Source: Gloeobacterales cyanobacterium
GTDB taxonomy: Bacteria; Cyanobacteriota; Cyanobacteriia; Gloeobacterales; PMM-0068
Direction: 5' to 3'
Assembly (NCBI GenBank): GCA_038245785.1
Contig: JBBRSB010000010.1
Coordinates: 1 to 64,000 of the forward strand
Length of the DNA stretch: 64,000 nucleotides
In this document: piece after piece, positions 1 to 64,000 of the stretch
How the letters are laid out: every line of letters begins with the position of its first letter
Position numbering within the stretch: the stretch's first letter is position 1
Translations under genes and position numbers: made by a program
Notes under the pieces: model-generated
What the model saw: the letters and a program-made list of their open reading frames with translations, nothing else
What the model was told of the DNA's origin: nothing
Databases searched by the model: none

Positions 1-1022
1 AGAGGGAAGTTGTGAGCGTTGCGCTCGTGCATTACTTCCATTCCCAAGTTCGCCCGGTTCACTATGTCCGCCCAGGTGTAAATTACACGACCCTGAGGAT
101 CCACAATGCTGCCATTGAAGTTGAAACCGTTCAGGTTGAACGCCATGATGCTGATGCCCAAGGACGTTGCCCAGATTCCAATCACAGGCCATGCTGCCAA
201 CACAAAGTGCAAGGAGCGGCTGTTGTTGAACGACGCATATTGGAAGATCAAACGTCCGAAGTAGCCATGCGCTGCAACGATGTTATACGTTTCTTCCTCT
301 TGACCGAATTTGTAGCCATTGCTCTGAGATTCTTCGTAGGTCGTCTCTTTAATCAGAGAAGACGTCACCAAAGAACCATGCATTGCAGAGAACAAGGAAC
401 CACCAAACACACCCGCAACGCCCAACATGTGGAAAGGATGATTGAGGATGTTGTGCTCTGCCTGGAAGACCAACATGAAGTTGAAGGTTCCAGAGATACC
501 CAAAGGCATGCCATCAGAGAAAGAACCTTGGCCCAGAGGATAGACAAAGAAGACTGCTGTAGCCGCTGCTACTGGGGCAGAGTAAGCAATGCAGATCCAA
601 GGACGCAGGCCCAGACGGTAAGAAAGTTCCCACTCGCGGCCGAGGTAGCAGAATACGCCGAGGAGGAAGTGGAAAACAATCAGCTGGTAAGGACCGCCGT
701 TGTAGAGCCATTCATCCATGCTGGAGGCTTCCCAGATGGGATAGAAGTGCAAACCGATCGCGTTGGAAGAGGGAATAACGTTCCCACTGATGAGGTTGTT
801 GCCGTAAAGCAAGCTTCCAGAGATAGGCTCGCGGATTCCATCCATATCGACAGGAGGAGCAGCGATGAAGGCAATGATGAAACAAATGGTCGCGGTCAGG
901 AGGGTAGGGATCATGAGGACGCCGAACCAACCGACATAAAGACGGTTATCGGTGGAGGTGATCCAGTCAGCGAACTGACCCCAGAGACCCTGACTAGAGC
1001 GACGCTCTAAAGTAGCAGTCAT
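1..1022 (-). CDS. psbA: Photosystem II D1 protein (3' end runs off window start)
   Basis: Manual translation of minus strand from ATG at 1022: [14 protein letters not shown]...[11 protein letters not shown]...FQAEHNIL...[14 protein letters not shown]161, D170, E189, H190, H332, E333 and H337 are present. Missing from the ORF track because its stop codon lies outside the window. Confidence 0.99.
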
Positions 1023-1359
1023 TGTCAAAAATACCTAAAAAGTTAAGGTTTATAGCCTCTATTAATAGATGAAACTTTACAAAACATCAAGAGGGGAGAA
1101 CTTTTTCTAAGGTTTCAGAGAACTTATTGCCCGATTAGTAGCAAATTTATGTGTTTTTGTTTACAAAAGATTGTAGAAAACAGAGTTGCGAAAAGTTAAA
1201 GAAACCCCTGCAGAAAGGATTCTTCAGCTTTTATAGCCCATAGCATGAAGAGGTTTATCCTACTTTTCTTCTGTTACAAAAAGAAATACAAGATATACAT
1301 AAGTATAAATGCTTATTGTCGAAGATGAATTTTGTTATCTGCGTTCGTGATTCCAAAAG

Positions 1360-2229
1360 TTACCGAGGATGAGACACCATCAGCTGCTGAACTTGTTCTG
1401 CATGATAGGAGCTGCGGGTAAGCGGTGAGGAAACCACCTGTAAGAACCCCATAACTTCCCCTTCTTTTTTCCAAGCGGTGAATGTCTCTGGGGTAACAAA
1501 TTCATAGACATCCAAATGTTTGGCAGAAGGTTGTAGATACTGACCTATGGTCAAGATGTCACAATCCACTGCCCGCAAGTCTTTCATGACCTGGACAACC
1601 TCATCAAAAGTCTCACCTAGGCCAACCATAATTCCTGACTTGGTATAGGTTCTATAAGACTTGGCTCGGGTACGACGAAGAAGCTCAATACTACGCTCAT
1701 AAATTCCCTGTGGACGGACCCTGCGATACAGTCTAGGCACGGTTTCTGTATTATGGTTCAGCACTTCTGGATGTGCAGAAAGTACAAGCTCCAAAGCTTT
1801 TTCATCACCACAAAAATCTGGAATTAGCACTTCGATAGTGGTATCTGGCATGAGCTCTCGCACAGCTTCAATACAACGGACGAATTGGGAAGCACCACCA
1901 TCTGGCAACTCATCCCGATTGACTGAAGTGATGACCACGTGCTTAAGACCCATGCTGTGAACTGCCTCTGCTAAGCGTAGAGGCTCCGTAGGATCCAGTT
2001 CTCTAGGCATTTTATCAAAATCGATATCACAGTAGGGGCATGCTCGCGTACAAGCAGGTCCCATGATTAAAAAAGTAGCCGTTCCTGCTTTGAAGCATTC
2101 ACCAATGTTGGGGCAAGAAGCCTCTTCACACACAGTATTGAGGCCAAGTTTCCTCAAAGTCTCAGAAACTTTCCCGATCCGCTCCCATTGAGGGGCTTTC
2201 ACCCGCAACCAATCTGGTTTAGTGGCCAT
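1360..2229 (-). CDS. lipA: Lipoyl synthase
   Basis: [12 protein letters not shown] and CTRACPYC radical SAM motifs, plus C-terminal RSSYHA. Confidence 0.97.
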
Positions 2230-2255
2230 AGTGCACAGCAGTTTAGAAGACTAGC

Positions 2256-3770
2256 TTATCGTGTTTGAATGGTCTGAGCTACTGTCTGTTGGCTCTGCAT
2301 TTGCTTTGCCAGTGCCGTAACAGAAGCAGCACTAACATTGGTCATCAGGTTGGGGAATAGCCCCAAACCGACCATACAGAAAGCTAAGACCGTGGCGGGG
2401 AAATAGGCAAAGACATTAGGCTTGGGGAGAATACCCAAGGCTTTAGGGCTAGAACCGAAGAAGGCTTTTTGAAGCAGTACCAGTAAATAGACAGCGGTGA
2501 GTACGGTACCGAAGATACACAGGGCAGTAGCAATGGGGAATTGAGCATAGGCACCCTTGAATACAAGGAACTCAGCCACAAAACCACTCATTCCTGGCAA
2601 GCCAGCATTGGCCATAGCTGCAGCCACCATAAAGGCTCCGACCAAAGGCAAACCCTTTTTGCGGTCAAACAATCCACCTAATTTATCCAAATCACGGGTC
2701 TTCGCCTGCTCATACACAAGACCAACGAGCATGAACAGGAGCGCAGAGATGACTCCATGAGAGACCATCTGAAAGACAGCTCCCTGTAGTCCGGTTTCAC
2801 CGAGCGTAGCCACGCCTAAGATCACATAGCCCATGTGTGCGATGGAAGAATAGGCAATCATTTTCTTCATGTCTGTTTGGGCTAGGGCGGCCAGGGAGGC
2901 ATAGACTACATTAATTGCAGCCAGTGCCGCCAATAGCCAAGAAAGGTTTAAGGCAGCTTGAGGGAAAAGACTCACTCCAAAGCGCAAAATGCCATAGGTC
3001 CCTAACTTTAGGAGCACCCCTGCCAATAGGACAGAGACTGCTGTGGGGGCTTCCACGTGCGCATCAGGAAGCCAAGTATGCAAGGGAACCAAGGGGATTT
3101 TGATACCAAAACCCAGCGTGATTAAAACCAGCATAAAAATCTGGAAGGCAATAGGGTAAGGCGAGGCAGGATTGGCGAGCGCCCGAATATCGAAGGTGTT
3201 GAGTCCTGATACAAAGTAGACACTCAAAAAGGCGACGAGCAAAAATACGCTGGAAAGCACGGTGTACAGAAGAAATTTCGTTCCGGCGTACTCTCGACGC
3301 ACCCCTCCCCAGATAGCGATTAGGAAATAAAGTGGGATCAGCTCAAGTTCATAGAACAGGAAAAACAAGAGCAAATCTTCGGACACGAAAGCACCAAGCA
3401 CCCCACAGGTTAGAAGCAGGACCATCGAGTAGTACATACGAGGCCGCTTTTGTTGCTCCCAGCTCGTGATGATCGAAAGCACGACCAGCAGCGTGGTGAG
3501 CAGCACTAGAGGCAAACTGATGCCATCTACAGAAACACTGTAGTTGAGCCCTAGTTGTTGAATCCAGGGGCGACGCTCACTAAATTGGGCTACAGGATCA
3601 GAAAAATCGAACTGGAAGGCCATTCCCAGGCTGATAAAGAGGGTCCCAAGGCTAAAGATTAGCGACCAAAGGCGTGCGAACTTATAATCTCCCCCCTTGG
3701 GTGCTAGAGCAAGTCCGATAGCACCAAAAGCGGGAAGAAAAACGAGGGCACTCAACCAGGGGATAGTCAC
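2256..3770 (-). CDS. ndhD: NDH-1 subunit 4 (NdhD/NuoM), NdhD3/D4-like
   Basis: FFLFYELELIPLYFLIAIWGG and HTWLPDAHVEA...LLAGVLLKLGTYG; polytopic membrane protein; GTG start. Confidence 0.93.
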   Translation of the reverse strand: MTIPWLSALVFLPAFGAIGLALAPKGGDYKFARLWSLIFSLGTLFISLGMAFQFDFSDPVAQFSERRPWIQQLGLNYSVSVDGISLPLVLLTTLLVVLSIITSWEQQKRPRMYYSMVLLLTCGVLGAFVSEDLLLFFLFYELELIPLYFLIAIWGGVRREYAGTKFLLYTVLSSVFLLVAFLSVYFVSGLNTFDIRALANPASPYPIAFQIFMLVLITLGFGIKIPLVPLHTWLPDAHVEAPTAVSVLLAGVLLKLGTYGILRFGVSLFPQAALNLSWLLAALAAINVVYASLAALAQTDMKKMIAYSSIAHMGYVILGVATLGETGLQGAVFQMVSHGVISALLFMLVGLVYEQAKTRDLDKLGGLFDRKKGLPLVGAFMVAAAMANAGLPGMSGFVAEFLVFKGAYAQFPIATALCIFGTVLTAVYLLVLLQKAFFGSSPKALGILPKPNVFAYFPATVLAFCMVGLGLFPNLMTNVSAASVTALAKQMQSQQTVAQTIQTR

Positions 3771-3773
3771 GTT

Positions 3774-4562
3774 TTATTCCTCCGCCTTCTGCTTGGCAGT
3801 AACTTTAACGCGTTGGGTAATGAAGGTTGTGCCAGTAGTATTCACAAATCCGAGGCTAACAGCTTGGTCCTGAGTACTCTTGGGAGCCTTATTGGAAGCA
3901 AAAATGCCACCGGAAGAGAGAAGATTCAGATTCACAGAACCAATCTTGGGAATGACACTTGCCGTTAGAGGAGTCTGGTTGATTCCACCCAGGGCCGGAG
4001 AGTCCCGCAAAGATTTATCAAGCACTGCTTCCACCATGTAGGTACTGCCAGGGGCAACTTGATTCGGTACCTTTAGAGAAACTTGGGGAGGCTCTTTACC
4101 GGAGGTTAACATCGAACGCTCTGCCAGTACTTCCTGTTTTACAAGCTGCCAGGAGCTTTTCGAGTCTGAGCGTTCAAATCGGGTCAAAGTTTCCGTTTCG
4201 CCCGTCAAGGTAAAGCTGTTATCCACTTGATTAAGGCTACCAGCCAAGGTCGTTTTTGCTCTGACGACCACCCGATTTCCTTCTCCCGTGACAGAGAGTA
4301 CCTCTGTCTTATACTGAGGCTTTTCTAAGCTTTTCCACAGAGATTCCAAGGCTGTTGCCGTAGCTTCCCGATTTAGCCCATCCGCACTTTTAAAGTCTTT
4401 CCTATAGAATTCTAGAACTCCCTGCACGTTTTTTTCAGAAGATTGCTGATCTATTCGTTGAGCTAAATCTTGAAATTCTTCCCGAGACGCTGCCTGAGCA
4501 ACTGGAGGCAGTAAGGCCCCAAGCAGAAGGACTGCAGAAAGGATTGAATAAGGCTTCTTCAT
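3774..4562 (-). CDS. Secreted protein with NTF2/SnoaL-like N-terminal domain (conserved cyanobacterial hypothetical)
   Basis: Signal peptide ending AQA; FYRKDFKSADGLNRE pattern; tightly packed between ndhF and ndhD. Confidence 0.65.
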   Translation of the reverse strand: MKKPYSILSAVLLLGALLPPVAQAASREEFQDLAQRIDQQSSEKNVQGVLEFYRKDFKSADGLNREATATALESLWKSLEKPQYKTEVLSVTGEGNRVVVRAKTTLAGSLNQVDNSFTLTGETETLTRFERSDSKSSWQLVKQEVLAERSMLTSGKEPPQVSLKVPNQVAPGSTYMVEAVLDKSLRDSPALGGINQTPLTASVIPKIGSVNLNLLSSGGIFASNKAPKSTQDQAVSLGFVNTTGTTFITQRVKVTAKQKAEE

Positions 4563-4578
4563 CGGTAAACTCCAGAAA

Positions 4579-6453
4579 TTATGTACCCGCTATACTGATC
4601 AAGAAACCCAAAGTTACTACAGAAGTAATGACAATCAACAGATAAAACTGGGTTTTTCCCGTTTCTACGTATTTAAAAACCTGAGAACCGGCTAAGAAGA
4701 AGGCACTCACCAAATTTACAAAGCCATCTACTAAGTTCTTATCAAACCATGCCACCGTGACCCCAATTCCAGCCAATCCAGAAACAACGGTTTGTTCATA
4801 GAGTTGGTCGATATATAGACGGTTCTCCAAAGCCTGAATCAAGGGGGCAAAGGTTGTCTGTAGACCTTTTATGGGAACTTTCAGTACATATAGTGCAAAG
4901 GACCCTGCAAAACCAAGCAGGACAGCAACCATAGAAAGCGTTGCCACAGAGATGGAAAGCTCCTCTTTTGCAAACCAGAGATTGCCTAAGTACCCTGACA
5001 GCGCAGAAGGAACCATCAGGACTACTAGAGGAAGACTCATCACCCAAGGAGATTCGTGAACCATTCCAGCTTCTTGTGTACGGGCTGCACCCGTAAACGT
5101 TAGTAAAAACTGACGAGACATATAAAAGGCAGTTAGTGCTGCCGTAATTAAAGCAATAGCGTAAACTCCCGAGAATGCAGGGGATTCACCCAGCGCATGC
5201 AGAACAGAATCTTTAGACCAGAATCCGGCCAAGGGGAAAACGCCTGCAATACTCAAAACGCCCACGCCAAAGGTTACACCGGTCACAGGCATCTTCTTCA
5301 AAAGCCCGCCCATATTTTGCATATCTTGGCAATCCAGGTGTCCATGGGTCGCATGCTCCGCTTCATGCATTCCATGAATCACGGAGCCGGAACCCAAGAA
5401 AAGCATTGCCTTAAAAAATGCATGGGTAAACAAATGGAACACAGCTGCTTCAGGATGCCCTACTCCCAAGGCCATAAACATATAACCGAGCTGAGAGATA
5501 GTTGAATAAGCAAGAACTCGCTTGATGTCGTTCTGCACTGTAGCAATGAGGGCTGCGCCTAAAGCGGTGACTGCACCTGTCCAAGCAATCACACCCATTG
5601 TCAAAGGAGAAAGAGCGATTACAGGTTCTAGTTTGACGACCAGAAACACGCCAGCCGCAACCATCGTGGCCGCATGAATCAGTGCTGATACCGGAGTGGG
5701 TCCTTCCATCGCATCAGGAAGCCATACATGCAGAGGAAACTGTGCGGATTTACCCACAGGACCTGCAAAAAGAAGCAAGGTCAAAATAGCAGCGAAACTC
5801 GGAGCTAATTGAGCCTTTTCAGCCCAGCCCTCTAGAGCGGTGAAGTCTAAGGTTCCAGCGGTTGTATATAAGACAACGATTCCAATCAAAAGAAGGAAGT
5901 CACCAACCCTCGTGGTCATAAAAGCTTTGCGGGCAGCGGCGCTTGCACTAGGTTTTTCAAACCAGAAACCGACTAAGAGATAACTGCACAGGCCCATTAA
6001 TTCCCAAAAGGCATAGGTAACTACTAAGTTATTGCTGATGACAAGCCCTAACATCGCTGCCGTAAAAAAGTTCAGGAGCCCATAGTAACGAGGCAGACCT
6101 GGCTCTTCATGCATATAGCCCAAGGAGTAAAGCTGGACTAAAAAGCTGACTCCTGTTACCAAGGTCAGCATTCCCACCGTCAGTGGTGTAAATAAGAGAG
6201 AAAAATCTAGGGCCACATCGCCGGCGGTGAGCCAACGGACGTCAAGCGTAATTGCTTCTGGCTTTTGAATAGTCCCGACTAAGGCAATCAAACTGTGGAT
6301 GAATCCTAGTCCTATTAGAGCTAATCCTGCATATGCTGGTGGCTTGCGACCTTTAAATAAACCTAGGGCCCAGGGTAGGGATAAGAGCGCAGCAAGGGCT
6401 CCGTAGAGGGGAACCAACCAAGCTAAATGCACCAGTTGATCGGCATTATTCAT
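4579..6453 (-). CDS. ndhF: NDH-1 subunit 5 (NdhF/NuoL)
   Basis: GKSAQFPLHVWLPDAMEGPTPVSALIHAATMVAAG and FHLFTHAFFKAMLFL. ATG at 6453 chosen from spacing to the GAGGTG RBS; the track starts at TTG 6462. Confidence 0.93.
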   Translation of the reverse strand: MNNADQLVHLAWLVPLYGALAALLSLPWALGLFKGRKPPAYAGLALIGLGFIHSLIALVGTIQKPEAITLDVRWLTAGDVALDFSLLFTPLTVGMLTLVTGVSFLVQLYSLGYMHEEPGLPRYYGLLNFFTAAMLGLVISNNLVVTYAFWELMGLCSYLLVGFWFEKPSASAAARKAFMTTRVGDFLLLIGIVVLYTTAGTLDFTALEGWAEKAQLAPSFAAILTLLLFAGPVGKSAQFPLHVWLPDAMEGPTPVSALIHAATMVAAGVFLVVKLEPVIALSPLTMGVIAWTGAVTALGAALIATVQNDIKRVLAYSTISQLGYMFMALGVGHPEAAVFHLFTHAFFKAMLFLGSGSVIHGMHEAEHATHGHLDCQDMQNMGGLLKKMPVTGVTFGVGVLSIAGVFPLAGFWSKDSVLHALGESPAFSGVYAIALITAALTAFYMSRQFLLTFTGAARTQEAGMVHESPWVMSLPLVVLMVPSALSGYLGNLWFAKEELSISVATLSMVAVLLGFAGSFALYVLKVPIKGLQTTFAPLIQALENRLYIDQLYEQTVVSGLAGIGVTVAWFDKNLVDGFVNLVSAFFLAGSQVFKYVETGKTQFYLLIVITSVVTLGFLISIAGT

Positions 6454-6726
6454 CAGGGACAATCACCTCTCGCAGGCCAATGGGTATGGCAGACGCGCAC
6501 AGCATACAGGATATGGAATCTTTACTTTTCTTAACCTAATACTAGAACGGAACATGTCCTGCGTCTAGTAAAAAATGCTTACCAACAGCAGAGAATATTC
6601 CTCCTAGCAATCTTTCATAGCTTAGAGAAAGGTAAGCTCTTATACAAAAGCTTGCCCCAAGATTTCTGGGGCCTATCATAACAATTCGCTGCTCTGAAAG
6701 AGCAAAAATCAAAATAGATCTGGGGT

Positions 6727-6963
6727 TTACCCTACTTCTGACATCCGGACTAAACGTTTACGGGCGACCTCAATCGGTATTAGCTCTACGGCCCGCCGTA
6801 TATCATCAACGCTTACCCACTCGCTAAAGGCCAAGGTGTCGCCGTTGCGCACTAGCCCCATAAGGTAGGCTTCGGCCAACTTCGGGTCCTCAACGCCCAT
6901 CCCGACGAGCTGATGAGCAATGGCTTGAGCAATATCTTCTCTCATAACAGAGGACCTCCTCAC
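6727..6963 (-). CDS. Hypothetical protein
   Basis: 78-aa ORF filling an intergenic gap; no recognised motif. Confidence 0.5.
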   Translation of the reverse strand: MRRSSVMREDIAQAIAHQLVGMGVEDPKLAEAYLMGLVRNGDTLAFSEWVSVDDIRRAVELIPIEVARKRLVRMSEVG

Positions 6964-7139
6964 ACATCTCAGGGCTTATCAGACTTATTAGTACCCAAGA
7001 TGCGGTTATCTTCTAAATGTAACATTTTTTAACGGCGAAGATGCTTGACGAAAACAAATTTTTAAACTTCTTTCCATATTTCCCCTTTACCCTCCACAAT
7101 AGAAAAGTCAGGGAAACTCAACACTCTATAGACATATAT

Positions 7140-7466
7140 ATGCTTCCCCAGTCCTCTCTGGAAGAACCCATAGCTCTGCTAATGGCCCAACCTGCAGCTC
7201 CTTTTGTCTTGAAAGCATGGGGAAAGGGGGAGATAGCCTCTTTCCATATTTGCGGCCTTCTAGCTTCTTGGGTCTTAGAAGGTCCAGAGGGCGCCATTCC
7301 TGAATCCTATCAAGCCCTGCAGCACTGCGGCCTACTCACCCAAACGAAAGATCATTGGGTCCTTACAGAATTAGGCAGAACCATTGGTCAGATGACCTTA
7401 GAACGAACTCCAAAGTCGCTGATTAAACTAGTTTCCTCCCATCGTAAAGAATCCAGCACCCGTTGA
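7140..7466 (+). CDS. Hypothetical protein
   Basis: Stop overlaps the start of the downstream GNAT gene; likely start is ATG 7140. Confidence 0.5.
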   Translation: MLPQSSLEEPIALLMAQPAAPFVLKAWGKGEIASFHICGLLASWVLEGPEGAIPESYQALQHCGLLTQTKDHWVLTELGRTIGQMTLERTPKSLIKLVSSHRKESSTR

Positions 7467-7963
7467 TTGCTATGGAGACTTTCCAATTTGGTCCTTACCA
7501 GGTCCGCCCTTGGCAACCCCAAGACCGGCAACAAGTAGCGTCTCTTATAGAGCAAGTACTCACTGAGCATGGCTTGCACTGGGATCCAAAGAATGCCGAT
7601 ATCGATGTTATCGAAGTAGAAAAATACTATGAGAAGGGTCAATTCTGGGTTTTGGACCTAAGCGCTCACCTCGTAGGGACTGGGGCCTACTACGCCCGTG
7701 CACCCCAAGTGGTAGAAATTCGAAAGATGTACTTTGTGCCTTCTATCCGAGGGATGGGGCTAGGAAGCCGCTTGCTGGGAGCCCTGGAACAAGATGCCTA
7801 TAACCATGGCTATGAAGAAGCCTGGATCGAAACCAGTACATTGCTTACTAAAGCAGTTAGCCTATATGAACGTTCTGGCTATGAGCGGATTATGGAAGCA
7901 CCAGAGGTGACTCGCTGTGATCGGGTATACCGCAAAAAGCTAGGGCCTAAAGCTGCCCCGTAA
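7463..7963 (+). CDS. GNAT family N-acetyltransferase
   Basis: EIRKMYFVPSIRGMGLG acetyl-CoA binding motif; AVSLYERSGY. Confidence 0.9.
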   Translation: MIAMETFQFGPYQVRPWQPQDRQQVASLIEQVLTEHGLHWDPKNADIDVIEVEKYYEKGQFWVLDLSAHLVGTGAYYARAPQVVEIRKMYFVPSIRGMGLGSRLLGALEQDAYNHGYEEAWIETSTLLTKAVSLYERSGYERIMEAPEVTRCDRVYRKKLGPKAAP

Positions 7964-8025
7964 ACTCGACAGAATTCTAGGTCAAGGGCTGTTTTCCCTG
8001 TCATTTCAACCAAAGAGCAAGCACG

Positions 8026-9237
8026 ATGAGCAAAGTCAGTAGACCCATTTACTTGGATAACAACGCAACCACAGCTGTGGACCCAAGCGTTTTGGAAGCA
8101 ATGTTGCCCTATTTTACAGAAATGTATGGCAATGCAGCATCCCGCAACCATGCCTATGGGTGGGAAGCAGAACAGGCCGTTGAAACCGCTCGCGAACAGA
8201 TTGCGCAAGGAATAGGGGCTACAGCCAAAGAAATCATCTTCACTTCGGGAGCAACGGAATCCAATAATCTAGCGCTAAAAGGCGTCGCCGAGGTCTATGC
8301 CGCTCAGGGAAAACATCTGATCACCAGTGTTACTGAACACAAGTGCATTTTGGATACCTGTCGATATTTAGAACAGAAGGGCTACGAAGTAACCTATCTT
8401 CCGGTCAACAGAGACGGCCTGGTAAAGTTAGAAGCCCTAGAAGCTGCCATCCGTCCTGATACCATTCTGGTCTCGATTATGACAGCCAATAACGAGATTG
8501 GAGTGCTTCAACCAATCACTGAAATCGGCAAAATCTGTACGGAGTACGGGGTAATCTTTCATACCGATGCTGCCCAAGCCTATGGCAAGGTCCCTCTACA
8601 CGTAGACAAGATGAATATCCATCTTTTGTCTCTGTCTGGGCATAAATTCCACGGCCCTAAAGGGATTGGCGCACTTTATGTGCGTCGTAAGAATCCAAGA
8701 GTGCAACTGGCTCCTCAAATGCATGGAGGAGGGCACGAACGCGGTCTGCGCTCAGGGACCTTGGCTGTACCTTCTATCGTTGGCATGGGAAGAGCAGCAG
8801 AAATCTGTCTCGCAGGCATGGCACAGGAGAATACACGAACTGAGGCCCTGCGAAATTACCTCTGGCAAGAAGTGCAGAAAAGCATACCGGAAGTTTCTCT
8901 TAATGGCAGTCTAGAATATCGTCTGGCGAATAACCTCAACCTGAGCTTTGCCTTTGTCGAAGGGGAATCCTTACTTATGGGTGTACACGATACCGTGGCT
9001 CTATCCTCTGGCTCTGCTTGCACTTCGGCCTCGTTAGAAGCATCTCATGTGCTCAAAGCGCTGGGCCTGAGTGACGAACAGGCTCGCTCCTCGATCCGGT
9101 TTGGAATAAGTAGATTTACAACGAGGGACGAAATCCACCGAGTAGTGGATAAACTGGGAATAGTCGTTAGCCGTCTACGGGCTATGTCTCCTCTGTGGAA
9201 GATACATCAGGAAAAAGCTCAGCAGACAGTCTATTAA
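8026..9237 (+). CDS. iscS: Cysteine desulfurase, IscS subfamily
   Basis: YLDNNATT, SGHKFHGPKG (PLP Lys) and SSGSACTS (catalytic Cys). Confidence 0.96.
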   Translation: MSKVSRPIYLDNNATTAVDPSVLEAMLPYFTEMYGNAASRNHAYGWEAEQAVETAREQIAQGIGATAKEIIFTSGATESNNLALKGVAEVYAAQGKHLITSVTEHKCILDTCRYLEQKGYEVTYLPVNRDGLVKLEALEAAIRPDTILVSIMTANNEIGVLQPITEIGKICTEYGVIFHTDAAQAYGKVPLHVDKMNIHLLSLSGHKFHGPKGIGALYVRRKNPRVQLAPQMHGGGHERGLRSGTLAVPSIVGMGRAAEICLAGMAQENTRTEALRNYLWQEVQKSIPEVSLNGSLEYRLANNLNLSFAFVEGESLLMGVHDTVALSSGSACTSASLEASHVLKALGLSDEQARSSIRFGISRFTTRDEIHRVVDKLGIVVSRLRAMSPLWKIHQEKAQQTVY

Positions 9238-9315
9238 CACCATGTCTAAAGTGTTTTAAGCCCAGACAGTAGAAACATATGAACGGACAACATCGTTTAG
9301 GAGTTGAGAGAAAAT

Positions 9316-9687
9316 ATGGCTGAAACAGCAGAAGCGACAAAAACTGGGGAAGCCAAGGGAATCCAACTGACGGATTCAGGGTTGAGAGAAGTGCTTCGTT
9401 TACGTGAACGCAAAGGCTCAGACCTATGGCTACGGGTAGGAGTCAAAGGAGGCGGGTGCTCAGGACTCTCGTACACTATGGATTTTGATAGCCCTGATAG
9501 TGTTACTGAACATGACGAAGTGTATGCTTACGCTTCAGGCTTTAGTGTCATTGTCGATAAGAAGAGTCTTTTGTATCTATACGGTCTGGTCCTCGACTAC
9601 AGCGATGACTTGTTGGGCGGAGGATTCAAGTTCGTAAACCCTAATGCCGAACGTTCTTGTAGCTGTGGCTCGTCGTTTTCCACATAA
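9316..9687 (+). CDS. iscA: Iron-sulfur cluster assembly accessory protein (IscA/HesB)
   Basis: GGCSGLSY and C-terminal CSCGSSF; directly follows iscS. Confidence 0.93.
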   Translation: MAETAEATKTGEAKGIQLTDSGLREVLRLRERKGSDLWLRVGVKGGGCSGLSYTMDFDSPDSVTEHDEVYAYASGFSVIVDKKSLLYLYGLVLDYSDDLLGGGFKFVNPNAERSCSCGSSFST

Positions 9688-9706
9688 ACAACTATTAGCG
9701 CCTTCT

Positions 9707-9736
9707 AGCCATCCTTTATATAAAGGATGGCTTTTT
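9707..9736 (+). terminator. Intrinsic terminator between convergent iscA and PPIase genes
   Basis: AGCCATCCTTTA-TA-TAAAGGATGGCT palindrome followed by a T-run. Confidence 0.8.
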
Positions 9737-9745
9737 CATGGGCCT

Positions 9746-10477
9746 TTAAGAGGGGAATCTACGATCTAATTCTTGAGACAGCCACTCTTGAAACATTCTA
9801 TGGACGATTTCCTGTCGTCTTTGATCTGTTAATTCTGCAGGAATCAATTCTTCAACCAAGAGCAGGTGATATCCTTTTTCCGTTCTGAGTGGACCAATAA
9901 TCTCATGTACAGGTGCAGTAAACGAAGCTTCAGCAATATCAGAGTCTAAGTCTGAGCGATAAAATATTCCTTCATAACCGCACTGGTGTCTACGTCGCTC
10001 ATCAATATCGTAGAGATGGGCCGCTTCATAGAAACTAAGTTCTTGCTCTTTAATTTGATGAATAACGTCATCTACAACTCTTTCATAAGGGACAATAGTC
10101 TGATAAAGTACGACCTGATCAAATTCAGCCTGGTGTTCATAAAAAAATCTTTCTGCAGCATCGAAGAATAGAGAAGTAGCCAATTTTTGTCGAATTAAAC
10201 GATCATAAACTCCTGCTTCTAGATCATCTATATTAACTAGCTGCTGCTTGATCCAAAGCAAAATATCTGAGGCTTGTTCTAGATCTGTTGCTATAAACAT
10301 TTGATTGATATTAGCTTGCACTTCCTCGGGAGCAACGATAAGATTTCTCTCCTGAGCAACTTGATCAATTATTTTTTGACACAATATTTGATAATAAGTT
10401 TCTTTTAGTCGAAGAGTTTTTTGCAGAAATCTCAAAATCTCATCTGGTGTAACACGTAACTTTGAGAGGCTAGACAT
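9746..10477 (-). CDS. PpiC/SurA-like peptidylprolyl isomerase/foldase of peptide export cluster (copy 2)
   Basis: SFYEAAHLYDIDERRRHQCGYEG...IIGPLRTEKGYHLLLVE parvulin-like region; paralogue of 14319..15113. Confidence 0.85.
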   Translation of the reverse strand: MSSLSKLRVTPDEILRFLQKTLRLKETYYQILCQKIIDQVAQERNLIVAPEEVQANINQMFIATDLEQASDILLWIKQQLVNIDDLEAGVYDRLIRQKLATSLFFDAAERFFYEHQAEFDQVVLYQTIVPYERVVDDVIHQIKEQELSFYEAAHLYDIDERRRHQCGYEGIFYRSDLDSDIAEASFTAPVHEIIGPLRTEKGYHLLLVEELIPAELTDQRRQEIVHRMFQEWLSQELDRRFPS

Positions 10478-10568
10478 TTTTTAATTCTATTTTGGTAGAT
10501 TTTCACAAGCTTTACCTGCATTGCAAACCTATATAGATATGGATTTCAAATATCAGTTGTGAACTAAT

Positions 10569-10609
10569 AAATTTCAGTCTAAGACTGACTACGCCTTAGA
10601 CTGAAATTT
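10569..10609 (-). terminator. Hairpin downstream of peptide gene 10632..10913
   Basis: 15-bp arms AAATTTCAGTCTAAG / CTTAGACTGAAATTT. Confidence 0.7.
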
Positions 10610-10631
10610 TTACAGTTAAGCACTAAGAGAT

Positions 10632-10913
10632 CTAACTGGTAGATGTCGAGGTAGATACCTTTCCATCTTCAACAGAAGCACTAGCGTTAGAAGATGATGA
10701 CTTCACTATCGAGTTACTACTACCGGGATCATTACTACCGAAGGAAAAAGAGAAACTTGCAGGGCCACTAGACACAAAAGAAGGAATACCAGGCAAGAAA
10801 CCGAAACCACCAATGAAAGGGATAGGAGGTACAGAAGCACCACCTCTCACTCTATAAACACAAGGGGAATAAATTTCAAAAAAGTTTAAATCAACAATGG
10901 ATAAAGATTTCAT
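10632..10913 (-). CDS. Double-glycine leader peptide, Pro/Phe/Gly- then Ser-rich core
   Basis: Leader MKSLSIVDLNFFE...RVRGG; GAGGA RBS; lies inside the PCAT cluster. Confidence 0.8.
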   Translation of the reverse strand: MKSLSIVDLNFFEIYSPCVYRVRGGASVPPIPFIGGFGFLPGIPSFVSSGPASFSFSFGSNDPGSSNSIVKSSSSNASASVEDGKVSTSTSTS

Positions 10914-11200
10914 TGGACTTTCCTCGCAGAATGGTTTGGGTATTCAGCACATTGACTACTTCTAGCATCATTGCAAATCAGATAATGAAAAATAATTATA
11001 TTGCAGACAATGATAAAAGCTATAGATTAAGTTTACACCAAACCTATTTCCTTGATTTAAAGAAACAGTATTAGCATATTAGAAGTGGCCATATTACATT
11101 CAGCAAAAAGGTATTTATCAAAACCCCTTAAATTCTCTATGAGCTTAAAGAATTCATAAAGAAAATACAACTTAGAGCTGAAAAGTTCTGAGACAACCTA

Positions 11201-11240
11201 CTTCATAAGCTATCTAGATTAATTTAGACAGCTTATGAAG
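11201..11240 (-). terminator. Hairpin downstream of peptide gene 11255..11479
   Basis: CTTCATAAGCT...AGCTTATGAAG arms. Confidence 0.7.
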
Positions 11241-11254
11241 CTTGACCAACGATA

Positions 11255-11479
11255 CTAACTAAAATTAATACCATCTTGACCATTAAAAGAAATGTTATCT
11301 GCAATTGATATTGCAGTAGCATTACCTCTGAAGGCCTGAGCGGTAGAATAGGCTGTAGCATACTGCCTAACATCGATAACGTTGTACTGAACGTTGCTTT
11401 GTGAGAAATAGCCTAAGCCACCTGCAAGATTTGTTGATGGAGAAACTTCTCCCAGATAGCTCAAATCGGAAATAATCAT
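11255..11479 (-). CDS. Double-glycine leader peptide, N/Q/Y-rich core (tandem paralogue 4, most divergent)
   Basis: MIISDLSYLGEVSPSTNLAGG leader plus a 53-aa core that aligns without gaps to the three neighbours; AGGAG RBS. Confidence 0.92.
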   Translation of the reverse strand: MIISDLSYLGEVSPSTNLAGGLGYFSQSNVQYNVIDVRQYATAYSTAQAFRGNATAISIADNISFNGQDGINFS

Positions 11480-11559
11480 AGTTTTGCTCCTGCAAGCTCA
11501 TGTTTAATAGAAAAGGTCGAGCTGTTACAAACAATATAAATGCATATACAAAATCATGT

Positions 11560-11572
11560 TGCCACTTTGGCA
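11560..11572 (-). promoter_or_regulatory. TGCCA-N3-TGGCA palindrome 21 nt upstream of TATATT -10-like box
   Basis: + strand TGCCACTTTGGCA; the same site recurs upstream of each cassette. Confidence 0.75.
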
Positions 11573-11609
11573 TAAATCCTAATTAAAAATAGAAAATGCA
11601 TACCTTCAG

Positions 11610-11657
11610 AGAAAATACTGGTGACTACTAAATATAGATATGTCACCAGTATTTTCT
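11610..11657 (-). terminator. Hairpin downstream of peptide gene 11722..11946
   Basis: 16-bp arms AGAAAATACTGGTGAC / GTCACCAGTATTTTCT; a second weaker hairpin lies at about 11667-11701. Confidence 0.7.
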
Positions 11658-11721
11658 TTATTTCAATAGAGTACCTCTAATACGTAGGTCGAAGTACTCT
11701 ATATTTCAAGTTGAGCTTTCA

Positions 11722-11946
11722 TTAACTAATGTTGTAGTTGGACTGGTAAATGCTCGAAGAGTTGGGGACATAGGTAGAGGCGTATGCACTACCTCTAAAA
11801 GCTTCCGCATTGGAATAACCATTGGCGTACTGACTAACGTAGGCACTGTTGTACTGCGAGGTATTTTGATCAAAGAAACCAGCGCCACCTACAAGGTTAG
11901 TTGCTTCGGAAACTTCTTCCAAATAGACCAGATCAGAAATTTTCAT
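11722..11946 (-). CDS. Double-glycine leader peptide, N/Q/Y-rich core (tandem paralogue 3)
   Basis: MKISDLVYLEEVSEATNLVGG plus 53-aa core; AAGGAGAGA RBS. Confidence 0.95.
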   Translation of the reverse strand: MKISDLVYLEEVSEATNLVGGAGFFDQNTSQYNSAYVSQYANGYSNAEAFRGSAYASTYVPNSSSIYQSNYNIS

Positions 11947-12032
11947 TGGTTCTCTCCTTTAAATTAGTTTTCTGTTTAAGAACAACATTATGTTGCTCAT
12001 AATTAATATAGCTATCTTCTGTGTTCTCATGT

Positions 12033-12045
12033 TGCCACTTTGGCA
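12033..12045 (-). promoter_or_regulatory. TGCCA-N3-TGGCA palindrome 22 nt upstream of TATATT
   Basis: + strand TGCCACTTTGGCA. Confidence 0.75.
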
Positions 12046-12092
12046 GTGTTTCTCAATTCCAATACTCTTGATCAGAATATTATTTATCCAAA

Positions 12093-12141
12093 AAATAGCT
12101 GGAAGTTTCTTGTTTAACTAAGAATTAAACTCCAGCTATTT
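12093..12141 (-). terminator. Hairpin downstream of peptide gene 12155..12379
   Basis: AAATAGCTGGA...TCCAGCTATTT arms with an A-run on the left (U-tail on the minus strand). Confidence 0.65.
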
Positions 12142-12154
12142 GCCAACTTTCATG

Positions 12155-12379
12155 TTAGCTATAGTTCACATTATTCTGGTAAATTCCAGAGTAGTTGGAT
12201 ACACCGGTGGAGGCATATGCATTACCTCTAAAGGCTTCAGCATCAGAATAGCCATTGGCGTACTGATTGACATAAGCATTGTTCCACTGCGAGGTATTTT
12301 GATCAAAGTAGCCAGAGCCGCCTACAAGGGCAGTTGCTTCAGAAACTTCTTCCAAATAGACCAAATCAGAAATTTTCAT
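12155..12379 (-). CDS. Double-glycine leader peptide, N/Q/Y-rich core (tandem paralogue 2)
   Basis: MKISDLVYLEEVSEATALVGG plus 53-aa core; AAGGAGAGAG RBS. Confidence 0.95.
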   Translation of the reverse strand: MKISDLVYLEEVSEATALVGGSGYFDQNTSQWNNAYVNQYANGYSDAEAFRGNAYASTGVSNYSGIYQNNVNYS

Positions 12380-12465
12380 TGTCTCTCTCCTTAAAGTTAG
12401 TTTTCGCTTAATAACAACATTAAGTTGCTGTATAAATACTATAGATATTTTCTTGATTTTAGTGT

Positions 12466-12478
12466 TGCCAATTTGGCA
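12466..12478 (-). promoter_or_regulatory. TGCCA-N3-TGGCA palindrome 22 nt upstream of TATAGT
   Basis: + strand TGCCAATTTGGCA. Confidence 0.75.
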
Positions 12479-12522
12479 GGTATTCTATTAGGAAATAGAC
12501 ATATTTTTCAAAGAGTAAATAC

Positions 12523-12556
12523 AATGCAAGCTTTTTGATTATAAAAAGCTTGCATT
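12523..12556 (-). terminator. Hairpin downstream of peptide gene 12575..12799
   Basis: 14-bp arms AATGCAAGCTTTTT / AAAAAGCTTGCATT. Confidence 0.7.
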
Positions 12557-12574
12557 AGTCTTCATTCTCCAAAG

Positions 12575-12799
12575 TTAGCTAACGTTGAAGTTGGACTGGC
12601 CAATGCCTGAGTAGTTGGATACATTGGTATATGCAGATGCATTACCTCGAAAGGCTTCAGCATCAGAATAGCCAGTGGCGTACTGACTGACGTAAGCATT
12701 GTTGTACTGCGCGGTATACTGATTAAAGAAGCCAGAGCCGCCTACAAGGGCAGTTGCTTCGGAAACTTCTTCCAAATAGACCAAATCAGAAATTTTCAT
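12575..12799 (-). CDS. Double-glycine leader peptide, N/Q/Y-rich core (tandem paralogue 1)
   Basis: MKISDLVYLEEVSEATALVGG plus 53-aa core; AAGGAGAGAG RBS. Confidence 0.95.
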   Translation of the reverse strand: MKISDLVYLEEVSEATALVGGSGFFNQYTAQYNNAYVSQYATGYSDAEAFRGNASAYTNVSNYSGIGQSNFNVS

Positions 12800-12885
12800 T
12801 GTCTCTCTCCTTCAAATTAGTTTTGTAATTAAAACAACTTTATTAGGTTGCTACTATTACTATAGACAATAGAGCTTGAGAAGAT

Positions 12886-12898
12886 TGCCACTTTGGCA
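12886..12898 (-). promoter_or_regulatory. TGCCA-N3-TGGCA palindrome 21 nt upstream of TATAGT
   Basis: + strand TGCCACTTTGGCA. Confidence 0.75.
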
Positions 12899-12938
12899 GA
12901 TAGTTTCAGTCATCATGAAACACCAAGAATATGTCTTC

Positions 12939-12986
12939 AAAGACTAATGGAAGCTTCTTAATCATAAAAAGCTTCCATTAGTCTTT
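12939..12986 (-). terminator. Hairpin downstream of the peptide pseudogene
   Basis: 18-bp arms AAAGACTAATGGAAGCTT / AAGCTTCCATTAGTCTTT; homologous to the 12523-12556 hairpin. Confidence 0.7.
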
Positions 12987-12997
12987 AGCCTCCAAGA

Positions 12998-13087
12998 TCA
13001 GCTGAAGTTAATATTGGACTGACCAACTTAAGAAAGATTAGATGAAACTGTGGATGCAAATGCACTTCCTCCTTTAGCCTCTGAGGA
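12998..13087 (-). pseudogene. Degenerate fifth copy of the tandem peptide (C-terminal half, internal stop)
   Basis: Minus strand reads SSEAKGGSAFASTVSSNLS*VGQSNINFS*, aligning with DAEAFRGNASAYTNVSNYSGIGQSNFNVS. In-frame TAA at 13028-13030; leader not recognisable. Confidence 0.8.
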
Positions 13088-13225
13088 AAGTAAGGGTGGA
13101 CCGCTTGCTTTTGGCGGTATAAGAGTATGTCTTGCTCACATATGCCTGTGTCTAAACTAATAGCTCTTGATTCATTACCTGAGCAGAGCAGACTAGAAAT
13201 ATAGATAGCCTTGATCTGAATAGTT

Positions 13226-13238
13226 TACCAATTTAGTA
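13226..13238 (-). promoter_or_regulatory. Decayed copy of the palindromic site upstream of the pseudogene
   Basis: + strand TACCAATTTAGTA (3 mismatches), still 22 nt from TATATT on the minus strand. Confidence 0.45.
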
Positions 13239-13300
13239 TGCATTTACTCTGAGAATCTTTAATCTGGCTCAAACCTTCCAGCAATCTAATTCATTAGAGA

Positions 13301-13349
13301 CAATAAGAGCTGTGAGGCGTTTCATTGAATCGCTTCATAGCCCTTATTG
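13301..13349 (-). terminator. Imperfect hairpin downstream of 13378..13668
   Basis: CAATAAGAGCTGTGAGGCG...CGCTTCATAGCCCTTATTG. Confidence 0.55.
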
Positions 13350-13377
13350 CTAATCTAAGATAGCAGATAAGAAGATT

Positions 13378-13668
13378 CTAACCTCTAGCACTGGATTTAG
13401 CATTGGCGAAACCACCAATTGAAGTCGCTGCAGAAGCTGCCCCAGCGGCACCACCAATGCTGAGTAAATCAACTTTGAATCCACTTAGTTGATCTCCTGT
13501 CACGTTGTAGTCTGTAGCATATCTAGTATCATAGGCAGTATCGTATGCTAGTGAGTAACTAGGGGTGCTACTTGCACTAGCTGAAATACCACTTCCTCCG
13601 CTTATACAAATTTCTCCAGCACATACCGCCTCAAGAAAGTTAAGATCAGTGATTGCGAACTGACTCAT
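13378..13668 (-). CDS. Double-glycine leader peptide, 96 aa, Ser/Ala/Tyr-rich
   Basis: Start at ATG 13668 after AGGAG RBS: MSQFAITDLNFLEAVCAGEICISGG|SGISASASS...AYDTAYDTRYATDY... Confidence 0.85.
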   Translation of the reverse strand: MSQFAITDLNFLEAVCAGEICISGGSGISASASSTPSYSLAYDTAYDTRYATDYNVTGDQLSGFKVDLLSIGGAAGAASAATSIGGFANAKSSARG

Positions 13669-13704
13669 GGCACTTCTCCTTTTTTTATACAATGAGGCTA
13701 GTTC

Positions 13705-13935
13705 TTAGCCTACAGCGACAGAAGAAGATGCAGCGACGGAACTAGAGAAAAGACCTGCTACGCCAGCTGTCTTCGTAAACGTTTTGGTCTCAGTAAGATA
13801 GCCAAGAGCATCTGCTTGCGCTAAGGAACTAGCTGAAGCTATAGGCGGAAAGCCATAAGTTGGCACACCGCTTCCTTCTACACAACTTGCATCTTCAGAG
13901 ATGGCTCCTAGATAGTTTAGATCAGAAATAATCAT
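13705..13935 (-). CDS. Leader peptide of the same family (GS/SG variant cleavage site), Ser/Ala/Thr-rich core
   Basis: MIISDLNYLGAISEDASCVEGSG...; GGGAGA RBS. Confidence 0.85.
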   Translation of the reverse strand: MIISDLNYLGAISEDASCVEGSGVPTYGFPPIASASSLAQADALGYLTETKTFTKTAGVAGLFSSSVAASSSVAVG

Positions 13936-14016
13936 TAGATTTCTCCCTTATAATTCACTGGAAACAGCCTTTTTGGTTGTCTACAAACAGATTAATTGAG
14001 AAAGATAAAAACATGT

Positions 14017-14029
14017 TGCCAAATTGGCA
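14017..14029 (-). promoter_or_regulatory. TGCCA-N3-TGGCA palindrome 22 nt upstream of TAATCT
   Basis: + strand TGCCAAATTGGCA, upstream of the 13935 gene. Confidence 0.7.
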
Positions 14030-14055
14030 TCTTTTAAAATTACGTATATTTAAAC

Positions 14056-14090
14056 AAAAAAATGCTTAGTTCACCAGAGTAAACCAAGCA
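14056..14090 (-). terminator. Intrinsic terminator on the minus strand
   Basis: Minus strand TGCTTGGTTTAC-TCTG-GTGAACTAAGCA-TTTTTTT (12-bp stem with two G-U pairs and a U7 tail). Confidence 0.75.
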
Positions 14091-14263
14091 AGGCCGACAT
14101 TATCAGGGGTTCGAAAACTTTTTCTAGTTCTTAAAGAATTATCTAAAAGGGATAGCTAAAATTCTATTGCTATCTATATTTTCAACTTCTTTAGAGGAAA
14201 ACATAAGAAGCTAAAGTTAGTAGTTTTAATAGGCAAGCATCCTTTTAGATAATGGACTGTATC
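14056..14263 (-). ncRNA. Candidate structured small RNA (~205 nt)
   Basis: Bounded by the palindrome/TATAGT promoter (14270-14309) and the U-tailed terminator. Contains a long imperfect hairpin closed by ATTATCTAAAAGG (14138-14150) / CCTTTTAGATAAT (14241-14253). Only very short ORFs. Confidence 0.45.
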
Positions 14264-14296
14264 GATAACACTATAGATAATCTAATTAATAGCAGG

Positions 14297-14309
14297 TGCC
14301 ATTTTGGCA
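14297..14309 (-). promoter_or_regulatory. TGCCA-N3-TGGCA palindrome 21 nt upstream of TATAGT
   Basis: + strand TGCCATTTTGGCA; -10 box at 14270-14275. Confidence 0.7.
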
Positions 14310-14318
14310 TTAATCTAT

Positions 14319-15113
14319 TCACAAATTACTTTGAGAAGAAGAATGATTAGACTTTGAGTCAAAACTAGACAGCCAATGCAATTTTTCTTGCTCCAGCCAT
14401 TGCCTAAATAAATCCTCAGTTATTTTCTGATGAAGCGGTTGGATTAACTCTGCAGAAAGAATTTGTTCAATCATGAGTAGATGCCATCCCTGATCGTTGG
14501 ACACTGGCCCTGCTATCTCTCCTACCGTCACGCCAAAAGCGGCGGTGGCTAAATCTGGTTTCATTTCCCAGCGACTGACCTCACCTTCATAGCCACAGCG
14601 ACGGCCTCGCTGCATGTTGACATCAAACTGATGGGCCGCTTCGAAGAAACTAATTTCTTGGTCTTGTATACGATAGAGCACCTCGTAGGCCAATGCCTCT
14701 GAAGCGAGCGTAATTTGATACAGTACAGCCCGATCATACCCCAGTCGATTTTCTGCAAAGACTTGATCCGCCTTCTGAGAATAGAGCTGATCAGCCAACT
14801 TGCATCTCAGCACCTGTTTTTGCAAACCTGCTTCAAAGTCTTCCTCATCAACCTGCTGTTCATTGAGCCAGGTTAAAGTATCTGAAGCTTTTTCCAGGTG
14901 ATGCTGTCTACGGAATTGGTCTGCTTCCATTTGAATTTCTTCTGGCGTAACTTCGATACCTCGACTCTGTGCATTCCAGGCAATTATCTCTTGGTACAAC
15001 AAAGTATCTCTTACCTTTTTAAACTGGAATGTCTGCCGTAGATAACTACTAACAGCTTTGAATTCTTCTTGTTGGTTTGAGGCTGTCAATTTAGGGAAAG
15101 CAACATTTAGCAT
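14319..15113 (-). CDS. PpiC/SurA-like peptidylprolyl isomerase/foldase of peptide export cluster (copy 1)
   Basis: GIEVTPEEIQMEAD SurA-N-like helix; SFFEAAHQFDVNMQRGRRCGYEG...GPVSNDQGWHLLMIE. Confidence 0.85.
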   Translation of the reverse strand: MLNVAFPKLTASNQQEEFKAVSSYLRQTFQFKKVRDTLLYQEIIAWNAQSRGIEVTPEEIQMEADQFRRQHHLEKASDTLTWLNEQQVDEEDFEAGLQKQVLRCKLADQLYSQKADQVFAENRLGYDRAVLYQITLASEALAYEVLYRIQDQEISFFEAAHQFDVNMQRGRRCGYEGEVSRWEMKPDLATAAFGVTVGEIAGPVSNDQGWHLLMIEQILSAELIQPLHQKITEDLFRQWLEQEKLHWLSSFDSKSNHSSSQSNL

Positions 15114-15139
15114 GTGTATTCATCCACAAATAGGGGTAA

Positions 15140-15325
15140 TTAGCTAGTGCTGAAGCAAGAGCACGTAGATGATGAGAAGCTTTCCCTATGTCTAGAGGAA
15201 GCCTTTGCCAAAACAGACTGTTTTGTCTGATTTCGTTCAGAGTCAATAACAATACTAGTTGAATCTGCAGTTGCACGTTCATTACAAGAAACAGCATGCG
15301 TTCTTAGAATCTTCTGGCGAATCAT
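15140..15325 (-). CDS. Small Ser-rich protein without GG motif
   Basis: AGAGG RBS 6 nt before ATG; lies in operon orientation between hetP and the PPIase. Confidence 0.55.
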   Translation of the reverse strand: MIRQKILRTHAVSCNERATADSTSIVIDSERNQTKQSVLAKASSRHRESFSSSTCSCFSTS

Positions 15326-15433
15326 AACTAACCTCTTTTAGAGCCTCATCTTATAACCAAGAGTCAATGCACTCAGCATAGACAGGCTAATCAATCAATT
15401 GTCGCTATCTCGACAAAATTTTACTTAAAGCCC

Positions 15434-15796
15434 TTAGCTGGATAGCATAAATTCCATACTTATACCAGTAGGGTACAATGGCATCATGCCGCCCCGCACT
15501 CTTGACTGAAATGCAGTTTCTAGATGAGGCAAATCATCAATAACAGCAACTCTTTGAGCGTTCTGTTTGCGAAGCTGAGAAACTCCACAGTTCAAAACAT
15601 ACTGAGCCGATTTGTCTGATTGCAGGACAGACTGCTTTCTAACTTGTATATTCTCTTTCAGAAGCCTATTGTAGGTGCGGTAGGGAATGTAGTGCAGGGG
15701 ATTAAGCCCATTAGAACGCAACAGCAGCACACAAGCCCAGGAATATTTACCATCTACAATCGCGTCAATGATCTGATCTAATTTTTCAGGAAGCAC
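15434..15796 (-). CDS. hetP: HetP family protein
   Basis: [43 protein letters not shown] is the HetP signature; C-terminal IDDLPHLE...VRGG. Confidence 0.92.
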
Positions 15797-15838
15797 GTTT
15801 TTACCCTCTTATGTTTTCAAAAGATACATCTGGCATTT

Positions 15839-17245
15839 CTAAAGGCTAAAACCACCTTTCTGTAACTGCTCAATGGGATCGAGAAGAAAACTAATAATTC
15901 GGCGCTGACGAATAACGACTTCAGCACTCGCTGTCTGACCACTCTTGAGTTGAACAGGACGACCATTGCTGATAATATAAGAACGATCAAGTTTAATTTT
16001 CAGCTTATAGATTTCTCCTAATTGGGAGTCTGTTTGAGCATCAGGCGATATGCTTTGCACTCGACCTGATAACATGCCAAACTCTTGATAGGGATAAGCA
16101 TCTAGTTTGATATTTACAGGCATACCCGTTCGTGCAAAACCTGCCTCACGATTGGGCAGACGGGCTTCTAGAACAAGAGGGGCTTTTTGTGGAGCAAGCT
16201 CAGCAATAGTTTGCCCAGGCTGGATAACCTCTCCCACATTTTTAACCTGCAAAGAAGAGACTGTACCGCTAATTGGGGCATAGACAAATCGCCTGCGGAG
16301 GCGCTGTTCAGCCATCTGTAAACGGCTTTGTATTTCGCTTAGTTCAGCATGCGCTTGAGTGACCTGCATTCTGAGTTCTTGAACTTTCTGCTGCGCTTGG
16401 AGGATAGCCGTATTTCCTTCCGCTCGTTGTTTTAGCAAGAGTTCTCGATTCTGAGCGATAGTCTGATTAGCATTATCTAAATCTCCTGAATGCTGGATCA
16501 ATTGAGCTTCACGATCATGGAATGCTTGCTCGGCAGAAAAGACCTGCTCACGGGAAATAGCTCCAGAATTCACTAAAGGAATAAGACGATTTAACCGTTC
16601 TTGATGTCGTTTGATGTCTGCTTGACTCTGCCGGGCCATCCGGCCCAGATTGGCGCTACGGGCCTGCGCTTGGGTAATTAAGCTTTGCTGAGCAGCTTGA
16701 GCCGCATTCGCTTGTTGTTGGCGACTGCTTAGCTCTGCCTGCGCCTGTGCCAGTAAACCTTCAGTCTGGAGAAGGCGCATCTGAGAAGTGTTTAGGAGTT
16801 GTCTCTGAAGATCTATTTCTGTATGTAAGCTTTCTGGCTCCAGATCAACTAGCACTTGTCCTTTCTGAACCGACATGCCTTCTCGAATACGCAGACGGGC
16901 AATTTTTCCTGTCTCAGGAAGCTGAAGTTTGTACAGGCTGCCTTGGGGGACAAGCTTGCCTTGGGCCTTGCCTACTTCATCAATTTGGCCAAACCAACTC
17001 CAAGTACCAACACCCCCAAGAAGCAAGAGTACACCAGCTAAAGCATATAAGGGCAGTCTAGAAGGGGGAGACTGTAAAACTTCCTGCACCGCTGGCGACC
17101 ACTGAGTGATCTCTTGCGTCTGAAAATGCACTAAGGCTACAGACTCCGCCGAGGTGTGTTGGAGTTGAGAACGGTCTGGTGAAGGTGTGGAAGAAGGAGT
17201 AATCATAGCTATCCCCATTAAAAAGAGTATGGAAACAGAATTCAA
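15839..17245 (-). CDS. HlyD family type I secretion membrane fusion protein
   Basis: Single TM segment, long Gln/Ala coiled coil, APISGTV, KLDAYPYQEFG and LKSGQTASAEV. True start may be ATG 17218 or 17206. Confidence 0.95.
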   Translation of the reverse strand: MNSVSILFLMGIAMITPSSTPSPDRSQLQHTSAESVALVHFQTQEITQWSPAVQEVLQSPPSRLPLYALAGVLLLLGGVGTWSWFGQIDEVGKAQGKLVPQGSLYKLQLPETGKIARLRIREGMSVQKGQVLVDLEPESLHTEIDLQRQLLNTSQMRLLQTEGLLAQAQAELSSRQQQANAAQAAQQSLITQAQARSANLGRMARQSQADIKRHQERLNRLIPLVNSGAISREQVFSAEQAFHDREAQLIQHSGDLDNANQTIAQNRELLLKQRAEGNTAILQAQQKVQELRMQVTQAHAELSEIQSRLQMAEQRLRRRFVYAPISGTVSSLQVKNVGEVIQPGQTIAELAPQKAPLVLEARLPNREAGFARTGMPVNIKLDAYPYQEFGMLSGRVQSISPDAQTDSQLGEIYKLKIKLDRSYIISNGRPVQLKSGQTASAEVVIRQRRIISFLLDPIEQLQKGGFSL

Positions 17246-17292
17246 GAGAGAATCTTTCGATCGGATGGGCTATTTTTTAGGTTCGCCTCTCC

Positions 17293-20200
17293 TTACAGCA
17301 CCAGTTGTTGCTGTGCTAAGTACGCGTAAAGCCCTTTGCGTTTAATCAGCTCAGCATGAGTTCCTTGTTCTGCAAGTACACCTCGGTCCAGCACAAGAAT
17401 TTGATCGGCATCGCGCACGGTAGATAGGCGGTGCGCAATGACCAGCATGGTGCGTCCTTGCCGGACTTCTTGAAGATTTTGCTGGAACCGTCGTTCTGAC
17501 TCTGTATCTAAAGAACTGGTCGCCTCATCCAAAATTAAAAATTGTGGATTGTGCAGGAGGGCGCGCGCAATAGCAATGCGCTGTCGTTGCCCCCCAGAGA
17601 GGTTAGCCCCCCGCTCTCCCACTTTCGTTTCATAACCTAAAGGGAATTCCTGAATAAAGGCATGGGCTTCCGCTAATTGGGCAACCTCGATCACTTGCTC
17701 CAGATTGTACTGAGGCTGAAATAAGGTGATATTTTCGCGAATAGTACCGGAGAAGAGGAAGCATTCCTGAGGAACCACACCAATCTGACGGCGTAAAGAT
17801 ACAGGAGAGACTTGAGCAAGATCATAGTCATCAAGCAGAATACGTCCCTTGTCTGGTTTGTATAATCCCTGAATCAACTTAGCCAGGGTACTCTTGCCAG
17901 AACCCGAACGCCCTACAATCGCAACCACCTGCCCTGGTTGGATTTCAAAACTTAAATTCTGCAGCGTATTCGTCTCAGCATCTTTGTTGTAGCGAAAGGT
18001 GACATTCTCAAAGCAGAGATGGCCGTGGAGGAAGGGTAACTGAATGCCTTGTTCTGGACTGGGAGTTTCCGGAGTCGCCTCAAAAACATCATTCAAACGC
18101 TCTACGGATACCACTACTTCTTGGAACTCATCCCATAATCCTACAAATCTCAAGACAGGCCCAATTACGTTTCCGACCAGCATATTGAAGGCCACAAACT
18201 GTCCAATAGTAAGTTGTTCTTGAATAACGAGGTTAGCTCCATACCAGAGCAGGGCCGTACTCCCTAAGGTGTTGAATAAACTACCCACAGAACTTAAGCC
18301 ATTTGCCAGTTTTTGTCCCTTGAAAACAGAGTTGAGCGTAGCCGTGAAACGGTCCTCCCATAACCAGCGCAGATCCCGTTCGGCCGCCGCAGATTTTACG
18401 GTGGCGATACCCGAAAAGGTTTCTACTAGAGTCGAGGTGGCAGCAGCTTCCCGATTAAAAATTTCTCGTGAGATACGACGCAAAAAGGGAGTAGAACCCA
18501 CAGTCAGCAAGACAAAGGGCGGAATCAAAGCTAACACGAGCAGCGTAAGTTGCGCATTGTAGTAAAACATCAACCCCAGGTAGACGAATACCATAAGGGT
18601 ATCCAGCCAGACAGAAAGGGCCTGACGGGTGAGAAATGCTTGAATCTTTCGATTTTCCTGGACACGGGTGATCAGGTCTCCCACATGCCGCATTTCAAAG
18701 AAGCCCAAGGGCAGTGTCAAGGCATGGTTGATAAAACCACTGATCATCGTCAAATCAAGTCGATTGGAGAAATAGTCCAATAGGTACTGACGGAAAGCAG
18801 ACAATCCGACCTGCCACACTCCGAACAGGATAAGGCCAATAGAGAAGACATTCAGGGCTACCTGACTTTTTTGGACAACCACTTTGTCTAGAATAATCTG
18901 CGTAAATAAAGGAGTGACGAGACCCAGAATCTGCAGTAGAAAAGTCATCAGCAAAATCTGGGCCATGGTGTTTCGATAGGGCCATAACAACCCAAGAAAA
19001 CGCCACAGGGAACTTTTACTTTCCGGGGTTTCTTTAAAGCGTGGCGTGGGTTCCAAAAGCAGAGCATAACTGGTCCAATTTTTTTGGAATTCAGCTGGTT
19101 TGAGGCGGCGGATGCCCATAGCCGGATCAGCCACGACTACTTTTTGCGGAGTGACTTTATAAACCACTACGTAATGGTCTCCCTGCCAATGGGCAATCCA
19201 GGGATGGGGTTGCGTTACCATCCGGTCAAAACTGGCCCGCACAGGACGGCTCTGAAAGCCCAGCGTTTCTGCCGCCGCCGCCAGAGACCGTAAAGAAGCA
19301 CCATTCCGTCCTACCCCAATTTGCTCTCGCAATTGGTTGATATCTAAACGTTTACCCCAGAAAAGACCAATCATGCGCAAGCAGGCTGCACCACAATCAG
19401 CCGCACTTTGCTGTTCTGCAAACGGATAGCGCCACCGAAATTTAGGGAGGAGGTTAGGACCGGGAAAAGCAACAGCCACCTTTTGCTTTTTTGGAGGGGG
19501 CGCTTTCTGACCAGGCCCAGAGACTACTTCCATGGGGGTAGGCACTATAGGCTTGACGGCAGTAGCAGAAAGAACAGATTCCCAGAGCGCTGAGGGCAGG
19601 TGATATACCTGCACATCCTTCACTGCTAGCCAATCACTTTGATTTGGCTCCCAGCGGCTTCCCACGGACACGGATTCTCCAACAGCATCCGTACTAGGCT
19701 GCACAGCCCCTTCCTTGAGCCAGTAAATTCCTGGTTTCAGACTGCTAAAGCGAGTCTTGGAAGGAATATTCTCTAAAGTGGCCTCTTCAGCCAGTTTTCT
19801 AAACTGTGGACCAGACAGGGTATGTAATCCTGCTTTCAAGCGTAAGAATAGAAGCTTTTGCTGATAAGCCAATTGTTCCGTAATGAGTTTTTGGAGCTTG
19901 GGATACCGTGACTGCCAGTGCGCAAGCCTATCTTTGGGTAAGCACCAAACACGAACAGGTCCGGCCGCAACCATCTGATGCGCAAACTCCGCTTCTGCAG
20001 AAACAAAAAATAAATCGGCAGATGTGAGTAAAGCCACATTAACCTTTGTCCCGTTTGCCTGAGTAGCAATGAGTCGGGCCCGACCACTGACAATTACAAA
20101 CAGCTCAGAATCTTGTTTGTCTGCAGTTAAACCGACTTCAGCAATAACCTCACCAAGGCCATATTCTTTGAGCTGTGGATATTGGGATAGTTCCTGTAAA

Positions 20201-20310
20201 GCCTGAGGAGGGAGTTGCTCTGCCCAGTGACTAGACTGGAGTAGTTCTAAAGGCCAGTTTTGGGATAATTCGATATGCTCAGAAGGCCAAGCGGGCACAC
20301 TTTTCTGCAT
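17293..20310 (-). CDS. Peptidase-containing ABC transporter (degenerate cNMP-binding region + C39 peptidase + TMD + NBD), HetC/PteB-like
   Basis: QQSAADCGAACL (catalytic Cys), HWQGDHYVV and ADPA; Walker A GRSGSGKS, LSGGQRQR, ILDEATSSLD and IAHRLST. Confidence 0.96.
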   Translation of the reverse strand: MQKSVPAWPSEHIELSQNWPLELLQSSHWAEQLPPQALQELSQYPQLKEYGLGEVIAEVGLTADKQDSELFVIVSGRARLIATQANGTKVNVALLTSADLFFVSAEAEFAHQMVAAGPVRVWCLPKDRLAHWQSRYPKLQKLITEQLAYQQKLLFLRLKAGLHTLSGPQFRKLAEEATLENIPSKTRFSSLKPGIYWLKEGAVQPSTDAVGESVSVGSRWEPNQSDWLAVKDVQVYHLPSALWESVLSATAVKPIVPTPMEVVSGPGQKAPPPKKQKVAVAFPGPNLLPKFRWRYPFAEQQSAADCGAACLRMIGLFWGKRLDINQLREQIGVGRNGASLRSLAAAAETLGFQSRPVRASFDRMVTQPHPWIAHWQGDHYVVVYKVTPQKVVVADPAMGIRRLKPAEFQKNWTSYALLLEPTPRFKETPESKSSLWRFLGLLWPYRNTMAQILLMTFLLQILGLVTPLFTQIILDKVVVQKSQVALNVFSIGLILFGVWQVGLSAFRQYLLDYFSNRLDLTMISGFINHALTLPLGFFEMRHVGDLITRVQENRKIQAFLTRQALSVWLDTLMVFVYLGLMFYYNAQLTLLVLALIPPFVLLTVGSTPFLRRISREIFNREAAATSTLVETFSGIATVKSAAAERDLRWLWEDRFTATLNSVFKGQKLANGLSSVGSLFNTLGSTALLWYGANLVIQEQLTIGQFVAFNMLVGNVIGPVLRFVGLWDEFQEVVVSVERLNDVFEATPETPSPEQGIQLPFLHGHLCFENVTFRYNKDAETNTLQNLSFEIQPGQVVAIVGRSGSGKSTLAKLIQGLYKPDKGRILLDDYDLAQVSPVSLRRQIGVVPQECFLFSGTIRENITLFQPQYNLEQVIEVAQLAEAHAFIQEFPLGYETKVGERGANLSGGQRQRIAIARALLHNPQFLILDEATSSLDTESERRFQQNLQEVRQGRTMLVIAHRLSTVRDADQILVLDRGVLAEQGTHAELIKRKGLYAYLAQQQLVL

Positions 20311-20383
20311 ACAATTCTCCTCAAAGATTACGTAACGGAAAAGCAGATAGATTGTTGCTCTTTTTTAAGTTAGGGACTAAAAG

Positions 20384-20399
20384 TGTATCTGAAAATACA
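20384..20399. promoter_or_regulatory. NtcA-box-like site
   Basis: TGTA-TCTGAAAA-TACA (GTA-N8-TAC), about 75 bp upstream of the PCAT start; no TAnnnT at the canonical 22-nt spacing. Confidence 0.4.
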
Positions 20400-20509
20400 A
20401 TGTTTTGTTTCTTGACGAGTGCATCCTACACCCTAAATTAAGTCGTTACAACAGCCCTTTCTTATATTTTCTTTATATTTGTTAATTAGCGACATTTATA
20501 AGTTCTATT

Positions 20510-20544
20510 AGTCCGGACATAATTAAATTAATTATGTCCGGACT
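20510..20544. repeat. Perfect inverted repeat, 17-bp arms
   Basis: AGTCCGGACATAATTAA-A-TTAATTATGTCCGGACT. Confidence 0.9.
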
Positions 20545-20740
20545 TGCTTAATCCAGCATTTGAAATGCCTTACTCAAAAGATGCATTTTAGAGGAGTTCT
20601 ATTCCTTACTGTATAGTCAATACACAAGATAACAAGCTATTAAAATAGTCATCTTTTTGCAGAATATAACAATATTTGGAGTGGTCGCTTTTGTGCAAAG
20701 GTCAACAAGTTTTGTCGTGAACTTTCTTCATTTTTTGTGC

Positions 20741-20779
20741 ATTGAAAGATCTTTAGGTCGTATTGAAAGATCTTTAGGT
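20741..20779. repeat. 18-bp direct repeat with 21-bp period
   Basis: ATTGAAAGATCTTTAGGT at 20741-20758 and 20762-20779; each copy contains the palindrome AAAGATCTTT. Confidence 0.9.
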
Positions 20780-20789
20780 ATCGAAAAAC

Positions 20790-20802
20790 TGCCAAAGTGG
20801 CA
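20790..20802 (+). promoter_or_regulatory. TGCCA-N3-TGGCA palindrome 21 nt upstream of TATGAT, facing rightwards
   Basis: TGCCAAAGTGGCAACA, the exact reverse complement of the 11557-11572 site. Confidence 0.7.
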
Positions 20803-20867
20803 ACACCTCTTTATGGTTTTATATATGATGAAGGGATAGGCTTTCTAGAAACTATATAAAGAGAGCG

Positions 20868-21017
20868 GTGAAATATCCTTTACCTTTAAAGCTTGACAAT
20901 GTAGAACTAGCCAACCTCGATCTTTTGGAAGAGCAAGACAAAAATATTGCCCCTGGGCTACTATTGCGAACTAAGTATGACTTCATCTGTCAAAAGGCTG
21001 GAAAATGTCTTTCTTGA
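20868..21017 (+). CDS. Unannotated 49-aa ORF downstream of the rightward promoter
   Basis: GTG start after GAGAG: MKYPLPLKLDNVELANLDLLEEQDKNIAPGLLLRTKYDFICQKAGKCLS. Confidence 0.35.
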   Translation: MKYPLPLKLDNVELANLDLLEEQDKNIAPGLLLRTKYDFICQKAGKCLS

Positions 21018-21067
21018 TAGATGCTAGATAAATTCAAGCGTAGGTTTAGAAAAATCGCTAGCTAGAG

Positions 21068-21310
21068 TTAGTTAGGCTTATGGGTTGCGAGTCCTAAATC
21101 CATAGGATGACTGATGCTATGTCCATCACAAATCACCAAATCTGGTTTTAACGGCAGTCTGACAAAGGTTTCTAGTAGAGGGGCACTTCCTGGAAAGATG
21201 CTAGTCCTGGAACATAAATTATCCGTTAGCACCTGAGCACGCAACAAGCTCCTTTGAAGCAAGCGGGCTTTTTGCGTAGTGACGTCCCATCGATGAAACG
21301 ATTTTGATGT
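21068..21310 (-). pseudogene. nfi: Endonuclease V remnant
   Basis: HRWDVTTQKARLLQ resembles the EndoV N-terminus and LKPDLVICDGHSISHPMDLGLATH resembles PDLIxCDGxGIAHPRRxGLAxH. Large internal and C-terminal losses. Confidence 0.7.
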
Positions 21311-21435
21311 GGATCAGCGGACGAAGTAATCCAATACAATAGAGTTTTAGCTTCTCGGCTAATTATCTCTACCTTCTATCCTGTACGGGTTTTAGGAATT
21401 GGGTCATACTAGATAGCACAGGATGGTGTGGTCTC

Positions 21436-22767
21436 ATGCTCAGGATTGTTACCCAGCGAGCAGAAGCAGAACAAGAGTTGAGGCGTCTTGCCTCTCGGAC
21501 CCATTCGGACCAAGTAATTCATAAAGAATCTACGGTCCGAGAGATCCTGCTGAATGTAAAACGTTCTGGGGACGAAGCTCTGATCCGTTATACGCTTGAA
21601 TTCGATCACGTAGATCTGCAGCAGGTCGGACTCACGATTTCTCCAGAAGAGAAGGCGCGGGCCTACGAGATGATCTCGGCCAAGCTCTTGAAAGCAATTC
21701 GGCTGGCGCACCAAAGGATTGAAGCATTTCATCGAGAACGCGTCCCCAAATCATGGGTAACTCATGGACCGCATGGGATCGTCCTTGGTAAAAAAATCAC
21801 CCCTGTCGATATAGCCGGGCTTTATATCCCTGGGGGGAGAGCTAGCTATCCGAGTACCGTATTAATGAATGCAATACCAGCAAAAGTGGCTGGGGTACCG
21901 CGCATTGCCATGGTGACACCTCCGAGTGCAAACTCTTCTAGCCTGGGGAATGAAAGTATCAACCCAGCGGTTTTAGTTGCAGCCCAAGAAGCAGGAATTC
22001 AAGAAATTTATCGGGTTGGAGGAGCTCAGGCGATTGGAGCCTTGGCCTATGGCACCCAGACCATTCCCAAAGTAGATGTGATCACAGGTCCTGGGAATAT
22101 CTATGTAACCCTAGCCAAGAAGCTGGTCTATGGAGAAGTAGGCATTGATTCTTTAGCCGGTCCCTCGGAAGTCTTGGTGATTGCCGACCATACTGCTAAT
22201 CCTTTATGGGTCGCGACAGATCTACTCGCCCAGGCAGAGCACGACCCTTTAGCTTCGGCTATCTTGCTGACTCCCAGTGAAACCGTCGCGCATCAAGTCG
22301 TAATCGAAGTGGAGAAGCTGCTCAAAACCCATGAGCGTAGAGTGCTTACGGAAAAGTCGATTGCTAACTATGGTCTAGTAGTTATTACCTCAGACTTAGA
22401 GGAAGCCACTGAACTCTCTAACCTTTTTGCTCCAGAACATTTAGAGCTAGAAGTAGAAGATCCGTGGGCTTTACTTCCTAAAATTCGGCATGCGGGAGCT
22501 GTGTTCCTGGGTCACCATACCCCCGAAGCGATCGGAGACTACCTGGCGGGGCCAAACCACACCTTGCCAACCTCTGGAGCCGCTCGACATAGTTCCGCTT
22601 TGGGCGTGGAGACTTTCATGAAGTCCACAAGCTTGATTCACTATAGTCCTGAAGCTCTCGCCGAAGTCGCTGAAGCGATTGACGAGTTGACGTGGGCAGA
22701 AGGTTTACCTTCTCACGGAGACTCCGTGCGCTTCCGTTTAGGAGATACAGAGAAAAATTCAGGATAG
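21436..22767 (+). CDS. hisD: Histidinol dehydrogenase
   Basis: GLYIPGGRASYPSTVLM, IDSLAGPSE, AQAEHD, APEHLE and GPNHTLPT. Confidence 0.98.
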   Translation: MLRIVTQRAEAEQELRRLASRTHSDQVIHKESTVREILLNVKRSGDEALIRYTLEFDHVDLQQVGLTISPEEKARAYEMISAKLLKAIRLAHQRIEAFHRERVPKSWVTHGPHGIVLGKKITPVDIAGLYIPGGRASYPSTVLMNAIPAKVAGVPRIAMVTPPSANSSSLGNESINPAVLVAAQEAGIQEIYRVGGAQAIGALAYGTQTIPKVDVITGPGNIYVTLAKKLVYGEVGIDSLAGPSEVLVIADHTANPLWVATDLLAQAEHDPLASAILLTPSETVAHQVVIEVEKLLKTHERRVLTEKSIANYGLVVITSDLEEATELSNLFAPEHLELEVEDPWALLPKIRHAGAVFLGHHTPEAIGDYLAGPNHTLPTSGAARHSSALGVETFMKSTSLIHYSPEALAEVAEAIDELTWAEGLPSHGDSVRFRLGDTEKNSG

Positions 22768-23153
22768 TCAGCTGTAACCCGCTAATTCAGGTGATTAGCC
22801 AGCTTCAATGCTGAAACATATTCATTGGCAAAAACTTAAATCCTGTAATCTTTAATACAGTTCAAGAGTCAAATTGTATTAAAAATTGCATTGCTAAAAG
22901 AAATATCCCGTGTGGTTACACGATACGCTTCTGAAACAGAAAAGATTATTATTAGGCCACAAAAGCAGATTATTTAAGGTGTGAACTATCCTTTTGGATT
23001 GGGCACCTTAGATATTAGCCGAGTTTAGATTGAGCATATTCAAGCGACCTAACTGTTGTGAAGAGCCGCATTTTTTTGCTGCTCACTTGAATCTGCGCAT
23101 CAATGGTGATGAAAAAAGTAGAGAGAAAGTAAAGCAGGAGTGAAAAGGTAACA

Positions 23154-25943
23154 ATGCCAAACAGTAAGAATCATTTTAAGACGAAGAGCATAATAGTGGC
23201 AGTAGGCTGTGCTTTTCTCATTCAGAGTGGTCTTACTCGAGTTGTAGCCCAAACAAGTAAAAATCTACGGTCCTTTGATGGCACAGATACAAAAGGAAAA
23301 GTGGATATCCTTTGGAAAAACAAAAAGATTGGGCGTGTTGTTGCTTGGTTTATGAATAAAACAACATTCTCTAACGGAAGTATACTTGATCCGGATGGGC
23401 TCTCTTTTCCAGGAGATATTAAAGGCATAGCTGACTTTAATGGAGATAGTAAGCCCGACCTTCTTGTGCGCAAGAGCACAGGAGAAAATACTATTTGGCT
23501 TATGGACGGATTGACTCGTTTATCTTCTAAAGCTTTGCCCGTAGTGAAAGATACTCAATGGGATATTAAGGGAGTAGCTGACTTTAATGGAGATGGTAAG
23601 CCTGATATTTTATGGCGACATCCTACGGGACCAAACGTTGTTTGGCTGATGAAAGGGACCCAATATACCTATGGGGTAGATCTAAAGGCGCAGAACGATG
23701 CCAAGTGGGATATTAAAGGTGTAGCTGACTTCAATGGGGATAGCAAGCCTGATATTCTATGGCGGCATTCTGCAGGAGCCAATGTTGTTTGGCTAATGAA
23801 TGGGACCCAATACACTTCTGAGGCCAACCTAAAATCGCTGAACGATTCAACATGGAATATCAAAGGCGTAGCCGACTTCAATGGAGACGGCAAGCCCGAT
23901 ATTTTATGGCGACATCCAACAGGACCAAACGTCGTTTGGCTAATGAATGGGACTGAATACATTAATGGAGTCGATCTCAATCGTGTTGAAAATCCCACTT
24001 GGGATATCGTTGCTGTCTCCAACACAAGTCCGACAAGCCCTGGTCTATCTTTGACCCCGCCAACGCCTGTTCCACAACCAACGCCACAACCGTCCCCTCC
24101 TCCTTCATCTCCACCAGCACCCGTTCCACAACCAGCACCCGTTCCACAACCAGCGCCCGTTCCACAACCAGCGCCAACGCCTCCACCTCCAACAACACCA
24201 GTCCCTCCTGCTCCGGCCCCTGCTCCCACTGCAGCAGCTTTTAACTACTACATTTCACCTGCGGGCAGTGATTCTAATCCTGGAACCAGCGAAGACAGAC
24301 CATTTCGGAGCATTGAACATGCTAGAGATGTAATCCGAGCCACCAAAGGAACCATGACTAAGGATATTGTGGTTTTCCTGCAAGCAGGCAACTATCGCCT
24401 TAGCAACACGCTTACTTTTAACGAAGCAGATTCAGGAAATAGTGGTTATAAAGTAATTTATCGTTCCTATCCTGGTGAAAGAGCTTCTATCAGTGGTGGC
24501 CGTGATTTGGGAGGATGGATTGCTGGGGCTAATGGAGTTTACAAGCTAGCGAGCAATGTTCCTACTAATTTCCATTTCCGCCAGCTTTATATCAATGGGA
24601 AGAAGGCAGTTCGGGCGAGAACTCCAGACGAAGGAAGTTATTTCCGGATGCAAGGCTGGGATGCAGCAAGTCAACTGCTTCGTCTCAATAGTGCAGATTT
24701 AGCAGGGGCTGGAGTAGGCGATGAAGTGGTTATTCAGCGGAGCTGGAACCAAAACAGATTGAGAATTATGGCCATGAATTCCTATGGGCCCAATGCTCTT
24801 GTTGCTCCAATGTCACCAGAGCGGAACGTGGCCTTTAATCTGTCTACTCTAGATAAATTGAATGGGCAAGCCTATCATTTAGAGGGAAACTTGAACTATT
24901 TGAATACTCCTGGAGAATGGTTTGAAAACTACGGCACGGGAGAAGTTTTCTATAAGCCTCGGCCTGGAGAAAGCTTGTCTGCGAGTAGTGCGGTAGCCCC
25001 TGCTTTGGAAACTATCCTTTCTATAAGAGGAACGCCCACGAATCCTGTACATGATATTCAATTCTATGGTTTAACTTTTGAGCATAGTACTTGGTTGGCT
25101 CCTGATACAGAAGGCTATGTTGGAACCCAAGCCGGATTAGGCCCTACGAATACTCCGATTGCTTCTGCTATTACTGTTAATTGTGCAAAAAATATCCGTT
25201 TTGAACGGAATGTGATGCAACACTTTGGTGGCAATGGTTTGACTTTGGTCATGGGTAGCCAAAACAATCAAATAGTGGGCAATGTTATTGCCGATGTAGC
25301 AGCTAACGGCATCTCAGAAGAATATCTCCCTCGCAACTCAGGAGTTGATGGAGAAAAAATGATTGGAGATGTTATTCAGAATAACTATCTAACTCAGATA
25401 GCCCAAGAGTATTATGGCAGCGTTGGCATCTTTACTGCTTTTGTGGATAGCTTGAAGATCGAGCATAACGAAGTTAGCTATATGCCTTATTCAGGAATTA
25501 GTGTTGGTTGGGGTCACACGCTTGATAGCACCAATCTCAAGAACAATTTAATACGCTACAACAATGTTCACCATGTCCTGACTCTTTTGCACGATGGTGG
25601 AGGAATCTATACTCAATCTAAACAACCAGGGACCGTGATTGACTCGAATTATGTTCACGATATTGTCCGTTCGGTTTGGACCCATGTCTTTCCTATAGCC
25701 GGAGTTTATCTAGATAATGGCTCAAGCGGTATACAAGTGAGCAATAACGTACTGCAAGGGACAACGGAAACAAGAGCACAGGGAGGATTGCCTGCTGCTC
25801 GACTCTATGAACCCATGTATGTGCAATTTCTGGGGACGCCGGCTCAAAATAACAACATTTTTAATAATGACGGCCAATCTAGTTCAGTGATCCAGAACAG
25901 CGGCATAGAGTCATCCTATGCCGATATCAAAAACGGATTCTGA
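23154..25943 (+). CDS. Secreted modular protein: FG-GAP/VCBS repeats + Pro-rich linker + right-handed beta-helix (GH141-like)
   Basis: Signal peptide; 49-aa repeats DIKGVADFNGDGKPDILWR; PAPVPQ linker; YISPAGSDSNPGT, HNEVSYMPYSGISVGWG, DGGGIYT and GVYLDNGSSG. Confidence 0.85.
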   Translation: MPNSKNHFKTKSIIVAVGCAFLIQSGLTRVVAQTSKNLRSFDGTDTKGKVDILWKNKKIGRVVAWFMNKTTFSNGSILDPDGLSFPGDIKGIADFNGDSKPDLLVRKSTGENTIWLMDGLTRLSSKALPVVKDTQWDIKGVADFNGDGKPDILWRHPTGPNVVWLMKGTQYTYGVDLKAQNDAKWDIKGVADFNGDSKPDILWRHSAGANVVWLMNGTQYTSEANLKSLNDSTWNIKGVADFNGDGKPDILWRHPTGPNVVWLMNGTEYINGVDLNRVENPTWDIVAVSNTSPTSPGLSLTPPTPVPQPTPQPSPPPSSPPAPVPQPAPVPQPAPVPQPAPTPPPPTTPVPPAPAPAPTAAAFNYYISPAGSDSNPGTSEDRPFRSIEHARDVIRATKGTMTKDIVVFLQAGNYRLSNTLTFNEADSGNSGYKVIYRSYPGERASISGGRDLGGWIAGANGVYKLASNVPTNFHFRQLYINGKKAVRARTPDEGSYFRMQGWDAASQLLRLNSADLAGAGVGDEVVIQRSWNQNRLRIMAMNSYGPNALVAPMSPERNVAFNLSTLDKLNGQAYHLEGNLNYLNTPGEWFENYGTGEVFYKPRPGESLSASSAVAPALETILSIRGTPTNPVHDIQFYGLTFEHSTWLAPDTEGYVGTQAGLGPTNTPIASAITVNCAKNIRFERNVMQHFGGNGLTLVMGSQNNQIVGNVIADVAANGISEEYLPRNSGVDGEKMIGDVIQNNYLTQIAQEYYGSVGIFTAFVDSLKIEHNEVSYMPYSGISVGWGHTLDSTNLKNNLIRYNNVHHVLTLLHDGGGIYTQSKQPGTVIDSNYVHDIVRSVWTHVFPIAGVYLDNGSSGIQVSNNVLQGTTETRAQGGLPAARLYEPMYVQFLGTPAQNNNIFNNDGQSSSVIQNSGIESSYADIKNGF
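24114..24167 (+). repeat. Three 18-bp tandem coding repeats (PAPVPQ)
   Basis: CCAGC(A/G)CCCGTTCCACAA x3. Confidence 0.9.
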
Positions 25944-25977
25944 GATTACAGAACACTGGAGCGCTAGGTTGTGGTTG

Positions 25978-26553
25978 TTACCTCTTCTTCAACAATCCAT
26001 CTAACCAGCCTTTCTTCTTTTGATCAGAAGAAGCAACGGCAGAAGAAGAAGTTGGGGTATTGAGATAACCTGCAGGAGCCTTGAAATCTAATAAAAGGAC
26101 CACTCGGGTGCTGCTACTGCGATTCCAGGCTTCGTGTTCAGCCGTATCATCAAAAACCAAACATTGACCTTCTGTCCAACTTCTTGTTTCATCGGCCACA
26201 CGAATACCACAATCGTCAGGGACAACCAATCCTAAATGGCAGCGCAAAAGGCCATCGGGATAGCCTGTATGGGCAGCAATATGGGTCCCAGCAGCAAGAG
26301 AGGAGAAACCAGCCGAAGTCAAATTGGGGATGGTTTCAACTAAGCGTGTGGTTTCTGGGCAAAGCGAACAGTTGTTTCCTATTTTTAGACTAAAGGCGTA
26401 AAGACCGAAAATGTCCCAACCTTTGCCATAGAGATACTTTTCTGGCCAAGCCATAAAGTCTCCTTGACGCAGTTGGCTTAACTCTTGCTTAATAGTCAGC
26501 CAGTTGGCTTCTAAGGCTTCGGCGAAGGGGAATTCAGCAGAATCATAGAACAT
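25978..26553 (-). CDS. Aspartyl/asparaginyl beta-hydroxylase domain protein (2OG-Fe dioxygenase)
   Basis: FSSLAAGTHIAAHTG, LRCHLGLVVP and FDDTAEHEAWN...RVVLLLD. Confidence 0.92.
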   Translation of the reverse strand: MFYDSAEFPFAEALEANWLTIKQELSQLRQGDFMAWPEKYLYGKGWDIFGLYAFSLKIGNNCSLCPETTRLVETIPNLTSAGFSSLAAGTHIAAHTGYPDGLLRCHLGLVVPDDCGIRVADETRSWTEGQCLVFDDTAEHEAWNRSSSTRVVLLLDFKAPAGYLNTPTSSSAVASSDQKKKGWLDGLLKKR

Positions 26554-26640
26554 AAGTAGCTCAGAGCGCTCTTTCTGGAGTTTGGCTCAAGAGGTGTACT
26601 TCATGCAAGTATTTTGTAGATAGGGAATGAAAGCAGAGCC

Positions 26641-26835
26641 CTACTTCCCCAGACCCCATTGGGCTAGCGTGCGTTTAACCAGCAGGGAAATGATGGTCCA
26701 AAACGTACGCAGGATGGCTATAGGACCTCCGAGGCGTTTCAACATTCCCCAGACAAAAACGACCCAATGCCATCCTTTAACGATTTCTCCACGAAGAGGG
26801 GGCTTTGCTACTTTTTTTTCTTCTACGCTACGCAT
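26641..26835 (-). CDS. Small hypothetical protein
   Basis: 64-aa ORF directly downstream of lysS with GAGG RBS. Confidence 0.5.
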   Translation of the reverse strand: MRSVEEKKVAKPPLRGEIVKGWHWVVFVWGMLKRLGGPIAILRTFWTIISLLVKRTLAQWGLGK

Positions 26836-26860
26836 AGTTAGTACCTCACTATCTACAGAG

Positions 26861-28384
26861 TTATTCAGGCGCTAAAGTCCGTAAGGTTGGAAAAGCGATA
26901 ACATCCCGAATGCTAGCAGCATCTGTGAGCAGCATAACAACTCGATCGATCCCGATACCTAGTCCTCCAGTAGGCGGTAAGCCATGCTCCAAAGCCGTAA
27001 TGAAATCTTCATCGATGACAGTAGCATCGTCATCCCCGGCGGCCTTGCGGCTTATTTGCTGTTCTAAACGAGCGCGTTGGTCTATGGGATCGTTTAGCTC
27101 ACTAAACGCATTGGCATGTTCGCGCCCATAGATAAACAGTTCAAACCGTTCTACCAAGCCCGGTTGACTGCGATGGGCTTTAGCTAGAGGAGAGATTTCT
27201 ACCGGATGATCCATGACGAAGGTTGGCTGAATCAGCTTGGCTTCACAACATTCCTCAAAGACCAGATTCATCACGCCGCCGACGGAGCTTACCTTGGCAA
27301 GGTCTGCTTCTTTCACCCCAAGATCCTGAGCCGCTTTTTTAGCTTCGGCCAAGTCTGAGAAGGCTAGGCAATCCACTCCCGTCTCTTCCCGAACAATATC
27401 GCGCATCGTCACCCGTCGGAACGGTTGTCCAAAATCAATTTCAGTCCCCTGATAGGTAAAGCTCGTTGAGCCCAAGACTTCCTGAGCACAAGCCCGCAGA
27501 ATATTTTCCGTTAGGTCCATCATGTCGAAATAGTCGGTATAAGCTTGATAGACTTCTACCGTAGTAAATTCTGGGTTATGACGCGTAGAAATTCCTTCAT
27601 TGCGGAAGATACGACCCAATTCATAGACTTTCTCAAAACCACCGACGACCAAACGCTTCAGGTGTAATTCTGTGGCAATACGCAGGTACAGATCCATCCC
27701 AAGGGCATTGTGGTGGGTAATAAACGGTTTGGCGTCTGCCCCGCCTGCTTCCGTCTGGAGGACAGGCGTATCGATTTCGAGAAATCCTCGGTCATCCAGA
27801 TAGTTGCGCATAGCCCGGATGATTTTAGCCCGACGTTCAAAGGTTTGACGCACTTGGGGATTGACAATCAGGTCCACATAGCGCTGACGGTAGCGCTTTT
27901 CCACATCCGTAAGGCCATGCCACTTATCAGGCAGGGGCAATAGCGCTTTATTCAGAATTTCAAAGCGTTGGACATAGACCGAAAGTTCCCCTTTCTCAGT
28001 CCGTTTGACGGTCCCGGTTGCCCCCAAGATATCTCCAATATCCGTGAGATTCTTCAGATGGTCAAAGGCTTCGGGGGACATCGCCTCGGTGATCCGCGGC
28101 TTTTCGCAGTAGAGCTGAATCCGACCTGTGGCATCCTGAATATCCAGAAAAGCTAGTTTGCCAAAGACCCTGCGGGCCATGACCCGACCGGCTACTGTAC
28201 ACGTAAAATCAGGGGACTCTTCGCCTGCGGGAAGGTCCTTAAATTTTTCCTGAAGCATTTGGGCTTCAGCCGTACGCTCAAAGCGATAGGGATAGGGGTC
28301 AATGCCTGCTTGTTGGAGTTTTTCCCGTTTCTCTATGCGCGCCAATCGGACCGAACGGGCTTCATCATCATGGGGAGTCTGCAT
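26861..28384 (-). CDS. lysS: Lysine--tRNA ligase (class II)
   Basis: [35 protein letters not shown] and GLGIGIDR. Confidence 0.99.
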
Positions 28385-28397
28385 GGGAAGGTATCAA

Positions 28398-28652
28398 CTA
28401 GGTAGGAGTTTCAGCGGGTTGAACGGGGGGTACGGCTCGAGCAGCAGGGGAAGTAGCAGCCGCAGGAAGACTGGCCGCTTTTTTATTAGCTGCCTCTGCC
28501 TGCATTTTTAGACTGCGCTCGTTCGCTAAGCGGTTCCGTTCACGGGCAGCCTGAACAGCTGCTTGGTTTTTAGGATTGTCCGCAGGCGTACTATAGTCTG
28601 GGCGACGACCGCTGAAGAGAACAAAAATACTTTGGAGAATTTTAAGGGCCAT
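28398..28652 (-). CDS. Hypothetical protein
   Basis: 84-aa Ala/Pro-rich ORF co-oriented with lysS, 13 bp upstream of it. Confidence 0.6.
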   Translation of the reverse strand: MALKILQSIFVLFSGRRPDYSTPADNPKNQAAVQAARERNRLANERSLKMQAEAANKKAASLPAAATSPAARAVPPVQPAETPT

Positions 28653-28737
28653 AGAGCAATCTAAATAATGGGTCTGGGGTTTTCATGCGGGGTTTTCATG
28701 CATTGTAGAAAAGATTTCACGGGTTTACGTATCTCCT

Positions 28738-29187
28738 CTAATTCCAACGGGCTTCTCCCTGGCTATCTGGTTCATTCGTAGGCCAGTTTTCTACAGCCAC
28801 ACTGCTTAAAATCACCTTCTCCACCGGGACATATTCCACACTCAAAGTAGCCAGCGCATTGAGCACAACATCTAAGGCCACCGCGTCCGTAGTCCCGAGA
28901 TCGAACCAACAGCGAGCCCAGTTTCCTTCATATTCGAAGGAACCCATGTTGTGCATCAAAGAAGGCAGCTGATCCTGCGCATTCTTGTATTCTAAATAGC
29001 TGATATCTTCTACGTTCGAATCCTGAATTTGAAAAGCCGTGGCATTGTATCCCCCTAGGAGGCCTAGGGTATACCAAGCATCGAACACTTGTTCTAGATA
29101 CTGCTTCTGAGCTTCACCTGGAACTTCTTCAAGCTCCAAATAAATATAGAAGTCAGACCAATTACACTCTTGAAACTGAACGTCCAA
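28738..29187 (-). CDS. DUF3531 family protein
   Basis: LMHNMGSFEYEGNWARCWFDLGTTDAVALDVVLNAL, a conserved cyanobacterial/plant motif. Confidence 0.85.
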   Translation of the reverse strand: MDVQFQECNWSDFYIYLELEEVPGEAQKQYLEQVFDAWYTLGLLGGYNATAFQIQDSNVEDISYLEYKNAQDQLPSLMHNMGSFEYEGNWARCWFDLGTTDAVALDVVLNALATLSVEYVPVEKVILSSVAVENWPTNEPDSQGEARWN

Positions 29188-29189
29188 GG

Positions 29190-31409
29190 CTATTCTCCTG
29201 CTATGACTAAAGCGCTAAAGTCTGCTAAGACCCGATAGTTATTCCGTAATACACCTAAAAGACTAAGGCGATTACGCTTCAAGGTTTCCTCTGGAGCCAT
29301 AACCAAAACAGCCTCAAAGAACTCTGTTACGACAGGGACGGCAAATCCTAAGGCATTTACTAAGTCCCAATAGGTTCCCTGAGTTTTAGCTTGCTTCGCT
29401 GCATCTTGGATCTCTTGGGCTTTTTCATACAGATGTTTTTCTGCGAGCGATTCAAATAATGTATCGTCTACCACCTCTTCAACAATCACTTGGTCTGTTG
29501 GCAAATCTCCCTGTAGGGCAAGACGAGCTACCCGGTTGACAGTCTCATAGATATGACCCAGGGCTCCATCTTGACGCAGTTCTTGCAAGAAAAGAGCACG
29601 CTCGTACAAATCTTGTACATCCTCCAAAGCCATGATTCCATAGGCTCGGTCATTCTTACCAAGCACCGCATCCAAGAGGTCATAATCTACGCCCTTAACC
29701 TCCAAGAGGTTAACGCCTCGAAGGATTGGTTCGGGTAAGTCTTTGAGGAGGGCATGGGCACGGGCTAAACAGAAATCTAGTAATTGATCCAAAAGTTTCT
29801 CGGCAGGAACTTTGAGCAGGTTCTGTTCTTGGAAAAGCTGAATCGCTTGTTCTAAAAGCGCGACCAAATTTAGTTTGAACGGAAATTCATTATCCCAAGC
29901 AATTTGCAGCAGACCCTGACAGGCCCGACGCAAGGCAAAGGGGTCTGAAGAACCAGTTGGAACCAGCCCCAAACCAAAGATTCCGACCAAGAGTTCTAAA
30001 CGGTCTGCTATGCCAACAATTTTTCCTGTTATGGATACTCCAGGCTTGTCTTCAGCATTCAAGGGCTTGTAGTGGTCCCGAATTCCCTCAGCCACCAGCA
30101 GATCTTCGCCATCAGCTTTGGCATAGTAGAAACCAATTTCGCCCTGCAGTTCTGGAAACTCATAAACCATTTGACTGACTAGGTCAGCCTTCCCCAGTTG
30201 GGCAGTACGCACGCACAGCGCTTCGGATACAGATAGCTCAGAGGCGGTCCCTTGGGCTAAGACCAAGCGGGTAAGTTGCTCAAGGCGACGGACGCGGTCG
30301 CCCAGAGAGCCAAGGGCTTCCTGATAAGTAACGGCATCCAGCTTGGGCACAAGGGCTTCCAACGGCTGTTTGCGGTCCTCTTTATAGAAGAAGCGACCAT
30401 CCGAAAGACGAGCCCTAAGCACTCTTTGATTTCCTTGAGCAATCAGGTCTGCATAACGAGCATCCCCATTGGAAATAGTGATGAAGTTTGGAAGGAGCAT
30501 CTCCTGATTATTCTGACCAAACCAAGTCGGATTTAACACAGGAAAATAACGCTGGTGACTACTCATCTCCTGAACAATCACTGGAGCAGGTAGTTCTAAA
30601 AATTCCGTATCAAACGTACCGACTACAGCGCTTGGCCATTCTACAAGATAAGTAACTTCTTCTAAAAGCCTGTCATCTACTAGGGGTTTGCTCCCTAGCT
30701 TTTGTGCTTCCTTCTGCACCAACGCAAGAATCGTTTCCTTTCTTTCTTTAGGATCAACTTGCACACAAGCCTGTTCCATCAGCGCCTTGTAATTCTGCGC
30801 AGAGGGGATTTCCAGCGTCTGTGGACCTAAAACCCGATGACCAGAGGAAACCCGTCCACTCTTTAAGCTTTCGAGCGCAATCGGTATAATTTGGTCATTT
30901 AAGAGCACCACTAGCCAACGGATCGGACGCGAAAACTTAAGGTCTCCGTCAGCCCAACGCATCAGACGCTTGCCTTCCAGCTTGGTAATCCACTCAGGCG
31001 CTAACTCTTGCAAAACTTCTGAGGCAGGTCTACCAGGGGTCTTGACCAAGGCATGGACAAACGGCCCCTTAGGAGTTTCTTTGACGTATAAATCTTCGGG
31101 AGCGATACCTCGGGTCCGGGCAAACCCTGCCGCCGCTTGGGTTGGCTTTCCAGAACCATCAAACGCTTTGTCTGCCGGCGGACCTTTGACTTCTTCTTCT
31201 CGGTCCGGCTGTCTCTCGGCCAAACCATGAATGAGCAGCGCCAAACGTCTGGGGGTTCCCAGAAACTCAAGGGACGTGTAAGACAAAAAATTCTCAGCCA
31301 AAGTTTTTGGGACCAGCGCACGCCACTGGTCTAGAGCCTGGGGGACAAATTGGGCAGGGAGTTCTTCAGTGCCCAATTCTAAGAGGAAAGAGTTGTTATC
31401 AGCGGACAT
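29190..31409 (-). CDS. glyS: Glycine--tRNA ligase beta subunit
   Basis: [32 protein letters not shown] and [10 protein letters not shown]; start moved to ATG 31409. Confidence 0.97.
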
Positions 31410-31515
31410 AAATCTCAGTATGACACGGCTTATACTCCTCTTTGGGAGCCCATTAAGTTTGTCTAGCAGACAAGTACAATACACTGAAATAAGAAGTCAC
31501 CCCTGTGGAAAATCT

Positions 31516-31755
31516 ATGAGTACCCTGACCCTCACGCCAGAGAACGTCGAAACCGTCCTTGATGAACTCCGTCCCTATCTAATTGCAGATGGAGGAAACG
31601 TTGAATTGGTAGAAATCGAGGGCCCGATTGTTAAACTTCGCCTCCAAGGCGCCTGCGGTTCTTGCCCCAGCTCCACCTACACCTTAAAGCTAGGCATTGA
31701 GCGCAAACTCCGCGAAGTGATTCCCGAAGTCGCAGAAATCGAACAGGTGTTCTAA
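31516..31755 (+). CDS. NifU-C/Nfu Fe-S scaffold protein
   Basis: [15 protein letters not shown]...[11 protein letters not shown]; start at ATG 31516. Confidence 0.95.
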
Positions 31756-31850
31756 GCCCCCTCAAAATGGGGAATTCTAACAGAGGCGCGCATGCGCCTT
31801 TTGCTTTGAATAATTCTGTTTCTTGATTCTGCCTAAGGGGAAAACGTCCA

Positions 31851-32567
31851 ATGAAAAAATCGCTAGCGTTTGGGTTTGTACTGCTACTCATGGCTCCAGC
31901 GTGGGCTCAACCCCTACCTCCAATCACAAAACCCCTTCCTCCTGCTTTTGGAAAACCACTTCCTTCCTCTTCCCAAGCCCTCCCCTCTTGGCTGGAGAGA
32001 CAGGTGCGCTCCGGTTATCTGAGCCGACAAGAAGCTTCAGACCTTTATGAAGCAAGTAAAAAAGTTCCTCCTGCTGCTGCTCAGCCAGCGAAGCCAGTAG
32101 CCGCTCAACCAGCGAAGCCTAGCGAGCAAGCTCCTACGACGACCCCAACTTCTGCGGATGCCACACCCAAAAAAGCTGAAGAGAAAACCAAAGACAAGAC
32201 CTACAGTGGTACCCTTAACGCGGAAGGATTTTCTAAACTTAGTGGCAACGTTTACGTACTAGAGGCGAAGAAAGAAAACGAGGAAGAGTTGCAAAAGCTG
32301 AAAGGCATCGTGAGGCTGCAGAATAACGTAAAGTCCGTCCAAAACCTTATGGCCTTTACCATTAAAAATGCACTGGCTCAGGAGCCTTTCAGTGATAGTA
32401 AATTCAGTCTTAAAACCAATGTCTCTAAAGCTATCTTGGTCATTGCCGTAAGTGGTTCAACAGAGACAGAAGCACTTTGGGTTGAAAATGATGTCACGTC
32501 AGACAAGGCTATAACGGTAGATAAAGGCAAAGTGCTCTACTGGGCCGTACGTCCTACAGGTCAATAA
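31851..32567 (+). CDS. Hypothetical secreted protein with Pro/Ala-rich N-terminal region
   Basis: Signal peptide ending AWA; TAATG stop/start overlap with the next gene. Confidence 0.75.
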   Translation: MKKSLAFGFVLLLMAPAWAQPLPPITKPLPPAFGKPLPSSSQALPSWLERQVRSGYLSRQEASDLYEASKKVPPAAAQPAKPVAAQPAKPSEQAPTTTPTSADATPKKAEEKTKDKTYSGTLNAEGFSKLSGNVYVLEAKKENEEELQKLKGIVRLQNNVKSVQNLMAFTIKNALAQEPFSDSKFSLKTNVSKAILVIAVSGSTETEALWVENDVTSDKAITVDKGKVLYWAVRPTGQ

Positions 32568-33409
32568 TGCAAACACAAAAAAACCTCCACGAACAGATTG
32601 CACAGTTTTATGACCAGTCTTCTGGCCTCTGGGAAGCCGTGTGGGGGGAGCATATGCATCATGGGTATTGGCAGGGTCCCCAGGACTCTAAATCCTCGAA
32701 ACAAGCTCAAATAGACCTGATTGAACAGCTAATCGGTTTAGCCCCAACTTTAAGCCCTGGCAGCCGCGTTTTGGATATGGGCTGTGGTATTGGAGGAAGC
32801 AGCACTTATCTCGCCCAGCGCTACGGATTTGATGTGACAGGCATTACCCTTAGTCCTGTCCAGGCCAAACGAGCAGGGGAACGAGCTAAAAATTTAGGAC
32901 TAGAACAACAGGTAAACTTCCAGGTTGCCAATGCTTTAGAAACTCCTTTTGACGACAATTCCTTTGACCTGATTTGGTCTTTGGAAAGTGGCGAACATAT
33001 GGCCGATAAAAAGCAATTTCTAGCGGAATGTTACCGGATTCTTAAACCAGAGGGGATATTACTCTTTGCCACGTGGTGCTGCAAAGATGGAGTACTTTCA
33101 GCGCGAGAAGAAAAAATTCTCTCAGAAATTTATCGGATGTATCACTTGCCCTACGTGCTCTCGATCGAAGCCTATGACCAACTCATGGAAAGCACAGGTT
33201 TTGAACAAGTCAAAAACTTCGATTGGTCACGAGAAGTTGAAAAATTTTGGGATTTGGTGATCGATTCTTCTTTGAATCCTGCTGTCATTGGACGCATTTT
33301 TGAAAGTGGCTGGATCGTAGTCCAAGGAGCCTTAGCGATGCGTCTGATGCGTCAAGGCTACCGCAGAGGTATTGTGCACTATGGAGTACTCACAGGAGTT
33401 AAAGCTTAG
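32567..33409 (+). CDS. vte4: Gamma-tocopherol methyltransferase-like SAM methyltransferase
   Basis: FYDQSSGLWEAVWGEHMHHGY, LDMGCGIGGS and WSLESGEHMADK; adjacent to hpt and hppD. Confidence 0.88.
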   Translation: MQTQKNLHEQIAQFYDQSSGLWEAVWGEHMHHGYWQGPQDSKSSKQAQIDLIEQLIGLAPTLSPGSRVLDMGCGIGGSSTYLAQRYGFDVTGITLSPVQAKRAGERAKNLGLEQQVNFQVANALETPFDDNSFDLIWSLESGEHMADKKQFLAECYRILKPEGILLFATWCCKDGVLSAREEKILSEIYRMYHLPYVLSIEAYDQLMESTGFEQVKNFDWSREVEKFWDLVIDSSLNPAVIGRIFESGWIVVQGALAMRLMRQGYRRGIVHYGVLTGVKA

Positions 33410-34305
33410 CCCAGCAGAAAAGCAAGTGGAAAAACTAAGTACTCTGCATAAAAGAGTTTCCAAATAAACTGGTAGAAATCGTAAATAGATTCTGTATTTC
33501 CCAAATCCACTTGGCGAGAGCGAAACCAGAGCCAGCCCAAGAGGCCCAAGTGAGGGATTATCAGTAGTCCAGGATTGCCTAAGTTAGGAAAAAACAGCGC
33601 CAGGCTGCTCACCCCTAAATAGTTTAAAGAGAGAATCCACAAAGAAAGCTGAAATACAGACTTTTTGCCGAGGTAAAGAGATAATGTTTTGATTCTGTAT
33701 GCTCGGTCTCCTTCCATATCTGGAATGTCTTTGAAGATAGCAATTACTATCGTAAATATGGTGATAAATATAGCCATAGCTAAAATATCTGGGGTGAATC
33801 CGATAGACTTACCAAGCAAGCTCCTGAAATAAAGAAACAAACCTAAATTGACAATCAATCCACGCACCGTAAAAATGCACAAGGAAGCAAATAGGGGAAA
33901 TCGCTTAAGACGAATTGGAGGAGTTGAATAGGCCGTACCAATGATTAGGCTTAGGAATACGGTCAGACCCAGAAAAATATTCATACTCCAAGCAATTACT
34001 AAAGCACAAATGCCTAAGATGGCTACAATACTGTTTGCTTGAAAAGAAGATAATTCACCAGAAGCCAAAGGCAAGTAAGGTTTGTTTATCTTATCAATTT
34101 CGACATCATAAATTTGGTTTAAACCAACAATATAAACATTTCCACAAAGACAAGCTAACTGGGCAATTAGTAATCCCGTAAGATTACTAAAGTTAATTGC
34201 TGCCACACTGCCAAGTGCAATGAAGTAGACTCCCACGAGACTCAGTACCGTACCAATGATGGTGTGCGGACGAGAGAACTGCCATAGAGAACTCAGACTA
34301 GGCAT
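33406..34305 (-). CDS. hpt: Homogentisate phytyltransferase
   Basis: FSRPHTIIGT, GLNQIYDVEIDKINKPYLPLASG, KDIPDMEGD and FYQFIWKLFYAEY. Confidence 0.95.
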   Translation of the reverse strand: MPSLSSLWQFSRPHTIIGTVLSLVGVYFIALGSVAAINFSNLTGLLIAQLACLCGNVYIVGLNQIYDVEIDKINKPYLPLASGELSSFQANSIVAILGICALVIAWSMNIFLGLTVFLSLIIGTAYSTPPIRLKRFPLFASLCIFTVRGLIVNLGLFLYFRSLLGKSIGFTPDILAMAIFITIFTIVIAIFKDIPDMEGDRAYRIKTLSLYLGKKSVFQLSLWILSLNYLGVSSLALFFPNLGNPGLLIIPHLGLLGWLWFRSRQVDLGNTESIYDFYQFIWKLFYAEYLVFPLAFLLG

Positions 34306-34470
34306 GAATTTCAGGACCAACCTTTATCTAAATGTATCGTACTCCTATCTGGACTTTCGGGATTTCCCGGCAGTTCCAGTCCAAAAGGATAATGTTAAGA
34401 TGTACATCCTATGGGTGATGCGAAAACTTCTACCATCCCGCAGACTAATTAAACTTCCTTGAGTACCGCT

Positions 34471-35484
34471 ATGGGTCCGTCCATTATAGGAATCGCCTAC
34501 ATTCACTTTTACATAGACGACATAGAGAACTGGTTTAAAAAGTCATTTCAGCCTTTAGGATTTAAACTCGTTTCGCAGGAACCAAATCATTACAAATTGC
34601 GTCAGGAGCAAATTGAATTCTGGTTATCTCAACCCCAAACGAGTGAGGATTCAATCGCGACTTATTTAAAGCATCATGCCTTAGGAATCGCGGAGATTGG
34701 ATTTCATGTCCAGTCTATCCACTCATGGATGGATGAGCTCGTTCAGAGAGGTGCGGTCCTCCTTAATCCCATTGAGCCTCGCAAGTATCGAGACCAGACC
34801 TACCTTTATGCTTCTATCCAGGCCCAAGGAGACGTAACTTTTAGTTTCGTTGAAGGCCTAAGTCTTGCTCCCAAGCATGATCCCAGCCAAAACTTTTTAC
34901 ATGAAATCGACCATATTGTTTTTAATGTTCCTATGGGGCAACTGCAAGCGACTACCGAATGGTATGAGCAAGTCCTGCAGTTTAAGAAAGGTGCTTATTT
35001 CGAAATCAGTACAGCGCTTACTGCCTTGAGAAGTCAGGTCATGATTGGACCCAACGATATAAAAATTCCGATTAATGAACCTATCGGAAGTGCATCCCAG
35101 ATTCAAGAATTCTTAGACTACAACCGAGGCCCAGGGGTCCAACATATTTCCCTAGGAACCGAAAACATCGTGGGTGCTGTAGAGCATTTCCGAAGTGAAG
35201 GCATCCAGTTTCTGAAGATACCGGACAGTTATTACGATGCTCTTAACCACGTATCTGTGCAAGAGCGAAATCTTCTGAAGAGACATCAGGTTCTGGTAGA
35301 CGGAAGTAGAGACCAGTATCTGCTCCAAATCTTTACAGAGCCGATTTTTGAAGAGCCTACCGTCTTTTTAGAACTCATTCAACGAGAAGGGTTTGCAGAA
35401 GGTTTTGGACAAGGTAATTTCCAGGCCCTTTTCGAAGCGATGGAGAAAGAACAAATAAAGCGTGGAACCCTACCTTGCAACTAG
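34471..35484 (+). CDS. hppD: 4-hydroxyphenylpyruvate dioxygenase
   Basis: IDHIVFNV, SQIQEFLDYNRGPGVQHI, LLQIFT and GFGQGNFQALFEA. Confidence 0.95.
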   Translation: MGPSIIGIAYIHFYIDDIENWFKKSFQPLGFKLVSQEPNHYKLRQEQIEFWLSQPQTSEDSIATYLKHHALGIAEIGFHVQSIHSWMDELVQRGAVLLNPIEPRKYRDQTYLYASIQAQGDVTFSFVEGLSLAPKHDPSQNFLHEIDHIVFNVPMGQLQATTEWYEQVLQFKKGAYFEISTALTALRSQVMIGPNDIKIPINEPIGSASQIQEFLDYNRGPGVQHISLGTENIVGAVEHFRSEGIQFLKIPDSYYDALNHVSVQERNLLKRHQVLVDGSRDQYLLQIFTEPIFEEPTVFLELIQREGFAEGFGQGNFQALFEAMEKEQIKRGTLPCN

Positions 35485-36546
35485 CCCTTTCAGCAGAAGG
35501 GTCAGCCCACTAAGTCCCAGAGCAACCAAGTAAAACCCAAATACCACTTGCGTTTCGGCCCATCCTCCCAGTTCAAAGTGATGGTGCAAAGGAGCCATAC
35601 GAAATAGACGCTTGCCCTTGCCTTCAGCGTCTTTGGTAAGTTTGTAGTAGTAGCGTTGAATAATCACCGACAGCGCTTCTGCAACGAAGATCCCTCCAGC
35701 AATCGCCAAGGAAATCAAAGCACCGCTCAAGAGGGCCACTGCGCCTAAGAGGCCGCCCAACGCTAAGGAACCCGTATCTCCCATGAAAACTTTGGCTTTA
35801 TTGTGGTTATGAACTAAAAAACCCAATGCGCCCCCAGCCATGGCACAGCAGAGAGCAGCCAGTGGTCCAGAAAGCACCAGCCCTAAAGTTCCACAGGCAA
35901 TCGCGCCCGTGCCTGCAGCCAAGCCATCCACGCCATCGGTGAAATTTACAGCATTGCTGGTTCCCGTCAGGACAAACAGGGCCAAGAGCCAGTAGCCAAG
36001 CCCTAAATCTAGCCAGGGACTACCATTCGGTCCCAGTAATACGGTTGATTTGCCACTCCAGGCTAGATAGGTGCAGAAGAGTAGGGCAAATAAAACTAAC
36101 AAGCCCATTTTTAGTCTTTCTGAAATGCCCCGTTTGCCTCCGGGCTTGGCCGTTACCACTTTCCAGTCATCAAAGAGTCCAACCAAGCCGTAGCTAATCG
36201 CCAAAGCCGCCGCCGCCGCTAAATCCAGATTCCAGGGCGTAATCACCAGCGCGAAAATCACCGCTGGAAAAAACATAAACACCCCACCCATCGTCGGAGT
36301 ACCGACCTTTGCTTGGTGAGATTGAGGACCATCTTCCCGAATAACCTGACGGGCCTTCAGGCGGGCTAGTTGAGGAATAGCTAAAAATCCAATCAAGGCT
36401 GACAGCGAAAAGCCACCCAGCAGATAGAACAGCTTACTGGGAGCGCCCCAGGCAATAGCTCCTAAGATGAGCACTCCAATGAGAATGGCGGAGAACCATC
36501 CTGGAGGATTGAACCCACTCAACTTATCCGGGCTGGAAGTAGCCAC
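35470..36546 (-). CDS. mraY: Phospho-N-acetylmuramoyl-pentapeptide transferase
   Basis: KVGTPTMGG, SNAVNFTDGVDGL, VFMGDTGSL and MAPLHHHFE; GTG start at 36546 after GGAGG. Confidence 0.96.
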   Translation of the reverse strand: MATSSPDKLSGFNPPGWFSAILIGVLILGAIAWGAPSKLFYLLGGFSLSALIGFLAIPQLARLKARQVIREDGPQSHQAKVGTPTMGGVFMFFPAVIFALVITPWNLDLAAAAALAISYGLVGLFDDWKVVTAKPGGKRGISERLKMGLLVLFALLFCTYLAWSGKSTVLLGPNGSPWLDLGLGYWLLALFVLTGTSNAVNFTDGVDGLAAGTGAIACGTLGLVLSGPLAALCCAMAGGALGFLVHNHNKAKVFMGDTGSLALGGLLGAVALLSGALISLAIAGGIFVAEALSVIIQRYYYKLTKDAEGKGKRLFRMAPLHHHFELGGWAETQVVFGFYLVALGLSGLTLLLKGLVAR

Positions 36547-36560
36547 CCAAACCTCCGGGA

Positions 36561-37439
36561 TTAAGTGCCCATAGCATGATAGCCACAATCTACATAAATC
36601 ACTTCGCCCGTGATCGCGCTGCTGAGCGGACTGAGCAAGAAAAGAACCGTATTCGCGACTTCTTCTGCCTCAATCGGGCGGGGAAGGGGTGACTTTGCCA
36701 CCGCATGATCAATCATTTGACCAATATCGCCAATGCCACGCGCGGCGCGAGAAGCATAGGGGCCTGGAGAGACTAAATTCACCCGATGGCCTTTTTGTCC
36801 CAAGAAATAAGAGAGCTGCTTGGCATCAATTTGCAATGCTGCCTTAGCACTGGACATCCCTCCTCCATAGTAGGGAACGGCCCGGTCTCCACCGATATAG
36901 GTCAATCCGACCACAGCGCCTTCCCGACCTTCCATGAGTGGAAGACAGTGGTGACAGAGCGCAGTCAGAGAATAGGCAGAAATTGAAAGTGCTTCCAGAT
37001 AGGCTCGGCGGGAAGTATCAATCAAAGGATTTTTAATTTCACGGGCAAAAGCGACTGAATGAATGATGTAGTCCACGGAGCCGAAATCAGCCTTCAGGGA
37101 CTGTGCCAAGCCAGAAACCGTAAAATCAGTGTCTTTACTATAGCCTTTGACTTCATATTGTTCGTCGGGCACATCCGCTAAGGTGTCGTACTGGAGATCG
37201 GACGGATACACCTTGCTTGGGCTAAATTCTCCCTCGACGCCGAAAGGTAACTTTCGGTCTTCATCGTTAGCCGAGCGGCCCAATGTTTTTTCCACAATGT
37301 TGAAAACGCGTGGATGGACTGCAAGCGCCACTTGAGCGTCGGCTGCTTGCAGGACCTTGGCGATATGCCATCCAAAGCCCACCGTATCGGCTACTCCTGT
37401 CACGAGTGCGGTTTTACCAGAAAGGTTGATAGGAATCAT
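36561..37439 (-). CDS. fabI: Enoyl-ACP reductase, plant/chlamydial type
   Basis: GVADTVGFGWHIAK, a long insertion after the first Rossmann strands, PLIDTSRRAYL, YGGGMSSAKAAL and GPYASRAA; start ATG 37439. Confidence 0.9.
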   Translation of the reverse strand: MIPINLSGKTALVTGVADTVGFGWHIAKVLQAADAQVALAVHPRVFNIVEKTLGRSANDEDRKLPFGVEGEFSPSKVYPSDLQYDTLADVPDEQYEVKGYSKDTDFTVSGLAQSLKADFGSVDYIIHSVAFAREIKNPLIDTSRRAYLEALSISAYSLTALCHHCLPLMEGREGAVVGLTYIGGDRAVPYYGGGMSSAKAALQIDAKQLSYFLGQKGHRVNLVSPGPYASRAARGIGDIGQMIDHAVAKSPLPRPIEAEEVANTVLFLLSPLSSAITGEVIYVDCGYHAMGT

Positions 37440-37575
37440 CGCTCTGTTGCCTAGCTGCGCCCTGATTCTACCGTGTGACAGTGTAGATAAGACGTAGATG
37501 AGTCGATAGATACTGCGCATGTAGAGCGAGGAGACTGCTAGCTTGGGAGAAGGAAGTATGGGGCTTTGACAGACT

Positions 37576-37728
37576 GTGGGCAGACCAAAATGGGTGGCGA
37601 TTATAACGGGAATTGTCTCTCTGGGACTGGGATTTGGCTATTTAATCTTGGTCCAATTCTTGGATTTTCGTGGAGACTTTCAACCAGCCCCTGAAGAGTC
37701 TGTTCCAGCCCAAACCACAAAGCCTTAA
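37576..37728 (+). CDS. Small conserved cyanobacterial membrane protein (50 aa)
   Basis: GTG start: MGRPKWVAIITGIVSLGLGFGYLILVQFLDFRGDFQPAPEESVPAQTTKP; below the ORF-track length cutoff. Confidence 0.75.
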   Translation: MGRPKWVAIITGIVSLGLGFGYLILVQFLDFRGDFQPAPEESVPAQTTKP

Positions 37729-37767
37729 ATTTCGCCAGATTTCAGCCTCAAACAAAGGGACTCCACT

Positions 37768-38463
37768 ATGTCCAAGCCTTCTAAGTCTTCGGCGCTTTCA
37801 ACTACCGTTGTTCTTGCAATGACGGTGGATGGCAAAATCAGTGCCACAGATCCACGTGCGCCGAGGGCTCCCGATACCGCAGACCAAGCCCATTTAGAGT
37901 ATCAGGTATCCTTAGCAGACCTGATTTTGGTGGGAGCAGGGACTATACGAGCAGAAGGGACTACCTTCACTGTCCGCAATCCTGAACTTTTGGCAGCCCG
38001 TGCCGTGCGGGGGCAATCTCCCCAACCGATTACCTGTGTCGTGTCTCGTTCCCTAGAACTGCCTGTGGATCTTCCTTTTTTCAGCCAGGATGTCCAGCGC
38101 TGGATCTTCACGACGGGAGACAGTTTAAAACGCAATTCGCAACCGACTTTGCATGAATTTGCAGAATTAGTAGACCTGGGAAAAACGGACCTAGATTGGG
38201 ACCGGGCCTATACTTTCATAAAAAAGCAAGGCATTCATAAGGTGGTCGCGTTAGGCGGTGGTGATTTGACAGCAGCCCTAATAGAGGCTGGTCGTATCAA
38301 TGACCTTTGGTTAACCGTGTGGCCTGTGATCTATGGAGGACGGAATGCACCCAGTCCTGTTGAAGGAGAAGGGTTTATTCCCAGACAGGCCCCACAGCTT
38401 CAACTCGTCGAAAGCCGTCAAATGGGCAGTGAGTTGTTTCTGCATTACCAGGTGTTGAGCTAA
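37768..38463 (+). CDS. RibD C-terminal domain (reductase-like) protein
   Basis: LAMTVDGKI, ILVGAGTIR, LGGGDL and PVIYGGRNAPSPVEG. Confidence 0.9.
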   Translation: MSKPSKSSALSTTVVLAMTVDGKISATDPRAPRAPDTADQAHLEYQVSLADLILVGAGTIRAEGTTFTVRNPELLAARAVRGQSPQPITCVVSRSLELPVDLPFFSQDVQRWIFTTGDSLKRNSQPTLHEFAELVDLGKTDLDWDRAYTFIKKQGIHKVVALGGGDLTAALIEAGRINDLWLTVWPVIYGGRNAPSPVEGEGFIPRQAPQLQLVESRQMGSELFLHYQVLS

Positions 38464-38549
38464 GCGTTCTTCTCCAGTTGAGTCCATTTGAGCTATCGAG
38501 ACGAGAGCATCCCTGTCGATTCGCATATAACGCGTAGTACAACAGAACT

Positions 38550-39050
38550 ATGTCTGAAATGCCACAGCCTGTAACGACTAATCTTGAACAGACCAGCATC
38601 CATTTTTTGGAGCAAAGCCCCAAAGCTCGTCTTGCAATCTTAAGAGGACTAGGCTTGGCTCGCTATGCACCCGTTCTGACCCAAATGCCGCTCACCAAAG
38701 CCAACCTTGCCTGTGCGATGCGATTTTTTCAGAATCCAAACCGGGTGAAATTTCCTGACCTACGCGGTGCGGAACTGGCAGGTTTGGTCTTAGATGGGGT
38801 GAATTTTATTCGTGGAGATCTATCAGGAGCTAATCTGCAAGGTTGCCGACTCCACAAAGCAGATTTAGTTTTTGCCCGACTGGTCAAAACGGACCTGCGG
38901 AATGCTGATCTGCGAGGGGCGACCCTTAACGAAACGTTATGGTCTGGAACTTTGGTAGAAGGGTGTCAATTGGGACGAGGCATAGGCCTAACGGACCAAC
39001 AAAAGCAGGAACTTAGGGCTCGTGGAGCGTTCCTCGACAGAGTCGAATAA
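38550..39050 (+). CDS. Pentapeptide repeat protein
   Basis: GDLSG ANLQG CRLHK ADLVF ARLVK TDLRN ADLRG ATLNE. Confidence 0.9.
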   Translation: MSEMPQPVTTNLEQTSIHFLEQSPKARLAILRGLGLARYAPVLTQMPLTKANLACAMRFFQNPNRVKFPDLRGAELAGLVLDGVNFIRGDLSGANLQGCRLHKADLVFARLVKTDLRNADLRGATLNETLWSGTLVEGCQLGRGIGLTDQQKQELRARGAFLDRVE

Positions 39051-39116
39051 TTTCTTTTGACAACGGTCCCACAGTTTCCTATAATGTTGACTTTGCTAAT
39101 TAGCGTGTGAATCTTC

Positions 39117-39230
39117 ATGAAGGTCAGAGCATCCGTAAAGAAGATCTGCGAGAAATGTCGTGTGATCAAGCGTAAAGGTCGGGTTATGGTCATCTGCCAA
39201 AACCCAAAACATAAGCAGCGTCAAGGATAA
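39117..39230 (+). CDS. rpmJ: 50S ribosomal protein L36
   Basis: Manual translation [37 protein letters not shown]. Confidence 0.99.
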
Positions 39231-39251
39231 TCAGGAGCAGCAGTACATCAA

Positions 39252-39635
39252 ATGGCACGGATAGCAGGCGTCGATATCCCCAGAGATAAGCGTATCGAAA
39301 TTGGTTTGACCTACATTTACGGTATTGGTTTAGCCCGTTCTCAAGAAATATTGCATTCTACAGGCATCGGTCCCGATACCCGTGTACGCGAGCTTTCTGA
39401 TGTTCAGGTGGCAACCCTCCGCGAAGTGATTGAGAATCGCTACACCGTAGAAGGCGACCTTCGCCGCACGGAAGGGATGAACATTAAACGGCTGCAAGAT
39501 ATCGGTTGCATCCGAGGTCGTCGTCACCGTCTTGGTTTGCCTGTTCGCGGGCAGCGCACCAAAACCAATGCTCGTACCCGCCGTGGCGGCAAGCGCATCG
39601 CGGTAGCTGGGAAGAAGAAAGCTCCTAAGAAGTAA
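39252..39635 (+). CDS. rpsM: 30S ribosomal protein S13
   Basis: [14 protein letters not shown]...[15 protein letters not shown]. Confidence 0.99.
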
Positions 39636-39708
39636 AAGCTCCCAAGAAATAAGTAATTAACCCAGCTCACTTAGCGCGCTTACTTAGCGAATATAAACAG
39701 GCAAACAC

Positions 39709-40119
39709 ATGGCAAAGCAACAGCAGAAACCCAGCACCAGCAAGGTTAAGGGTAAAAAAAAGGTCAAACGGAATGTACCCTCTGGGGTAGCCCACATCCA
39801 ATCCACCTTCAACAACACCATCGTCAGCATTTCTGATCCCAATGGAGAAGTAATCTCTTGGGCTTCCGCCGGGTCCTCCGGATTTAAGGGAGCGAAGAAA
39901 GGAACTCCTTTCGCGGCTCAGCAAGCAGCAGAATCTGCGGCTCGTTCTGCTGGCGGTCAAGGCATGCGCCAGGTTGAAGTCTTGGTAAGTGGTCCCGGTG
40001 CAGGCCGTGAAACCGCTATTCGTGCGCTCCAAACCGCAGGTCTAGAAATCACCCTCATTCGTGACGTTACCCCTATCCCCCACAACGGTGTGCGCCCTCC
40101 CAAGCGCCGCCGCGTTTAG
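39709..40119 (+). CDS. rpsK: 30S ribosomal protein S11
   Basis: HIQSTFNNT...[18 protein letters not shown]. Confidence 0.99.
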
Positions 40120-40148
40120 TTTACGCAACAACAAAGGACGAAAGATTC

Positions 40149-40769
40149 ATGGCTCGTTATACTGGCCCAGTCTGTAAACTTTGTCGTGCAGTCGGGATGA
40201 AGCTCTATCTAAAGGGCACCCGCTGCACTTCTCCAAAGTGCGCTATCGAAAAGCGCAACTATCGCCCCGGCCAACACGGCCAGGGTCGTACCAAGTTGAG
40301 CGAGTACGCTATCCGACTTAAGGAAAAGCAGAAAGCCCGATGGACCTACGGAATGCTGGAAAAGCAATTCCGTCGAACCTTTGCTGATGCTGCACGTGCA
40401 CGTGGTAACACCGGAGCCAAGTTCATTGAACTCTTGGAGCGCCGTCTAGATAACATCGTGTACCGTTTAGGTTTCGCGATTTCTCGTTCTCAAGCTCGTC
40501 AATTCGTCAACCATGGACACTTTGAGGTCAATGGTCGTCGTGCTTCTACCCCTAGTCTCAGAGTCCGCCCTGGCGACCAGATTACCGTGGTGGAAGCATC
40601 CAGGAAATTTGTCAAAGAGACTCTGGAAGCTGTCAATCTACCTGCATCTCCTCCTTGGCTTGAGTCCAATCGGGAAGAACTGAAAGGCCGGATTGTAAGG
40701 ACTCCTGAGCGGGAAGAGGTCGATACGCCCGTGCGTGAACTCTTGATTGTTGAATTCTATTCCCGCTAG
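40149..40769 (+). CDS. rpsD: 30S ribosomal protein S4 (four-cysteine form)
   Basis: MARYTGPVCKLCR...RCTSPKC, LERRLDNIVYRLGF and IVEFYSR. Confidence 0.99.
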   Translation: MARYTGPVCKLCRAVGMKLYLKGTRCTSPKCAIEKRNYRPGQHGQGRTKLSEYAIRLKEKQKARWTYGMLEKQFRRTFADAARARGNTGAKFIELLERRLDNIVYRLGFAISRSQARQFVNHGHFEVNGRRASTPSLRVRPGDQITVVEASRKFVKETLEAVNLPASPPWLESNREELKGRIVRTPEREEVDTPVRELLIVEFYSR

Positions 40770-40781
40770 CGGAGGAGTACT

Positions 40782-41729
40782 ATGACCTACTCTATTGAGC
40801 ATGTGGAGACTCGTGCTGAAGCGGATAAAGCTCAGTACGGAAAATTTGTATTAGAACCCTTAGACCGTGGACAGGGAACCACTTTAGGCAATGCCCTACG
40901 CAGAGTGCTTCTGTCAAATATTGAAGGGGCTGCGGTTACTTCAGTCCGCATCACAGGCGTGAGCCATGAGTTCGCAACCCTTCCTGGGGTCCGCGAAGAC
41001 GTTCTCGACATTCTTCTAAATATGAAGGAGCTAGTTCTTCGCTCCCATACCAGTGATTTGGTAATCGGTCGTCTGGCGCTCCAGGGGCCAAAACTAGTCA
41101 CAGCAGCAGATTTAGAACTTCCCTCAGAAGTAGAAATCGTCAATTCCTACCATCCGATTGCCACCTTGGCTGATGATGGTCAACTGGAAATGGAATTTCA
41201 AATTGAGCGGGGAATTGGCTATCGGTCTATTGACCGCAGCATAGAGGACAGCAAATCGGTAGATTATCTATCCATTGATGCTGTGTTCATGCCTGTGCGC
41301 AAGGTCAACTACACCGTAGAGAACATCCGCATCGGGACCAGCATTGTTGATTTGGACAAACTGACCTTGGAAATCTGGACCAACGGTTCTGTCACTCCTC
41401 AGGAAGCGCTTTCCCAAGCGGCTCGGATTTTAGTTGGCCAACTGCTACCCTTGCAGGAAATCACTTTTGAGGCTCCCGTTGAGCCTGCGAAAGGGACTCC
41501 TCAGGATAAGAGCAGCCAAACAGCGATCGAAGAGCTTCAACTTTCTGTTCGAGCCTACAACTGCTTGAAGCGGGCGCAGATCAACTACGTAGCGGATTTA
41601 CTCCAATACACCGAAGAAGACCTGCTTGAAATCAAGAACTTTGGACAAAAGTCTGCTGAAGAAGTGATTGATGCCCTCAAGGATAAACTCGGCCTCACCC
41701 TACCTAAGGAGCGGCCTTCGAAAGGCTAA
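40782..41729 (+). CDS. rpoA: RNA polymerase alpha subunit
   Basis: PLDRGQGTTLGNALRRVLL, LSVRAYNCLKRAQI and NFGQKS. Confidence 0.99.
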   Translation: MTYSIEHVETRAEADKAQYGKFVLEPLDRGQGTTLGNALRRVLLSNIEGAAVTSVRITGVSHEFATLPGVREDVLDILLNMKELVLRSHTSDLVIGRLALQGPKLVTAADLELPSEVEIVNSYHPIATLADDGQLEMEFQIERGIGYRSIDRSIEDSKSVDYLSIDAVFMPVRKVNYTVENIRIGTSIVDLDKLTLEIWTNGSVTPQEALSQAARILVGQLLPLQEITFEAPVEPAKGTPQDKSSQTAIEELQLSVRAYNCLKRAQINYVADLLQYTEEDLLEIKNFGQKSAEEVIDALKDKLGLTLPKERPSKG

Positions 41730-41740
41730 GGTAAACCATT

Positions 41741-42094
41741 ATGAGACACGGTAAACGTATCGCCCGCCTCGGCAAACCCGCAGATCAGCGCAAAGCCCTA
41801 ATGCGTTCTTTGACGACAGAGTTGCTTCGTCATGGACAGATCAAAACTACTTTGGTTCGCGCTAAGGCAGTCCGTTCTGAAGCTGAGCACATTATTACCT
41901 TGGCTAAAGAAGGCTCTATTCACAGTCGCCGCCAAGCAGCTGGTTATCTGTTTGACCAAACCTTGGTCAAAGCATTATTTGAGGGAGTTCCTGAGCGCTA
42001 TAGCAAGCGCGTAGGAGGCTATACCCGGATTATGCGCACCGTTTCCCGTAGGGGAGATGGCGCTCCGATGGCCGTGATTGAACTCGTCGATTAA
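41741..42094 (+). CDS. rplQ: 50S ribosomal protein L17
   Basis: MRHGKR...GGYTRI...[14 protein letters not shown]. Confidence 0.99.
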
Positions 42095-42117
42095 GCGTTT
42101 TAAGCATTTGTTTTTGG

Positions 42118-42146
42118 AAAAGCCCATCTGCGAAGGTGGGCTTTTT
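42118..42146 (+). terminator. Intrinsic terminator of the alpha operon
   Basis: AAAAGCCCATCT-GCGA-AGGTGGGCTTTTT. Confidence 0.85.
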
Positions 42147-42214
42147 ATTGAATGAATTTCCTAGCCGCCTAATCAATAGAGCTCCTGCATGAATTAACGT
42201 TTGCCCACTTACGT

Positions 42215-42409
42215 GTGAATCGCAAAGATGGTTATCCAAAATATTTTCTATATGGTTATTTGGATGAATGGATAATCATGCCCAACCCGGTGCATAGGAT
42301 GGTGGCATCAAACCACCAACGGCGTAGGGGCGATTTGCAAATCGCCCCTACGAACGCCGAAAATGCCACCACACCGCCTGAAAAAATGTTCCAATGGTTT
42401 GTGTTTTGA
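42215..42409 (+). mobile_element. Remnant of a REP-associated tyrosine transposase (RAYT/TnpA-REP)
   Basis: YLDEWIIMPNPVHRMV resembles the LDEWVIMPNHxHGI HUH motif with the first His lost; a GTAG-type palindrome follows immediately. Confidence 0.6.
42323..42352. repeat. GTAG-family REP-like perfect palindrome (30 bp)
   Basis: CGTAGGGGCGATTTG-CAAATCGCCCCTACG. Confidence 0.85.
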
Positions 42410-42486
42410 CATGCAAAACCATTTTCTCAAAATGGATAAATATCATCTGGTATTACTTTTCGGGATTTATGCAGGAGCTCTAATCT

Positions 42487-42762
42487 CTACAGTCTCTTGC
42501 CCATACTTACAACATCATCTACTGGCGAAACCGCTAGGTGATTCAGCCATCCACGGTGGCCCTCATAATATCCTGCCATCACGGTAGCGATAACCTGGGA
42601 ATCGAGAGTGCCTACTAAAAACAAATCAGGCTGAATTTGGAGTTTGAAGGCAATATCTTGTTGAGGATCGTTCCAAGGAACAAGGAGGTTACAGCAATCC
42701 CACAAGTCAATAACCTGTAATTCATCGCCTGTCTGATAAGGTCTGATATTGATAGGTAGCAT
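42487..42762 (-). pseudogene. YpeA-like GNAT acetyltransferase with internal deletion
   Basis: PWNDPQQDI...EGHRGWLNHLAVSP is joined directly to the family's C-terminal DDVVSMGKRL; the acetyl-CoA binding segment is missing. Confidence 0.7.
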
Positions 42763-42767
42763 TTGAC

Positions 42768-43156
42768 CTAGACTTCGACTTTATAATTCAGGCTTATTTC
42801 ATCACCGGGCAAGCCTCGGAAACCCCAGTTATGTTTTGAAGTTTCAAAAATAGTAATCTCTAAGTCTTTGGGGCGATGCTTAATTTATGCTCGACTCGCT
42901 GAAAAAGCAATCGAATTAAGTGCTTCTTCATTTCTACCGAACGTCCCTCAAACATACTGATTTCAAGAATCGTATACTGTTCACTGCGGTCGGGTGGATA
43001 GTAAAAATCAGATTTATCCAAAGGAAAGAAGCAATGCGCCCTTTTATCGGGGGGATAGTGCAAAGCTTCTACTACGCAAGAGTGGATGACCTCCGACAGC
43101 TCAGCTTTAATCGGGTTGAGGTGTTCTCTGATTCCAAAGATTTTAATTTGAGACAT
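42768..43156 (-). pseudogene. Tautomerase-family protein, frameshifted
   Basis: The ORF stops at 42860 but continues in another frame as DLEITIFETSKHNWGFRGLPGDEISLNYKVEV* to 42768; a sequencing error cannot be excluded. Confidence 0.75.
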
Positions 43157-43165
43157 GACCGAACT

Positions 43166-43528
43166 CTAACTGACCAATAGCCCTTCAATCGCCAAGAGGG
43201 TAAAAAAACTTCCCGTTAACATCAGATGATTGGCGGTCCAGGAGAAGAGGTGTTCTTGAGCCTCTGGGCTTTGGAGATGACGAGCAACTAAATACAAGCT
43301 GAAGCCAATCCAGCCAATGGTCAGGCCCATAATCGGCAAGTTCATCAGCGGAATAAGATCTAAGTAGCTCCAGGCAAAGCAGAGGTAGAGTAAGGCCAGC
43401 ATGAGCGTTACGAGGAAACGATACTGTTCCTGAGGCAGCAGCGCAAAACCATTGAAAATGCGGCCATCAAAGAAACTGACCGCCACTCCCATCACCATCA
43501 CTGAAAGACTATATGCTAGGGCATCCAA
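43166..43528 (-). CDS. Hypothetical membrane protein
   Basis: Four hydrophobic segments; GGAGG RBS before TTG. Confidence 0.65.
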   Translation of the reverse strand: MDALAYSLSVMVMGVAVSFFDGRIFNGFALLPQEQYRFLVTLMLALLYLCFAWSYLDLIPLMNLPIMGLTIGWIGFSLYLVARHLQSPEAQEHLFSWTANHLMLTGSFFTLLAIEGLLVS

Positions 43529-43707
43529 ACAAGCTCCTCCAGAACATTGGATTTATTATTGCCCAATCAGTGAAAAACTACTAGGTATTCATGCTGATCA
43601 AAGCTGATTCAAAAATCAAAGCCCGAAGCAGGCTCCCCGATCCCCTATAATTGTTCAGGGAAGTTAAATATTAAGTTGGCCTTAGTCCTTTATTGCCTGA
43701 GTTATTG

Positions 43708-44442
43708 ATGGGGAATTCCACAACTGCAAAAACCTTGGTGCTCCTAACGGGTGCCACCAGCGGTATTGGGAAGCACACAGCTATAGCTCTAGCTAAGGCA
43801 GGTTATCCTCTGGCTTTGGTTGCTCGCTCCGAAGATAAACTTCAACAGATTTGTGCGGAGATTGAAGCCCTTCAAGTCCAAGGATCTGCCGCATCCTACT
43901 TTCCTCAAGATTTGACCGAGCTGACAAGCCTGGAGACTGTGGTTGAGAAAATTGAGAGAGAGCGAGGCAGCATCGGCGTCCTGATTAATAATGCAGGCAT
44001 GGGCTATATAAAGCCCTTATTGGAAACTCCAATTCAAGAATGGCAGCAGGTCTTAGACTTAAACCTCACTGCTATTTTCGCGCTCACCCAGTCGGTAGTT
44101 CGACGAATGGTTGAACGGAGAGAAGGCCTTGTGGTAAATCTATGCTCCATAGCAGCCCAGAGGACTTTTCCTAATTGGGGGGCCTATAGTGCCAGTAAGT
44201 TTGCTCTTTTGGCACTGAGCCGTACCCTGGCACAAGAAGTCCGTAGCTCTGGGGTGCGTGTGACCGCGCTGTGTCCAGGGGCCGTAGACACCCCTTTGTG
44301 GGACAGTCTTAATGCAGGCTTTGACCGAACGCAAATGCTTTCCCCTGAAACGGTTGCTCAATGGATTGTCCAGACGCTTGCCTTGCCCCCGCAAGCTGTT
44401 TTGGAAGAGGCAATCCTGATGCCATCAGGTGGTGCTCTTTAG
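43708..44442 (+). CDS. SDR family oxidoreductase upstream of folE (possibly pterin metabolism)
   Basis: [12 protein letters not shown] and YSASK. Confidence 0.9.
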
Positions 44443-44489
44443 TTCTTCTACTATTTATTTTTTGTTTTGTAATTCCTGGAGGAATCGAT

Positions 44490-45116
44490 ATGTCCGTGGC
44501 TGAATCGAAAGATAGCTGGTCTCCCAGTACGCCCCTTGCGGCTTCCCCTGACACTGAGGAAATGGTGAAAGCAGTAGAAGTTTTGATTCGAGGGGTAGGT
44601 GAAGACCCAAACCGAGAAGGACTGGAAAAAACGCCTTCCCGAGTGGCGGCAGCTCTACAATTTCTGACCCAGGGCTACAACCAATCGCTAGAAGAGATAG
44701 TCAATGAAGCGATCTTTGATGTCGGCCACGACGAAATGGTTTTGGTTCGAGATATCGAACTGTTTAGCATGTGTGAGCATCACATGCTCCCCTTCATTGG
44801 CCGCGCTCATGTAGGCTATATTCCTAACCAAAAAGTCGTAGGACTTTCCAAACTCGCTCGTATTGTCGAAATGTATGCCCGGCGGATGCAGGTCCAAGAG
44901 AGGCTAACCCGCCAGATCGCTGAAGCTATCCAGAAATGTCTGCAGCCTCAGGGAGTAGCGGTCGTGATCGAAGCATCCCATATGTGTATGGTTATGCGCG
45001 GAGTTCAAAAACCTAGTTCATGGACCGTGACTAGCTCCATGGTCGGAGTTTTCAGAGAAGATCTCAGGACACGCGAAGAATTTCTGAATTTGATTCGCCA
45101 CAGACCCCAGTTCTGA
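44490..45116 (+). CDS. folE: GTP cyclohydrolase I
   Basis: [24 protein letters not shown] and HMCMVMRGV; start ATG 44490 after GGAGG. Confidence 0.98.
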
Positions 45117-45149
45117 AGCTAGACTGTCTGAACTGAATGCTTAAAGCAG

Positions 45150-45404
45150 ATGGGCTCTCCTCAAACTACGGTGTACGTAAAGGTCAATCACTCCTCTTGG
45201 CCCTCAGGTGAATTGTTCGGTGAAGTCCAAGCAGGATCTTTCGAATGGACCTTTGCTTGGCACTTTCGCCAGGATAAACTCCGGCTGACGCCTCCTCTGG
45301 GTAGCGCCTTAGTTTCTGAACCGCTCCATCGCTTTTTAGAGCGTCATGACTACAATCTGGAGTTGGGAGAGGTTTACTCTTTTGTCTTAAAAGCCCATAT
45401 TTGA
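45150..45404 (+). CDS. DUF3146-like cyanobacterial protein
   Basis: PQTTVYVKV...GEVQAGSFEWTFAWHF...PPLGSALVSEPLHRFLE...YNLELG. Confidence 0.75.
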   Translation: MGSPQTTVYVKVNHSSWPSGELFGEVQAGSFEWTFAWHFRQDKLRLTPPLGSALVSEPLHRFLERHDYNLELGEVYSFVLKAHI

Positions 45405-45497
45405 GAAAGGTCTTAGTCAAATCAATATTCGCAAACACAACAAAATCGGGCATCTTAAGATTATTCCGGCTTCTTTTCTCTCTGGAGCTTCCGCAGC

Positions 45498-46310
45498 GTG
45501 CCTTCCGCTTTCTCTCAGCACAGTGATGTCCTTAAAATCTTACAGCTGACAGATACTCACCTCTATGGGACTCCTAAAGCCCGGTTGGCAGGCATAGATA
45601 CTTATGCTTCTCTCCAGAATGTTATAGCTCTAGCACAAGCCCAGCATTGGCCACCGGATCTGATTTTGGCCACGGGAGACCTATCTCAAGATGGATCTCG
45701 AGAGGCCTACGAGCGGCTACAAACTATTTTTGAAAGCTTGGCAGTCCCTATTTACCATCTGCCAGGTAATCACGATATACCAGCAGTTATGCAAGAAGTT
45801 CTCGCTGGCGGCCCTATCCAAACTGGACGACATTATCTTCGAAGTCCATGGCAGATCATTTTGTTGGATTCCACTGTGCCGGATGAAGTGGGAGGGCATC
45901 TACCGGCCAAAGAGTTAGATTTCTTAGACCAGTGTTTACGGTCCTACCCAGAGCGCTATGCTCTGGTCTGCCTCCATCATCAGCCTGTGCCTGTCGGTAA
46001 TCGCTGGATGGATGAAATTGGCTTAGACAATCCTGATCGTTTTTTTGCCATACTAGACCGCTATCCCCGAGCCAAAGGCGTACTTTGGGGGCATGTCCAT
46101 CAGCACTTTGAACAGGAACGCATAGGAGTCCGGCTGTTGGCCACCCCTTCTACCTGTATCCAATTCAAGCCCGGAACAGCAGAATTTACCTTGGATACGA
46201 CTTTGCCTGGTTATCGTTGGTTAGAACTGGCTCCTACAGGCTATATCCGTACAGGCGTGTGCCGTACAGACCAGATTCAGCTTATAGATTTAGCTACCAA
46301 AGAGTACTAA
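45498..46310 (+). CDS. cpdA: 3',5'-cyclic-nucleotide phosphodiesterase (Icc/CpdA)
   Basis: DTHL, TGDLSQD, PGNHD, LHHQP, WGHVHQ and TPSTCIQF. Confidence 0.9.
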   Translation: MPSAFSQHSDVLKILQLTDTHLYGTPKARLAGIDTYASLQNVIALAQAQHWPPDLILATGDLSQDGSREAYERLQTIFESLAVPIYHLPGNHDIPAVMQEVLAGGPIQTGRHYLRSPWQIILLDSTVPDEVGGHLPAKELDFLDQCLRSYPERYALVCLHHQPVPVGNRWMDEIGLDNPDRFFAILDRYPRAKGVLWGHVHQHFEQERIGVRLLATPSTCIQFKPGTAEFTLDTTLPGYRWLELAPTGYIRTGVCRTDQIQLIDLATKEY

Positions 46311-46316
46311 TGCAGC

Positions 46317-46919
46317 CTAGCTTGAGATAGTTTCTAGAGTCTTGAGTTTTTCAGGTAATAGGGTAGGACCAAGATATTTCTCAGCCGTAGGAGAAAAGAC
46401 CTCATAAATTAAGGTAAAGGGAGCTCCATCTCGCCACATAAGATAGTGTCTTCCCCAAAATGGCCCAGGGTGATCGAAGGCTTTGATAAGTTTGGCATTA
46501 GTGCCTTGATAGAGGCCCTTGAGGTCCCGATAAAATTCTGTATGCTTCGTGGACAGGCTTGTCCAAATGGGGAGGAGCGGGTTTTCTAGAGAGCGATCCA
46601 CATCCTGGACAGGCCACCAAGAAGTTGCATAGGCTAAGCGTTCACCGGAGGCTGTTCTCAACCAAATTTGCCGACGCAGCCGAGGACCAGGGATCAGGAC
46701 CATTTCAGCAGGGAATGCTTCTATAGCCTCCCCCAAAGGCTTCATTTCGATCAAATCAATTTGAATTTCTTGACCAGTGACCACCTGAAAATGTCGGGTA
46801 GGAGCACCATCCCCCATGAGCAGCATGCGCCAAGCGGGGCTTAACCTAGCAGGAGCTTCACCTTGTTCTATTTGTTGAGGAAGCGCTTCCCAAGTCCGTG
46901 CTAACCGATGCCAAGTCAT
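46317..46919 (-). CDS. Chorismate lyase (cyanobacterial DUF98/UbiC-like)
   Basis: LSPAWRMLLMGDG, RLAYATSWW, GPFWGRHY and TLIYEVFSP. Confidence 0.85.
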   Translation of the reverse strand: MTWHRLARTWEALPQQIEQGEAPARLSPAWRMLLMGDGAPTRHFQVVTGQEIQIDLIEMKPLGEAIEAFPAEMVLIPGPRLRRQIWLRTASGERLAYATSWWPVQDVDRSLENPLLPIWTSLSTKHTEFYRDLKGLYQGTNAKLIKAFDHPGPFWGRHYLMWRDGAPFTLIYEVFSPTAEKYLGPTLLPEKLKTLETISS

Positions 46920-46983
46920 AAATCTTTACATTTTAGTGTGCTACCACTCTAACGCGAGTTCTGAGGATTGCTTACGAACAAAT

Positions 46984-48690
46984 TTACGAATTGCTGACAT
47001 CCATGCCTGCTTTAAAAGCAGCCTGCATGGCAAAGTTCTTCACCCGCTTGCTCACTTTTCGCACAATCCGAGGACGGGTGAAAGAATGATGCTCACGTAA
47101 GATGGCATGGGCACAATTCCGGCCTGGCATGCCAGAAATAGAACCACCAGGATGGGTACCTGCTCCCGTGAGATAGAGACCTGTAATTGAGGTTTTGTAA
47201 TTAGCAAGTTCAGGTAGAGGGCGGAAAAACAACATCTGTTCTACCGTCATATCCATGTGATAGAAATTTCCCTTCAAGGTCGCCGTGCGCGCAGCCAGCT
47301 CAACCGGGCTTTCTACCCTACGGGCAATGATCGAAGACTTGAGATTGGGACAGTACTGAGCCAACTTATCGATACAACGGTCAGCCACCTTTTCTTTAAT
47401 CAAACCCCAATCGCGATCGGGACCTTGGCTAATCTCCCAAGGGGCAAAAAATTCTATCCAGAGGGTATGTTTACCGGGTGGAGCCATAGAAGGATCTAGA
47501 ACCGTGGGCACTACTACATAAAGGGAAGGGTCATCCGGAATTTTCCCCTGTAGAGGCTCTTGATGGGCTCGTTCTACATGTTCCACAGAATCCGCAATCA
47601 GCAAGGAACCAATGAGCCAATCATCCTGATGTCCCCACGCACTAAAGCGAGGAGCCTCAGAAAGAGCGCAATCGATTTTCATCACGCTTTCGTTGTTATT
47701 CACCACCGTGCGATTTAAGCGACCTGTGACGCCCTCCGCCCAGGCCTCAGCATCCGCAGGGTCTAGAAGCTTGTTATAGAGCTGCACCGCATCCAGGTTC
47801 GAAATAACGCCCATCTTGCATTGGTATTCTTGGCCGGCTTGAGTGCGTACGCCTACGGCTCGGCCAGTGTTATCGACCAGGATGCGGCCGACAGGTGCAT
47901 CGGTCAGAATTTCAACGCCCAGGTCTGTCAAAAGAGCACCCAATGCCTGAGTGAGCATCCCCGTCCCCCCACGTGGGCGACTCATTCCTGGACCGTGACG
48001 CATGGCCAACATAGTCACGCCAAAGGCAATCCCCTTCTCTGAAGGAGGAGCACCCAATTCAGCCGCTAAACGGGCAATCGGGGCTTTGATAAATTCGGCA
48101 TCGAACCATTCGTTAATCAGATTTTGAGGGCTGGTGACCATGCGACGGGCAAATTCTAAGACGCCCTGAGGTCCATCGGCTAGGTCGAACAGATCGTTGA
48201 TGACTGTGGGGTTGAAATTTCTAAGAATACCTGGAATTGATTGAGGAGCAGCATTGAACGTAGTAGCAAACAGACGCATAGCTCGCTGCCAATAGGAAAT
48301 AAAATCTCGGTAAGCAACGGCATCTCTTGGAGAAAATCGCTCAATCTCTTTACAAGTACGCTCTACATCCTGCCAAGCCAAGAAGAAACTGCCATCAGGG
48401 TGCGGACAAAATACAGTAGGGTCACACCATAGATATTCCAGTCCATAGTTCTCCAGCTTTAATTCTCGGAGTACTGGCCCTAGATGGATAAACTCATGAT
48501 CAATCGCACAAAGATTAAACTTGAAGCCTGGTGCCGCTTCTGGCATGGCCTCTTCAGTCGTAGCACATCCACCAATCTTGCCGCGCCGCTCTAGAACCAG
48601 ACAAGAATAGCCCGCTTTAGCGAGGTAGGCTGCACAGGTCATTCCGTTGTGCCCTGCCCCGATCAAAATAAAGTCAAATGTTTGAGACAT
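46984..48690 (-). CDS. crtO: Beta-carotene ketolase CrtO
   Basis: IGAGHNG, FKFNLCAIDHEFIHLGPV and GAGTHPGGSISGMPGRNCA, characteristic of cyanobacterial CrtO. Confidence 0.88.
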   Translation of the reverse strand: MSQTFDFILIGAGHNGMTCAAYLAKAGYSCLVLERRGKIGGCATTEEAMPEAAPGFKFNLCAIDHEFIHLGPVLRELKLENYGLEYLWCDPTVFCPHPDGSFFLAWQDVERTCKEIERFSPRDAVAYRDFISYWQRAMRLFATTFNAAPQSIPGILRNFNPTVINDLFDLADGPQGVLEFARRMVTSPQNLINEWFDAEFIKAPIARLAAELGAPPSEKGIAFGVTMLAMRHGPGMSRPRGGTGMLTQALGALLTDLGVEILTDAPVGRILVDNTGRAVGVRTQAGQEYQCKMGVISNLDAVQLYNKLLDPADAEAWAEGVTGRLNRTVVNNNESVMKIDCALSEAPRFSAWGHQDDWLIGSLLIADSVEHVERAHQEPLQGKIPDDPSLYVVVPTVLDPSMAPPGKHTLWIEFFAPWEISQGPDRDWGLIKEKVADRCIDKLAQYCPNLKSSIIARRVESPVELAARTATLKGNFYHMDMTVEQMLFFRPLPELANYKTSITGLYLTGAGTHPGGSISGMPGRNCAHAILREHHSFTRPRIVRKVSKRVKNFAMQAAFKAGMDVSNS

Positions 48691-48916
48691 ATTACGATTC
48701 TAAGATTGATAGGTCTGATTGCTTGCGCTAGTTTTGAATTAAGGGCTTAAGCTTACGTGAGAAATACGAAGAAAACGTTTGCTAGAGGGCAATATATCCA
48801 TACTGTAGCCCTTTAAGAGAGCACCTCAAACCACAATAGCGGGTTTATAAATTTTTTTACTCCCTCCGTGGATATGGATATACCCAAACTCGGAGCAAAA
48901 GCCTTTAAATAAGAGT

Positions 48917-49573
48917 ATGATGCGCGAATTTTTTGTCCAAGAGTTGAATGGAACCCGTACTGAATTATTACGCATGGGTGCCCTTGCAGAAAAAGCACTT
49001 TCTGATGCCTTACTAGGGATTGTCCAATCTGATTTAGAAGCAGCAGGTCGCGTCAAGGCTTTAGAAGAAGCTATCGATAGCTCTAACCGGACTATTTATG
49101 ATCGTTGTCTAAGGTTTATCAATCTACAGGCTCCTGTGGCCTCAGATACCCGCTACATCACAGGTATTCTCGAAGCTATTGTCAGCATCGAACGAATTGG
49201 AGACTATGCAGATGACTTGGCAGATGTTGCCTTTGCTTTAGCCGGAAAACCCTTGCCTCCCTTTATCCAGGATTTTGCACTTATGGGCAGTCATGTCCAG
49301 ACTATGGTCCGGGCCGCTTTAGATACCTGGGCTACGCTGGATCGAGAACAAGGCTTGGCTGTGCGGTCTATGGATGATGTTGTAGATGCTGACTACCAAA
49401 AACTTTTCCAGTCCCTTAGCACTTTCATCCAGGAGGGATCTGAGGATAGAGATGGTTCTGTCCCTCTCCACCTCGTCCTCGTCTGTCGGTATCTTGAGCG
49501 GATTGCAGACCATGCCGTTAATGCGGCAGAACAAGCGGCTTATGCAGCTCCTAATACCACAAGGCCTTCATGA
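48917..49573 (+). CDS. phoU: Phosphate signalling protein PhoU
   Basis: LQAPVASD, IERIGDY, MDDVVD and YLERIADHAVN. Confidence 0.95.
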   Translation: MMREFFVQELNGTRTELLRMGALAEKALSDALLGIVQSDLEAAGRVKALEEAIDSSNRTIYDRCLRFINLQAPVASDTRYITGILEAIVSIERIGDYADDLADVAFALAGKPLPPFIQDFALMGSHVQTMVRAALDTWATLDREQGLAVRSMDDVVDADYQKLFQSLSTFIQEGSEDRDGSVPLHLVLVCRYLERIADHAVNAAEQAAYAAPNTTRPS

Positions 49574-49582
49574 AGCTTAGTC

Positions 49583-50692
<1,110 letters not shown>

Positions 50693-50699
50693 CTAAGCA

Positions 50700-51155
50700 C
50701 TACAGATCAAGATCGTCTTCATCATCCCAGTCCGGTAGCGCAACGTCCAAGAGAACATCTTCAATAGAACTATCTAGATGAGAATTTTTCCGGGACCGTT
50801 CCTGCTCTTCTAGCGGATTGGTAAGTGGGATCAAACGTAGAACCCGGTCCCCCTGCACTAAGTCGAAGCAAGGGCGCTCTATTCTGGGCTCTTCGGCAGA
50901 GCGACATTGCCCTAGTTCCAAATATTCAAAGCTACTAACGTTGAGATAAAGAGTCTGATTGGCCACTAAGGTTGAGCAGGAAGGGTCATCGTAGACCTCC
51001 ATAATGTAGCCATCTCCCTTCTTGCGCAGGGTTCCTCCACATAGTTCCTGGTAGCGTACACGACTTAAGTCCTCAAGGAGACGGACCATGTCTCGCTTGT
51101 TAAGGACGATACCGACATCGATAATGCAGAGTGCGGTGGTAGTCTTCTGGCTCAT
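50700..51155 (-). CDS. Conserved cyanobacterial hypothetical protein
   Basis: CIIDVGIVLNKRDMVRLL...STLVANQTLYLNVSSF; acidic tail. Confidence 0.75.
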   Translation of the reverse strand: MSQKTTTALCIIDVGIVLNKRDMVRLLEDLSRVRYQELCGGTLRKKGDGYIMEVYDDPSCSTLVANQTLYLNVSSFEYLELGQCRSAEEPRIERPCFDLVQGDRVLRLIPLTNPLEEQERSRKNSHLDSSIEDVLLDVALPDWDDEDDLDL

Positions 51156-51338
51156 AGTTTAACGGGCCTCTTGAGGCTAAGGTTATGGGTGATGCTCATC
51201 AAATCTTGCATGGACATTGTGAACATTTTGAGGAGTCCACCCGTTAGTATAACTATTTACAAAAAACCTGTAGAGAGATTTATTCTTTAACCCTAGAACT
51301 CAGCTATGGATTGCGCATGAAGTTTCTGTGATTTTTTT

Positions 51339-52046
51339 ATGCTACGCCCCCATGTAACCCTTATTTTAGCAGCCAGTGCTGATGGCAAAATTGCTCCTGT
51401 CCGTCGAGGAGCCGCTCATTTTTCTTCCCCCCAAGACAAAATACATTTAGAAGAGCAGGTAGCGCTTGCAGATGCTGTCCTAATGGGTGCCTCTACTGTC
51501 CGGGCCTACTCCACAGCTTTTCTTGTAAAGCAGGACGCTTTACAGCAAGCAAGAAGAGCAAGAAATCAGTCTCCACAGCCCTTAGCTGTCGTCTGTTCAC
51601 GCAGCCTAAATCTTGATCCCGATCTCCCTTTTTTCCAACAGCCCCTGCCCAGAATCCTCCTCACAGGTCAGTCCAATCCTGAAGCGGCAAAAAAATTTGT
51701 AGGGTTGGCTGAGATTTGGATCTGTGGTTCTGAAGATGAAACGTCTCCTGAAGTAGATTTTCACAAAGCCCTCGCCCGACTCTTCGAACAAGGAGTGCGC
51801 CGTGTAGCAGCCTTAGGCGGAGGAGAAGTGGCAGCCCAATTATTTGCACTAGGGTTAGTTGATGAATGGTGGTTAACACTCTGTCCACTTGTCTTGGGGG
51901 GCACTACCGCTCCAACCCCTGTGGAAGGCCGTGGGTTTATAGAAGGCCAGAATGCACCTCATCTGGAGCTGCTTAGTTGCCAGCGCGCAGGTGATGAACT
52001 ATATGTTCACTATCGCGTCAAATCTGGTCGCCTAAGCTCTCAGTGA
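51339..52046 (+). CDS. RibD C-terminal domain protein (second paralogue)
   Basis: RPHVTLILAASADGKI, LGGGE and CPLVLGGTTAPTPVEG. Confidence 0.9.
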   Translation: MLRPHVTLILAASADGKIAPVRRGAAHFSSPQDKIHLEEQVALADAVLMGASTVRAYSTAFLVKQDALQQARRARNQSPQPLAVVCSRSLNLDPDLPFFQQPLPRILLTGQSNPEAAKKFVGLAEIWICGSEDETSPEVDFHKALARLFEQGVRRVAALGGGEVAAQLFALGLVDEWWLTLCPLVLGGTTAPTPVEGRGFIEGQNAPHLELLSCQRAGDELYVHYRVKSGRLSSQ

Positions 52047-52420
52047 ATACTCTGAATATTCGGTGGTCTTCCGTTTTTTCCGTGGGTAATCTACGGATGA
52101 CTACGCAAGGTCTTGGATCCGAACCTTGAGCCCCATTTCTTAACAAAACTTCGATTGACATTGTGAAGAAATCGTAATGTTTTTTCTTGCGCGGGGCCAA
52201 AAATGTAGTTTTTGAAACAAAAAAGGGCAAATTATTTACTATTGATGCGTACAAATACGCATTCACATGTACTAGTCAATACATAAGTATTCAGAGAGGA
52301 GGCATTATATTCTCTCTAGGCCCCTACGCAATCTTTTTTAACGTAGCGGGGTAAGTCGGGAAGCCCACCACAGTGGTTCTTCTCTTTCAGGTGTGATGGT
52401 TCTATTACGTTAGAGAAAGG

Positions 52421-52846
52421 GTGAGGAAGGAAGTGACAGAGCAAAAAAGGTGTGAGCGTAATCGCAAACGTTCCAAAGGGCGCAGGATCAAATGTCCTCT
52501 CCATGGATGCCTAGTTCATAGCGTCAGCCAGAAGCATTCTCTATTTGCTAACCATCCTGAGCAATTACAGAGCAGAGGGATGACGAAACAAAAAGCGTCT
52601 CTTATTCTTCTAAGTAACTCAACGGTCTCTCTTGACCGAGAATGGCTAGAGGAGTTTTGGTGCGATGAATGTCAGGAGAAAAACTGGTATCACGTCAAAA
52701 GGACCGATGACGGCTATGTCCTGTCTAGTGCCTCTGCTAAGACATGGCAGCAATCTATGGGCACCATCGATCCCTATAAAGCCAATGCTTCGGTCAGTGA
52801 ATTCTCTGTACGAGAAGCAAACCGCTTTAGAGCAAGGAGAATTTGA
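52421..52846 (+). CDS. Conserved hypothetical protein with CxxH/CxxC pairs
   Basis: CPLHGC...WLEEFWCDECQ...NASVSEFS. Confidence 0.65.
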   Translation: MRKEVTEQKRCERNRKRSKGRRIKCPLHGCLVHSVSQKHSLFANHPEQLQSRGMTKQKASLILLSNSTVSLDREWLEEFWCDECQEKNWYHVKRTDDGYVLSSASAKTWQQSMGTIDPYKANASVSEFSVREANRFRARRI

Positions 52847-52944
52847 CTCTACTTGGTCTAATGCGGGACTGAGCAGGCAAATATGTGTGCCCGCTAAATG
52901 TGTATAGTTTGAAAGAGTCCTCTGCTGCGAGCAAATAGATCCTG

Positions 52945-54108
52945 ATGACCAATCGCCAAACTGGTGTGTACAGAATGCTCTACGGTAATCAGTTACTGAC
53001 AAAAGCCTCTGGCTTTTCCAAAGAAGCCTGCTTTTCACTGGTGGCCTGTTTATTGCTTTCAGCTCCAGCATTTGCACAGCAAAATTCTTTGGCCCCTAAC
53101 CCAACACCGAAACAAGCAGAACTCGCTCCACAACCTGCGCAACCGCAGCCTCTCAATGGGAAATCGGCTACTCCAGCTTCTTTTACCGCAGGCGTTAGCC
53201 GTTCAGGGTATGTTCTGGGACCAGGAGACCAATTCAAGCTAACCGTTTTTGATTATGAAGAATTTACCGGTCCTCAAGTAGTTTTACCTGATGGAAATAT
53301 TAGCCTCCCAATTGTGGGCAGTATTCAAGCAGCGGAACGGACTACAGATGAGCTATCTCAGGAGATTACTCAGCGTCTGCGTCCCTACCTCAAAAATCCA
53401 ATCGTTACGATAGCACCTACTACACTGCGTCCCCTCCGTATCAATGTTTCAGGTGAAGTCCAGCGCCCCGGCCCTATTCAGCTAGCTAGTGCAACATCCA
53501 ATGTCAGCAATACCCCAGCAAAAGCAGCCACCGTAGGTACGGCGCTTGCAGAAGCAGGAGGTATCACCAGAGATGCTGATATCCGCAAAGTAGTTCTCAA
53601 GCACCATAACCCCAACAAGCAGGACCAAAAGGCAGAAGAGACAAACATCGATTTGTGGGAAACTATTTGGTCTGACAAAATTAATCGTGATATTACCTTG
53701 CAGGATGGTGATTCTTTATATATTCCTAAACTGGCCCCTGGGGATACCCTAGACCGCAGATTGATTGCCCGTTCTAGCCTTTCTCCTAAAACAGTTAAGG
53801 TGCGCGTCGTAGGCGAAGTCAAAAAACCGGGAGAAATAGAAATTCCACCCAATGGTTCAATTTCTGGCGCCGTGGCAATTGCTGGAGGACCTACGGATAA
53901 AGCAGACCTTGGTCAAGTAGCCTTTACCCGATTAAATAATGAGGGTCGCATTGAGAGTAAGGCCGTTGACTTGAATAAGTTCGCTGACAATGACCAAGTA
54001 CAAGAGGGGGACGTTGTTATAGTTCCGAAAAGTTCTAGTTCCTCTTTCCTCGATACATTCTCACAGGTAATTTCCCCTGTTTATGGGTTGTTTAACCTGT
54101 TTCGTTAG
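52945..54108 (+). CDS. Polysaccharide export protein (Wza/KpsD family, SLBB domains)
   Basis: YVLGPGDQ, VLPDGNISLPIVG, VSGEVQRPG and VVGEVKKPG. Confidence 0.93.
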   Translation: MTNRQTGVYRMLYGNQLLTKASGFSKEACFSLVACLLLSAPAFAQQNSLAPNPTPKQAELAPQPAQPQPLNGKSATPASFTAGVSRSGYVLGPGDQFKLTVFDYEEFTGPQVVLPDGNISLPIVGSIQAAERTTDELSQEITQRLRPYLKNPIVTIAPTTLRPLRINVSGEVQRPGPIQLASATSNVSNTPAKAATVGTALAEAGGITRDADIRKVVLKHHNPNKQDQKAEETNIDLWETIWSDKINRDITLQDGDSLYIPKLAPGDTLDRRLIARSSLSPKTVKVRVVGEVKKPGEIEIPPNGSISGAVAIAGGPTDKADLGQVAFTRLNNEGRIESKAVDLNKFADNDQVQEGDVVIVPKSSSSSFLDTFSQVISPVYGLFNLFR

Positions 54109-55055
54109 TTGCAGAGCATAAAAGATCTGCTATCACTCAGGTGGAGCCGATAGTCATATAATCAAAGGCCTTGCTAGCCGCTCACTTTTGCCTTGTTTGC
54201 GACTTTTTAGTTATTCAAATTTTTGAGTATCTAAGTATAGACCAATACTTGCCTATCCCTAAAGGCTTGATAAACCTATGGGGAATAGAACAGATAATGT
54301 CAAAATATGAGATAAATATAATTTATTTCACACGAATTGAAGCCAGGGAAGTTCCCAGAACAAAATTGATTTAGGGAAGAGAGAATTGAATGTCATGAAC
54401 GTAAATAATTTATATCCCCTATGGATACGTGAAATCATTGCAAGTCAGTGCTTTTCTTGAAATCATCTGGTCTGTATGATCAAGCTGAGAAAGATGACAG
54501 GAGTACACTAGGGCTATCGGCTTAGTCCAATAATCAACCTCTGACTTCATGCTTTATAAACAAGAAGTGTCATAAGTAAAAATCTAATGGCATCAGGATC
54601 CTTTCATTATCTAAAGTGTTAATTTTGGAAAGCTATCAAAAGCTTTTCATTTAACTCAAGCCAGTAAACTCAAGAATGATTAAAGTGTAGTTAAGACTTG
54701 TTCTGAAAAATAATTGTCGTCTAACCACACAAGAAACTTTCCAAAACCACTTAAACCCAGTATTAAGCTCTATACATATTCCTTAACTTCTGTATAAACT
54801 ATGAGGCTGGAATAAAGTGGAATTTCCGTGTTTGCCCTGATGATTAGATATTATGGTTTCACTAATATTTGAAGGATAAGGTAGAGATCCGTAGCTTTCT
54901 CAAGAAAAGGACTCTCTGTATCTAAAAGGATGAGTATTTCAATATACAAACAAAAAAGTCATTAAAAGCTAATCTTTAGTTGATATAAGGAAAGCCCCAC
55001 CAGAAAAACTTTCTGCGAAGGCTTTGGGTATGTTTCGAAACGAACTGCGAAGTGG

Positions 55056-56462
55056 ATGTGGGGAGAGATGATTAGCCAAGGCCAGATATCAATGCAGCAT
55101 AACTATTCTTTATCAACAGTCGTTCAACGAATTGTCGATCCCTTTCTAATTGTTTTTTTACTTTACGCTTTGTATGGGGTCAGTTGGACGCCCTATCAAG
55201 CAGCTTATGTCTATCTTGGGCTCATCACTTTCCTATTGACACCTCCTCTGTTTAAGCTGGCAGGGCTATACAGGTCGTACCGAACAGGTGGTTACCTGAC
55301 TGAGCTGCCTCGCATCCTGACTGGGTGGTCAGTGGTGATTGCGGTTCTGTTGTTCTTGGCTTATCTGACTAAGAGCAGTTCGATGTTTTCTCGCCAAGTT
55401 TTGATCACTTGGTTTGCCTCGGTTCCTTTTGTTGTCTTTACAGCCCATTACTTGATTCGGAAAGTCTTGCACACAGGAGCTAATAGTCGGACTGCTGTGA
55501 TTGTAGGAGCCACCCCGCTCGGAAAGCAGCTTGCAACGGAGATGGCTACTTCTGCAGGGTTGGGCATTAAGCTCATTGGTTTTTTCGATAATAATCTTTT
55601 GACCTCATCTGAATCATTAGGGGCTCCCCTCCTAGGGAAGTTGGAGCAACTTCAAGATTACGTTAAACGGGTAAGGACAAATATTGTTTATATTGTGCTT
55701 CCTATCGAAGATTCTCGCTATGCTTACCAGATCATTGATACCTTACGAGATACAACAGCTTCTGTCTACTTCATGCCTGATATCTCTGCCTTTGATCCGC
55801 TGCGCTTGAGTGTACAGAGCATCAACGGGGTGCCAGCTTATGAAATATATGAGACTCCTTTTGCAGATGGTTTTGCTCGCTTAGCTAAGCGGACCAGTGA
55901 CATTATCATTTCCAGTATTATCCTGCTCTTAATTTCTCCTCTTATGGCAGCTGTTGCCGTTGCGGTGAAACTGTCTTCTCCTGGTCCTGTTTTCTTCAAA
56001 CAGCGGCGATATGGTCTCAATGGCCAAGAGATTGTCGTGTATAAGTTCCGCTCAATGACAGTTGCAGAGGATGGGGATAAAGTAACGCAAGCTACGCGAA
56101 ACGATGCGCGAATCACTCCCTTAGGAAAGTTTCTACGTCGCACCTCTTTTGATGAACTTCCTCAATTCATCAACGTACTCCAGGGGCGTATGAGTATTGT
56201 TGGCCCGCGTCCTCATGCCATAGCGCACAATGAGGAATATAGAAAGTTGATAAGCGGCTATATGCTTCGCCACAAGGTAAAACCTGGTATCACGGGCTGG
56301 GCACAGGTAAATGGGTATAGAGGGGAGACAAATAGTCTAGATAAAATGGCTCGCCGTGTAGAGTATGACCTTCAGTACATGAGTAATTGGTCTTTGACTC
56401 TTGATTTAGAGATCATTCTCAAAACCTTAATCACGGTCCTGCGCGATAAGAACGCTTATTAG
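55056..56462 (+). CDS. wcaJ: Undecaprenyl-phosphate glucose phosphotransferase (WcaJ-like priming glycosyltransferase)
   Basis: KFRSM, DELPQFINVLQGRMSIVGPRPHA and KPGITGWAQVNG. Confidence 0.9.
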   Translation: MWGEMISQGQISMQHNYSLSTVVQRIVDPFLIVFLLYALYGVSWTPYQAAYVYLGLITFLLTPPLFKLAGLYRSYRTGGYLTELPRILTGWSVVIAVLLFLAYLTKSSSMFSRQVLITWFASVPFVVFTAHYLIRKVLHTGANSRTAVIVGATPLGKQLATEMATSAGLGIKLIGFFDNNLLTSSESLGAPLLGKLEQLQDYVKRVRTNIVYIVLPIEDSRYAYQIIDTLRDTTASVYFMPDISAFDPLRLSVQSINGVPAYEIYETPFADGFARLAKRTSDIIISSIILLLISPLMAAVAVAVKLSSPGPVFFKQRRYGLNGQEIVVYKFRSMTVAEDGDKVTQATRNDARITPLGKFLRRTSFDELPQFINVLQGRMSIVGPRPHAIAHNEEYRKLISGYMLRHKVKPGITGWAQVNGYRGETNSLDKMARRVEYDLQYMSNWSLTLDLEIILKTLITVLRDKNAY

Positions 56463-56919
56463 GGTCTTTGTGATCCAAAAAAGTTGAAAGTAGCAAGCAA
56501 ATAATGCCTAGATTAATAGCGATATCAGCTAGATTAAATACAGCAAAGTGAATAAGCCGGAAATCTATAAAGTCGACGACTTCACCTGTTAGGAATCGGT
56601 CTAGACCATTACCAATAGCTCCCCCTAGAATAAATCCATATCCCCACTGTTCCAGGGTAAATATTTTAGGGCCTACTAATCCATAAATTATTAAGCCGAT
56701 GCTAACTACTAAAGAAATCCACTTCAGCCAATTACCTCCTGTAAATAGGCTAAAAGCAGCTCCCGTATTGCGGACGTGGGTAAGGTGAAATACCCCTTCC
56801 CATAAGGGAATTGTTTTTCCTATAGCCAAATTATAGATGGTCCACTGTTTGCTGAAGGCATCTACAGCCACCACAAAAATGGCAGCCGCCCAAAACCACA
56901 AATTCTTTACCTTGATCAT
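56431..56919 (-). CDS. lspA: Lipoprotein signal peptidase II
   Basis: NTGAAFSL, GGAIGNGLDR, VVDFID and VFNLAD. Confidence 0.97.
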   Translation of the reverse strand: MIKVKNLWFWAAAIFVVAVDAFSKQWTIYNLAIGKTIPLWEGVFHLTHVRNTGAAFSLFTGGNWLKWISLVVSIGLIIYGLVGPKIFTLEQWGYGFILGGAIGNGLDRFLTGEVVDFIDFRLIHFAVFNLADIAINLGIICLLLSTFLDHKDPNKRSYRAGP

Positions 56920-56990
56920 AGCTATAGCCTAACTGGCTTGGGGTACTTTTATGTAACAGTAGTAAACAAAGGTTTGTAAGGCATACCTGA

Positions 56991-58385
56991 TTGAGTATTT
57001 TTCGCCGCTATTGGTACGAGCTAGTTCTTTCTCCGCTTACTCTGCTCTTAGATGTCGCTGGAGTATCTGCTGCCTATTCGGCCTCTTACTGGCTGCGCTC
57101 TCTGGAACCGAACTCTCTGCAGCCCCAAGTATACGTAGGCCTAACAGCATCTAGTTGCCTGATTGTCGTCTTTATCTTTGCCTTTTTTGGCCTATATCAA
57201 AAAAAACGTCGAGAATCTCGCTTTGATGAGGCTGTGTTCGTCCTCCTAGGGGTGGGGATCTCTCTTGGCATAGTTTTAGCTGGAGTATTTTTTATTCGCT
57301 CAATTTCTATCTCTAGATTGATATTGCTCTACACCTTTGGTATTACTGCTTTCTTGCTAGTTTCTGCACGCCTTGGACTGCAGGGTTTTGATGAATGGAT
57401 GCGCAACCGTGGGTTTGGACTAAAGCGGCTGCTTATCTTAGGTACTAGCCTCAGCGCCCAAACCTTAGGGGAACGCCTAGAACGTAATCTATCTCTGGGG
57501 TATGAAGTGGTTGGCTATCTGACTGATACCAAAGACGATTTAAGCAAATATAAAGTCTTGGGCACTGTAGATGAACTAGCTACGCATTTGACTTTGGCAG
57601 ACCCTATTGATGAAGTCTGGTTGGCTTTGCCCGAGAAACCAGGCCAAGAGGTTGCACACCTGATCGCAACCATCAAGAGCCAAACTTCTGTAGACATTAA
57701 AATCCTACCCGATGTTTTAGAGTTTTTTACCCTGCGCTTAGATGTAGATTCCCTTGGGGGAATGACCATGCTTACACTGCGAGATACCTCTCTGCGGAAA
57801 GCCTCGAATCGAGTTCTAAAGCGCACATTGGACCTCACCCTTTCAAGCTTGGCTTTGATAATTTTCTCTCCCTTTATGTTAGTGATTGCCTTGGGCGTGA
57901 AGCTAACAAGCCACGGACCGATTTTTTATAAACAAGAACGGGTAAGTCGGGATGGAGATGCTTTTGGAATTTATAAATTCCGCTCCATGTATACAGATTC
58001 AGAGGCTGCAGGCCCAGGCTGGACCTGTCCGGAAGACCAGAGAGTCACCCCTTTGGGACGAATTATTCGCAAGACGAGCTTAGATGAGCTACCTCAACTA
58101 TTGAATGTTTTTCTTGGTGAGATGAGTTTGGTCGGACCTCGCCCTGAACGACCCTACTATGTGGAGCAATTTAGCCAAGATATTCCTAAATATTTGGACC
58201 GCCATCTGGTCAAAACTGGAATTACCGGCTGGGCCCAAATCCATGGACTGAGAGGGGACACTTCTATTCCTGAGAGGGTCCGCTACGACCTCTACTACAT
58301 TGAAAACTGGTCCTTGCTGCTAGATCTGAGGATTTTGATGGTTACCGGCTGGCAATTGTTTAGAGGGCAGTACAACGCCTACTAG
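56991..58385 (+). CDS. Second polyprenyl-phosphate sugar phosphotransferase
   Basis: KFRSM, DELPQLLNVFLGEMSLVGPRPER, GITGWAQIHG and DLYYIENWS. Confidence 0.92.
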   Translation: MSIFRRYWYELVLSPLTLLLDVAGVSAAYSASYWLRSLEPNSLQPQVYVGLTASSCLIVVFIFAFFGLYQKKRRESRFDEAVFVLLGVGISLGIVLAGVFFIRSISISRLILLYTFGITAFLLVSARLGLQGFDEWMRNRGFGLKRLLILGTSLSAQTLGERLERNLSLGYEVVGYLTDTKDDLSKYKVLGTVDELATHLTLADPIDEVWLALPEKPGQEVAHLIATIKSQTSVDIKILPDVLEFFTLRLDVDSLGGMTMLTLRDTSLRKASNRVLKRTLDLTLSSLALIIFSPFMLVIALGVKLTSHGPIFYKQERVSRDGDAFGIYKFRSMYTDSEAAGPGWTCPEDQRVTPLGRIIRKTSLDELPQLLNVFLGEMSLVGPRPERPYYVEQFSQDIPKYLDRHLVKTGITGWAQIHGLRGDTSIPERVRYDLYYIENWSLLLDLRILMVTGWQLFRGQYNAY

Positions 58386-58513
58386 AAAATTTATAGAGCA
58401 GCTTTTCCCATTTATCTAATTTAGATCTACTTTGGACGAGATAGGGTGATAACCTCATATAGAGCAGTTGACACGGGATACACCACTCCTTAAAATCACA
58501 TAAGCGTGCAAAT

Positions 58514-58585
58514 TGGGGCTTAGCCAAGCGGTAAGGCAGCTGGTTTTGGTCCAGCCATTCGGTGGTTCGAATCCATCAGCCCCAG
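58514..58585 (+). tRNA. tRNA-Gln (UUG)
   Basis: TGGGGCT acceptor stem, GCCAAGCGGTAAGGC D arm, GCTGG-TTTTGGT-CCAGC anticodon arm (TTG) and GGTTCGAATCC T arm; CCA not encoded. Confidence 0.97.
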
Positions 58586-58670
58586 CTCAAATCCTTATAA
58601 AAAAACACTAAAACGCTGTGAAGCGTTTTAGCTAGTGCTAGAACAGGGAAGTACATTTGTTGGAATCTGT

Positions 58671-59240
58671 ATGGACTCTCTCCTACGAAACCCAGCCATA
58701 GCTCAAGCCTCTACAGATCCATGGATAGGAGCGACTAGAGCATTACGTTCTTCTATTGGCATGGAAAAAGTTACGCAGGTCCATGCTTTGGAGCATGGCA
58801 CTATTTGGGTGCTTTCCGAGAAATATCCAAAATCCCAACTAGGGGGAGCTTCTACTAATCAGGGCTTTTATATATACGGTCAGGTAGACTCTCAGATTTT
58901 GCTAGAAGCGGCCCGAGAAGCTTTAGAACGCTTCAAACGCGGAGAAGACGAATTAGCGGTACATCCTCGCTGTGGGACTAATCTTTCCGTAGGTATGCTG
59001 CTAACTATGGGATTTGCTTTTGGGTTTAATCTCTTACTCCCTCGCAGACTACCCAATTTAGTTATGGGAGCTGGTCTAGCTGCCGTATGCTCTTCTTTAC
59101 TTTCTCCTGGTTTGGGAGCCAAGGCTCAAAAGTATGTCACCACCGACATTCCTATGAATCTATCGATTGTGGGAATTCGAACACAAACAGACTGGATGGG
59201 GCGCAAGACTCATTTTGTCCAAACCCAATACCACGCTTGA
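58671..59240 (+). CDS. Conserved membrane-associated hypothetical protein (DUF6391-like)
   Basis: QVHALEHGTIWVL and LAVHPRCGTNL. Confidence 0.75.
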   Translation: MDSLLRNPAIAQASTDPWIGATRALRSSIGMEKVTQVHALEHGTIWVLSEKYPKSQLGGASTNQGFYIYGQVDSQILLEAAREALERFKRGEDELAVHPRCGTNLSVGMLLTMGFAFGFNLLLPRRLPNLVMGAGLAAVCSSLLSPGLGAKAQKYVTTDIPMNLSIVGIRTQTDWMGRKTHFVQTQYHA

Positions 59241-60225
59241 ATTAGGAGCTTGGGTCGAGCCTCACGTACTGTTGGGCTTTAAGGCTGAAGACTGGGAGCA
59301 GCTTCGTGCTTCTGGCATTCGTCATTTTTTTATAGAGTGCTTTAAGCATGGACGCTTGGATCTGCGATTGGTAGACCGCAATCACTCCCATTATCTTCCT
59401 GGTCTTTTAAAACAGCATTTGCCCGATTCAGCTTGCCATGCTTGGGTACATACCCTGCGGTGGAGCATTTCTAGTCAATGCAGAACTTTAATAGAACTAG
59501 AGCGTTTAGCTTCTCCTCTTGATCACTCAAGCACCAAGTATCTTGCCTGTGACTTAAGGGCCTATGCATCCCTTCTCCTGACTCACGGGCGGGAACATCA
59601 CTTGAGCTGGGATATCGAACAAAATGGGGGTTTATTTGCTGATGTGACCCGTCTACATGACGGCAAAGATCTCCTCAATTCTCCGCTCCGTTGGGCGTTA
59701 GACACTATTGCTGCAAATCCAGAGATACAGACTATTCACCTCGATTACTGTCGCTATCCGAATCCAAATATCAGCCCTCTACAACGGCATGTTCACTATC
59801 AGCAGTCTGCTCATGAACATGAAGTATCTCAGCGCACCCGCAATATCGCCCAACTATTGGAAATTTTGAGCCGACGCTATGGCCAAGCACGTCTCTCTGC
59901 CACCCCCATTACTGCCTTTAATACTGAAGTTGGTCAAGACTGCCGAGATTTTTTTCAGAATACCCACTTTGTCATTCCCCAGTGCTACAGCGAGACAGAC
60001 AGCCAAGTGGCTAGCTTCCTGGAACTTTGCCAGAACAGTAGAGGTCAGATGCTATGCGGCGTTGTTCATGGTCCATCGCCCAATCATCCCTATGGAGCCT
60101 TTGAACAAATAAAGCGCATCCGCCAAATTGCTGGGGATGCGCCTTTAGGTCTAATGGGTCTGTGTTTTTGGAAGTTCAGTCAAGAACTTATTAAAGAACT
60201 TTCAGACGCTTCCTCTAGCCAATAG
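59167..60225 (+). CDS. Divergent glycoside-hydrolase-like (GHL10/YddW-like) protein; start uncertain
   Basis: HAWVH, IHLDYCRYP, GQD and PQCY loosely match GHL10 motifs; no clear start codon and overlaps the upstream gene. Confidence 0.45.
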   Translation: MWEFEHKQTGWGARLILSKPNTTLELGAWVEPHVLLGFKAEDWEQLRASGIRHFFIECFKHGRLDLRLVDRNHSHYLPGLLKQHLPDSACHAWVHTLRWSISSQCRTLIELERLASPLDHSSTKYLACDLRAYASLLLTHGREHHLSWDIEQNGGLFADVTRLHDGKDLLNSPLRWALDTIAANPEIQTIHLDYCRYPNPNISPLQRHVHYQQSAHEHEVSQRTRNIAQLLEILSRRYGQARLSATPITAFNTEVGQDCRDFFQNTHFVIPQCYSETDSQVASFLELCQNSRGQMLCGVVHGPSPNHPYGAFEQIKRIRQIAGDAPLGLMGLCFWKFSQELIKELSDASSSQ

Positions 60226-60547
60226 TCACCTGGTCAGTTGTTACGCCTGTAGCACCACTAACCCCTTTGGCAACGGAAGCCATTTTGTTGAGGATCTCTT
60301 GGCTAGGAACGGAGCCTTTGAGCACTACCGTACCGCCAGTCTGAGCAACATAGAGGGTGTCGACATCATCCAGGCCTGAATCAGCATCAAAGGCTGCGGC
60401 TACTCGCTTGGCGAGACCACTCTGGTCAAATTCTCCACTCAGGCCCACCCGTTCTGGGGGAATCGGTTCCCCAGTCGGGCTAGTGGCAGCTTGAGCTACA
60501 GCCTCAGGTGGCTTTTCTAAACCAAAGAGACGCTGCAGAAAACCCAT
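60215..60547 (-). CDS. BON domain protein
   Basis: FDQSGLAKRV...LYVAQTGGTVVLKG...GVTTDQV. Confidence 0.88.
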   Translation of the reverse strand: MGFLQRLFGLEKPPEAVAQAATSPTGEPIPPERVGLSGEFDQSGLAKRVAAAFDADSGLDDVDTLYVAQTGGTVVLKGSVPSQEILNKMASVAKGVSGATGVTTDQVTIG

Positions 60548-60641
60548 GTGTTATCTCCATAACTAACAGATCCATCATACATAAGTCTTTTTCCCTTCTC
60601 AGTCGCGAACCATACATTGCTTTTTGCGGCCATCTGAGGGG

Positions 60642-61262
60642 TTAAACCTGCTGGGAAAAGCTATAAACAGAGCGGAATTTCTCCAAAATACAGAAAAAAA
60701 CTTTTTCGGGAGCTTGTATTCCGTCAATTGCCACTATGCGCGTAGGATAAGCGGCCTGTAAAGCTGCAAAACCATCATGGACACGTCGATGAAAGTCGAT
60801 ACCGCTAAGCTCTAAACGGTCTAGCTCCTCAGTATTTTTCCTGGCAAACCCTACTTCGGGCGGAATATTTAGCCAAAAAGTTAGGTCTGGAAAGAGTCCA
60901 TCGGTCGCAATAGTATTAAGTTGTTCGATCCATTCGAGATTGAGCTGCCGACCATAGCCTTGATAGGCCACCGTAGAATCCGTAAATCGGTCACAGAGGA
61001 CCACCTCTTTTCGCCGTAAGGCAGGGATTATGACTTCGCCCACGTGCTGAGCGCGGTCTGCACTATAGAGGAGTAGCTCCGCTCGTTTATCCACCGGACT
61101 TTGACTTTCTAGCAAAAGATTTCGTACATGCTTTCCCAGAGAAGTTCCCCCTGGCTCCCGGGTGACCACGCAAGGGATAGCTTGGCTGAAGCACCAATCT
61201 GCCAGCTTTTTGATTTGCGTGGATTTACCCGCTCCCTCTCCACCTTCAAATGTGACAAACAT
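60642..61262 (-). CDS. tmk: Thymidylate kinase
   Basis: FVTFEGGEGAGKST, TREPGGT and CDRFTDSTVAYQG; start ATG 61262. Confidence 0.97.
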   Translation of the reverse strand: MFVTFEGGEGAGKSTQIKKLADWCFSQAIPCVVTREPGGTSLGKHVRNLLLESQSPVDKRAELLLYSADRAQHVGEVIIPALRRKEVVLCDRFTDSTVAYQGYGRQLNLEWIEQLNTIATDGLFPDLTFWLNIPPEVGFARKNTEELDRLELSGIDFHRRVHDGFAALQAAYPTRIVAIDGIQAPEKVFFCILEKFRSVYSFSQQV

Positions 61263-61328
61263 GAAACATCTCTTTACACTTTCAGGAACCTGTGGCAAGA
61301 TCTCTTATAAGACCCTCAGGTATTATCC

Positions 61329-61457
61329 ATGACTGCCCAGGCCCTGATCATTTCAGTTGTGGTTAGCCTTGTACTCATCACAGGCTACTCAATTTACACT
61401 GCATTCGGACCTCCTTCTAAAGATCTGGAAGACCCCTATGAAATGCATGAAGATTAA
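61329..61457 (+). CDS. psbN: Photosystem II assembly protein PsbN
   Basis: Manual translation [42 protein letters not shown]. Confidence 0.95.
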
Positions 61458-61485
61458 TAAAACCGATATTTAGATAAATCTTTAT

Positions 61486-61519
61486 AAAAAAAGGGCTTGG
61501 AGAACCAAGCCCTTTTTTT
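61486..61519. terminator. Bidirectional terminator between psbN and psbT
   Basis: AAAAAAAGGGCTTGG-AGAA-CCAAGCCCTTTTTTT. Confidence 0.9.
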
Positions 61520-61520
61520 C

Positions 61521-61652
61521 TTATTTTTCTTCCTCTTTCTTCTTAACCAAAAACTGATTTGGGTCTTCCCGAAAGAAGATGGCGAAAAACAAAGTACCAA
61601 GAATCAGAGCCAGAATGACCGCATAGACGATCGTAGTTATACCGCTGTTCAT
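61521..61652 (-). CDS. psbT: Photosystem II reaction centre protein T
   Basis: MNSGITTIVYAVILALILGTLFFAIFFREDP...; downstream of psbB. Confidence 0.93.
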   Translation of the reverse strand: MNSGITTIVYAVILALILGTLFFAIFFREDPNQFLVKKKEEEK

Positions 61653-61718
61653 AGAGCTTTTACTCCCGTTACATACAGGATAAACCCAGCAGAGGGATCT
61701 GCTGGGCATATCTTACAG

Positions 61719-63338
61719 TTAGATGACTTCTTCTTTACGGGTAGAAACGTCCCCGACTTTCTTGAACAAGCCAAATTCAACTTGCTCCATTTCCTGATCG
61801 ACTCCAGTAAACACATCCAAGAATAGGGTACGAGCCCCATGCCAGATATGGCCGAAGAAGAACAGAAGCGCGAATACACCATGACCTAGAGCAAACCAGG
61901 TGCGTGGAGAGGCCCGGAAGACCCCATCCGCAGGGACAGACTCACGGTCAAACTCGAAGATCGAACCTAGCTGGGCACGACGAGCATAGCGCTTCACATC
62001 GGCAGGCTCTGAGAAGGTTTTACCATTCAGAGAACCACCCAAGAAGGAGACGGTTACACCAGTCTGCTCAAAGCTGTATTGAGCTTCAGAGCGTTGGAAA
62101 GGAATGTCTGCGCGAACAATCCGGTCTTTATCCCGCAGGATGACAGGCTGCGTTTCAAAGAGGGTGTTTAGACGATCAACTTTGACGATGCGTCCTTCTC
62201 CATCTTTGAATACAGGATAGCCAAGCCACTGCTTAGCCAGACCATCACCGTTGTTCATAGGACCTGCACGGAATAAACCACCTTTAGCAGGGTTATTACC
62301 GACATAGTCATAGAAACGAAGCTTCAGGTTGACCAACTTCTGAGCATCTTCCTCAGTTCTCTTACCGCCTTCAACTAGAACGGTGCGCTCCAGTTGAGTC
62401 AGGGGAACTGAAGTGTACGCTTGGGAAGGAGCAGCACCAGACTTGATGACCGATGCAACGCGGTCATCAAGTTCCTTGTGGAAAATCTCTTCATCCCATT
62501 GATAGCGGGTCGGACCAAACAAGTCTGGGGGAGTAGTTGCTGTTCCGTACCACATGGTTCCTGCCACGACGAAGGCAGCAAAGAAGACTGCGGCAATAGA
62601 ACTAGCCAACACTGTTTCGATATTTCCCATCTTCAAAGCGCGGTAAAGCCGCTCTGGAGGACGGAAGAATATATGAAATAGGCCCCCTAGCATCCCAACG
62701 AGGCCCGCAGCGACGTGGTGGGCTGCAATACCCCCAACGTTGTACGGGTCAAATCCATCAGGTCCCCAGGAGAAACCTGTTGTCTGGACGTGTCCCGTTA
62801 TCCCTAGAGGATCGGAAACCCACATGCCAACGGTTTGAAGGTGAACGGCACCAAAACCAAAACAAACAAGACCAGAGAGAAAAAGATGAATACCGAAAAT
62901 CTTGGGCAGGTCTAAAACGAGTTCACCCGTACGAGAATCACGGAATAGATCGAGGTCCCAGTTCACCCAATGCCAACAAGCAGCTAAGAAGAGTAAACCA
63001 GCCAGGACAATGTGTGCTCCAGCGACCCCTTCAAAGGACCAGAAACCCACATTCGATGTAATTTGATTACCATAGCCATCAGCATTAAACGGTCCGAATA
63101 CGGACCAGCCCGACCATGAATTCACGACCCCGAGGCGCGTCATGAAAGGCATGACAAACATGCCCTGCCGCCACATCGGGTTCAAAACAGGGTCATTAGG
63201 GTTGTATAGCGCTACTTCATAGAGCGCCATCGACCCAGCCCAACCTGCCACCAAAGCAGTATGCATGAGGTGTACAGCGATCAGACGACCGGGGTCATTA
63301 AGAACTACTGTATGCACCCGATACCAGGGGAGTCCCAT
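61719..63338 (-). CDS. psbB: Photosystem II CP47
   Basis: [37 protein letters not shown]...[11 protein letters not shown]. Confidence 0.99.
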
Positions 63339-63557
63339 GGGTTGTGCTTCCTCCTAACGTACGTCAACGAATTTTTCTTGCTTTTCTTAAGGAAACGCCA
63401 GCGCTGTTTGGTCGAATCGAAGTCTTTAGAATGGCTTCCATTTTGGATAAAACAGTATAAAGAAGTGTAACCACAACTCAGCATTCCCGCAACCTTTTGC
63501 CGCAAGAGTTTTGTGCTTTATGCAGACTAGGGATCAATAGGAATTCGCGCTATTTTC

Positions 63558-63575
63558 TTTACAAAAATTTACCAG
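63558..63575. promoter_or_regulatory. HLR1-like (RpaB) direct repeat between psbB and ferredoxin
   Basis: TTTACAAA-AA-TTTACCAG; imperfect second half-site. Confidence 0.3.
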
Positions 63576-63621
63576 AGGGTGATGATTGTAAGTAGAGAAG
63601 TCTATTTATCAAAAAGGACCT

Positions 63622-64000
63622 ATGAAAAACGCAGATTCTCCTGACACCTCAGAATCCTCTTCTGCTCCTCTTCCCCGCAATGAAGAATCGATTTTCCAGG
63701 CTCCTGCTCCTACACTTCAGACGTTCACCGTCCGCTATCCAGACCGAAATATGGAAGCTCCTGTTCAAGAAGGAGAGGCTCTACGGGATGCGATTCGTGA
63801 GCATGGGGTCCCTTTGTATACGTTTATCAATAACCTCCGCAACTGTAACGGGGGTGGCCAATGCGGTACCTGTTTTGTAGAAGTTTTAGAGGGTATGGAC
63901 AATCTCTCACCGCGCACCATTGCCGAGCAACGCCTCCTTAAGCGTCGTTCTGAAAATTGCCGTTTATCTTGTCAAGCGCTGATTTACGGAGATGTTGCTA
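63622..64000 (+). CDS. 2Fe-2S ferredoxin-like protein (partial, runs off window end)
   Basis: Manual translation includes NCNGGGQCGTCFVEV...RLSCQ; ATG 63622 after AAGGA. Confidence 0.9.
   Translation, partial: MKNADSPDTSESSSAPLPRNEESIFQAPAPTLQTFTVRYPDRNMEAPVQEGEALRDAIREHGVPLYTFINNLRNCNGGGQCGTCFVEVLEGMDNLSPRTIAEQRLLKRRSENCRLSCQALIYGDVA

Follow-up and report, generated by a model that had tools for sequence, protein, structure and literature searches.

Our analysis of a Gloeobacterales cyanobacterium (GCA_038245785.1, contig JBBRSB010000010.1) showed that a 13-bp palindrome, TGCCA-N3-TGGCA, recurs within a peptide export locus at positions 9,746 to 21,017 of the 64,000-nt stretch analysed (hereafter the window). 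The reading we prefer, at a probability of roughly 45%, is a group II export cluster for fibre-forming peptides, in which the palindrome at about -41 is bound by the activator HetP. The gene layout has already been published; the palindrome is a new element, no description of which turned up in literature searches on the motif itself, on HetP with bacteriocins and non-heterocystous hosts, and on cyanobacterial curli-like GG peptides.

Gene content, predicted export and host of the locus

The genes named by the initial annotation were all found, on the minus strand: a peptidase-containing ABC transporter (PCAT), HlyD, HetP, two rotamases and seven leader peptides. Domain matches and trees identify the PCAT (17293..20310, 1005 aa) as long-type and HetC-like, with cNMP-binding (PF00027), C39 (PF03412), ABC membrane (PF00664) and ATPase (PF00005) domains and an intact C39 triad (C306/H379/D395). 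The HlyD membrane-fusion protein (15839..17245) scored over the TIGR01843 cut-off, and three TolC-family genes lie elsewhere in the genome. Transporter domains, C39 triad and HlyD support, as a prediction from sequence, the type I export of double-glycine peptides proposed for this locus. Two SurA/PpiC-like rotamase-domain proteins were recognised by domain matches (protein 1, 14319..15113; protein 2, 9746..10477), neither with an N-terminal hydrophobic stretch, i.e. no signal peptide. Because of this, and because rotamases are present beside group I exporters too, the proposal that they are dedicated, fibre-specific foldases had to be given up; protein 1 is likely a cytoplasmic cargo chaperone. 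Very probably, the peptides would be cleaved after G-G/G-S and exported via PCAT-HlyD and a TolC from another part of the genome, while rotamases in the cytoplasm would keep the cargo unfolded.

The leader I-x-DL-x-[YF]...G[GS] is common to seven small minus-strand ORFs; a leader profile, trained partly on these same seven, was run over the genome's 34,246 small-ORF starts and picked out these seven and no others. The peptide at 13705..13935 (76 aa, EGS site) has the Ala/Ser/Thr-alternating core of the commonest subfamily and precedes a leader-matching ORF (13378..13668, 96 aa from ATG) with which it is probably co-transcribed. Three tandem copies of an N/Q/Y-rich 74-aa peptide, the candidate major subunit, occupy 12575..12799 (copy 1), 12155..12379 (copy 2) and 11722..11946 (copy 3), and a diverged 74-aa copy (53% to copy 2) is found at 11255..11479. 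The last, of 93 aa (10632..10913), has a Ser/Gly/Phe-rich core and no upstream palindrome. For the predicted mature cores we obtained lengths of 53-71 aa. A Pfam search with the seven peptides and an NCBIfam search for the profile of the CTB (cyanobacterial tandem bacteriocin) family gave no match, peptide profiles found no relative among solved structures, and a word-index search returned the window's own three copies only; a CTB family Atlas row at 0.90, with 155/256 features, serves as a lead only. One further ORF, at 15140-15325, has no family match and was left out of the peptide count.

The host had been described as early-branching, and KaiC was over its cut-off in 0/14 genomes of the order; to our knowledge, KaiC is absent from Gloeobacterales. 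A scan of genome contigs gave one locus (L009). The flanks of the window's locus are native (HisD 92% and IscS 86% to the same genus). We weighed a recent horizontal gain, given a GC content of 36-41% in the peptide region against 48% and the presence of HetP in 1 of 14 genomes of the order. We do not favour it, because in trees the window transporter forms the sister branch of the remaining group II transporters taken together and because in G002, a genome of the same genus, such a peptide occurs along with the motif. The basal position of the transporter also suggests that the export module is old.

The palindrome and its candidate activator

The palindrome lies 21-22 nt ahead of a -10 box, with its centre near -41, and a copy precedes most of the peptide genes. 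All seven copies in the window belong to this locus, and the genome holds 15 in total, 7 of them within these 11 kb, which bears out the earlier claim that the locus has its own regulon. Six are on the minus strand: 14297..14309 (-10 box TATAGT, 14270-14275), 14017..14029 (TAATCT, 13989-13994; 81 nt ahead of the peptide gene at 13935), 12886..12898 (TATAGT, 12859-12864), 12466..12478 (TATAGT, 12438-12443), 12033..12045 (TATATT, 12005-12010) and 11560..11572 (TATATT, 11533-11538). The seventh (20790..20802, plus strand; TATGAT, 20824-20829) is oriented away from the operon, and under it stands a 49-aa ORF (20868..21017, plus strand), possibly a relic, that resembles, at ~30%, the leader of TTLAxGEE-repeat precursors under palindrome control in other cyanobacteria, a weak likeness given without a significance test. 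No palindrome was found within 420 nt upstream of the window's PCAT, HlyD or HetP, and a generic sigma-70 scan performed at chance (19 vs 21.3).

When 41 HetP loci were compared, the spacer of three was strongly preferred, with 96 such sites in 35 loci vs 4 at the eight other spacers (the exact palindrome is missing in 6 of the 41). TANNNT followed exactly 22 nt on in 62/89 sites vs 1-11 at other offsets, and did so for 32 of 36 peptide genes. At class II promoters activated by NtcA/CRP, a palindrome near -41 is followed after 22 nt by a TAN3T box; the window palindrome is like these in geometry and unlike them in sequence (13 bp, TGCCA-N3-TGGCA). We are highly confident that it is a class II activator site, putative as this assignment is.

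At the level of genomes, at least two palindromes were present in 79/85 HetP-positive vs 5/100 HetP-negative genomes, a comparison within the class (215 genomes outside it were left out) in which 46 of the 85 positives belong to one family and kin are not independent; a control pattern gave 3 and 9 genomes, respectively. All ten sites examined in HetP-negative genomes fell inside long ORFs with no -10 box. Moreover, among 20 loci chosen by peptide similarity alone, 15 had the motif, with 34 spacer-3 sites vs 1 at other spacers. Outside the Cyanobacteriia, 14 motif sites were seen in two genomes of one genus (G052 and G077), with no link to such peptides.

HetP (15434..15796, minus strand; NF037966, 98 bits, cut-off 45) is the candidate activator of the palindrome and the sole regulator-like gene in the locus. 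Because the palindrome tracks hetP across cyanobacteria, HetP, known as a regulator of nitrogen-fixing cells, would likely be the switch of the palindrome-bearing peptide genes, co-occurrence of this kind being equally compatible with an unlinked, co-inherited activator. The model of HetP has a compact three-helix domain (residues 1-58, pLDDT above 90) with a disordered linker behind it; Foldseek returned no match, and the matches from another fold comparison did not rise above noise, the top one reaching Z 4.6 and several HTH and winged-helix folds scoring Z 3.3-4.2. HetP also carries an internal leader-like motif ending in GG. In the available text of PMC13342950, HetP is described as DNA-binding and required for sigma-HetZ promoter occupancy. 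As an assembly factor, HetP is less convincing than as a cytoplasmic regulator. That HetP would be the activator acting at the palindrome is a tentative step, put somewhat below even odds, and it is doubtful that HetP, through its internal leader, would be bound or clipped by the transporter in a way that ties transcription to export capacity.

Another arrangement of the same secreted-matrix regulon is possible, on the unlikely side: some other unlinked, co-inherited activator binds the palindrome, and HetP assists as a cofactor or acts only as a substrate or plug of the transporter by virtue of its leader. It would fit the calling of HetP a nonspecific DNA binder (available text of PMC13342950, citing another paper), the collection of HetP-GFP at heterocyst poles (PMC4133259), the weak fold match, the retention of the internal leader in 44/63 HetP proteins by a strict pattern, and G002, which has the motif without a HetP match in a fragmentary assembly. 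What argues for HetP instead is that the motif is still found next to hetP where transporter and cargo have decayed, and that no other regulator-like gene was seen to recur in 40 loci, a survey that covered ORFs of at least 250 aa plus reference matches and that small regulators could escape. With its defined 13 bp, its activator geometry and its association with HetP throughout the class, the site lends itself directly to binding and reporter tests.

Proposed fibre formation and alternative functions of the peptides

In related cores, side chains alternate in volume (z 9.7 at lag 2, z 10.7 at lag 4), while in the window's own seven cores the same test is weak (2/7 significant, pooled lag 2 z -0.6). 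Within the major subfamily, N-x-[AS]-x-[VIL]-x-Q occurs in 47/77 cores vs 1.0 in shuffled ones, and [AS]x4 alternation in 62/77 vs 13.2. Most related cores are near-neutral, only 4 of 72 contain Cys, and the window's seven have none; in relative P0012 the core is present twice, head to tail. Neighbours in related loci include RTX and PEP-CTERM surface proteins, RTX-repeat genes being found in 14/30 related loci (nine of the 14 from one genus) vs 1/218 own-genome windows. A single-chain model gave a core pLDDT of 88-95 and matched no solved fold, and a four-copy complex prediction of the mature major peptide scored 0.01 and was used neither for nor against the fibre. On this indirect support, the peptides are likely building blocks of a fibrous matrix; the chances that the mature cores would stack as cross-beta fibres, with the near-identical N/Q/Y-rich copies as major subunit, seem to us evenly balanced. 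This widespread peptide family goes under the label 'bacteriocin'; it may be a functional amyloid system of cyanobacteria instead, which would then matter for mats, soil crusts and biofilm engineering.

The same export chemistry would also serve unmodified class II microcin-like antibacterials or contact-killing peptides, amyloid being at most storage or secondary. Such peptides were originally annotated as bacteriocins (PMC3140520, available text), their cores diverge strongly from one species to another (168 clusters at 50% identity), and Gly/Ala-rich microcins can be toxic and amyloid at once (PMC13188072). We nevertheless consider this improbable: no immunity-like gene was recognised in the locus, the cores are near-neutral and nearly Cys-free with strand-like alternation, near-identical tandem copies with one promoter each suggest dosage for bulk material, and RTX and PEP-CTERM surface proteins are among the neighbours. 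Very improbable, to our minds, is a role of the peptides as precursors that trans-acting enzymes turn into modified RiPPs or signals (YcaO, LanM, or the glycosyltransferases or ATP-grasp ligases of related clusters). The earlier description of the peptides as unmodified stands for this locus, with no modification enzyme between iscA and hisD, and is limited to it, since some related clusters carry ATP-grasp, GT41/GT2-TPR or GNAT-TPR genes; no enzyme, however, is common to all clusters. LanM (contig C1) and YcaO (C23) are both encoded elsewhere in the genome, but LanM adjoins its own lanthipeptide-type precursors and transporter. The cores are Ser/Thr-rich and palindromes also occur ahead of precursors with TTLAxGEE repeats, against which stands the lack of Cys in the window's cores.

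Comparison with known systems

The initial annotation had missed that Wang, Fewer and Sivonen described the layout of our preferred reading, together with its KIxDLxYLEx10GG leader, in 2011 as group II 'bacteriocin' clusters (PMC3140520). In the available text of that paper these share with the window a long C39 transporter with cNMP domain, HlyD, a SurA-type rotamase, HetP with a KIxDLxYLEx10GG-like motif and tandem small precursors. The window differs in its host, of an early-branching order, and in the absence of the M16 peptidase (no such ORF between iscA and hisD), which is typical of group II clusters and often missing (PMC4558948, available text). Neither that account (Micallef 2015) nor PMC3140520, in their available parts, reports a promoter motif, core pattern or function. 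In a tree built without named reference proteins of the published clade II, the window transporter groups with those of like clusters. The co-occurrence with HetP that had been proposed for mapping was seen in 26-30 of 30 non-Nostocales HetP loci (HlyD 30/30, PCAT 27/30, rotamase 26/30, leader peptide 27/30).

EbfG1-4/PteB of Synechococcus elongatus PCC 7942 likewise combine GG-leader small proteins with PCAT and HlyD (PMC4997328, PMC9981879), and have amyloid-prone cores and a matrix role like those proposed for the window's peptides. Equivalence with PteB/EbfG did not hold up: S. elongatus carries clusters of groups I and III alone and gave no HetP match, whereas the window has a long-type transporter and HetP; by eye, the EbfG hotspot motif A-[FI]-N-I-[GS] was not seen in window-type cores. 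HetP had no match in any of 14 control genomes. Precedents for the fibre are EbfG1-3 (PMC9981879) and MccAB1, a GG-leader amyloid matrix peptide (PMC13188072) that the window resembles on a fibre reading made from sequence only, and from which it differs in that no immunity gene was recognised. Unlike curli systems, the window's genome has no CsgG (0 matches; controls positive in 4/14), and the locus would use type I export instead. Curli subunits CsgA/CsgB have an N/Q-anchored strand motif and small-residue alternation, and window-type cores are like them in both. The minimal curli repeat X6QXGX2NX10 (PMC3521004) is, by eye, missing from the window peptides, which have no curlin Pfam match.

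The non-heterocyst role of the HetC-HetP module put forward earlier is supported; HetR and HetZ-related searches of the host genome were blank, as were their control searches. In heterocyst development, how HetP acts at the molecular level and what substrate HetC has are still open (PMC10986499 and PMC13342950, available text). It is unlikely in this full form that HetP is a sequence-specific class II activator of TGCCA-N3-TGGCA whose original task, which it already had in the earliest-branching cyanobacteria, was to turn on a curli-like amyloid matrix secreted by type I export, with the transporter controlling HetP via its GG leader and heterocyst commitment co-opting the circuit after HlyD and cargo loss. 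HetC groups with group II transporters (SH-aLRT 96-97), its nesting inside group II not being forced (AU p 0.23). Among 30 Nostocales loci, hlyD fragments lie ahead of hetP in three and a palindrome behind it in 20, and the 1.5 kb that follow hetP yielded no leader peptide. Like the window, hetC (alr2817)-hetP (alr2818) of Nostoc PCC 7120 pairs a transporter with cNMP and active C39 domains with an adjacent HetP bearing an internal leader (PMC4133259; available text of PMC10986499 and PMC13342950). The heterocyst locus has no intact HlyD and no nearby GG cargo (PMC10986499, available text), whereas the window's host, with no HetR/HetZ-related match (controls silent), keeps an intact HlyD and the whole export module; the Nostocales hetC-hetP pair would quite probably derive from such a cluster after HlyD and cargo loss.

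A group II export locus and its host genome

The initial annotation described a C39 transporter with an intact catalytic triad, HlyD, HetP, two rotamases and at least seven leader genes, and all of these are present. All lie on the minus strand: the 1005-aa transporter (cNMP-binding, C39, membrane and ATPase domains; C39 residues C306/H379/D395), HlyD, a HetP-family protein (NF037966), two rotamase-domain proteins, both lacking an N-terminal hydrophobic stretch, and seven small ORFs with one common leader. A leader profile, trained in part on these seven peptides, matched exactly these seven among 34,246 small-ORF starts genome-wide. The claimed absence of LanM and YcaO also holds, as there is no modifying enzyme within the locus, while LanM with its own precursors and YcaO occur on other contigs of the same early-branching genome. 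These are a class II lanthipeptide cluster (two precursors, LanM and a transporter; contig C1:8689-18160) and a YcaO gene (C23:20522-22801). Three more transporter loci, on C7, C11 and C17, have rotamase-sized genes in front and appear by eye to be of group I type. At 23154-25943 of the window, 3 kb from the cluster, lies a 929-aa secreted-type protein with FG-GAP repeats, a Pro-rich linker and a GH141-like beta-helix, possibly a surface or matrix enzyme. The locus flanks are 86–92% identical to proteins of the same genus; KaiC exceeded the cut-off in none of 14 genomes of the host's order, which presumably fits Gloeobacterales.

Judged from its genes, the locus is a member of an already known cluster type of predicted function: group II as outlined by Wang, Fewer and Sivonen 2011, with a long transporter, HlyD, SurA, HetP and tandem unclassified precursors (PMC3140520), a definition repeated in PMC4558948. 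HetP was found in 86 of 401 genomes of the phylum. We sampled loci from 30 of the 39 HetP-positive genomes outside family f33, which we read as Nostocales, and the best locus each from 30 of the 46 f33 genomes. HlyD was present at all 30 non-f33 loci, the transporter at 27, a rotamase at 26 and at least one leader peptide at 27. RTX-repeat genes (14/30, nine from one genus, vs 1/218 own-genome windows) and PEP-CTERM-like tails (7/30 by pattern match, one spurious, vs 5/218) accompany them, and some related loci additionally carry ATP-grasp, GNAT-TPR or GT41/GT2 genes. TPR glycosyltransferases (GT41, GT2) lie immediately 3' of hetP at L018:10508-15645, as do large TPR-like genes, identified by eye, at L026; the cores at these two loci may be glycosylated. 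The same HlyD-HetP-rotamase order recurs on a 3.3-kb contig labelled a Kovacikia MAG (L009:1-3303) at 76–79% DNA identity, which equals the same-genus distance of the flanking genes; this contig is possibly misbinned or transferred.

The conserved palindrome promoter

The palindrome TGCCA-N3-TGGCA occurs 15 times genome-wide and seven times in the locus, which holds every site in the 64-kb window. Five of the locus palindromes lie 80–86 nt upstream of peptide starts, each with a TANNNT 21–22 nt downstream. Across 41 HetP loci we counted 96 sites with spacer 3, in 35 loci, vs 4 over eight other spacers; in 62 of 89 sites a TANNNT followed at a distance of exactly 22 nt (1–11 at other offsets), and the same held for 32 of the 36 peptide genes having a site. 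This fixed distance places the palindrome centre near -41, as in NtcA class II promoters. Twenty loci picked purely by peptide similarity, four of them from genomes sampled earlier, gave 34 sites vs 1 at other spacers, with a site before 17 of 41 peptide genes and the -10 box at 22 nt in 13. The conserved activator-type promoter is solid as a sequence feature. It appears to be new: our literature search found no description of the palindrome, although Figs S1-S2 of Wang et al., the PMC13342950 datasets and two HetP papers may bear on it.

Off-locus palindromes precede, by eye, other leader peptides, an RTX-like protein, a secreted-type protein and TTLAxGEE-repeat precursors. The latter, presumably graspetide-like, sit behind the same palindrome in three other loci (L074, L134, L135), and a 49-aa ORF at 20868-21017 of the window, behind a divergent palindrome promoter, resembles their leader.

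HetP as a candidate activator of the palindrome

HetP is the sole regulator-like gene of the locus, and the palindrome co-occurs with it across genomes: among 185 genomes of the same class, at least two strict sites were present in 79 of 85 HetP-positive vs 5 of 100 HetP-negative genomes, while a reversed control pattern picked out 3 and 9, respectively. All six HetP-positive exceptions fall within the 40 genomes that defined the motif, so the remaining 45, mostly from one family, all pass. Ten of ten sites examined from HetP-negative genomes lay within long ORFs and had no -10 box. One genus outside the class (G052 and G077; L050-L063) has 3–8 strict copies per genome and almost no control matches; no association with peptide genes was seen.

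We put the probability that HetP is the palindrome's activator at about 0.4. In its predicted structure three helices are modelled with confidence and the tail is disordered; fold matches are at noise level, several of them to HTH proteins. HetP has been called a nonspecific DNA-binding protein required for sigma-HetZ occupancy (PMC13342950), and HetP-GFP was located in the cytoplasm and at the poles (PMC4133259). Two observations speak against HetP: a genome of the window's genus carries motif and peptide on a 2.4-kb contig but gave no HetP match, and the window's transporter operon has no palindrome within 420 nt upstream. Alternatively, an unlinked activator could bind the palindrome. Upstream of the transporter, at 20510-20544, a perfect 17-bp inverted repeat holds two TCCGGA hexamers (DIF1, sigma-HetZ -35-type); a search whose controls gave no match either found no HetZ-related gene in the window's genome. 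For HetP itself, the palindrome promoter makes function directly testable.

HetP of group II clusters bears KIxDLxYLEx10GG (PMC3140520), and this internal leader is retained in 44 of 63 HetP proteins. HetC has an active C39 domain (PMC10986499), and a hetC lacking the peptidase can be bypassed fully by overexpressing hetP to a moderate level (PMC4133259). Two quick transporter trees were built, one of 47 rows and one of 29 from which redundant rows and the longest branches had been removed. In both, the window's transporter was sister to the remaining group II transporters as a whole (SH-aLRT 98–99 for the latter), with Nostocales HetC placed among these, a nesting that is not forced (AU p 0.23). 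Of the 14 genomes of the host's order, just one gave a HetP match, so the others require gene loss or incomplete assembly as an explanation. In the 30 Nostocales loci, hlyD fragments lie upstream of hetP in 3 and the palindrome downstream of it in 20 (15 with a -10 box); no leader peptide remains nearby. In nine loci (L043, L084-L089, L092, L094) the retained palindrome promoter is followed by a conserved GAGGTGA stretch and a short, decayed ORF-like sequence. A second transporter-HlyD-rotamase cluster, more distantly related, also occurs in Nostocales (L139-L141; L040, L041, L044); at L139-L141 it has the same leader peptides with no palindrome upstream.

Peptide cores and known systems

Removing three HetP tails, one outlier and one truncation from 77 matches left 72 cores, most near neutral and only four with Cys. 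Side-chain volume alternates over the 72 (lag 2 z 9.7; individually significant in 29), more weakly in the window's own seven (2/7 significant; lag 2 z -0.6 and lag 4 z 3.0 when pooled). The major-subfamily consensus reads Q-x-N-x3-V-x-Q-x-A-x-A-x-A-x-A-turn-G-x-A-x-A-x-A-x-A-x-N-x5-Q-x-N; its profile matched 168 clusters and 31 of 201 class genomes, and no NCBIfam model matches the peptides. Cores of this subfamily carry N-x-[AS]-x-[VIL]-x-Q in 47 of 77 cases (shuffled mean 1.0, maximum 5), a pattern that we take to resemble curli half-repeats, and one relative duplicates the core within a single chain. These features fit a beta-stacking matrix peptide, and a fibre role for the locus peptides would be an even bet.

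The published minimal curli repeat (PMC3521004) is absent from these cores, and our search found no CsgG. For Anabaena, amyloid hotspots have already been predicted in GG peptides that belong to other clusters (PMC12267927), and the microcin MccAB1 is toxic as well as amyloid (PMC13188072). EbfG/PteB of S. elongatus (PMC4997328, PMC9981879) is analogous to the locus rather than the same system, since that species is assigned group I and III clusters only (PMC3140520) and HetP was absent from every control genome searched.

Follow-up and report, generated by a model that had tools for sequence, protein, structure and literature searches.

Tandem GG-leader peptides of a Gloeobacterales cyanobacterium with alternating conservation and a predicted single fold-back, candidate subunits of a secreted beta polymer

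EbfG1-4 of Synechococcus elongatus are GG-leader peptides needed for biofilm formation, and the available text of the original report gives them no homologues outside S. elongatus (PMC4997328). EbfG1-3 formed amyloid in E. coli whereas EbfG4 alone did not, and EbfG4 was found on the cell surface and in the matrix, as far as the accessible part of that study describes (PMC9981879). In the corresponding part of a study on Anabaena, hotspots for candidate homologues are predicted only (PMC12267927). The idea of a GG-exported matrix amyloid in cyanobacteria is already published with EbfG, and for the peptides considered here assembly is something we infer. A different view of such loci comes from Wang, Fewer and Sivonen (2011), where group I and II clusters are catalogued as RiPP/bacteriocin precursors. 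These combine a long-type C39-ABC exporter with an N-terminal nucleotide-binding domain, HlyD, a SurA-type rotamase, a HetP-like gene and arrays of GG-leader precursors, all of which recur at the locus described here, and in the available text the cores are given no fold or function and are treated as diverse RiPP precursors (PMC3140520). Little is known of the proteins that make up the scaffold of cyanobacterial mats, sheaths and biofilms.

The window, by which is meant the whole 64,000-nucleotide stretch analysed (Gloeobacterales cyanobacterium, GCA_038245785.1, JBBRSB010000010.1:1-64000), contains four head-to-tail ORFs, each encoding a 21-aa leader ending in GG and a 53-aa core. They and their companions are arranged as follows.

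17293..20310, minus strand: long-type C39 peptidase ABC exporter (PF00027, PF03412, PF00664, PF00005; catalytic Cys motif present)
15839..17245, minus strand: HlyD-type periplasmic adaptor (TIGR01843 above cut-off)
15434..15796, minus strand: HetP-family protein (NF037966 at 98 bits, cut-off 45)
14319..15113, minus strand: SurA/PpiC-type rotamase-domain protein (PF00639 above cut-off, TIGR04500 below cut-off)
13705..13935, minus strand: small ORF of 76 aa with the same leader type (leader match E=0.027; similar ORFs in loci L009, L010 and L053)
13378..13668, minus strand: small ORF of 96 aa with a related leader (similar ORFs in loci L009 and L010)
12940..13135, minus strand: remnant of a fifth hairpin gene, of which the 3' portion is left, interrupted by a stop and small indels
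12939-12986: strong inverted repeat after the fifth-copy remnant
12575..12799, minus strand: hairpin peptide copy 1, 74 aa, 21-aa leader ending GG, core 12578-12736
12522..12557, minus strand: terminator-like stem-loop after copy 1
12155..12379, minus strand: hairpin peptide copy 2, 74 aa, 81% identity to copy 1
12093-12141: strong inverted repeat after copy 2
11722..11946, minus strand: hairpin peptide copy 3, 74 aa, 76% identity to copy 1
11610-11657: strong inverted repeat after copy 3
11255..11479, minus strand: hairpin peptide copy 4, 74 aa, second subfamily
11201-11240: strong inverted repeat after copy 4
10632..10913, minus strand: small Ser-rich ORF of 93 aa with a related GG leader, no family match
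9746..10477, minus strand: another rotamase-domain protein, at the end of the cluster (above cut-off for PF00639 and PF13145)

By its gene content the cluster fits group I/II of Wang et al., the exporter (1005 aa) joining a cNMP-binding domain to C39 peptidase and ABC domains; the leader strings themselves gave 0 matches in five text supplements of that paper, a search that tables held as pictures would escape (PMC3140520). In all four long loci scanned (L009, L011, L014, L053) related peptides again lie beside this type of exporter and HlyD, and TolC-type genes are present elsewhere in the genome. The stem-loop after copy 1 and the inverted repeats after the other copies suggest separately transcribed units, and searches of 9500-23200 against Rfam gave no match. 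The fifth-copy remnant is recognised by an HMM match at 13001-13084 (E=0.0015, one TAA) with which a DNA alignment agrees, and downstream of it lies the hairpin that also follows copy 1 (repeat D4). The ORF at 13705-13935 has a core of alternating Ala/Ser/Thr, a different subtype from copies 1-4.

Gloeobacter-like early-branching cyanobacteria are not known to carry kai genes, and so the lack of a KaiC match in this 98%-complete genome, with S. elongatus as a positive control, fits such an organism. The peptide family occurs in one of 13 other genomes of the order and the cluster's HetP in none of the 13, and the peptide block has a GC content of 38% in a genome of 48%; together the rarity and the low GC make a horizontal gain plausible.

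The alternation that drew attention to these genes is exact in copies 1-3. As the initial annotation had claimed, the 12 even positions from Q6 to A28 and the 11 odd positions from A33 to S53 are invariant (23/23), and the substitutions fall on the intervening positions, of which only four in 21 (Y15, Y19, Y23, E27) are constant. The contrast between these inner and outer positions has a Fisher p of 9e-9, and with copy 4 included (16/23 against 2/21) of 5e-5, both p-values being subject to the caveat that the faces were defined after seeing the data. At the codon level 12 of 23 inner codons in copies 1-3 vary synonymously and none changes its residue, while 17 of 21 outer codons do, which shows purifying selection on the protein and not just recent duplication. 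Copy 4, which is nearer to metagenomic homologues (up to 76% identity) than to copies 1-3 (53-55%), alters seven of the 23 inner positions, A14I with I45N among them. Its change of G22/V39 to A22/A39 is as described, but A or S is the norm at positions 22 and 39 across the family; G22/V39 is confined to copies 1-3 among 48 gapless family rows and so represents one event. The four cores contain no Cys, no Lys and one Pro in total, as noted at the outset, and their net charge of -1 to -2 bears out the view that they are without cationic-bacteriocin character.

None of the cores has a Pfam or NCBIfam assignment. Family searches returned 13, 87 and 136 matches, the named ones being cyanobacterial hypothetical proteins. 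Among the 87 representative-search matches 34 were long and were dropped as compositional, DUF285 being identified in 10 of 11 scanned and a DUF285-like word in 30 of the 34. The entry P0194 was rejected as a multi-repeat member as it proved to be two genes read through, and no genuine multi-repeat form was present among the 8000 candidates scored. Matches at E<=1e-5 occur in 32 of 401 cyanobacterial genomes, a figure that counts a wider leader superfamily because many of them are leader-only.

Homologues keep the alternation from core position 10 to 49 in 60 aligned short proteins (63 gathered, three dropped), with the consensus QxNxAxVxQxAx(A/S)x(A/S)xA...G(D/N)Ax(A)x(A/S)x(A/S)xNxSxIxQxN. 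In the 31 gapless rows less than 50% identical to the window copies the entropy is 1.1 bits at inner and 3.1 bits at outer positions, charged residues make up 1.7% against 20%, and aromatics 0.3% against 16%. As the search profile itself favours alternating rows, tandem arrays picked up as neighbours were examined separately with registers set by anchor motifs, and these gave inner and outer invariance of 16/19 against 5/17 in Oscillatoria PCC 10802 and of 11/16 against 1/14 in Myxacorys. The alternating pattern is real and more general than the four copies. Some of its details are local, in that the invariance of Q6, T8, N51 and S53 stands for copies 1-3, and the absence of Lys for all four, but neither extends family-wide. 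Of 3040 hairpin positions 10 are Cys. Thr, Ser and Tyr abound on the outer face, which has no conserved Thr array. These entropy, charge and aromatic contrasts sustain the proposal of a conserved buried face and a variable exposed one. In a literature search nothing was found on the fold of this peptide family, and the four genes belong to an unannotated family of presumably secreted cyanobacterial hairpin peptides.

How the two halves of a core meet was approached with a two-anchor alignment that retained 95 of 159 short proteins (Neff 61; 64 below threshold). Many of the below-threshold proteins that were viewed are other subtypes. Q18 and N41 are invariant in 95/95 retained rows, a count that the row-selecting profile favours. 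The segment between core positions 26 and 35 has 4 residues in 15 rows, 5 in one, 8 in 56, 9 in nine, 12 in one, 13 in 12 and 14 in one, giving turn-length variants of -4, +1 and +5 and none of ±2; as the segment is never 6 or 10 residues long, the changes remove or add a whole inward-facing rung. Covariation between inner positions is found at i+j=59 (p=4e-4; pairs 14/45 and 16/43) and at i+j=61 (p=0.008), with p-values that ignore kinship, and none is found on the outer face in the 95-row alignment, where charge pairing also gave no clear register. The signal rests on the four-position block 14, 16, 43 and 45, and a tree-aware test, underpowered here, left no more than two to three independent pairs on branches with support; most of these point the same way, but the sign test is not significant. 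The initial annotation had paired positions summing to 61, and of this the covariation at 61 survives but not 61 as the sole register, 59 being at least as well supported. Its further suggestion, that the paired residues are complementary in size throughout, did not bear out: side-chain volumes at i+j=61 correlate with r=0.00 in copy 1 and 0.56 in copy 4, and at 59 with -0.18 and 0.15, and as paired volumes do not anticorrelate a general size complementarity is unsupported.

An AlphaFold2 model from 58 sequences (mean pLDDT 70.6, pTM 0.37) assigns strands to residues 30-40 and 63-73, that is core 9-19 and 42-52 with a core sum of 61, and gives pLDDT values of 88-89 to residues 41-60 around the turn without assigning strands there. 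Turn-length variants, inner covariation and this model all agree with a single fold-back at F29-R30-G31, as first proposed, and one fold-back with a buried small-residue face is strongly supported by sequence and prediction together. The staggered inner contacts, the silent outer face and the unassigned strands near the turn slightly favour an arch there over a hydrogen-bonded hairpin. A complex prediction of four core copies scored 0.01 and has no weight as evidence either way. A fold search with the predicted model gave no match at E<=0.001 in the PDB or viral models, the nearest solved shapes being beta-barrel pore stems and phage collars at Z<=2.5 (VIA search, Z 2.5 for the best, with 52 residues superposed at an rmsd of 6.5 A), with all fold matches at E>0.01 and TM<=0.42, and a PDB sequence search gave only two matches, both at E>1. 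From the fold matches no more can be read than a long hairpin of generic type, and no new fold; as pore stems and collars are the nearest shapes, a barrel oligomer is geometrically possible for the modelled hairpin.

A palindrome, TGCCA-N3-TGGCA, precedes the peptide genes and occurs in the window as follows.

20790..20802, no strand assigned: intergenic, upstream of the exporter, apparently oriented to the plus strand
14297..14309, no strand assigned: TATAGT box downstream on the minus strand, no ORF of at least 40 aa starting within 300 nt
14017..14029, no strand assigned: 81 nt before the ORF at 13705-13935
12886..12898, no strand assigned: 86 nt before copy 1 and 21 nt upstream of a TATAGT box
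12466..12478, no strand assigned: 86 nt before copy 2
12033..12045, no strand assigned: 86 nt before copy 3
11560..11572, no strand assigned: 80 nt before copy 4

These seven occurrences compare with 0.09 expected in the 64-kb window and all fall within the cluster or next to it. Across related loci totalling 90.8 kb, many of them from one genus, the inner 4-3-4 form was counted 58 times against 0-2 for other spacers, and 28 of 64 leader-bearing related genes have the palindrome 75-115 nt upstream, extended as TGCCAAaaTGGCAAC. In those genes a TAnnnT box starts about 22 nt after it, which spacing would place the palindrome centre near -41 from a transcription start deduced from the box. Position -41 is that of class II activators, and the TGCCAnnnTGGCA palindrome, lying some 41 nt before the presumed start, is thus a putative activator site. 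The palindrome is missing from several related loci including the Myxacorys array. Genome-wide counts are uninformative: this genome has 15 sites where other spacers give 1-14, and of 121 genomes 79 matched, but the reversed control often matched as well. The motif in the HetZ paper, TCCGGA, is different, the SigF and CrtB papers gave no motif, and a literature search found nothing on it, one that motifs given only in figures or supplements would escape.

Put together, the most probable reading, to which we give a probability of about 0.6, is that the family comprises secreted matrix or sheath peptides that are cleaved at GG, exported by a type I route and built into a two-layer beta polymer with Asn/Gln ladders. 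Each peptide gene would probably have a promoter to itself and be switched on by an activator that binds the TGCCAnnnTGGCA site. After cleavage of the leader at GG, the neighbouring C39-ABC/HlyD pair would export the 53-aa core, presumably through a TolC-type channel whose gene lies elsewhere, as is usual in this family of exporters. The core would then make its single fold-back at F29-R30-G31, giving two strands some 20 residues long and presenting a conserved face made near the turn only of Ala, Ser and Gly and further out of the invariant Gln18/Asn41 with a clamp of Asn, Gln, Val and Ile. Being so flat and small, such a face could not serve as its own buried core in a monomer, and so would pack on the same face of a partner strand or subunit. 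Subunits hydrogen-bonded edge to edge could in this way give a two-layer beta-sheet polymer, be it a cross-beta fibril, a ribbon or a tube, to be placed in the sheath or biofilm matrix with the variable Tyr/Thr/charged face pointing outward. We infer self-assembly by cross-beta polymerisation.

What else might such a face serve? A small dry-cored barrel, or a monolayer on cell or mineral surfaces with no long fibrils, would make use of the same flat Ala/Ser face, which suits tight packing in any two-layer or barrel assembly, and of an outer face rich in Thr, Ser and Tyr. Chaplins, hydrophobins and antifreeze proteins, the last including a flat-sheet type, provide the models for this, but the outer face has no conserved Thr array, and invariant buried Asn and Gln are, from established amyloid knowledge, most simply explained as ladders in a stacked polymer, so that a finite oligomer or film seems unlikely. 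An antibacterial function, in which the hairpins would assemble as microcin-like membrane-damaging beta-barrels and amyloid would be at most a side state, draws on the use of a GG leader with C39-ABC/HlyD as the class II bacteriocin export route (available text of PMC3140520), on the precedent of MccAB1, described in the accessible part of its report as both toxic and fibre-forming (PMC13188072), and on a variable face that could reflect an arms race. Its structural prop is that the best fold matches are pore-toxin stems, but these are non-significant (E>0.01, TM<=0.42, as above). Moreover neither face is membrane-like, the conserved one being Ala/Ser/Asn/Gln and the variable one 20% charged, the cores carry a net -1 to -2, and the ORFs of the cluster include no recognisable candidate for an immunity gene, a class of gene that is poorly annotated; we regard it as distinctly unlikely.

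The cataloguing of such clusters as RiPP/bacteriocin precursors in the text available of PMC3140520, and the Ser/Thr-rich cores, would also accord with precursors from which chemically modified peptides or signals are released as short active fragments. Against this, domain profile searches found no modifying enzyme in the cluster beyond the rotamase-domain proteins, Cys is scarce at the hairpin positions already counted, and conservation over 40 residues with two-residue periodicity and rung-wise indels would be needless for a short signal, which together make it very improbable. Returning to the secreted beta polymer, a bolder form of it is that the MIISDL-leader peptides of group I/II clusters are not bacteriocins but a modular single-hairpin kit for an undescribed class of extracellular cross-beta filaments or sheets, in which Ala/Ser surfaces zip together as in silk, Asn and Gln act as a clamp, the length of the hairpin can be tuned and the surface is free to vary, EbfG-like in design and switched on phylum-wide by one putative activator at TGCCAaaaTGGCA near -41. 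This we offer as tentative, at somewhat short of even odds.

If true, a large class of presumed bacteriocin clusters would be re-labelled as matrix-export systems. The family offers 53-residue, easily synthesised candidates with predicted buried and exposed faces and register, in culturable genera, and the conserved upstream site can be used directly as bait for the regulator. For biomaterials, a scaffold that assembles by itself and leaves one face free to vary would be a useful starting point.

Curli CsgA/CsgB and FapC are secreted, Asn/Gln-rich proteins built from strand-turn-strand units, and the N-x-A-x-V-x-Q word of the cores resembles the curlin repeat. At E up to 1 none of 58 members matched the curlin or Fap repeat profiles in Pfam. 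Curli and FapC have several short repeats per chain where there is here one 40-residue fold-back, and curli use Sec/CsgG export in contrast to the type I export with leader cleavage predicted from the genes here. In the early comparison with CsgA and FapC the single long fold-back per monomer thus holds, but the nearest precedent is EbfG. Cyanobacterial long-beta-hairpin polymers are known in the CT pilus (MrpC, Microcystis), a double-layer antiparallel sheet, and in gas-vesicle GvpA, as the accessible text of that report has it (PMC12397347). The CT pilin there has a mass of 12 kDa, two hairpins and a helix-turn-helix, and comes with a signal peptide and a glycosylation cluster, unlike the one fold-back and GG leader here (PMC12397347). 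Neither CT pilin nor GvpA appeared among the PDB sequence matches or the listed fold matches for the family model, and the cluster genes include no CT-pilin-type neighbours of the glycosylation cluster kind; the CT pilus and, from the available texts, microcin MccAB1 are analogues only. By language-model features the nearest named clusters are those of the CTB family (NF038167 / PF28158; 0.90 for the whole protein, 0.81 for the core), which are likewise tandem cyanobacterial GG peptides. At its curated cut-off of 32 bits NF038167 matched none of the four window copies, and among 58 members one matched at E=0.035.

For EbfG itself, ebfG-type operons were located by published motifs in two genomes (G428 and G018), and, like the present cluster, encode small GG-leader proteins in tandem next to HlyD and a C39-ABC exporter. 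The exporter is of the short PteB type (714 aa) in contrast to the long type of 1005 aa with a cNMP domain, the leader also differs, and in 20 kb around ebfG there was no exact palindrome. The EbfG1-3 cores are rich in small residues with alternating conservation (12/16 against 0/14 in six sequences from the two genomes), their conserved Asn/Gln flanking the loop and not, as here, the open end. An AlphaFold2 model from these six sequences was uninformative (pLDDT 47.5). The EbfG4 core of G428 aligns gapless to the family profile better than do shuffles (p about 0.002-0.005), with G31, A33, N41, I45 and Q47 in the family register, though its score of -24.6 bits falls below the family minimum of 34.6, and for the G018 copy the fit is not significant; such a gapless fit reached p<0.01 in two of the nine sequences tested. 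Core homology was likewise not significant by hhalign (probabilities of 0.9% and 10.9%) or by the best genome match (E=1.5). The A-hydrophobic-N-I-small amyloid hotspot of EbfG is absent from the four cores, copy 4 having ADNIS. By eye it is the EbfG4 core that lines up best with the family, yet this is the one that was non-amyloid alone in the published assay, as given in the accessible text (PMC9981879). With profile comparisons non-significant and the exporter of a different class, the family is better described as EbfG-like by design than as a demonstrated member, and EbfG1-4 are its closest precedent.

Within the window the palindrome TGCCA-N3-TGGCA also stands at two places that have no hairpin gene behind them, and these are given here with three further features.

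20790-20802, apparently +, palindrome upstream of the C39-ABC exporter gene and directed away from it
20868-21017, +, 49-aa ORF, which that palindrome faces
14297-14309, palindrome with a TATAGT box; no ORF immediately behind
12940-13135, -, degraded remnant of a fifth hairpin gene, its downstream stem-loop still intact
23154-25943, +, 929-aa protein, probably secreted; contains FG-GAP repeats, a GH141-like beta-helix and a linker rich in Pro

The 49-aa ORF gave no family match at E 1e-8, and the palindrome with the TATAGT box is possibly a second promoter of the peptide array, or one of a small RNA. Near the peptide cluster of Oscillatoria (locus L009) the palindrome lies about 100 nt upstream of two secreted-looking genes (L009:657 and L009:17450), one of which has a weak PEP-CTERM match below the cut-off; control of five PEP-CTERM genes of Nostoc has been reported as indirect (PMC12188702).

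The peptide array, with its degraded fifth gene, is undergoing turnover. Across 13 other genomes of the order the sole further match to the hairpin family is L008:1495-1713, from the same genus (G002), with the palindrome 82 nt upstream; it adjoins a transposase-like ORF. A 91-aa homologue (P0012, protein only, on a 244-kb contig) has its hairpin partly duplicated internally. The block of peptide, HetP-family and rotamase genes (9746-15800) is poorer in GC (38%) than the genome or the exporter genes (48% each), and the FG-GAP/GH141-like gene lies 3 kb away from the export cluster.

Subtypes with the same leader and longer or three-stranded cores of alternating Ala, Ser and Thr occur at 13705-13935 and in four other loci (L024, L029, L039, L053), and the entire leader superfamily looks beta-sheet forming. 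In EbfG1-3, GG-leader peptides known from Synechococcus elongatus (read here at L059:1178-2144 and L055:13150-14140), the two half-motifs come in the opposite order to that of the hairpin family, a strand of small residues with a terminal Asn being followed by a loop and then by a second strand opening with Gln, an arrangement that resembles a circular permutation of the hairpin found here.

Follow-up and report, generated by a model that had tools for sequence, protein, structure and literature searches.

Evidence for a Conserved Palindromic Promoter Element as the Probable Binding Site of HetP-Family Proteins in Cyanobacteria

In the present work, we show that the 13-base palindrome TGCCA-N3-TGGCA and a −10-like TAnnnT hexamer at a fixed distance from it form a conserved element. 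As judged from comparative sequence data, the box at about −41 is probably bound by a dimer of the HetP-family protein, which would activate sigma-70 promoters from there. That heterocyst formation requires HetP was recognised as early as 1994. The protein has been described, in the available part of the source, as binding DNA and as a requirement for the majority of sigma-HetZ ChIP peaks, with this binding called nonspecific (PMC13342950), and its homologues, again in the available part of the source, as acting by protein-protein contacts (PMC9045159). We found no specific HetP site or box in the literature set that was searched, exact 13-mers included; some primary papers on HetP, DIF2 and start sites lie outside that set.

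The analysis started from a 64,000-nucleotide stretch of a Gloeobacterales genome (contig JBBRSB010000010.1), called the window below, and was extended to HetP-anchored loci and whole genomes of other cyanobacteria.

Results and Discussion

All seven boxes of the window lie inside a C39-ABC exporter/HlyD/HetP/PPIase cluster. The peptidase-containing ABC exporter (17293..20310, minus strand) has a HetC-like architecture with cNMP-binding, C39 peptidase, ABC membrane and ATPase domains. The same strand encodes an HlyD-family adaptor (15839..17245; TIGR01843 over cut-off), a HetP-family protein of 120 aa (15434..15796; NF037966), which is the proposed box reader, and two PpiC-type rotamases, one of 264 aa (14319..15113) and one of 243 aa (9746..10477) that has no upstream box.

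Double-glycine precursor genes are headed by five of the seven boxes, all on the minus strand. Box 1 (11560..11572; TATATT at 11533-11538, predicted start ~11526) precedes a 74-aa double-glycine-leader precursor at 11255..11479 (leader profile E 1e-7), and box 2 (12033..12045; TATATT at 12005-12010, start ~11998) one of the same length at 11722..11946, with a core rich in Asn, Ser, Tyr and Gly. Boxes 3 (12466..12478; TATAGT at 12438-12443, start ~12431) and 4 (12886..12898; TATAGT at 12859-12864, start ~12852) head tandem copies, also of 74 aa, at 12155..12379 and 12575..12799, respectively. Box 5 (14017..14029; TAATCT at 13989-13994, start ~13982) precedes a 76-aa precursor (13705..13935) with the leader of the 74-aa precursors, and probably also drives a precursor-like ORF at 13378..13692 (leader profile E 0.017). 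A Ser-rich ORF of 93 aa (10632..10913, minus strand), outside the leader-profile scoring, has a leader-like start by eye and no box.

Box 6 (14297..14309, minus strand; TATAGT at 14270-14275, start ~14263) heads a unit with no ORF of at least 25 aa. This is a candidate small RNA of ~200 nt (14063..14263, minus strand) that would end at an intrinsic-terminator-like hairpin (14090-14063). No relatives of it were found in the fetched loci or the rest of the genome, and an Rfam scan of 9000-22000 gave no match at gathering score. Box 7 (20790..20802, plus strand; TATGAT at 20824-20829, start ~20836) is directed away from the exporter gene, and a box in the corresponding position of genome G002 is oriented likewise. 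The 49-aa ORF past it (20868..21017, plus strand) looks by eye like the HPF-type leaders that follow boxes elsewhere; this assignment was rejected, the profile match being not significant (E 8.5).

The initial annotation had listed seven exact palindromes, each with a TAnnnT hexamer 21-22 nt downstream. All are present where it placed them and nowhere else in the window, and hexamer sequences and distances agree in 7/7 cases. The window contains three further one-mismatch palindromes; shuffled versions contain on average 2.4 sites with at most one mismatch, and at most 7. Genome-wide, 15 exact palindromes are observed against ~10 expected, so the palindrome by itself is not enriched. Seven of these 15 are clustered in 9.3 kb (Poisson ~3e-15), and the hexamer stands at 21-22 nt in 7/7 palindromes of the locus versus 0/8 elsewhere in the genome. 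With a scoring matrix derived from 110 sites in other genomes, the seven boxes reach 27-36 bits and the genome's next site 18.6. The regulon in this genome would consist of these seven sites.

We now consider the promoter geometry. In NtcA/CRP class II promoters, a symmetric site is located ~22 nt before TAnnnT, with its centre near −41. The box has the same arrangement, its centre lying at −40/−41 relative to the predicted starts, which bears out the class II geometry suggested previously. Its 5-3-5 half-site pattern and its sequence differ from the NtcA consensus GTA-N8-TAC (quoted in PMC3610870), which is not matched by the column frequencies of the 110 sites, and the protein proposed to read it is small, has three helices and does not belong to the CRP family. 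The earlier statement that this is not an NtcA site therefore holds. The seven promoters have no −35 consensus, none of them being among the 19 consensus promoters found, and no extended −10, so they would seem to need help rather than blocking. Activation rather than repression of the exported-peptide genes is thereby suggested.

The element is also found far beyond this genome. In 40 HetP-anchored loci, 17 of which were chosen with a nearby site already known, 55 palindromes have the N3 spacer, and any other spacer is found in 0-5. A second set of 120 loci, selected on the HetP-family gene alone, gives 148 versus 0-3, and TAnnnT at 21/22 nt is kept by 125/140 sites. The scan of HetP-cluster promoters elsewhere, proposed with the initial annotation, thus finds the element conserved. 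At the genome level, 251 genomes were compared, with spacing 25/26 as control. The 54 with a HetP-family gene give 149 matches at spacing 21/22 and 40 at the control spacing, while the 197 without one give 49 and 51. The spacing signal is confined to genomes with a HetP-family gene. A pyrimidine-purine step is found at the sixth/seventh base past the hexamer in 115/180 sites, compared to 5-37% at other positions, and transcription may therefore start at the seventh base.

In filamentous cyanobacteria, the box-associated genes encode double-glycine precursors, an export adaptor, PEP-CTERM-like and calcium-binding repeat proteins, sugar transferases and several small RNAs, including NsiR8 homologues. 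No regulator other than HetP recurs across the box loci. Genome G002 has three listed sites, two of them copies of a single sequence. It gave no HetP match, although its cluster is broken by contig ends; an alignment search, run with no positive control, found no HetP in G002, G001, G088, G248 or G018.

Turning to the protein, the product of 15434..15796 scores 98.4 bits against NF037966 (cut-off 45) and is the sole copy in the genome. It shares this family with HetP (Alr2818), Asl1930, Alr2902 and Alr3234 of Anabaena/Nostoc PCC 7120, where hetP likewise lies beside a HetC-like exporter. Its N-terminal domain has three predicted helices (3-14, 18-28 and 39-61, pLDDT ~90), the third opened by Tyr39-Arg40, and a leader-like double-glycine motif is present near the C-terminus. 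Where loci have precursor boxes, such a tail is found in 41/63 HetP ORFs, versus 37/79 of the other HetP ORFs. Tandem two-domain HetP proteins occur naturally. Fold searches gave weak, tied matches (Z ≤4.5), the best being VIA (Z 4.5), followed by TFIIE-alpha (Z 4.2, rmsd 2.5 over 53), Fur (Z 3.7, rmsd 2.8 over 52) and DesR (Z 3.5, rmsd 2.7 over 46). Foldseek returned no PDB match at E 0.001, a sequence search of the PDB no solved relative, and the ESM Atlas HetP clusters alone, at 0.84.

Across clusters and between paralogues alike, the box sequence changes along with the two residues that open helix 3 of HetP. In the 93 Tyr-Arg loci, 172/184 sites are of the TG..CA type, compared to 0/17 in the 14 loci with other residues. 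Gln-Arg loci have TG..CT (7) and AG..CC (1), Arg-Arg loci AG..CC (4), GG..CC (1) and AG..CT (1), and the His-Arg locus GG..CA (1). The only Tyr-Thr locus has TA..TA (2): the Arg-to-Thr change is accompanied by the symmetric TACCA-N3-TGGTA, and both promoter-like sites of this kind in genome G082 fall within its Tyr-Thr cluster. Paralogues within single genomes have their own matching boxes (G116, G376, G164, G167, G111, G199 and G231), and in a final set of solo Gln-Arg paralogues, each gene is preceded by TGCCA-N3-TGGCT (6/6).

The HetP columns best associated with box class are Tyr39, Asn43 and Tyr36, with Fisher values that ignore kinship, so overstate the association and are given no weight as proof. 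Related loci are not independent, and the variants correspond to ~5 events placed on the tree and 2 more outside it. In the HlyD tree, the variant clusters sit on separate branches, each adjoining canonical clusters, and overall HetP divergence does not separate the box classes. There are exceptions: 9/81 Tyr-Arg loci, including L219 and L319, have a majority of non-canonical boxes, Asn43 changes with no consistent box change in L329, L315, L339 and L376, and no boxes were found near Lys43 HetP (9 loci) or Ile43 paralogues. In helix-turn-helix proteins, positions 1, 2 and 5 of the recognition helix usually read bases. Here, the outer base pair would be contacted by Tyr39 and its inner neighbour by Arg40.

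The initial annotation had seen an activator-like site of class II geometry, and this part stands. It had also concluded that the locus has no regulator gene and that the factor would act in trans. With a HetP-family gene at 15434-15796 and a box that co-varies with its helix 3, this second part is probably wrong.

It is necessary to weigh the other possible readings at this point. The most serious of them, which we consider rather unlikely, is that the box is a true activator site whose reader is encoded elsewhere, one candidate being an XssQ-like STAND protein that has an HTH at its N-terminus; HetP would then be a co-activator or co-inherited passenger. A precedent is given by Synechocystis, where extracellular-matrix genes are likewise activated, through AAGTTXXAC, by the STAND ATPase XssQ (available part of PMC8205485). 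In two loci (L207 and L226) HTH-STAND genes are head-to-head with the exporter, related genes occur in the present genome (on C44, C27, C23, C8 and C13), and the nonspecific DNA binding published for HetP also fits a trans reader. The box, on the other hand, does not match the XssQ consensus, and STAND homologues are found in 159/251 genomes, many of them without the box. Moreover, if one trans factor read all boxes, two clusters in the same genome would not carry different boxes, each matching its local HetP helix. An IS630-like HTH protein was considered as the factor and discarded: it occurs in 33/251 genomes (E 1e-20), is missing with that query from many box-rich genomes, and is linked to a different exporter type. 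HetR (PF03574) and HetZ (NF037963) were likewise set aside; neither was found in this 98% complete genome, while both were found in 3/3 filamentous controls, in line with the earlier statement that this is not a HetR site.

It is improbable that HetP or another protein binds the box as a repressor, or that the box overlaps the −35 element of an alternative sigma factor, with a start nearer to TAnnnT. The box's proximal half does cover the −35 region, the Rfam model begins 2 nt past the hexamer, not 7 nt, in four NsiR8 homologues, and the boxes of one clade (His/Ser) have no TAnnnT at 21/22. Sigma factors do not read sites of such strict two-fold symmetry, which the TACCA/TGGTA change also keeps, the signature at +7 fits sigma-70, and the apparent need of these promoters for help argues against repression. 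An origin of the sites by chance in AT-rich DNA, or as remnants of tandem duplication, is extremely improbable. Three or four precursor cassettes are indeed duplicates, the region has 38% G+C, and the palindrome alone lacks genome-wide enrichment. The box-to-hexamer spacers are nevertheless unrelated, and because they share just 1-9/16 bases pairwise, duplication does not explain the sites, as already noted in the initial annotation. Many families also have the element with its fixed spacing, and the genes and small RNAs that follow it are unrelated.

The preferred reading is thus that the box is likely bound by the HetP-family protein of its own cluster, which would form a dimer on the two-fold symmetric sequence. 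Where the box precedes an hlyD-hetP pair or a solo hetP-like gene, positive feedback may result. A much broader proposal, possible and at present doubtful, is that HetP represents a new sequence-specific activator family with a readable two-residue code, and that the exporter cleaves or exports HetP via its C-terminal double-glycine leader. Secretion flux would then feed back on transcription of the matrix/peptide regulon, and heterocyst formers would have co-opted the circuit for commitment (NsiR8, polysaccharide genes, hetC-hetP).

Several known systems resemble the present one. The bacteriocin-like groups I/II of Wang, Fewer and Sivonen 2011, as given in the available part of PMC3140520, share with this locus the long-type C39 ABC exporter with nucleotide-binding domain, HlyD, the rotamase, double-glycine precursors and a HetP-like gene with a KIxDLxYLE-x10-GG motif. 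Unlike in those clusters, no M16 peptidase is seen here. HetP is treated there as a possible precursor, and the word 'promoter' is absent from that part of the text. In the ebfG/pteB cluster of Synechococcus elongatus, small double-glycine proteins are also exported by a C39 ABC exporter (available part of PMC12267927); the likeness to the matrix proteins EbfG1-4 is architectural. The sigma-HetZ (DIF1) promoter, TCCGGA-N16-17-TGnA (available part of PMC13342950), differs from the box in sequence, and its factor HetZ is among those not found in this genome. The HetR-dependent, heterocyst-specific output of sigma-HetZ/DIF1 and DIF2, the latter motif named without its sequence in PMC10287535, overlaps the box set, in that NsiR8 homologues carry the box.

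Conclusion

As HetR and HetZ were not detected in this genome, the module works outside heterocyst control here, and through the box the commitment step of heterocyst formation is connected with a secretion/matrix programme that is older. Across filamentous cyanobacteria, the box further marks out a candidate regulon. Together with the predicted Tyr39/Arg40 contact code and the natural specificity variants, it makes HetP function directly testable, and orthogonal box-activator pairs would be useful parts for cyanobacterial engineering. If HetP does read the box, a long-puzzling family of heterocyst regulators gains a molecular job, that of a transcription activator.

Results and Discussion

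The element examined here consists of the palindrome TGCCA-N3-TGGCA, followed after 21-22 nt by a -10-like TAnnnT. Re-examination of the sequence places all seven palindromes and hexamers where the initial annotation had put them, with boxes 1-6 on the minus strand (11560-14309) and box 7 on the plus strand (20790-20802), and the spacers, described there as divergent, proved unrelated on comparison. The host genome (5.0 Mb, 98% complete) contains 15 exact palindromes vs 10 expected, and since this count is close to expectation, the palindrome by itself proves nothing. What does stand out is its combination with TAnnnT at 21-22 nt, which is found only at the window sites (7/7 palindromes vs 0/8 elsewhere). 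Seven of the 15 fall within 9.3 kb, and with a matrix built from 110 sites of other genomes they are top-ranked at 27-36 bits, the next host-genome site scoring 18.6 bits.

Among 251 genomes of the class, the combination at 21/22 nt gives 198 matches in 83 genomes, compared with 91 in 70 genomes for a control spacing of 25/26. The excess lies in the 54 genomes with a HetP-family gene (149 vs 40 matches), the HetP-negative ones giving 49 vs 51; HetP is present in 31 of the 34 genomes with at least three sites. In 40 HetP-anchored loci, 17 of which were picked with prior knowledge of a nearby site, 55 palindromes have a 3-nt spacer and 0-5 each other spacer. For 120 further loci, selected by HetP alone, the numbers are 148 vs 0-3, and TAnnnT follows at 21 or 22 nt in 125 of 140 distinct sites. 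At sigma-70 start sites, a pyrimidine-purine step is expected at the 6th/7th base past the hexamer; it is found there in 115/180 sites (6/7 in the window), vs 5-37% at other positions. The element occurs in records named Microcoleus, Oscillatoria, Leptolyngbya, Rivularia, Nodularia and Trichormus, while the many non-cyanobacterial matches, all single, are regarded as chance. The box is almost certainly a real, conserved element.

The window locus is a peptide-export cluster with a C39/cNMP ABC exporter, HlyD, a HetP-family gene (15434..15796, minus strand) and two rotamases; six or more precursor-like ORFs in it carry a double-glycine leader. In five cases, a box precedes a precursor start by 80-86 nt. 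Box 6 heads ca 200 nt lacking any ORF of at least 25 aa and ending in a terminator-like hairpin, and box 7 points away from the exporter, toward a putative 49-aa ORF. The exporter operon has no box of its own. Some 200 nt ahead of the exporter gene, at 20510-20544, lies a perfect inverted repeat (17-bp arms, each with TCCGGA, the DIF1 hexamer), possibly the operator of that operon; HetZ was not detected in this genome. An 18-bp direct repeat of period 21 (20741-20779) abuts box 7 upstream. By eye, 21068-21262 and 21409-21732 (minus strand) resemble pieces of a 250-aa gene, which we take to be endonuclease V-like, intact at the equivalent place in another genome, G002 (locus L026, 12455-13207). 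A Ser/Ala-rich ORF between the hetP-like gene and a rotamase (15140-15325, minus strand) is possibly a decayed precursor. The cluster corresponds to groups I/II as Wang et al. 2011 describe them in the available part of their paper (PMC3140520).

Of the 180 sites in HetP loci, 69 stand before a precursor (by a strict pattern), 17 before HlyD, 6 before an HPF-type precursor, 4 before a rotamase and 2 before a PEP-CTERM-like gene, with 82 left without assignment. Outside these loci, boxes stand ahead of sugar transferases, polysaccharide export genes and small RNAs. All four full-length homologues of NsiR8, an RNA given as HetR-dependent and heterocyst-specific in PCC 7120 in the accessible part of PMC4734099, have a box ahead (two exact, two with one mismatch); in these homologues the NsiR8 model begins 2 nt past the hexamer, not at the predicted 7th base, which counts against the proposed reading. 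L180, L181 and L182 carry another box promoter (~1342), lying 117 nt ahead of the NsiR8 one and heading a short unit that ends in a terminator of the same kind. A conserved structured RNA family of ~240 nt with terminator lies under box promoters in Nostocales-type genomes (L042, L043, L044, L047, L120), and four members scanned had no Rfam match. Two further conserved non-coding leaders or small RNAs were seen under box promoters (L046, L048, L049; L041, L212, L238), as were 87-88-aa secreted-type ORFs ending AYGSGTR, PatX-like by eye, ~370-400 nt downstream of a box in L104, L123 and L124.

We now turn to the reader of the box, which is probably the HetP-family protein, acting as an activator. 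The strongest evidence, drawn from sequence comparison of 175 single-HetP loci, is co-variation of the box with the third of three predicted HetP helices, which begins at Tyr39-Arg40. Loci with Tyr-Arg have TG..CA outer bases in 172/184 sites (93 loci), and those with other residues in 0/17 (14 loci). Across loci, replacement of Tyr is associated with an altered outer pair, and Arg-to-Thr with the symmetric change to TACCA-N3-TGGTA; in genome G082, both promoter-like sites of this kind sit in its Arg-to-Thr cluster. In a tree built from HlyD (61 rows, 442 columns, restricted to loci with HlyD), the variant clusters fall on about five branches, with canonical ones adjoining. Seven two-paralogue genomes have each paralogue next to its own kind of box, and two more have no site at the second locus. 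In 6/6 loci, a solo Gln-Arg paralogue has TGCCA-N3-TGGCT ahead of its own gene; these paralogues, fetched after the rest, are orthologues and count as a single event. Where HetP proteins have diverged strongly but retain Tyr-Arg, the box is still the canonical one. Tandem two-domain HetP proteins were also found; among P0001, P0003, P0004 and P0125, the domain occurs duplicated in one chain and, by eye, fused to an EAL-like domain.

Several points speak against HetP. The parts available of two papers term it a nonspecific DNA-binding protein (PMC13342950) and have its homologues work via protein contacts (PMC9045159). Fold searches with HetP yielded low-scoring matches of similar rank (Z at most 4.5), and a sequence search of the PDB yielded none. 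Non-canonical sites are the majority in 9/81 Tyr-Arg loci, and Asn43 is not a strict determinant of the box; Lys43 and Ile43 paralogues gave no box with search patterns that required a CA-N3-TG core and are blind to more distant variants. G002 has sites but no detected HetP, its cluster being fragmented. One HetP-cluster clade (L216, L219, L319, L385) has boxes without TAnnnT, with CCATT/CTATT-like words in its place, and perhaps uses another sigma factor. As to other readers, HetR and HetZ were undetected in the host genome and G002 by searches positive in three controls. Clustering of 1041 proteins from 67 loci and the window gave only one recurring regulator besides HetP, an IS630-like HTH (3 loci), rejected as reader because it is tied to another exporter type. 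An HTH-only gene of this origin lies directly upstream of that second C39 exporter type in many cyanobacteria (genome G000, contig C53, 1-320; L233-L262) and is a candidate regulator of it. An HTH-STAND protein remains a rival, such genes adjoining two loci.

The geometry of the box matches known class II activators, as initially noted, but the box differs from the NtcA site, the DIF1 motif and, as described in the available part of PMC8205485, the XssQ site. Neither the box nor a specific HetP site was found in the accessible portions of the literature searched (including PMC10287535, PMC11797042, PMC3610870, PMC11420160, PMC13125312 and PMC12267927). The source studies of DIF2 and of DNA assays with HetP fall outside this set, so a name for the motif may already exist in heterocyst formers.

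Returning to HetP as the reader, a dimer would most likely sit on the 5-3-5 box, whose position at -40/-41 overlaps the -35 region. From there it would recruit sigma-70 polymerase to promoters that have no -35 consensus. One may speculate that the leader-like motif at the HetP C-terminus, published in 2011 (PMC3140520), couples export to transcription. HetP would switch on the precursor genes, and in many loci hlyD-hetP too, which would create a feedback.
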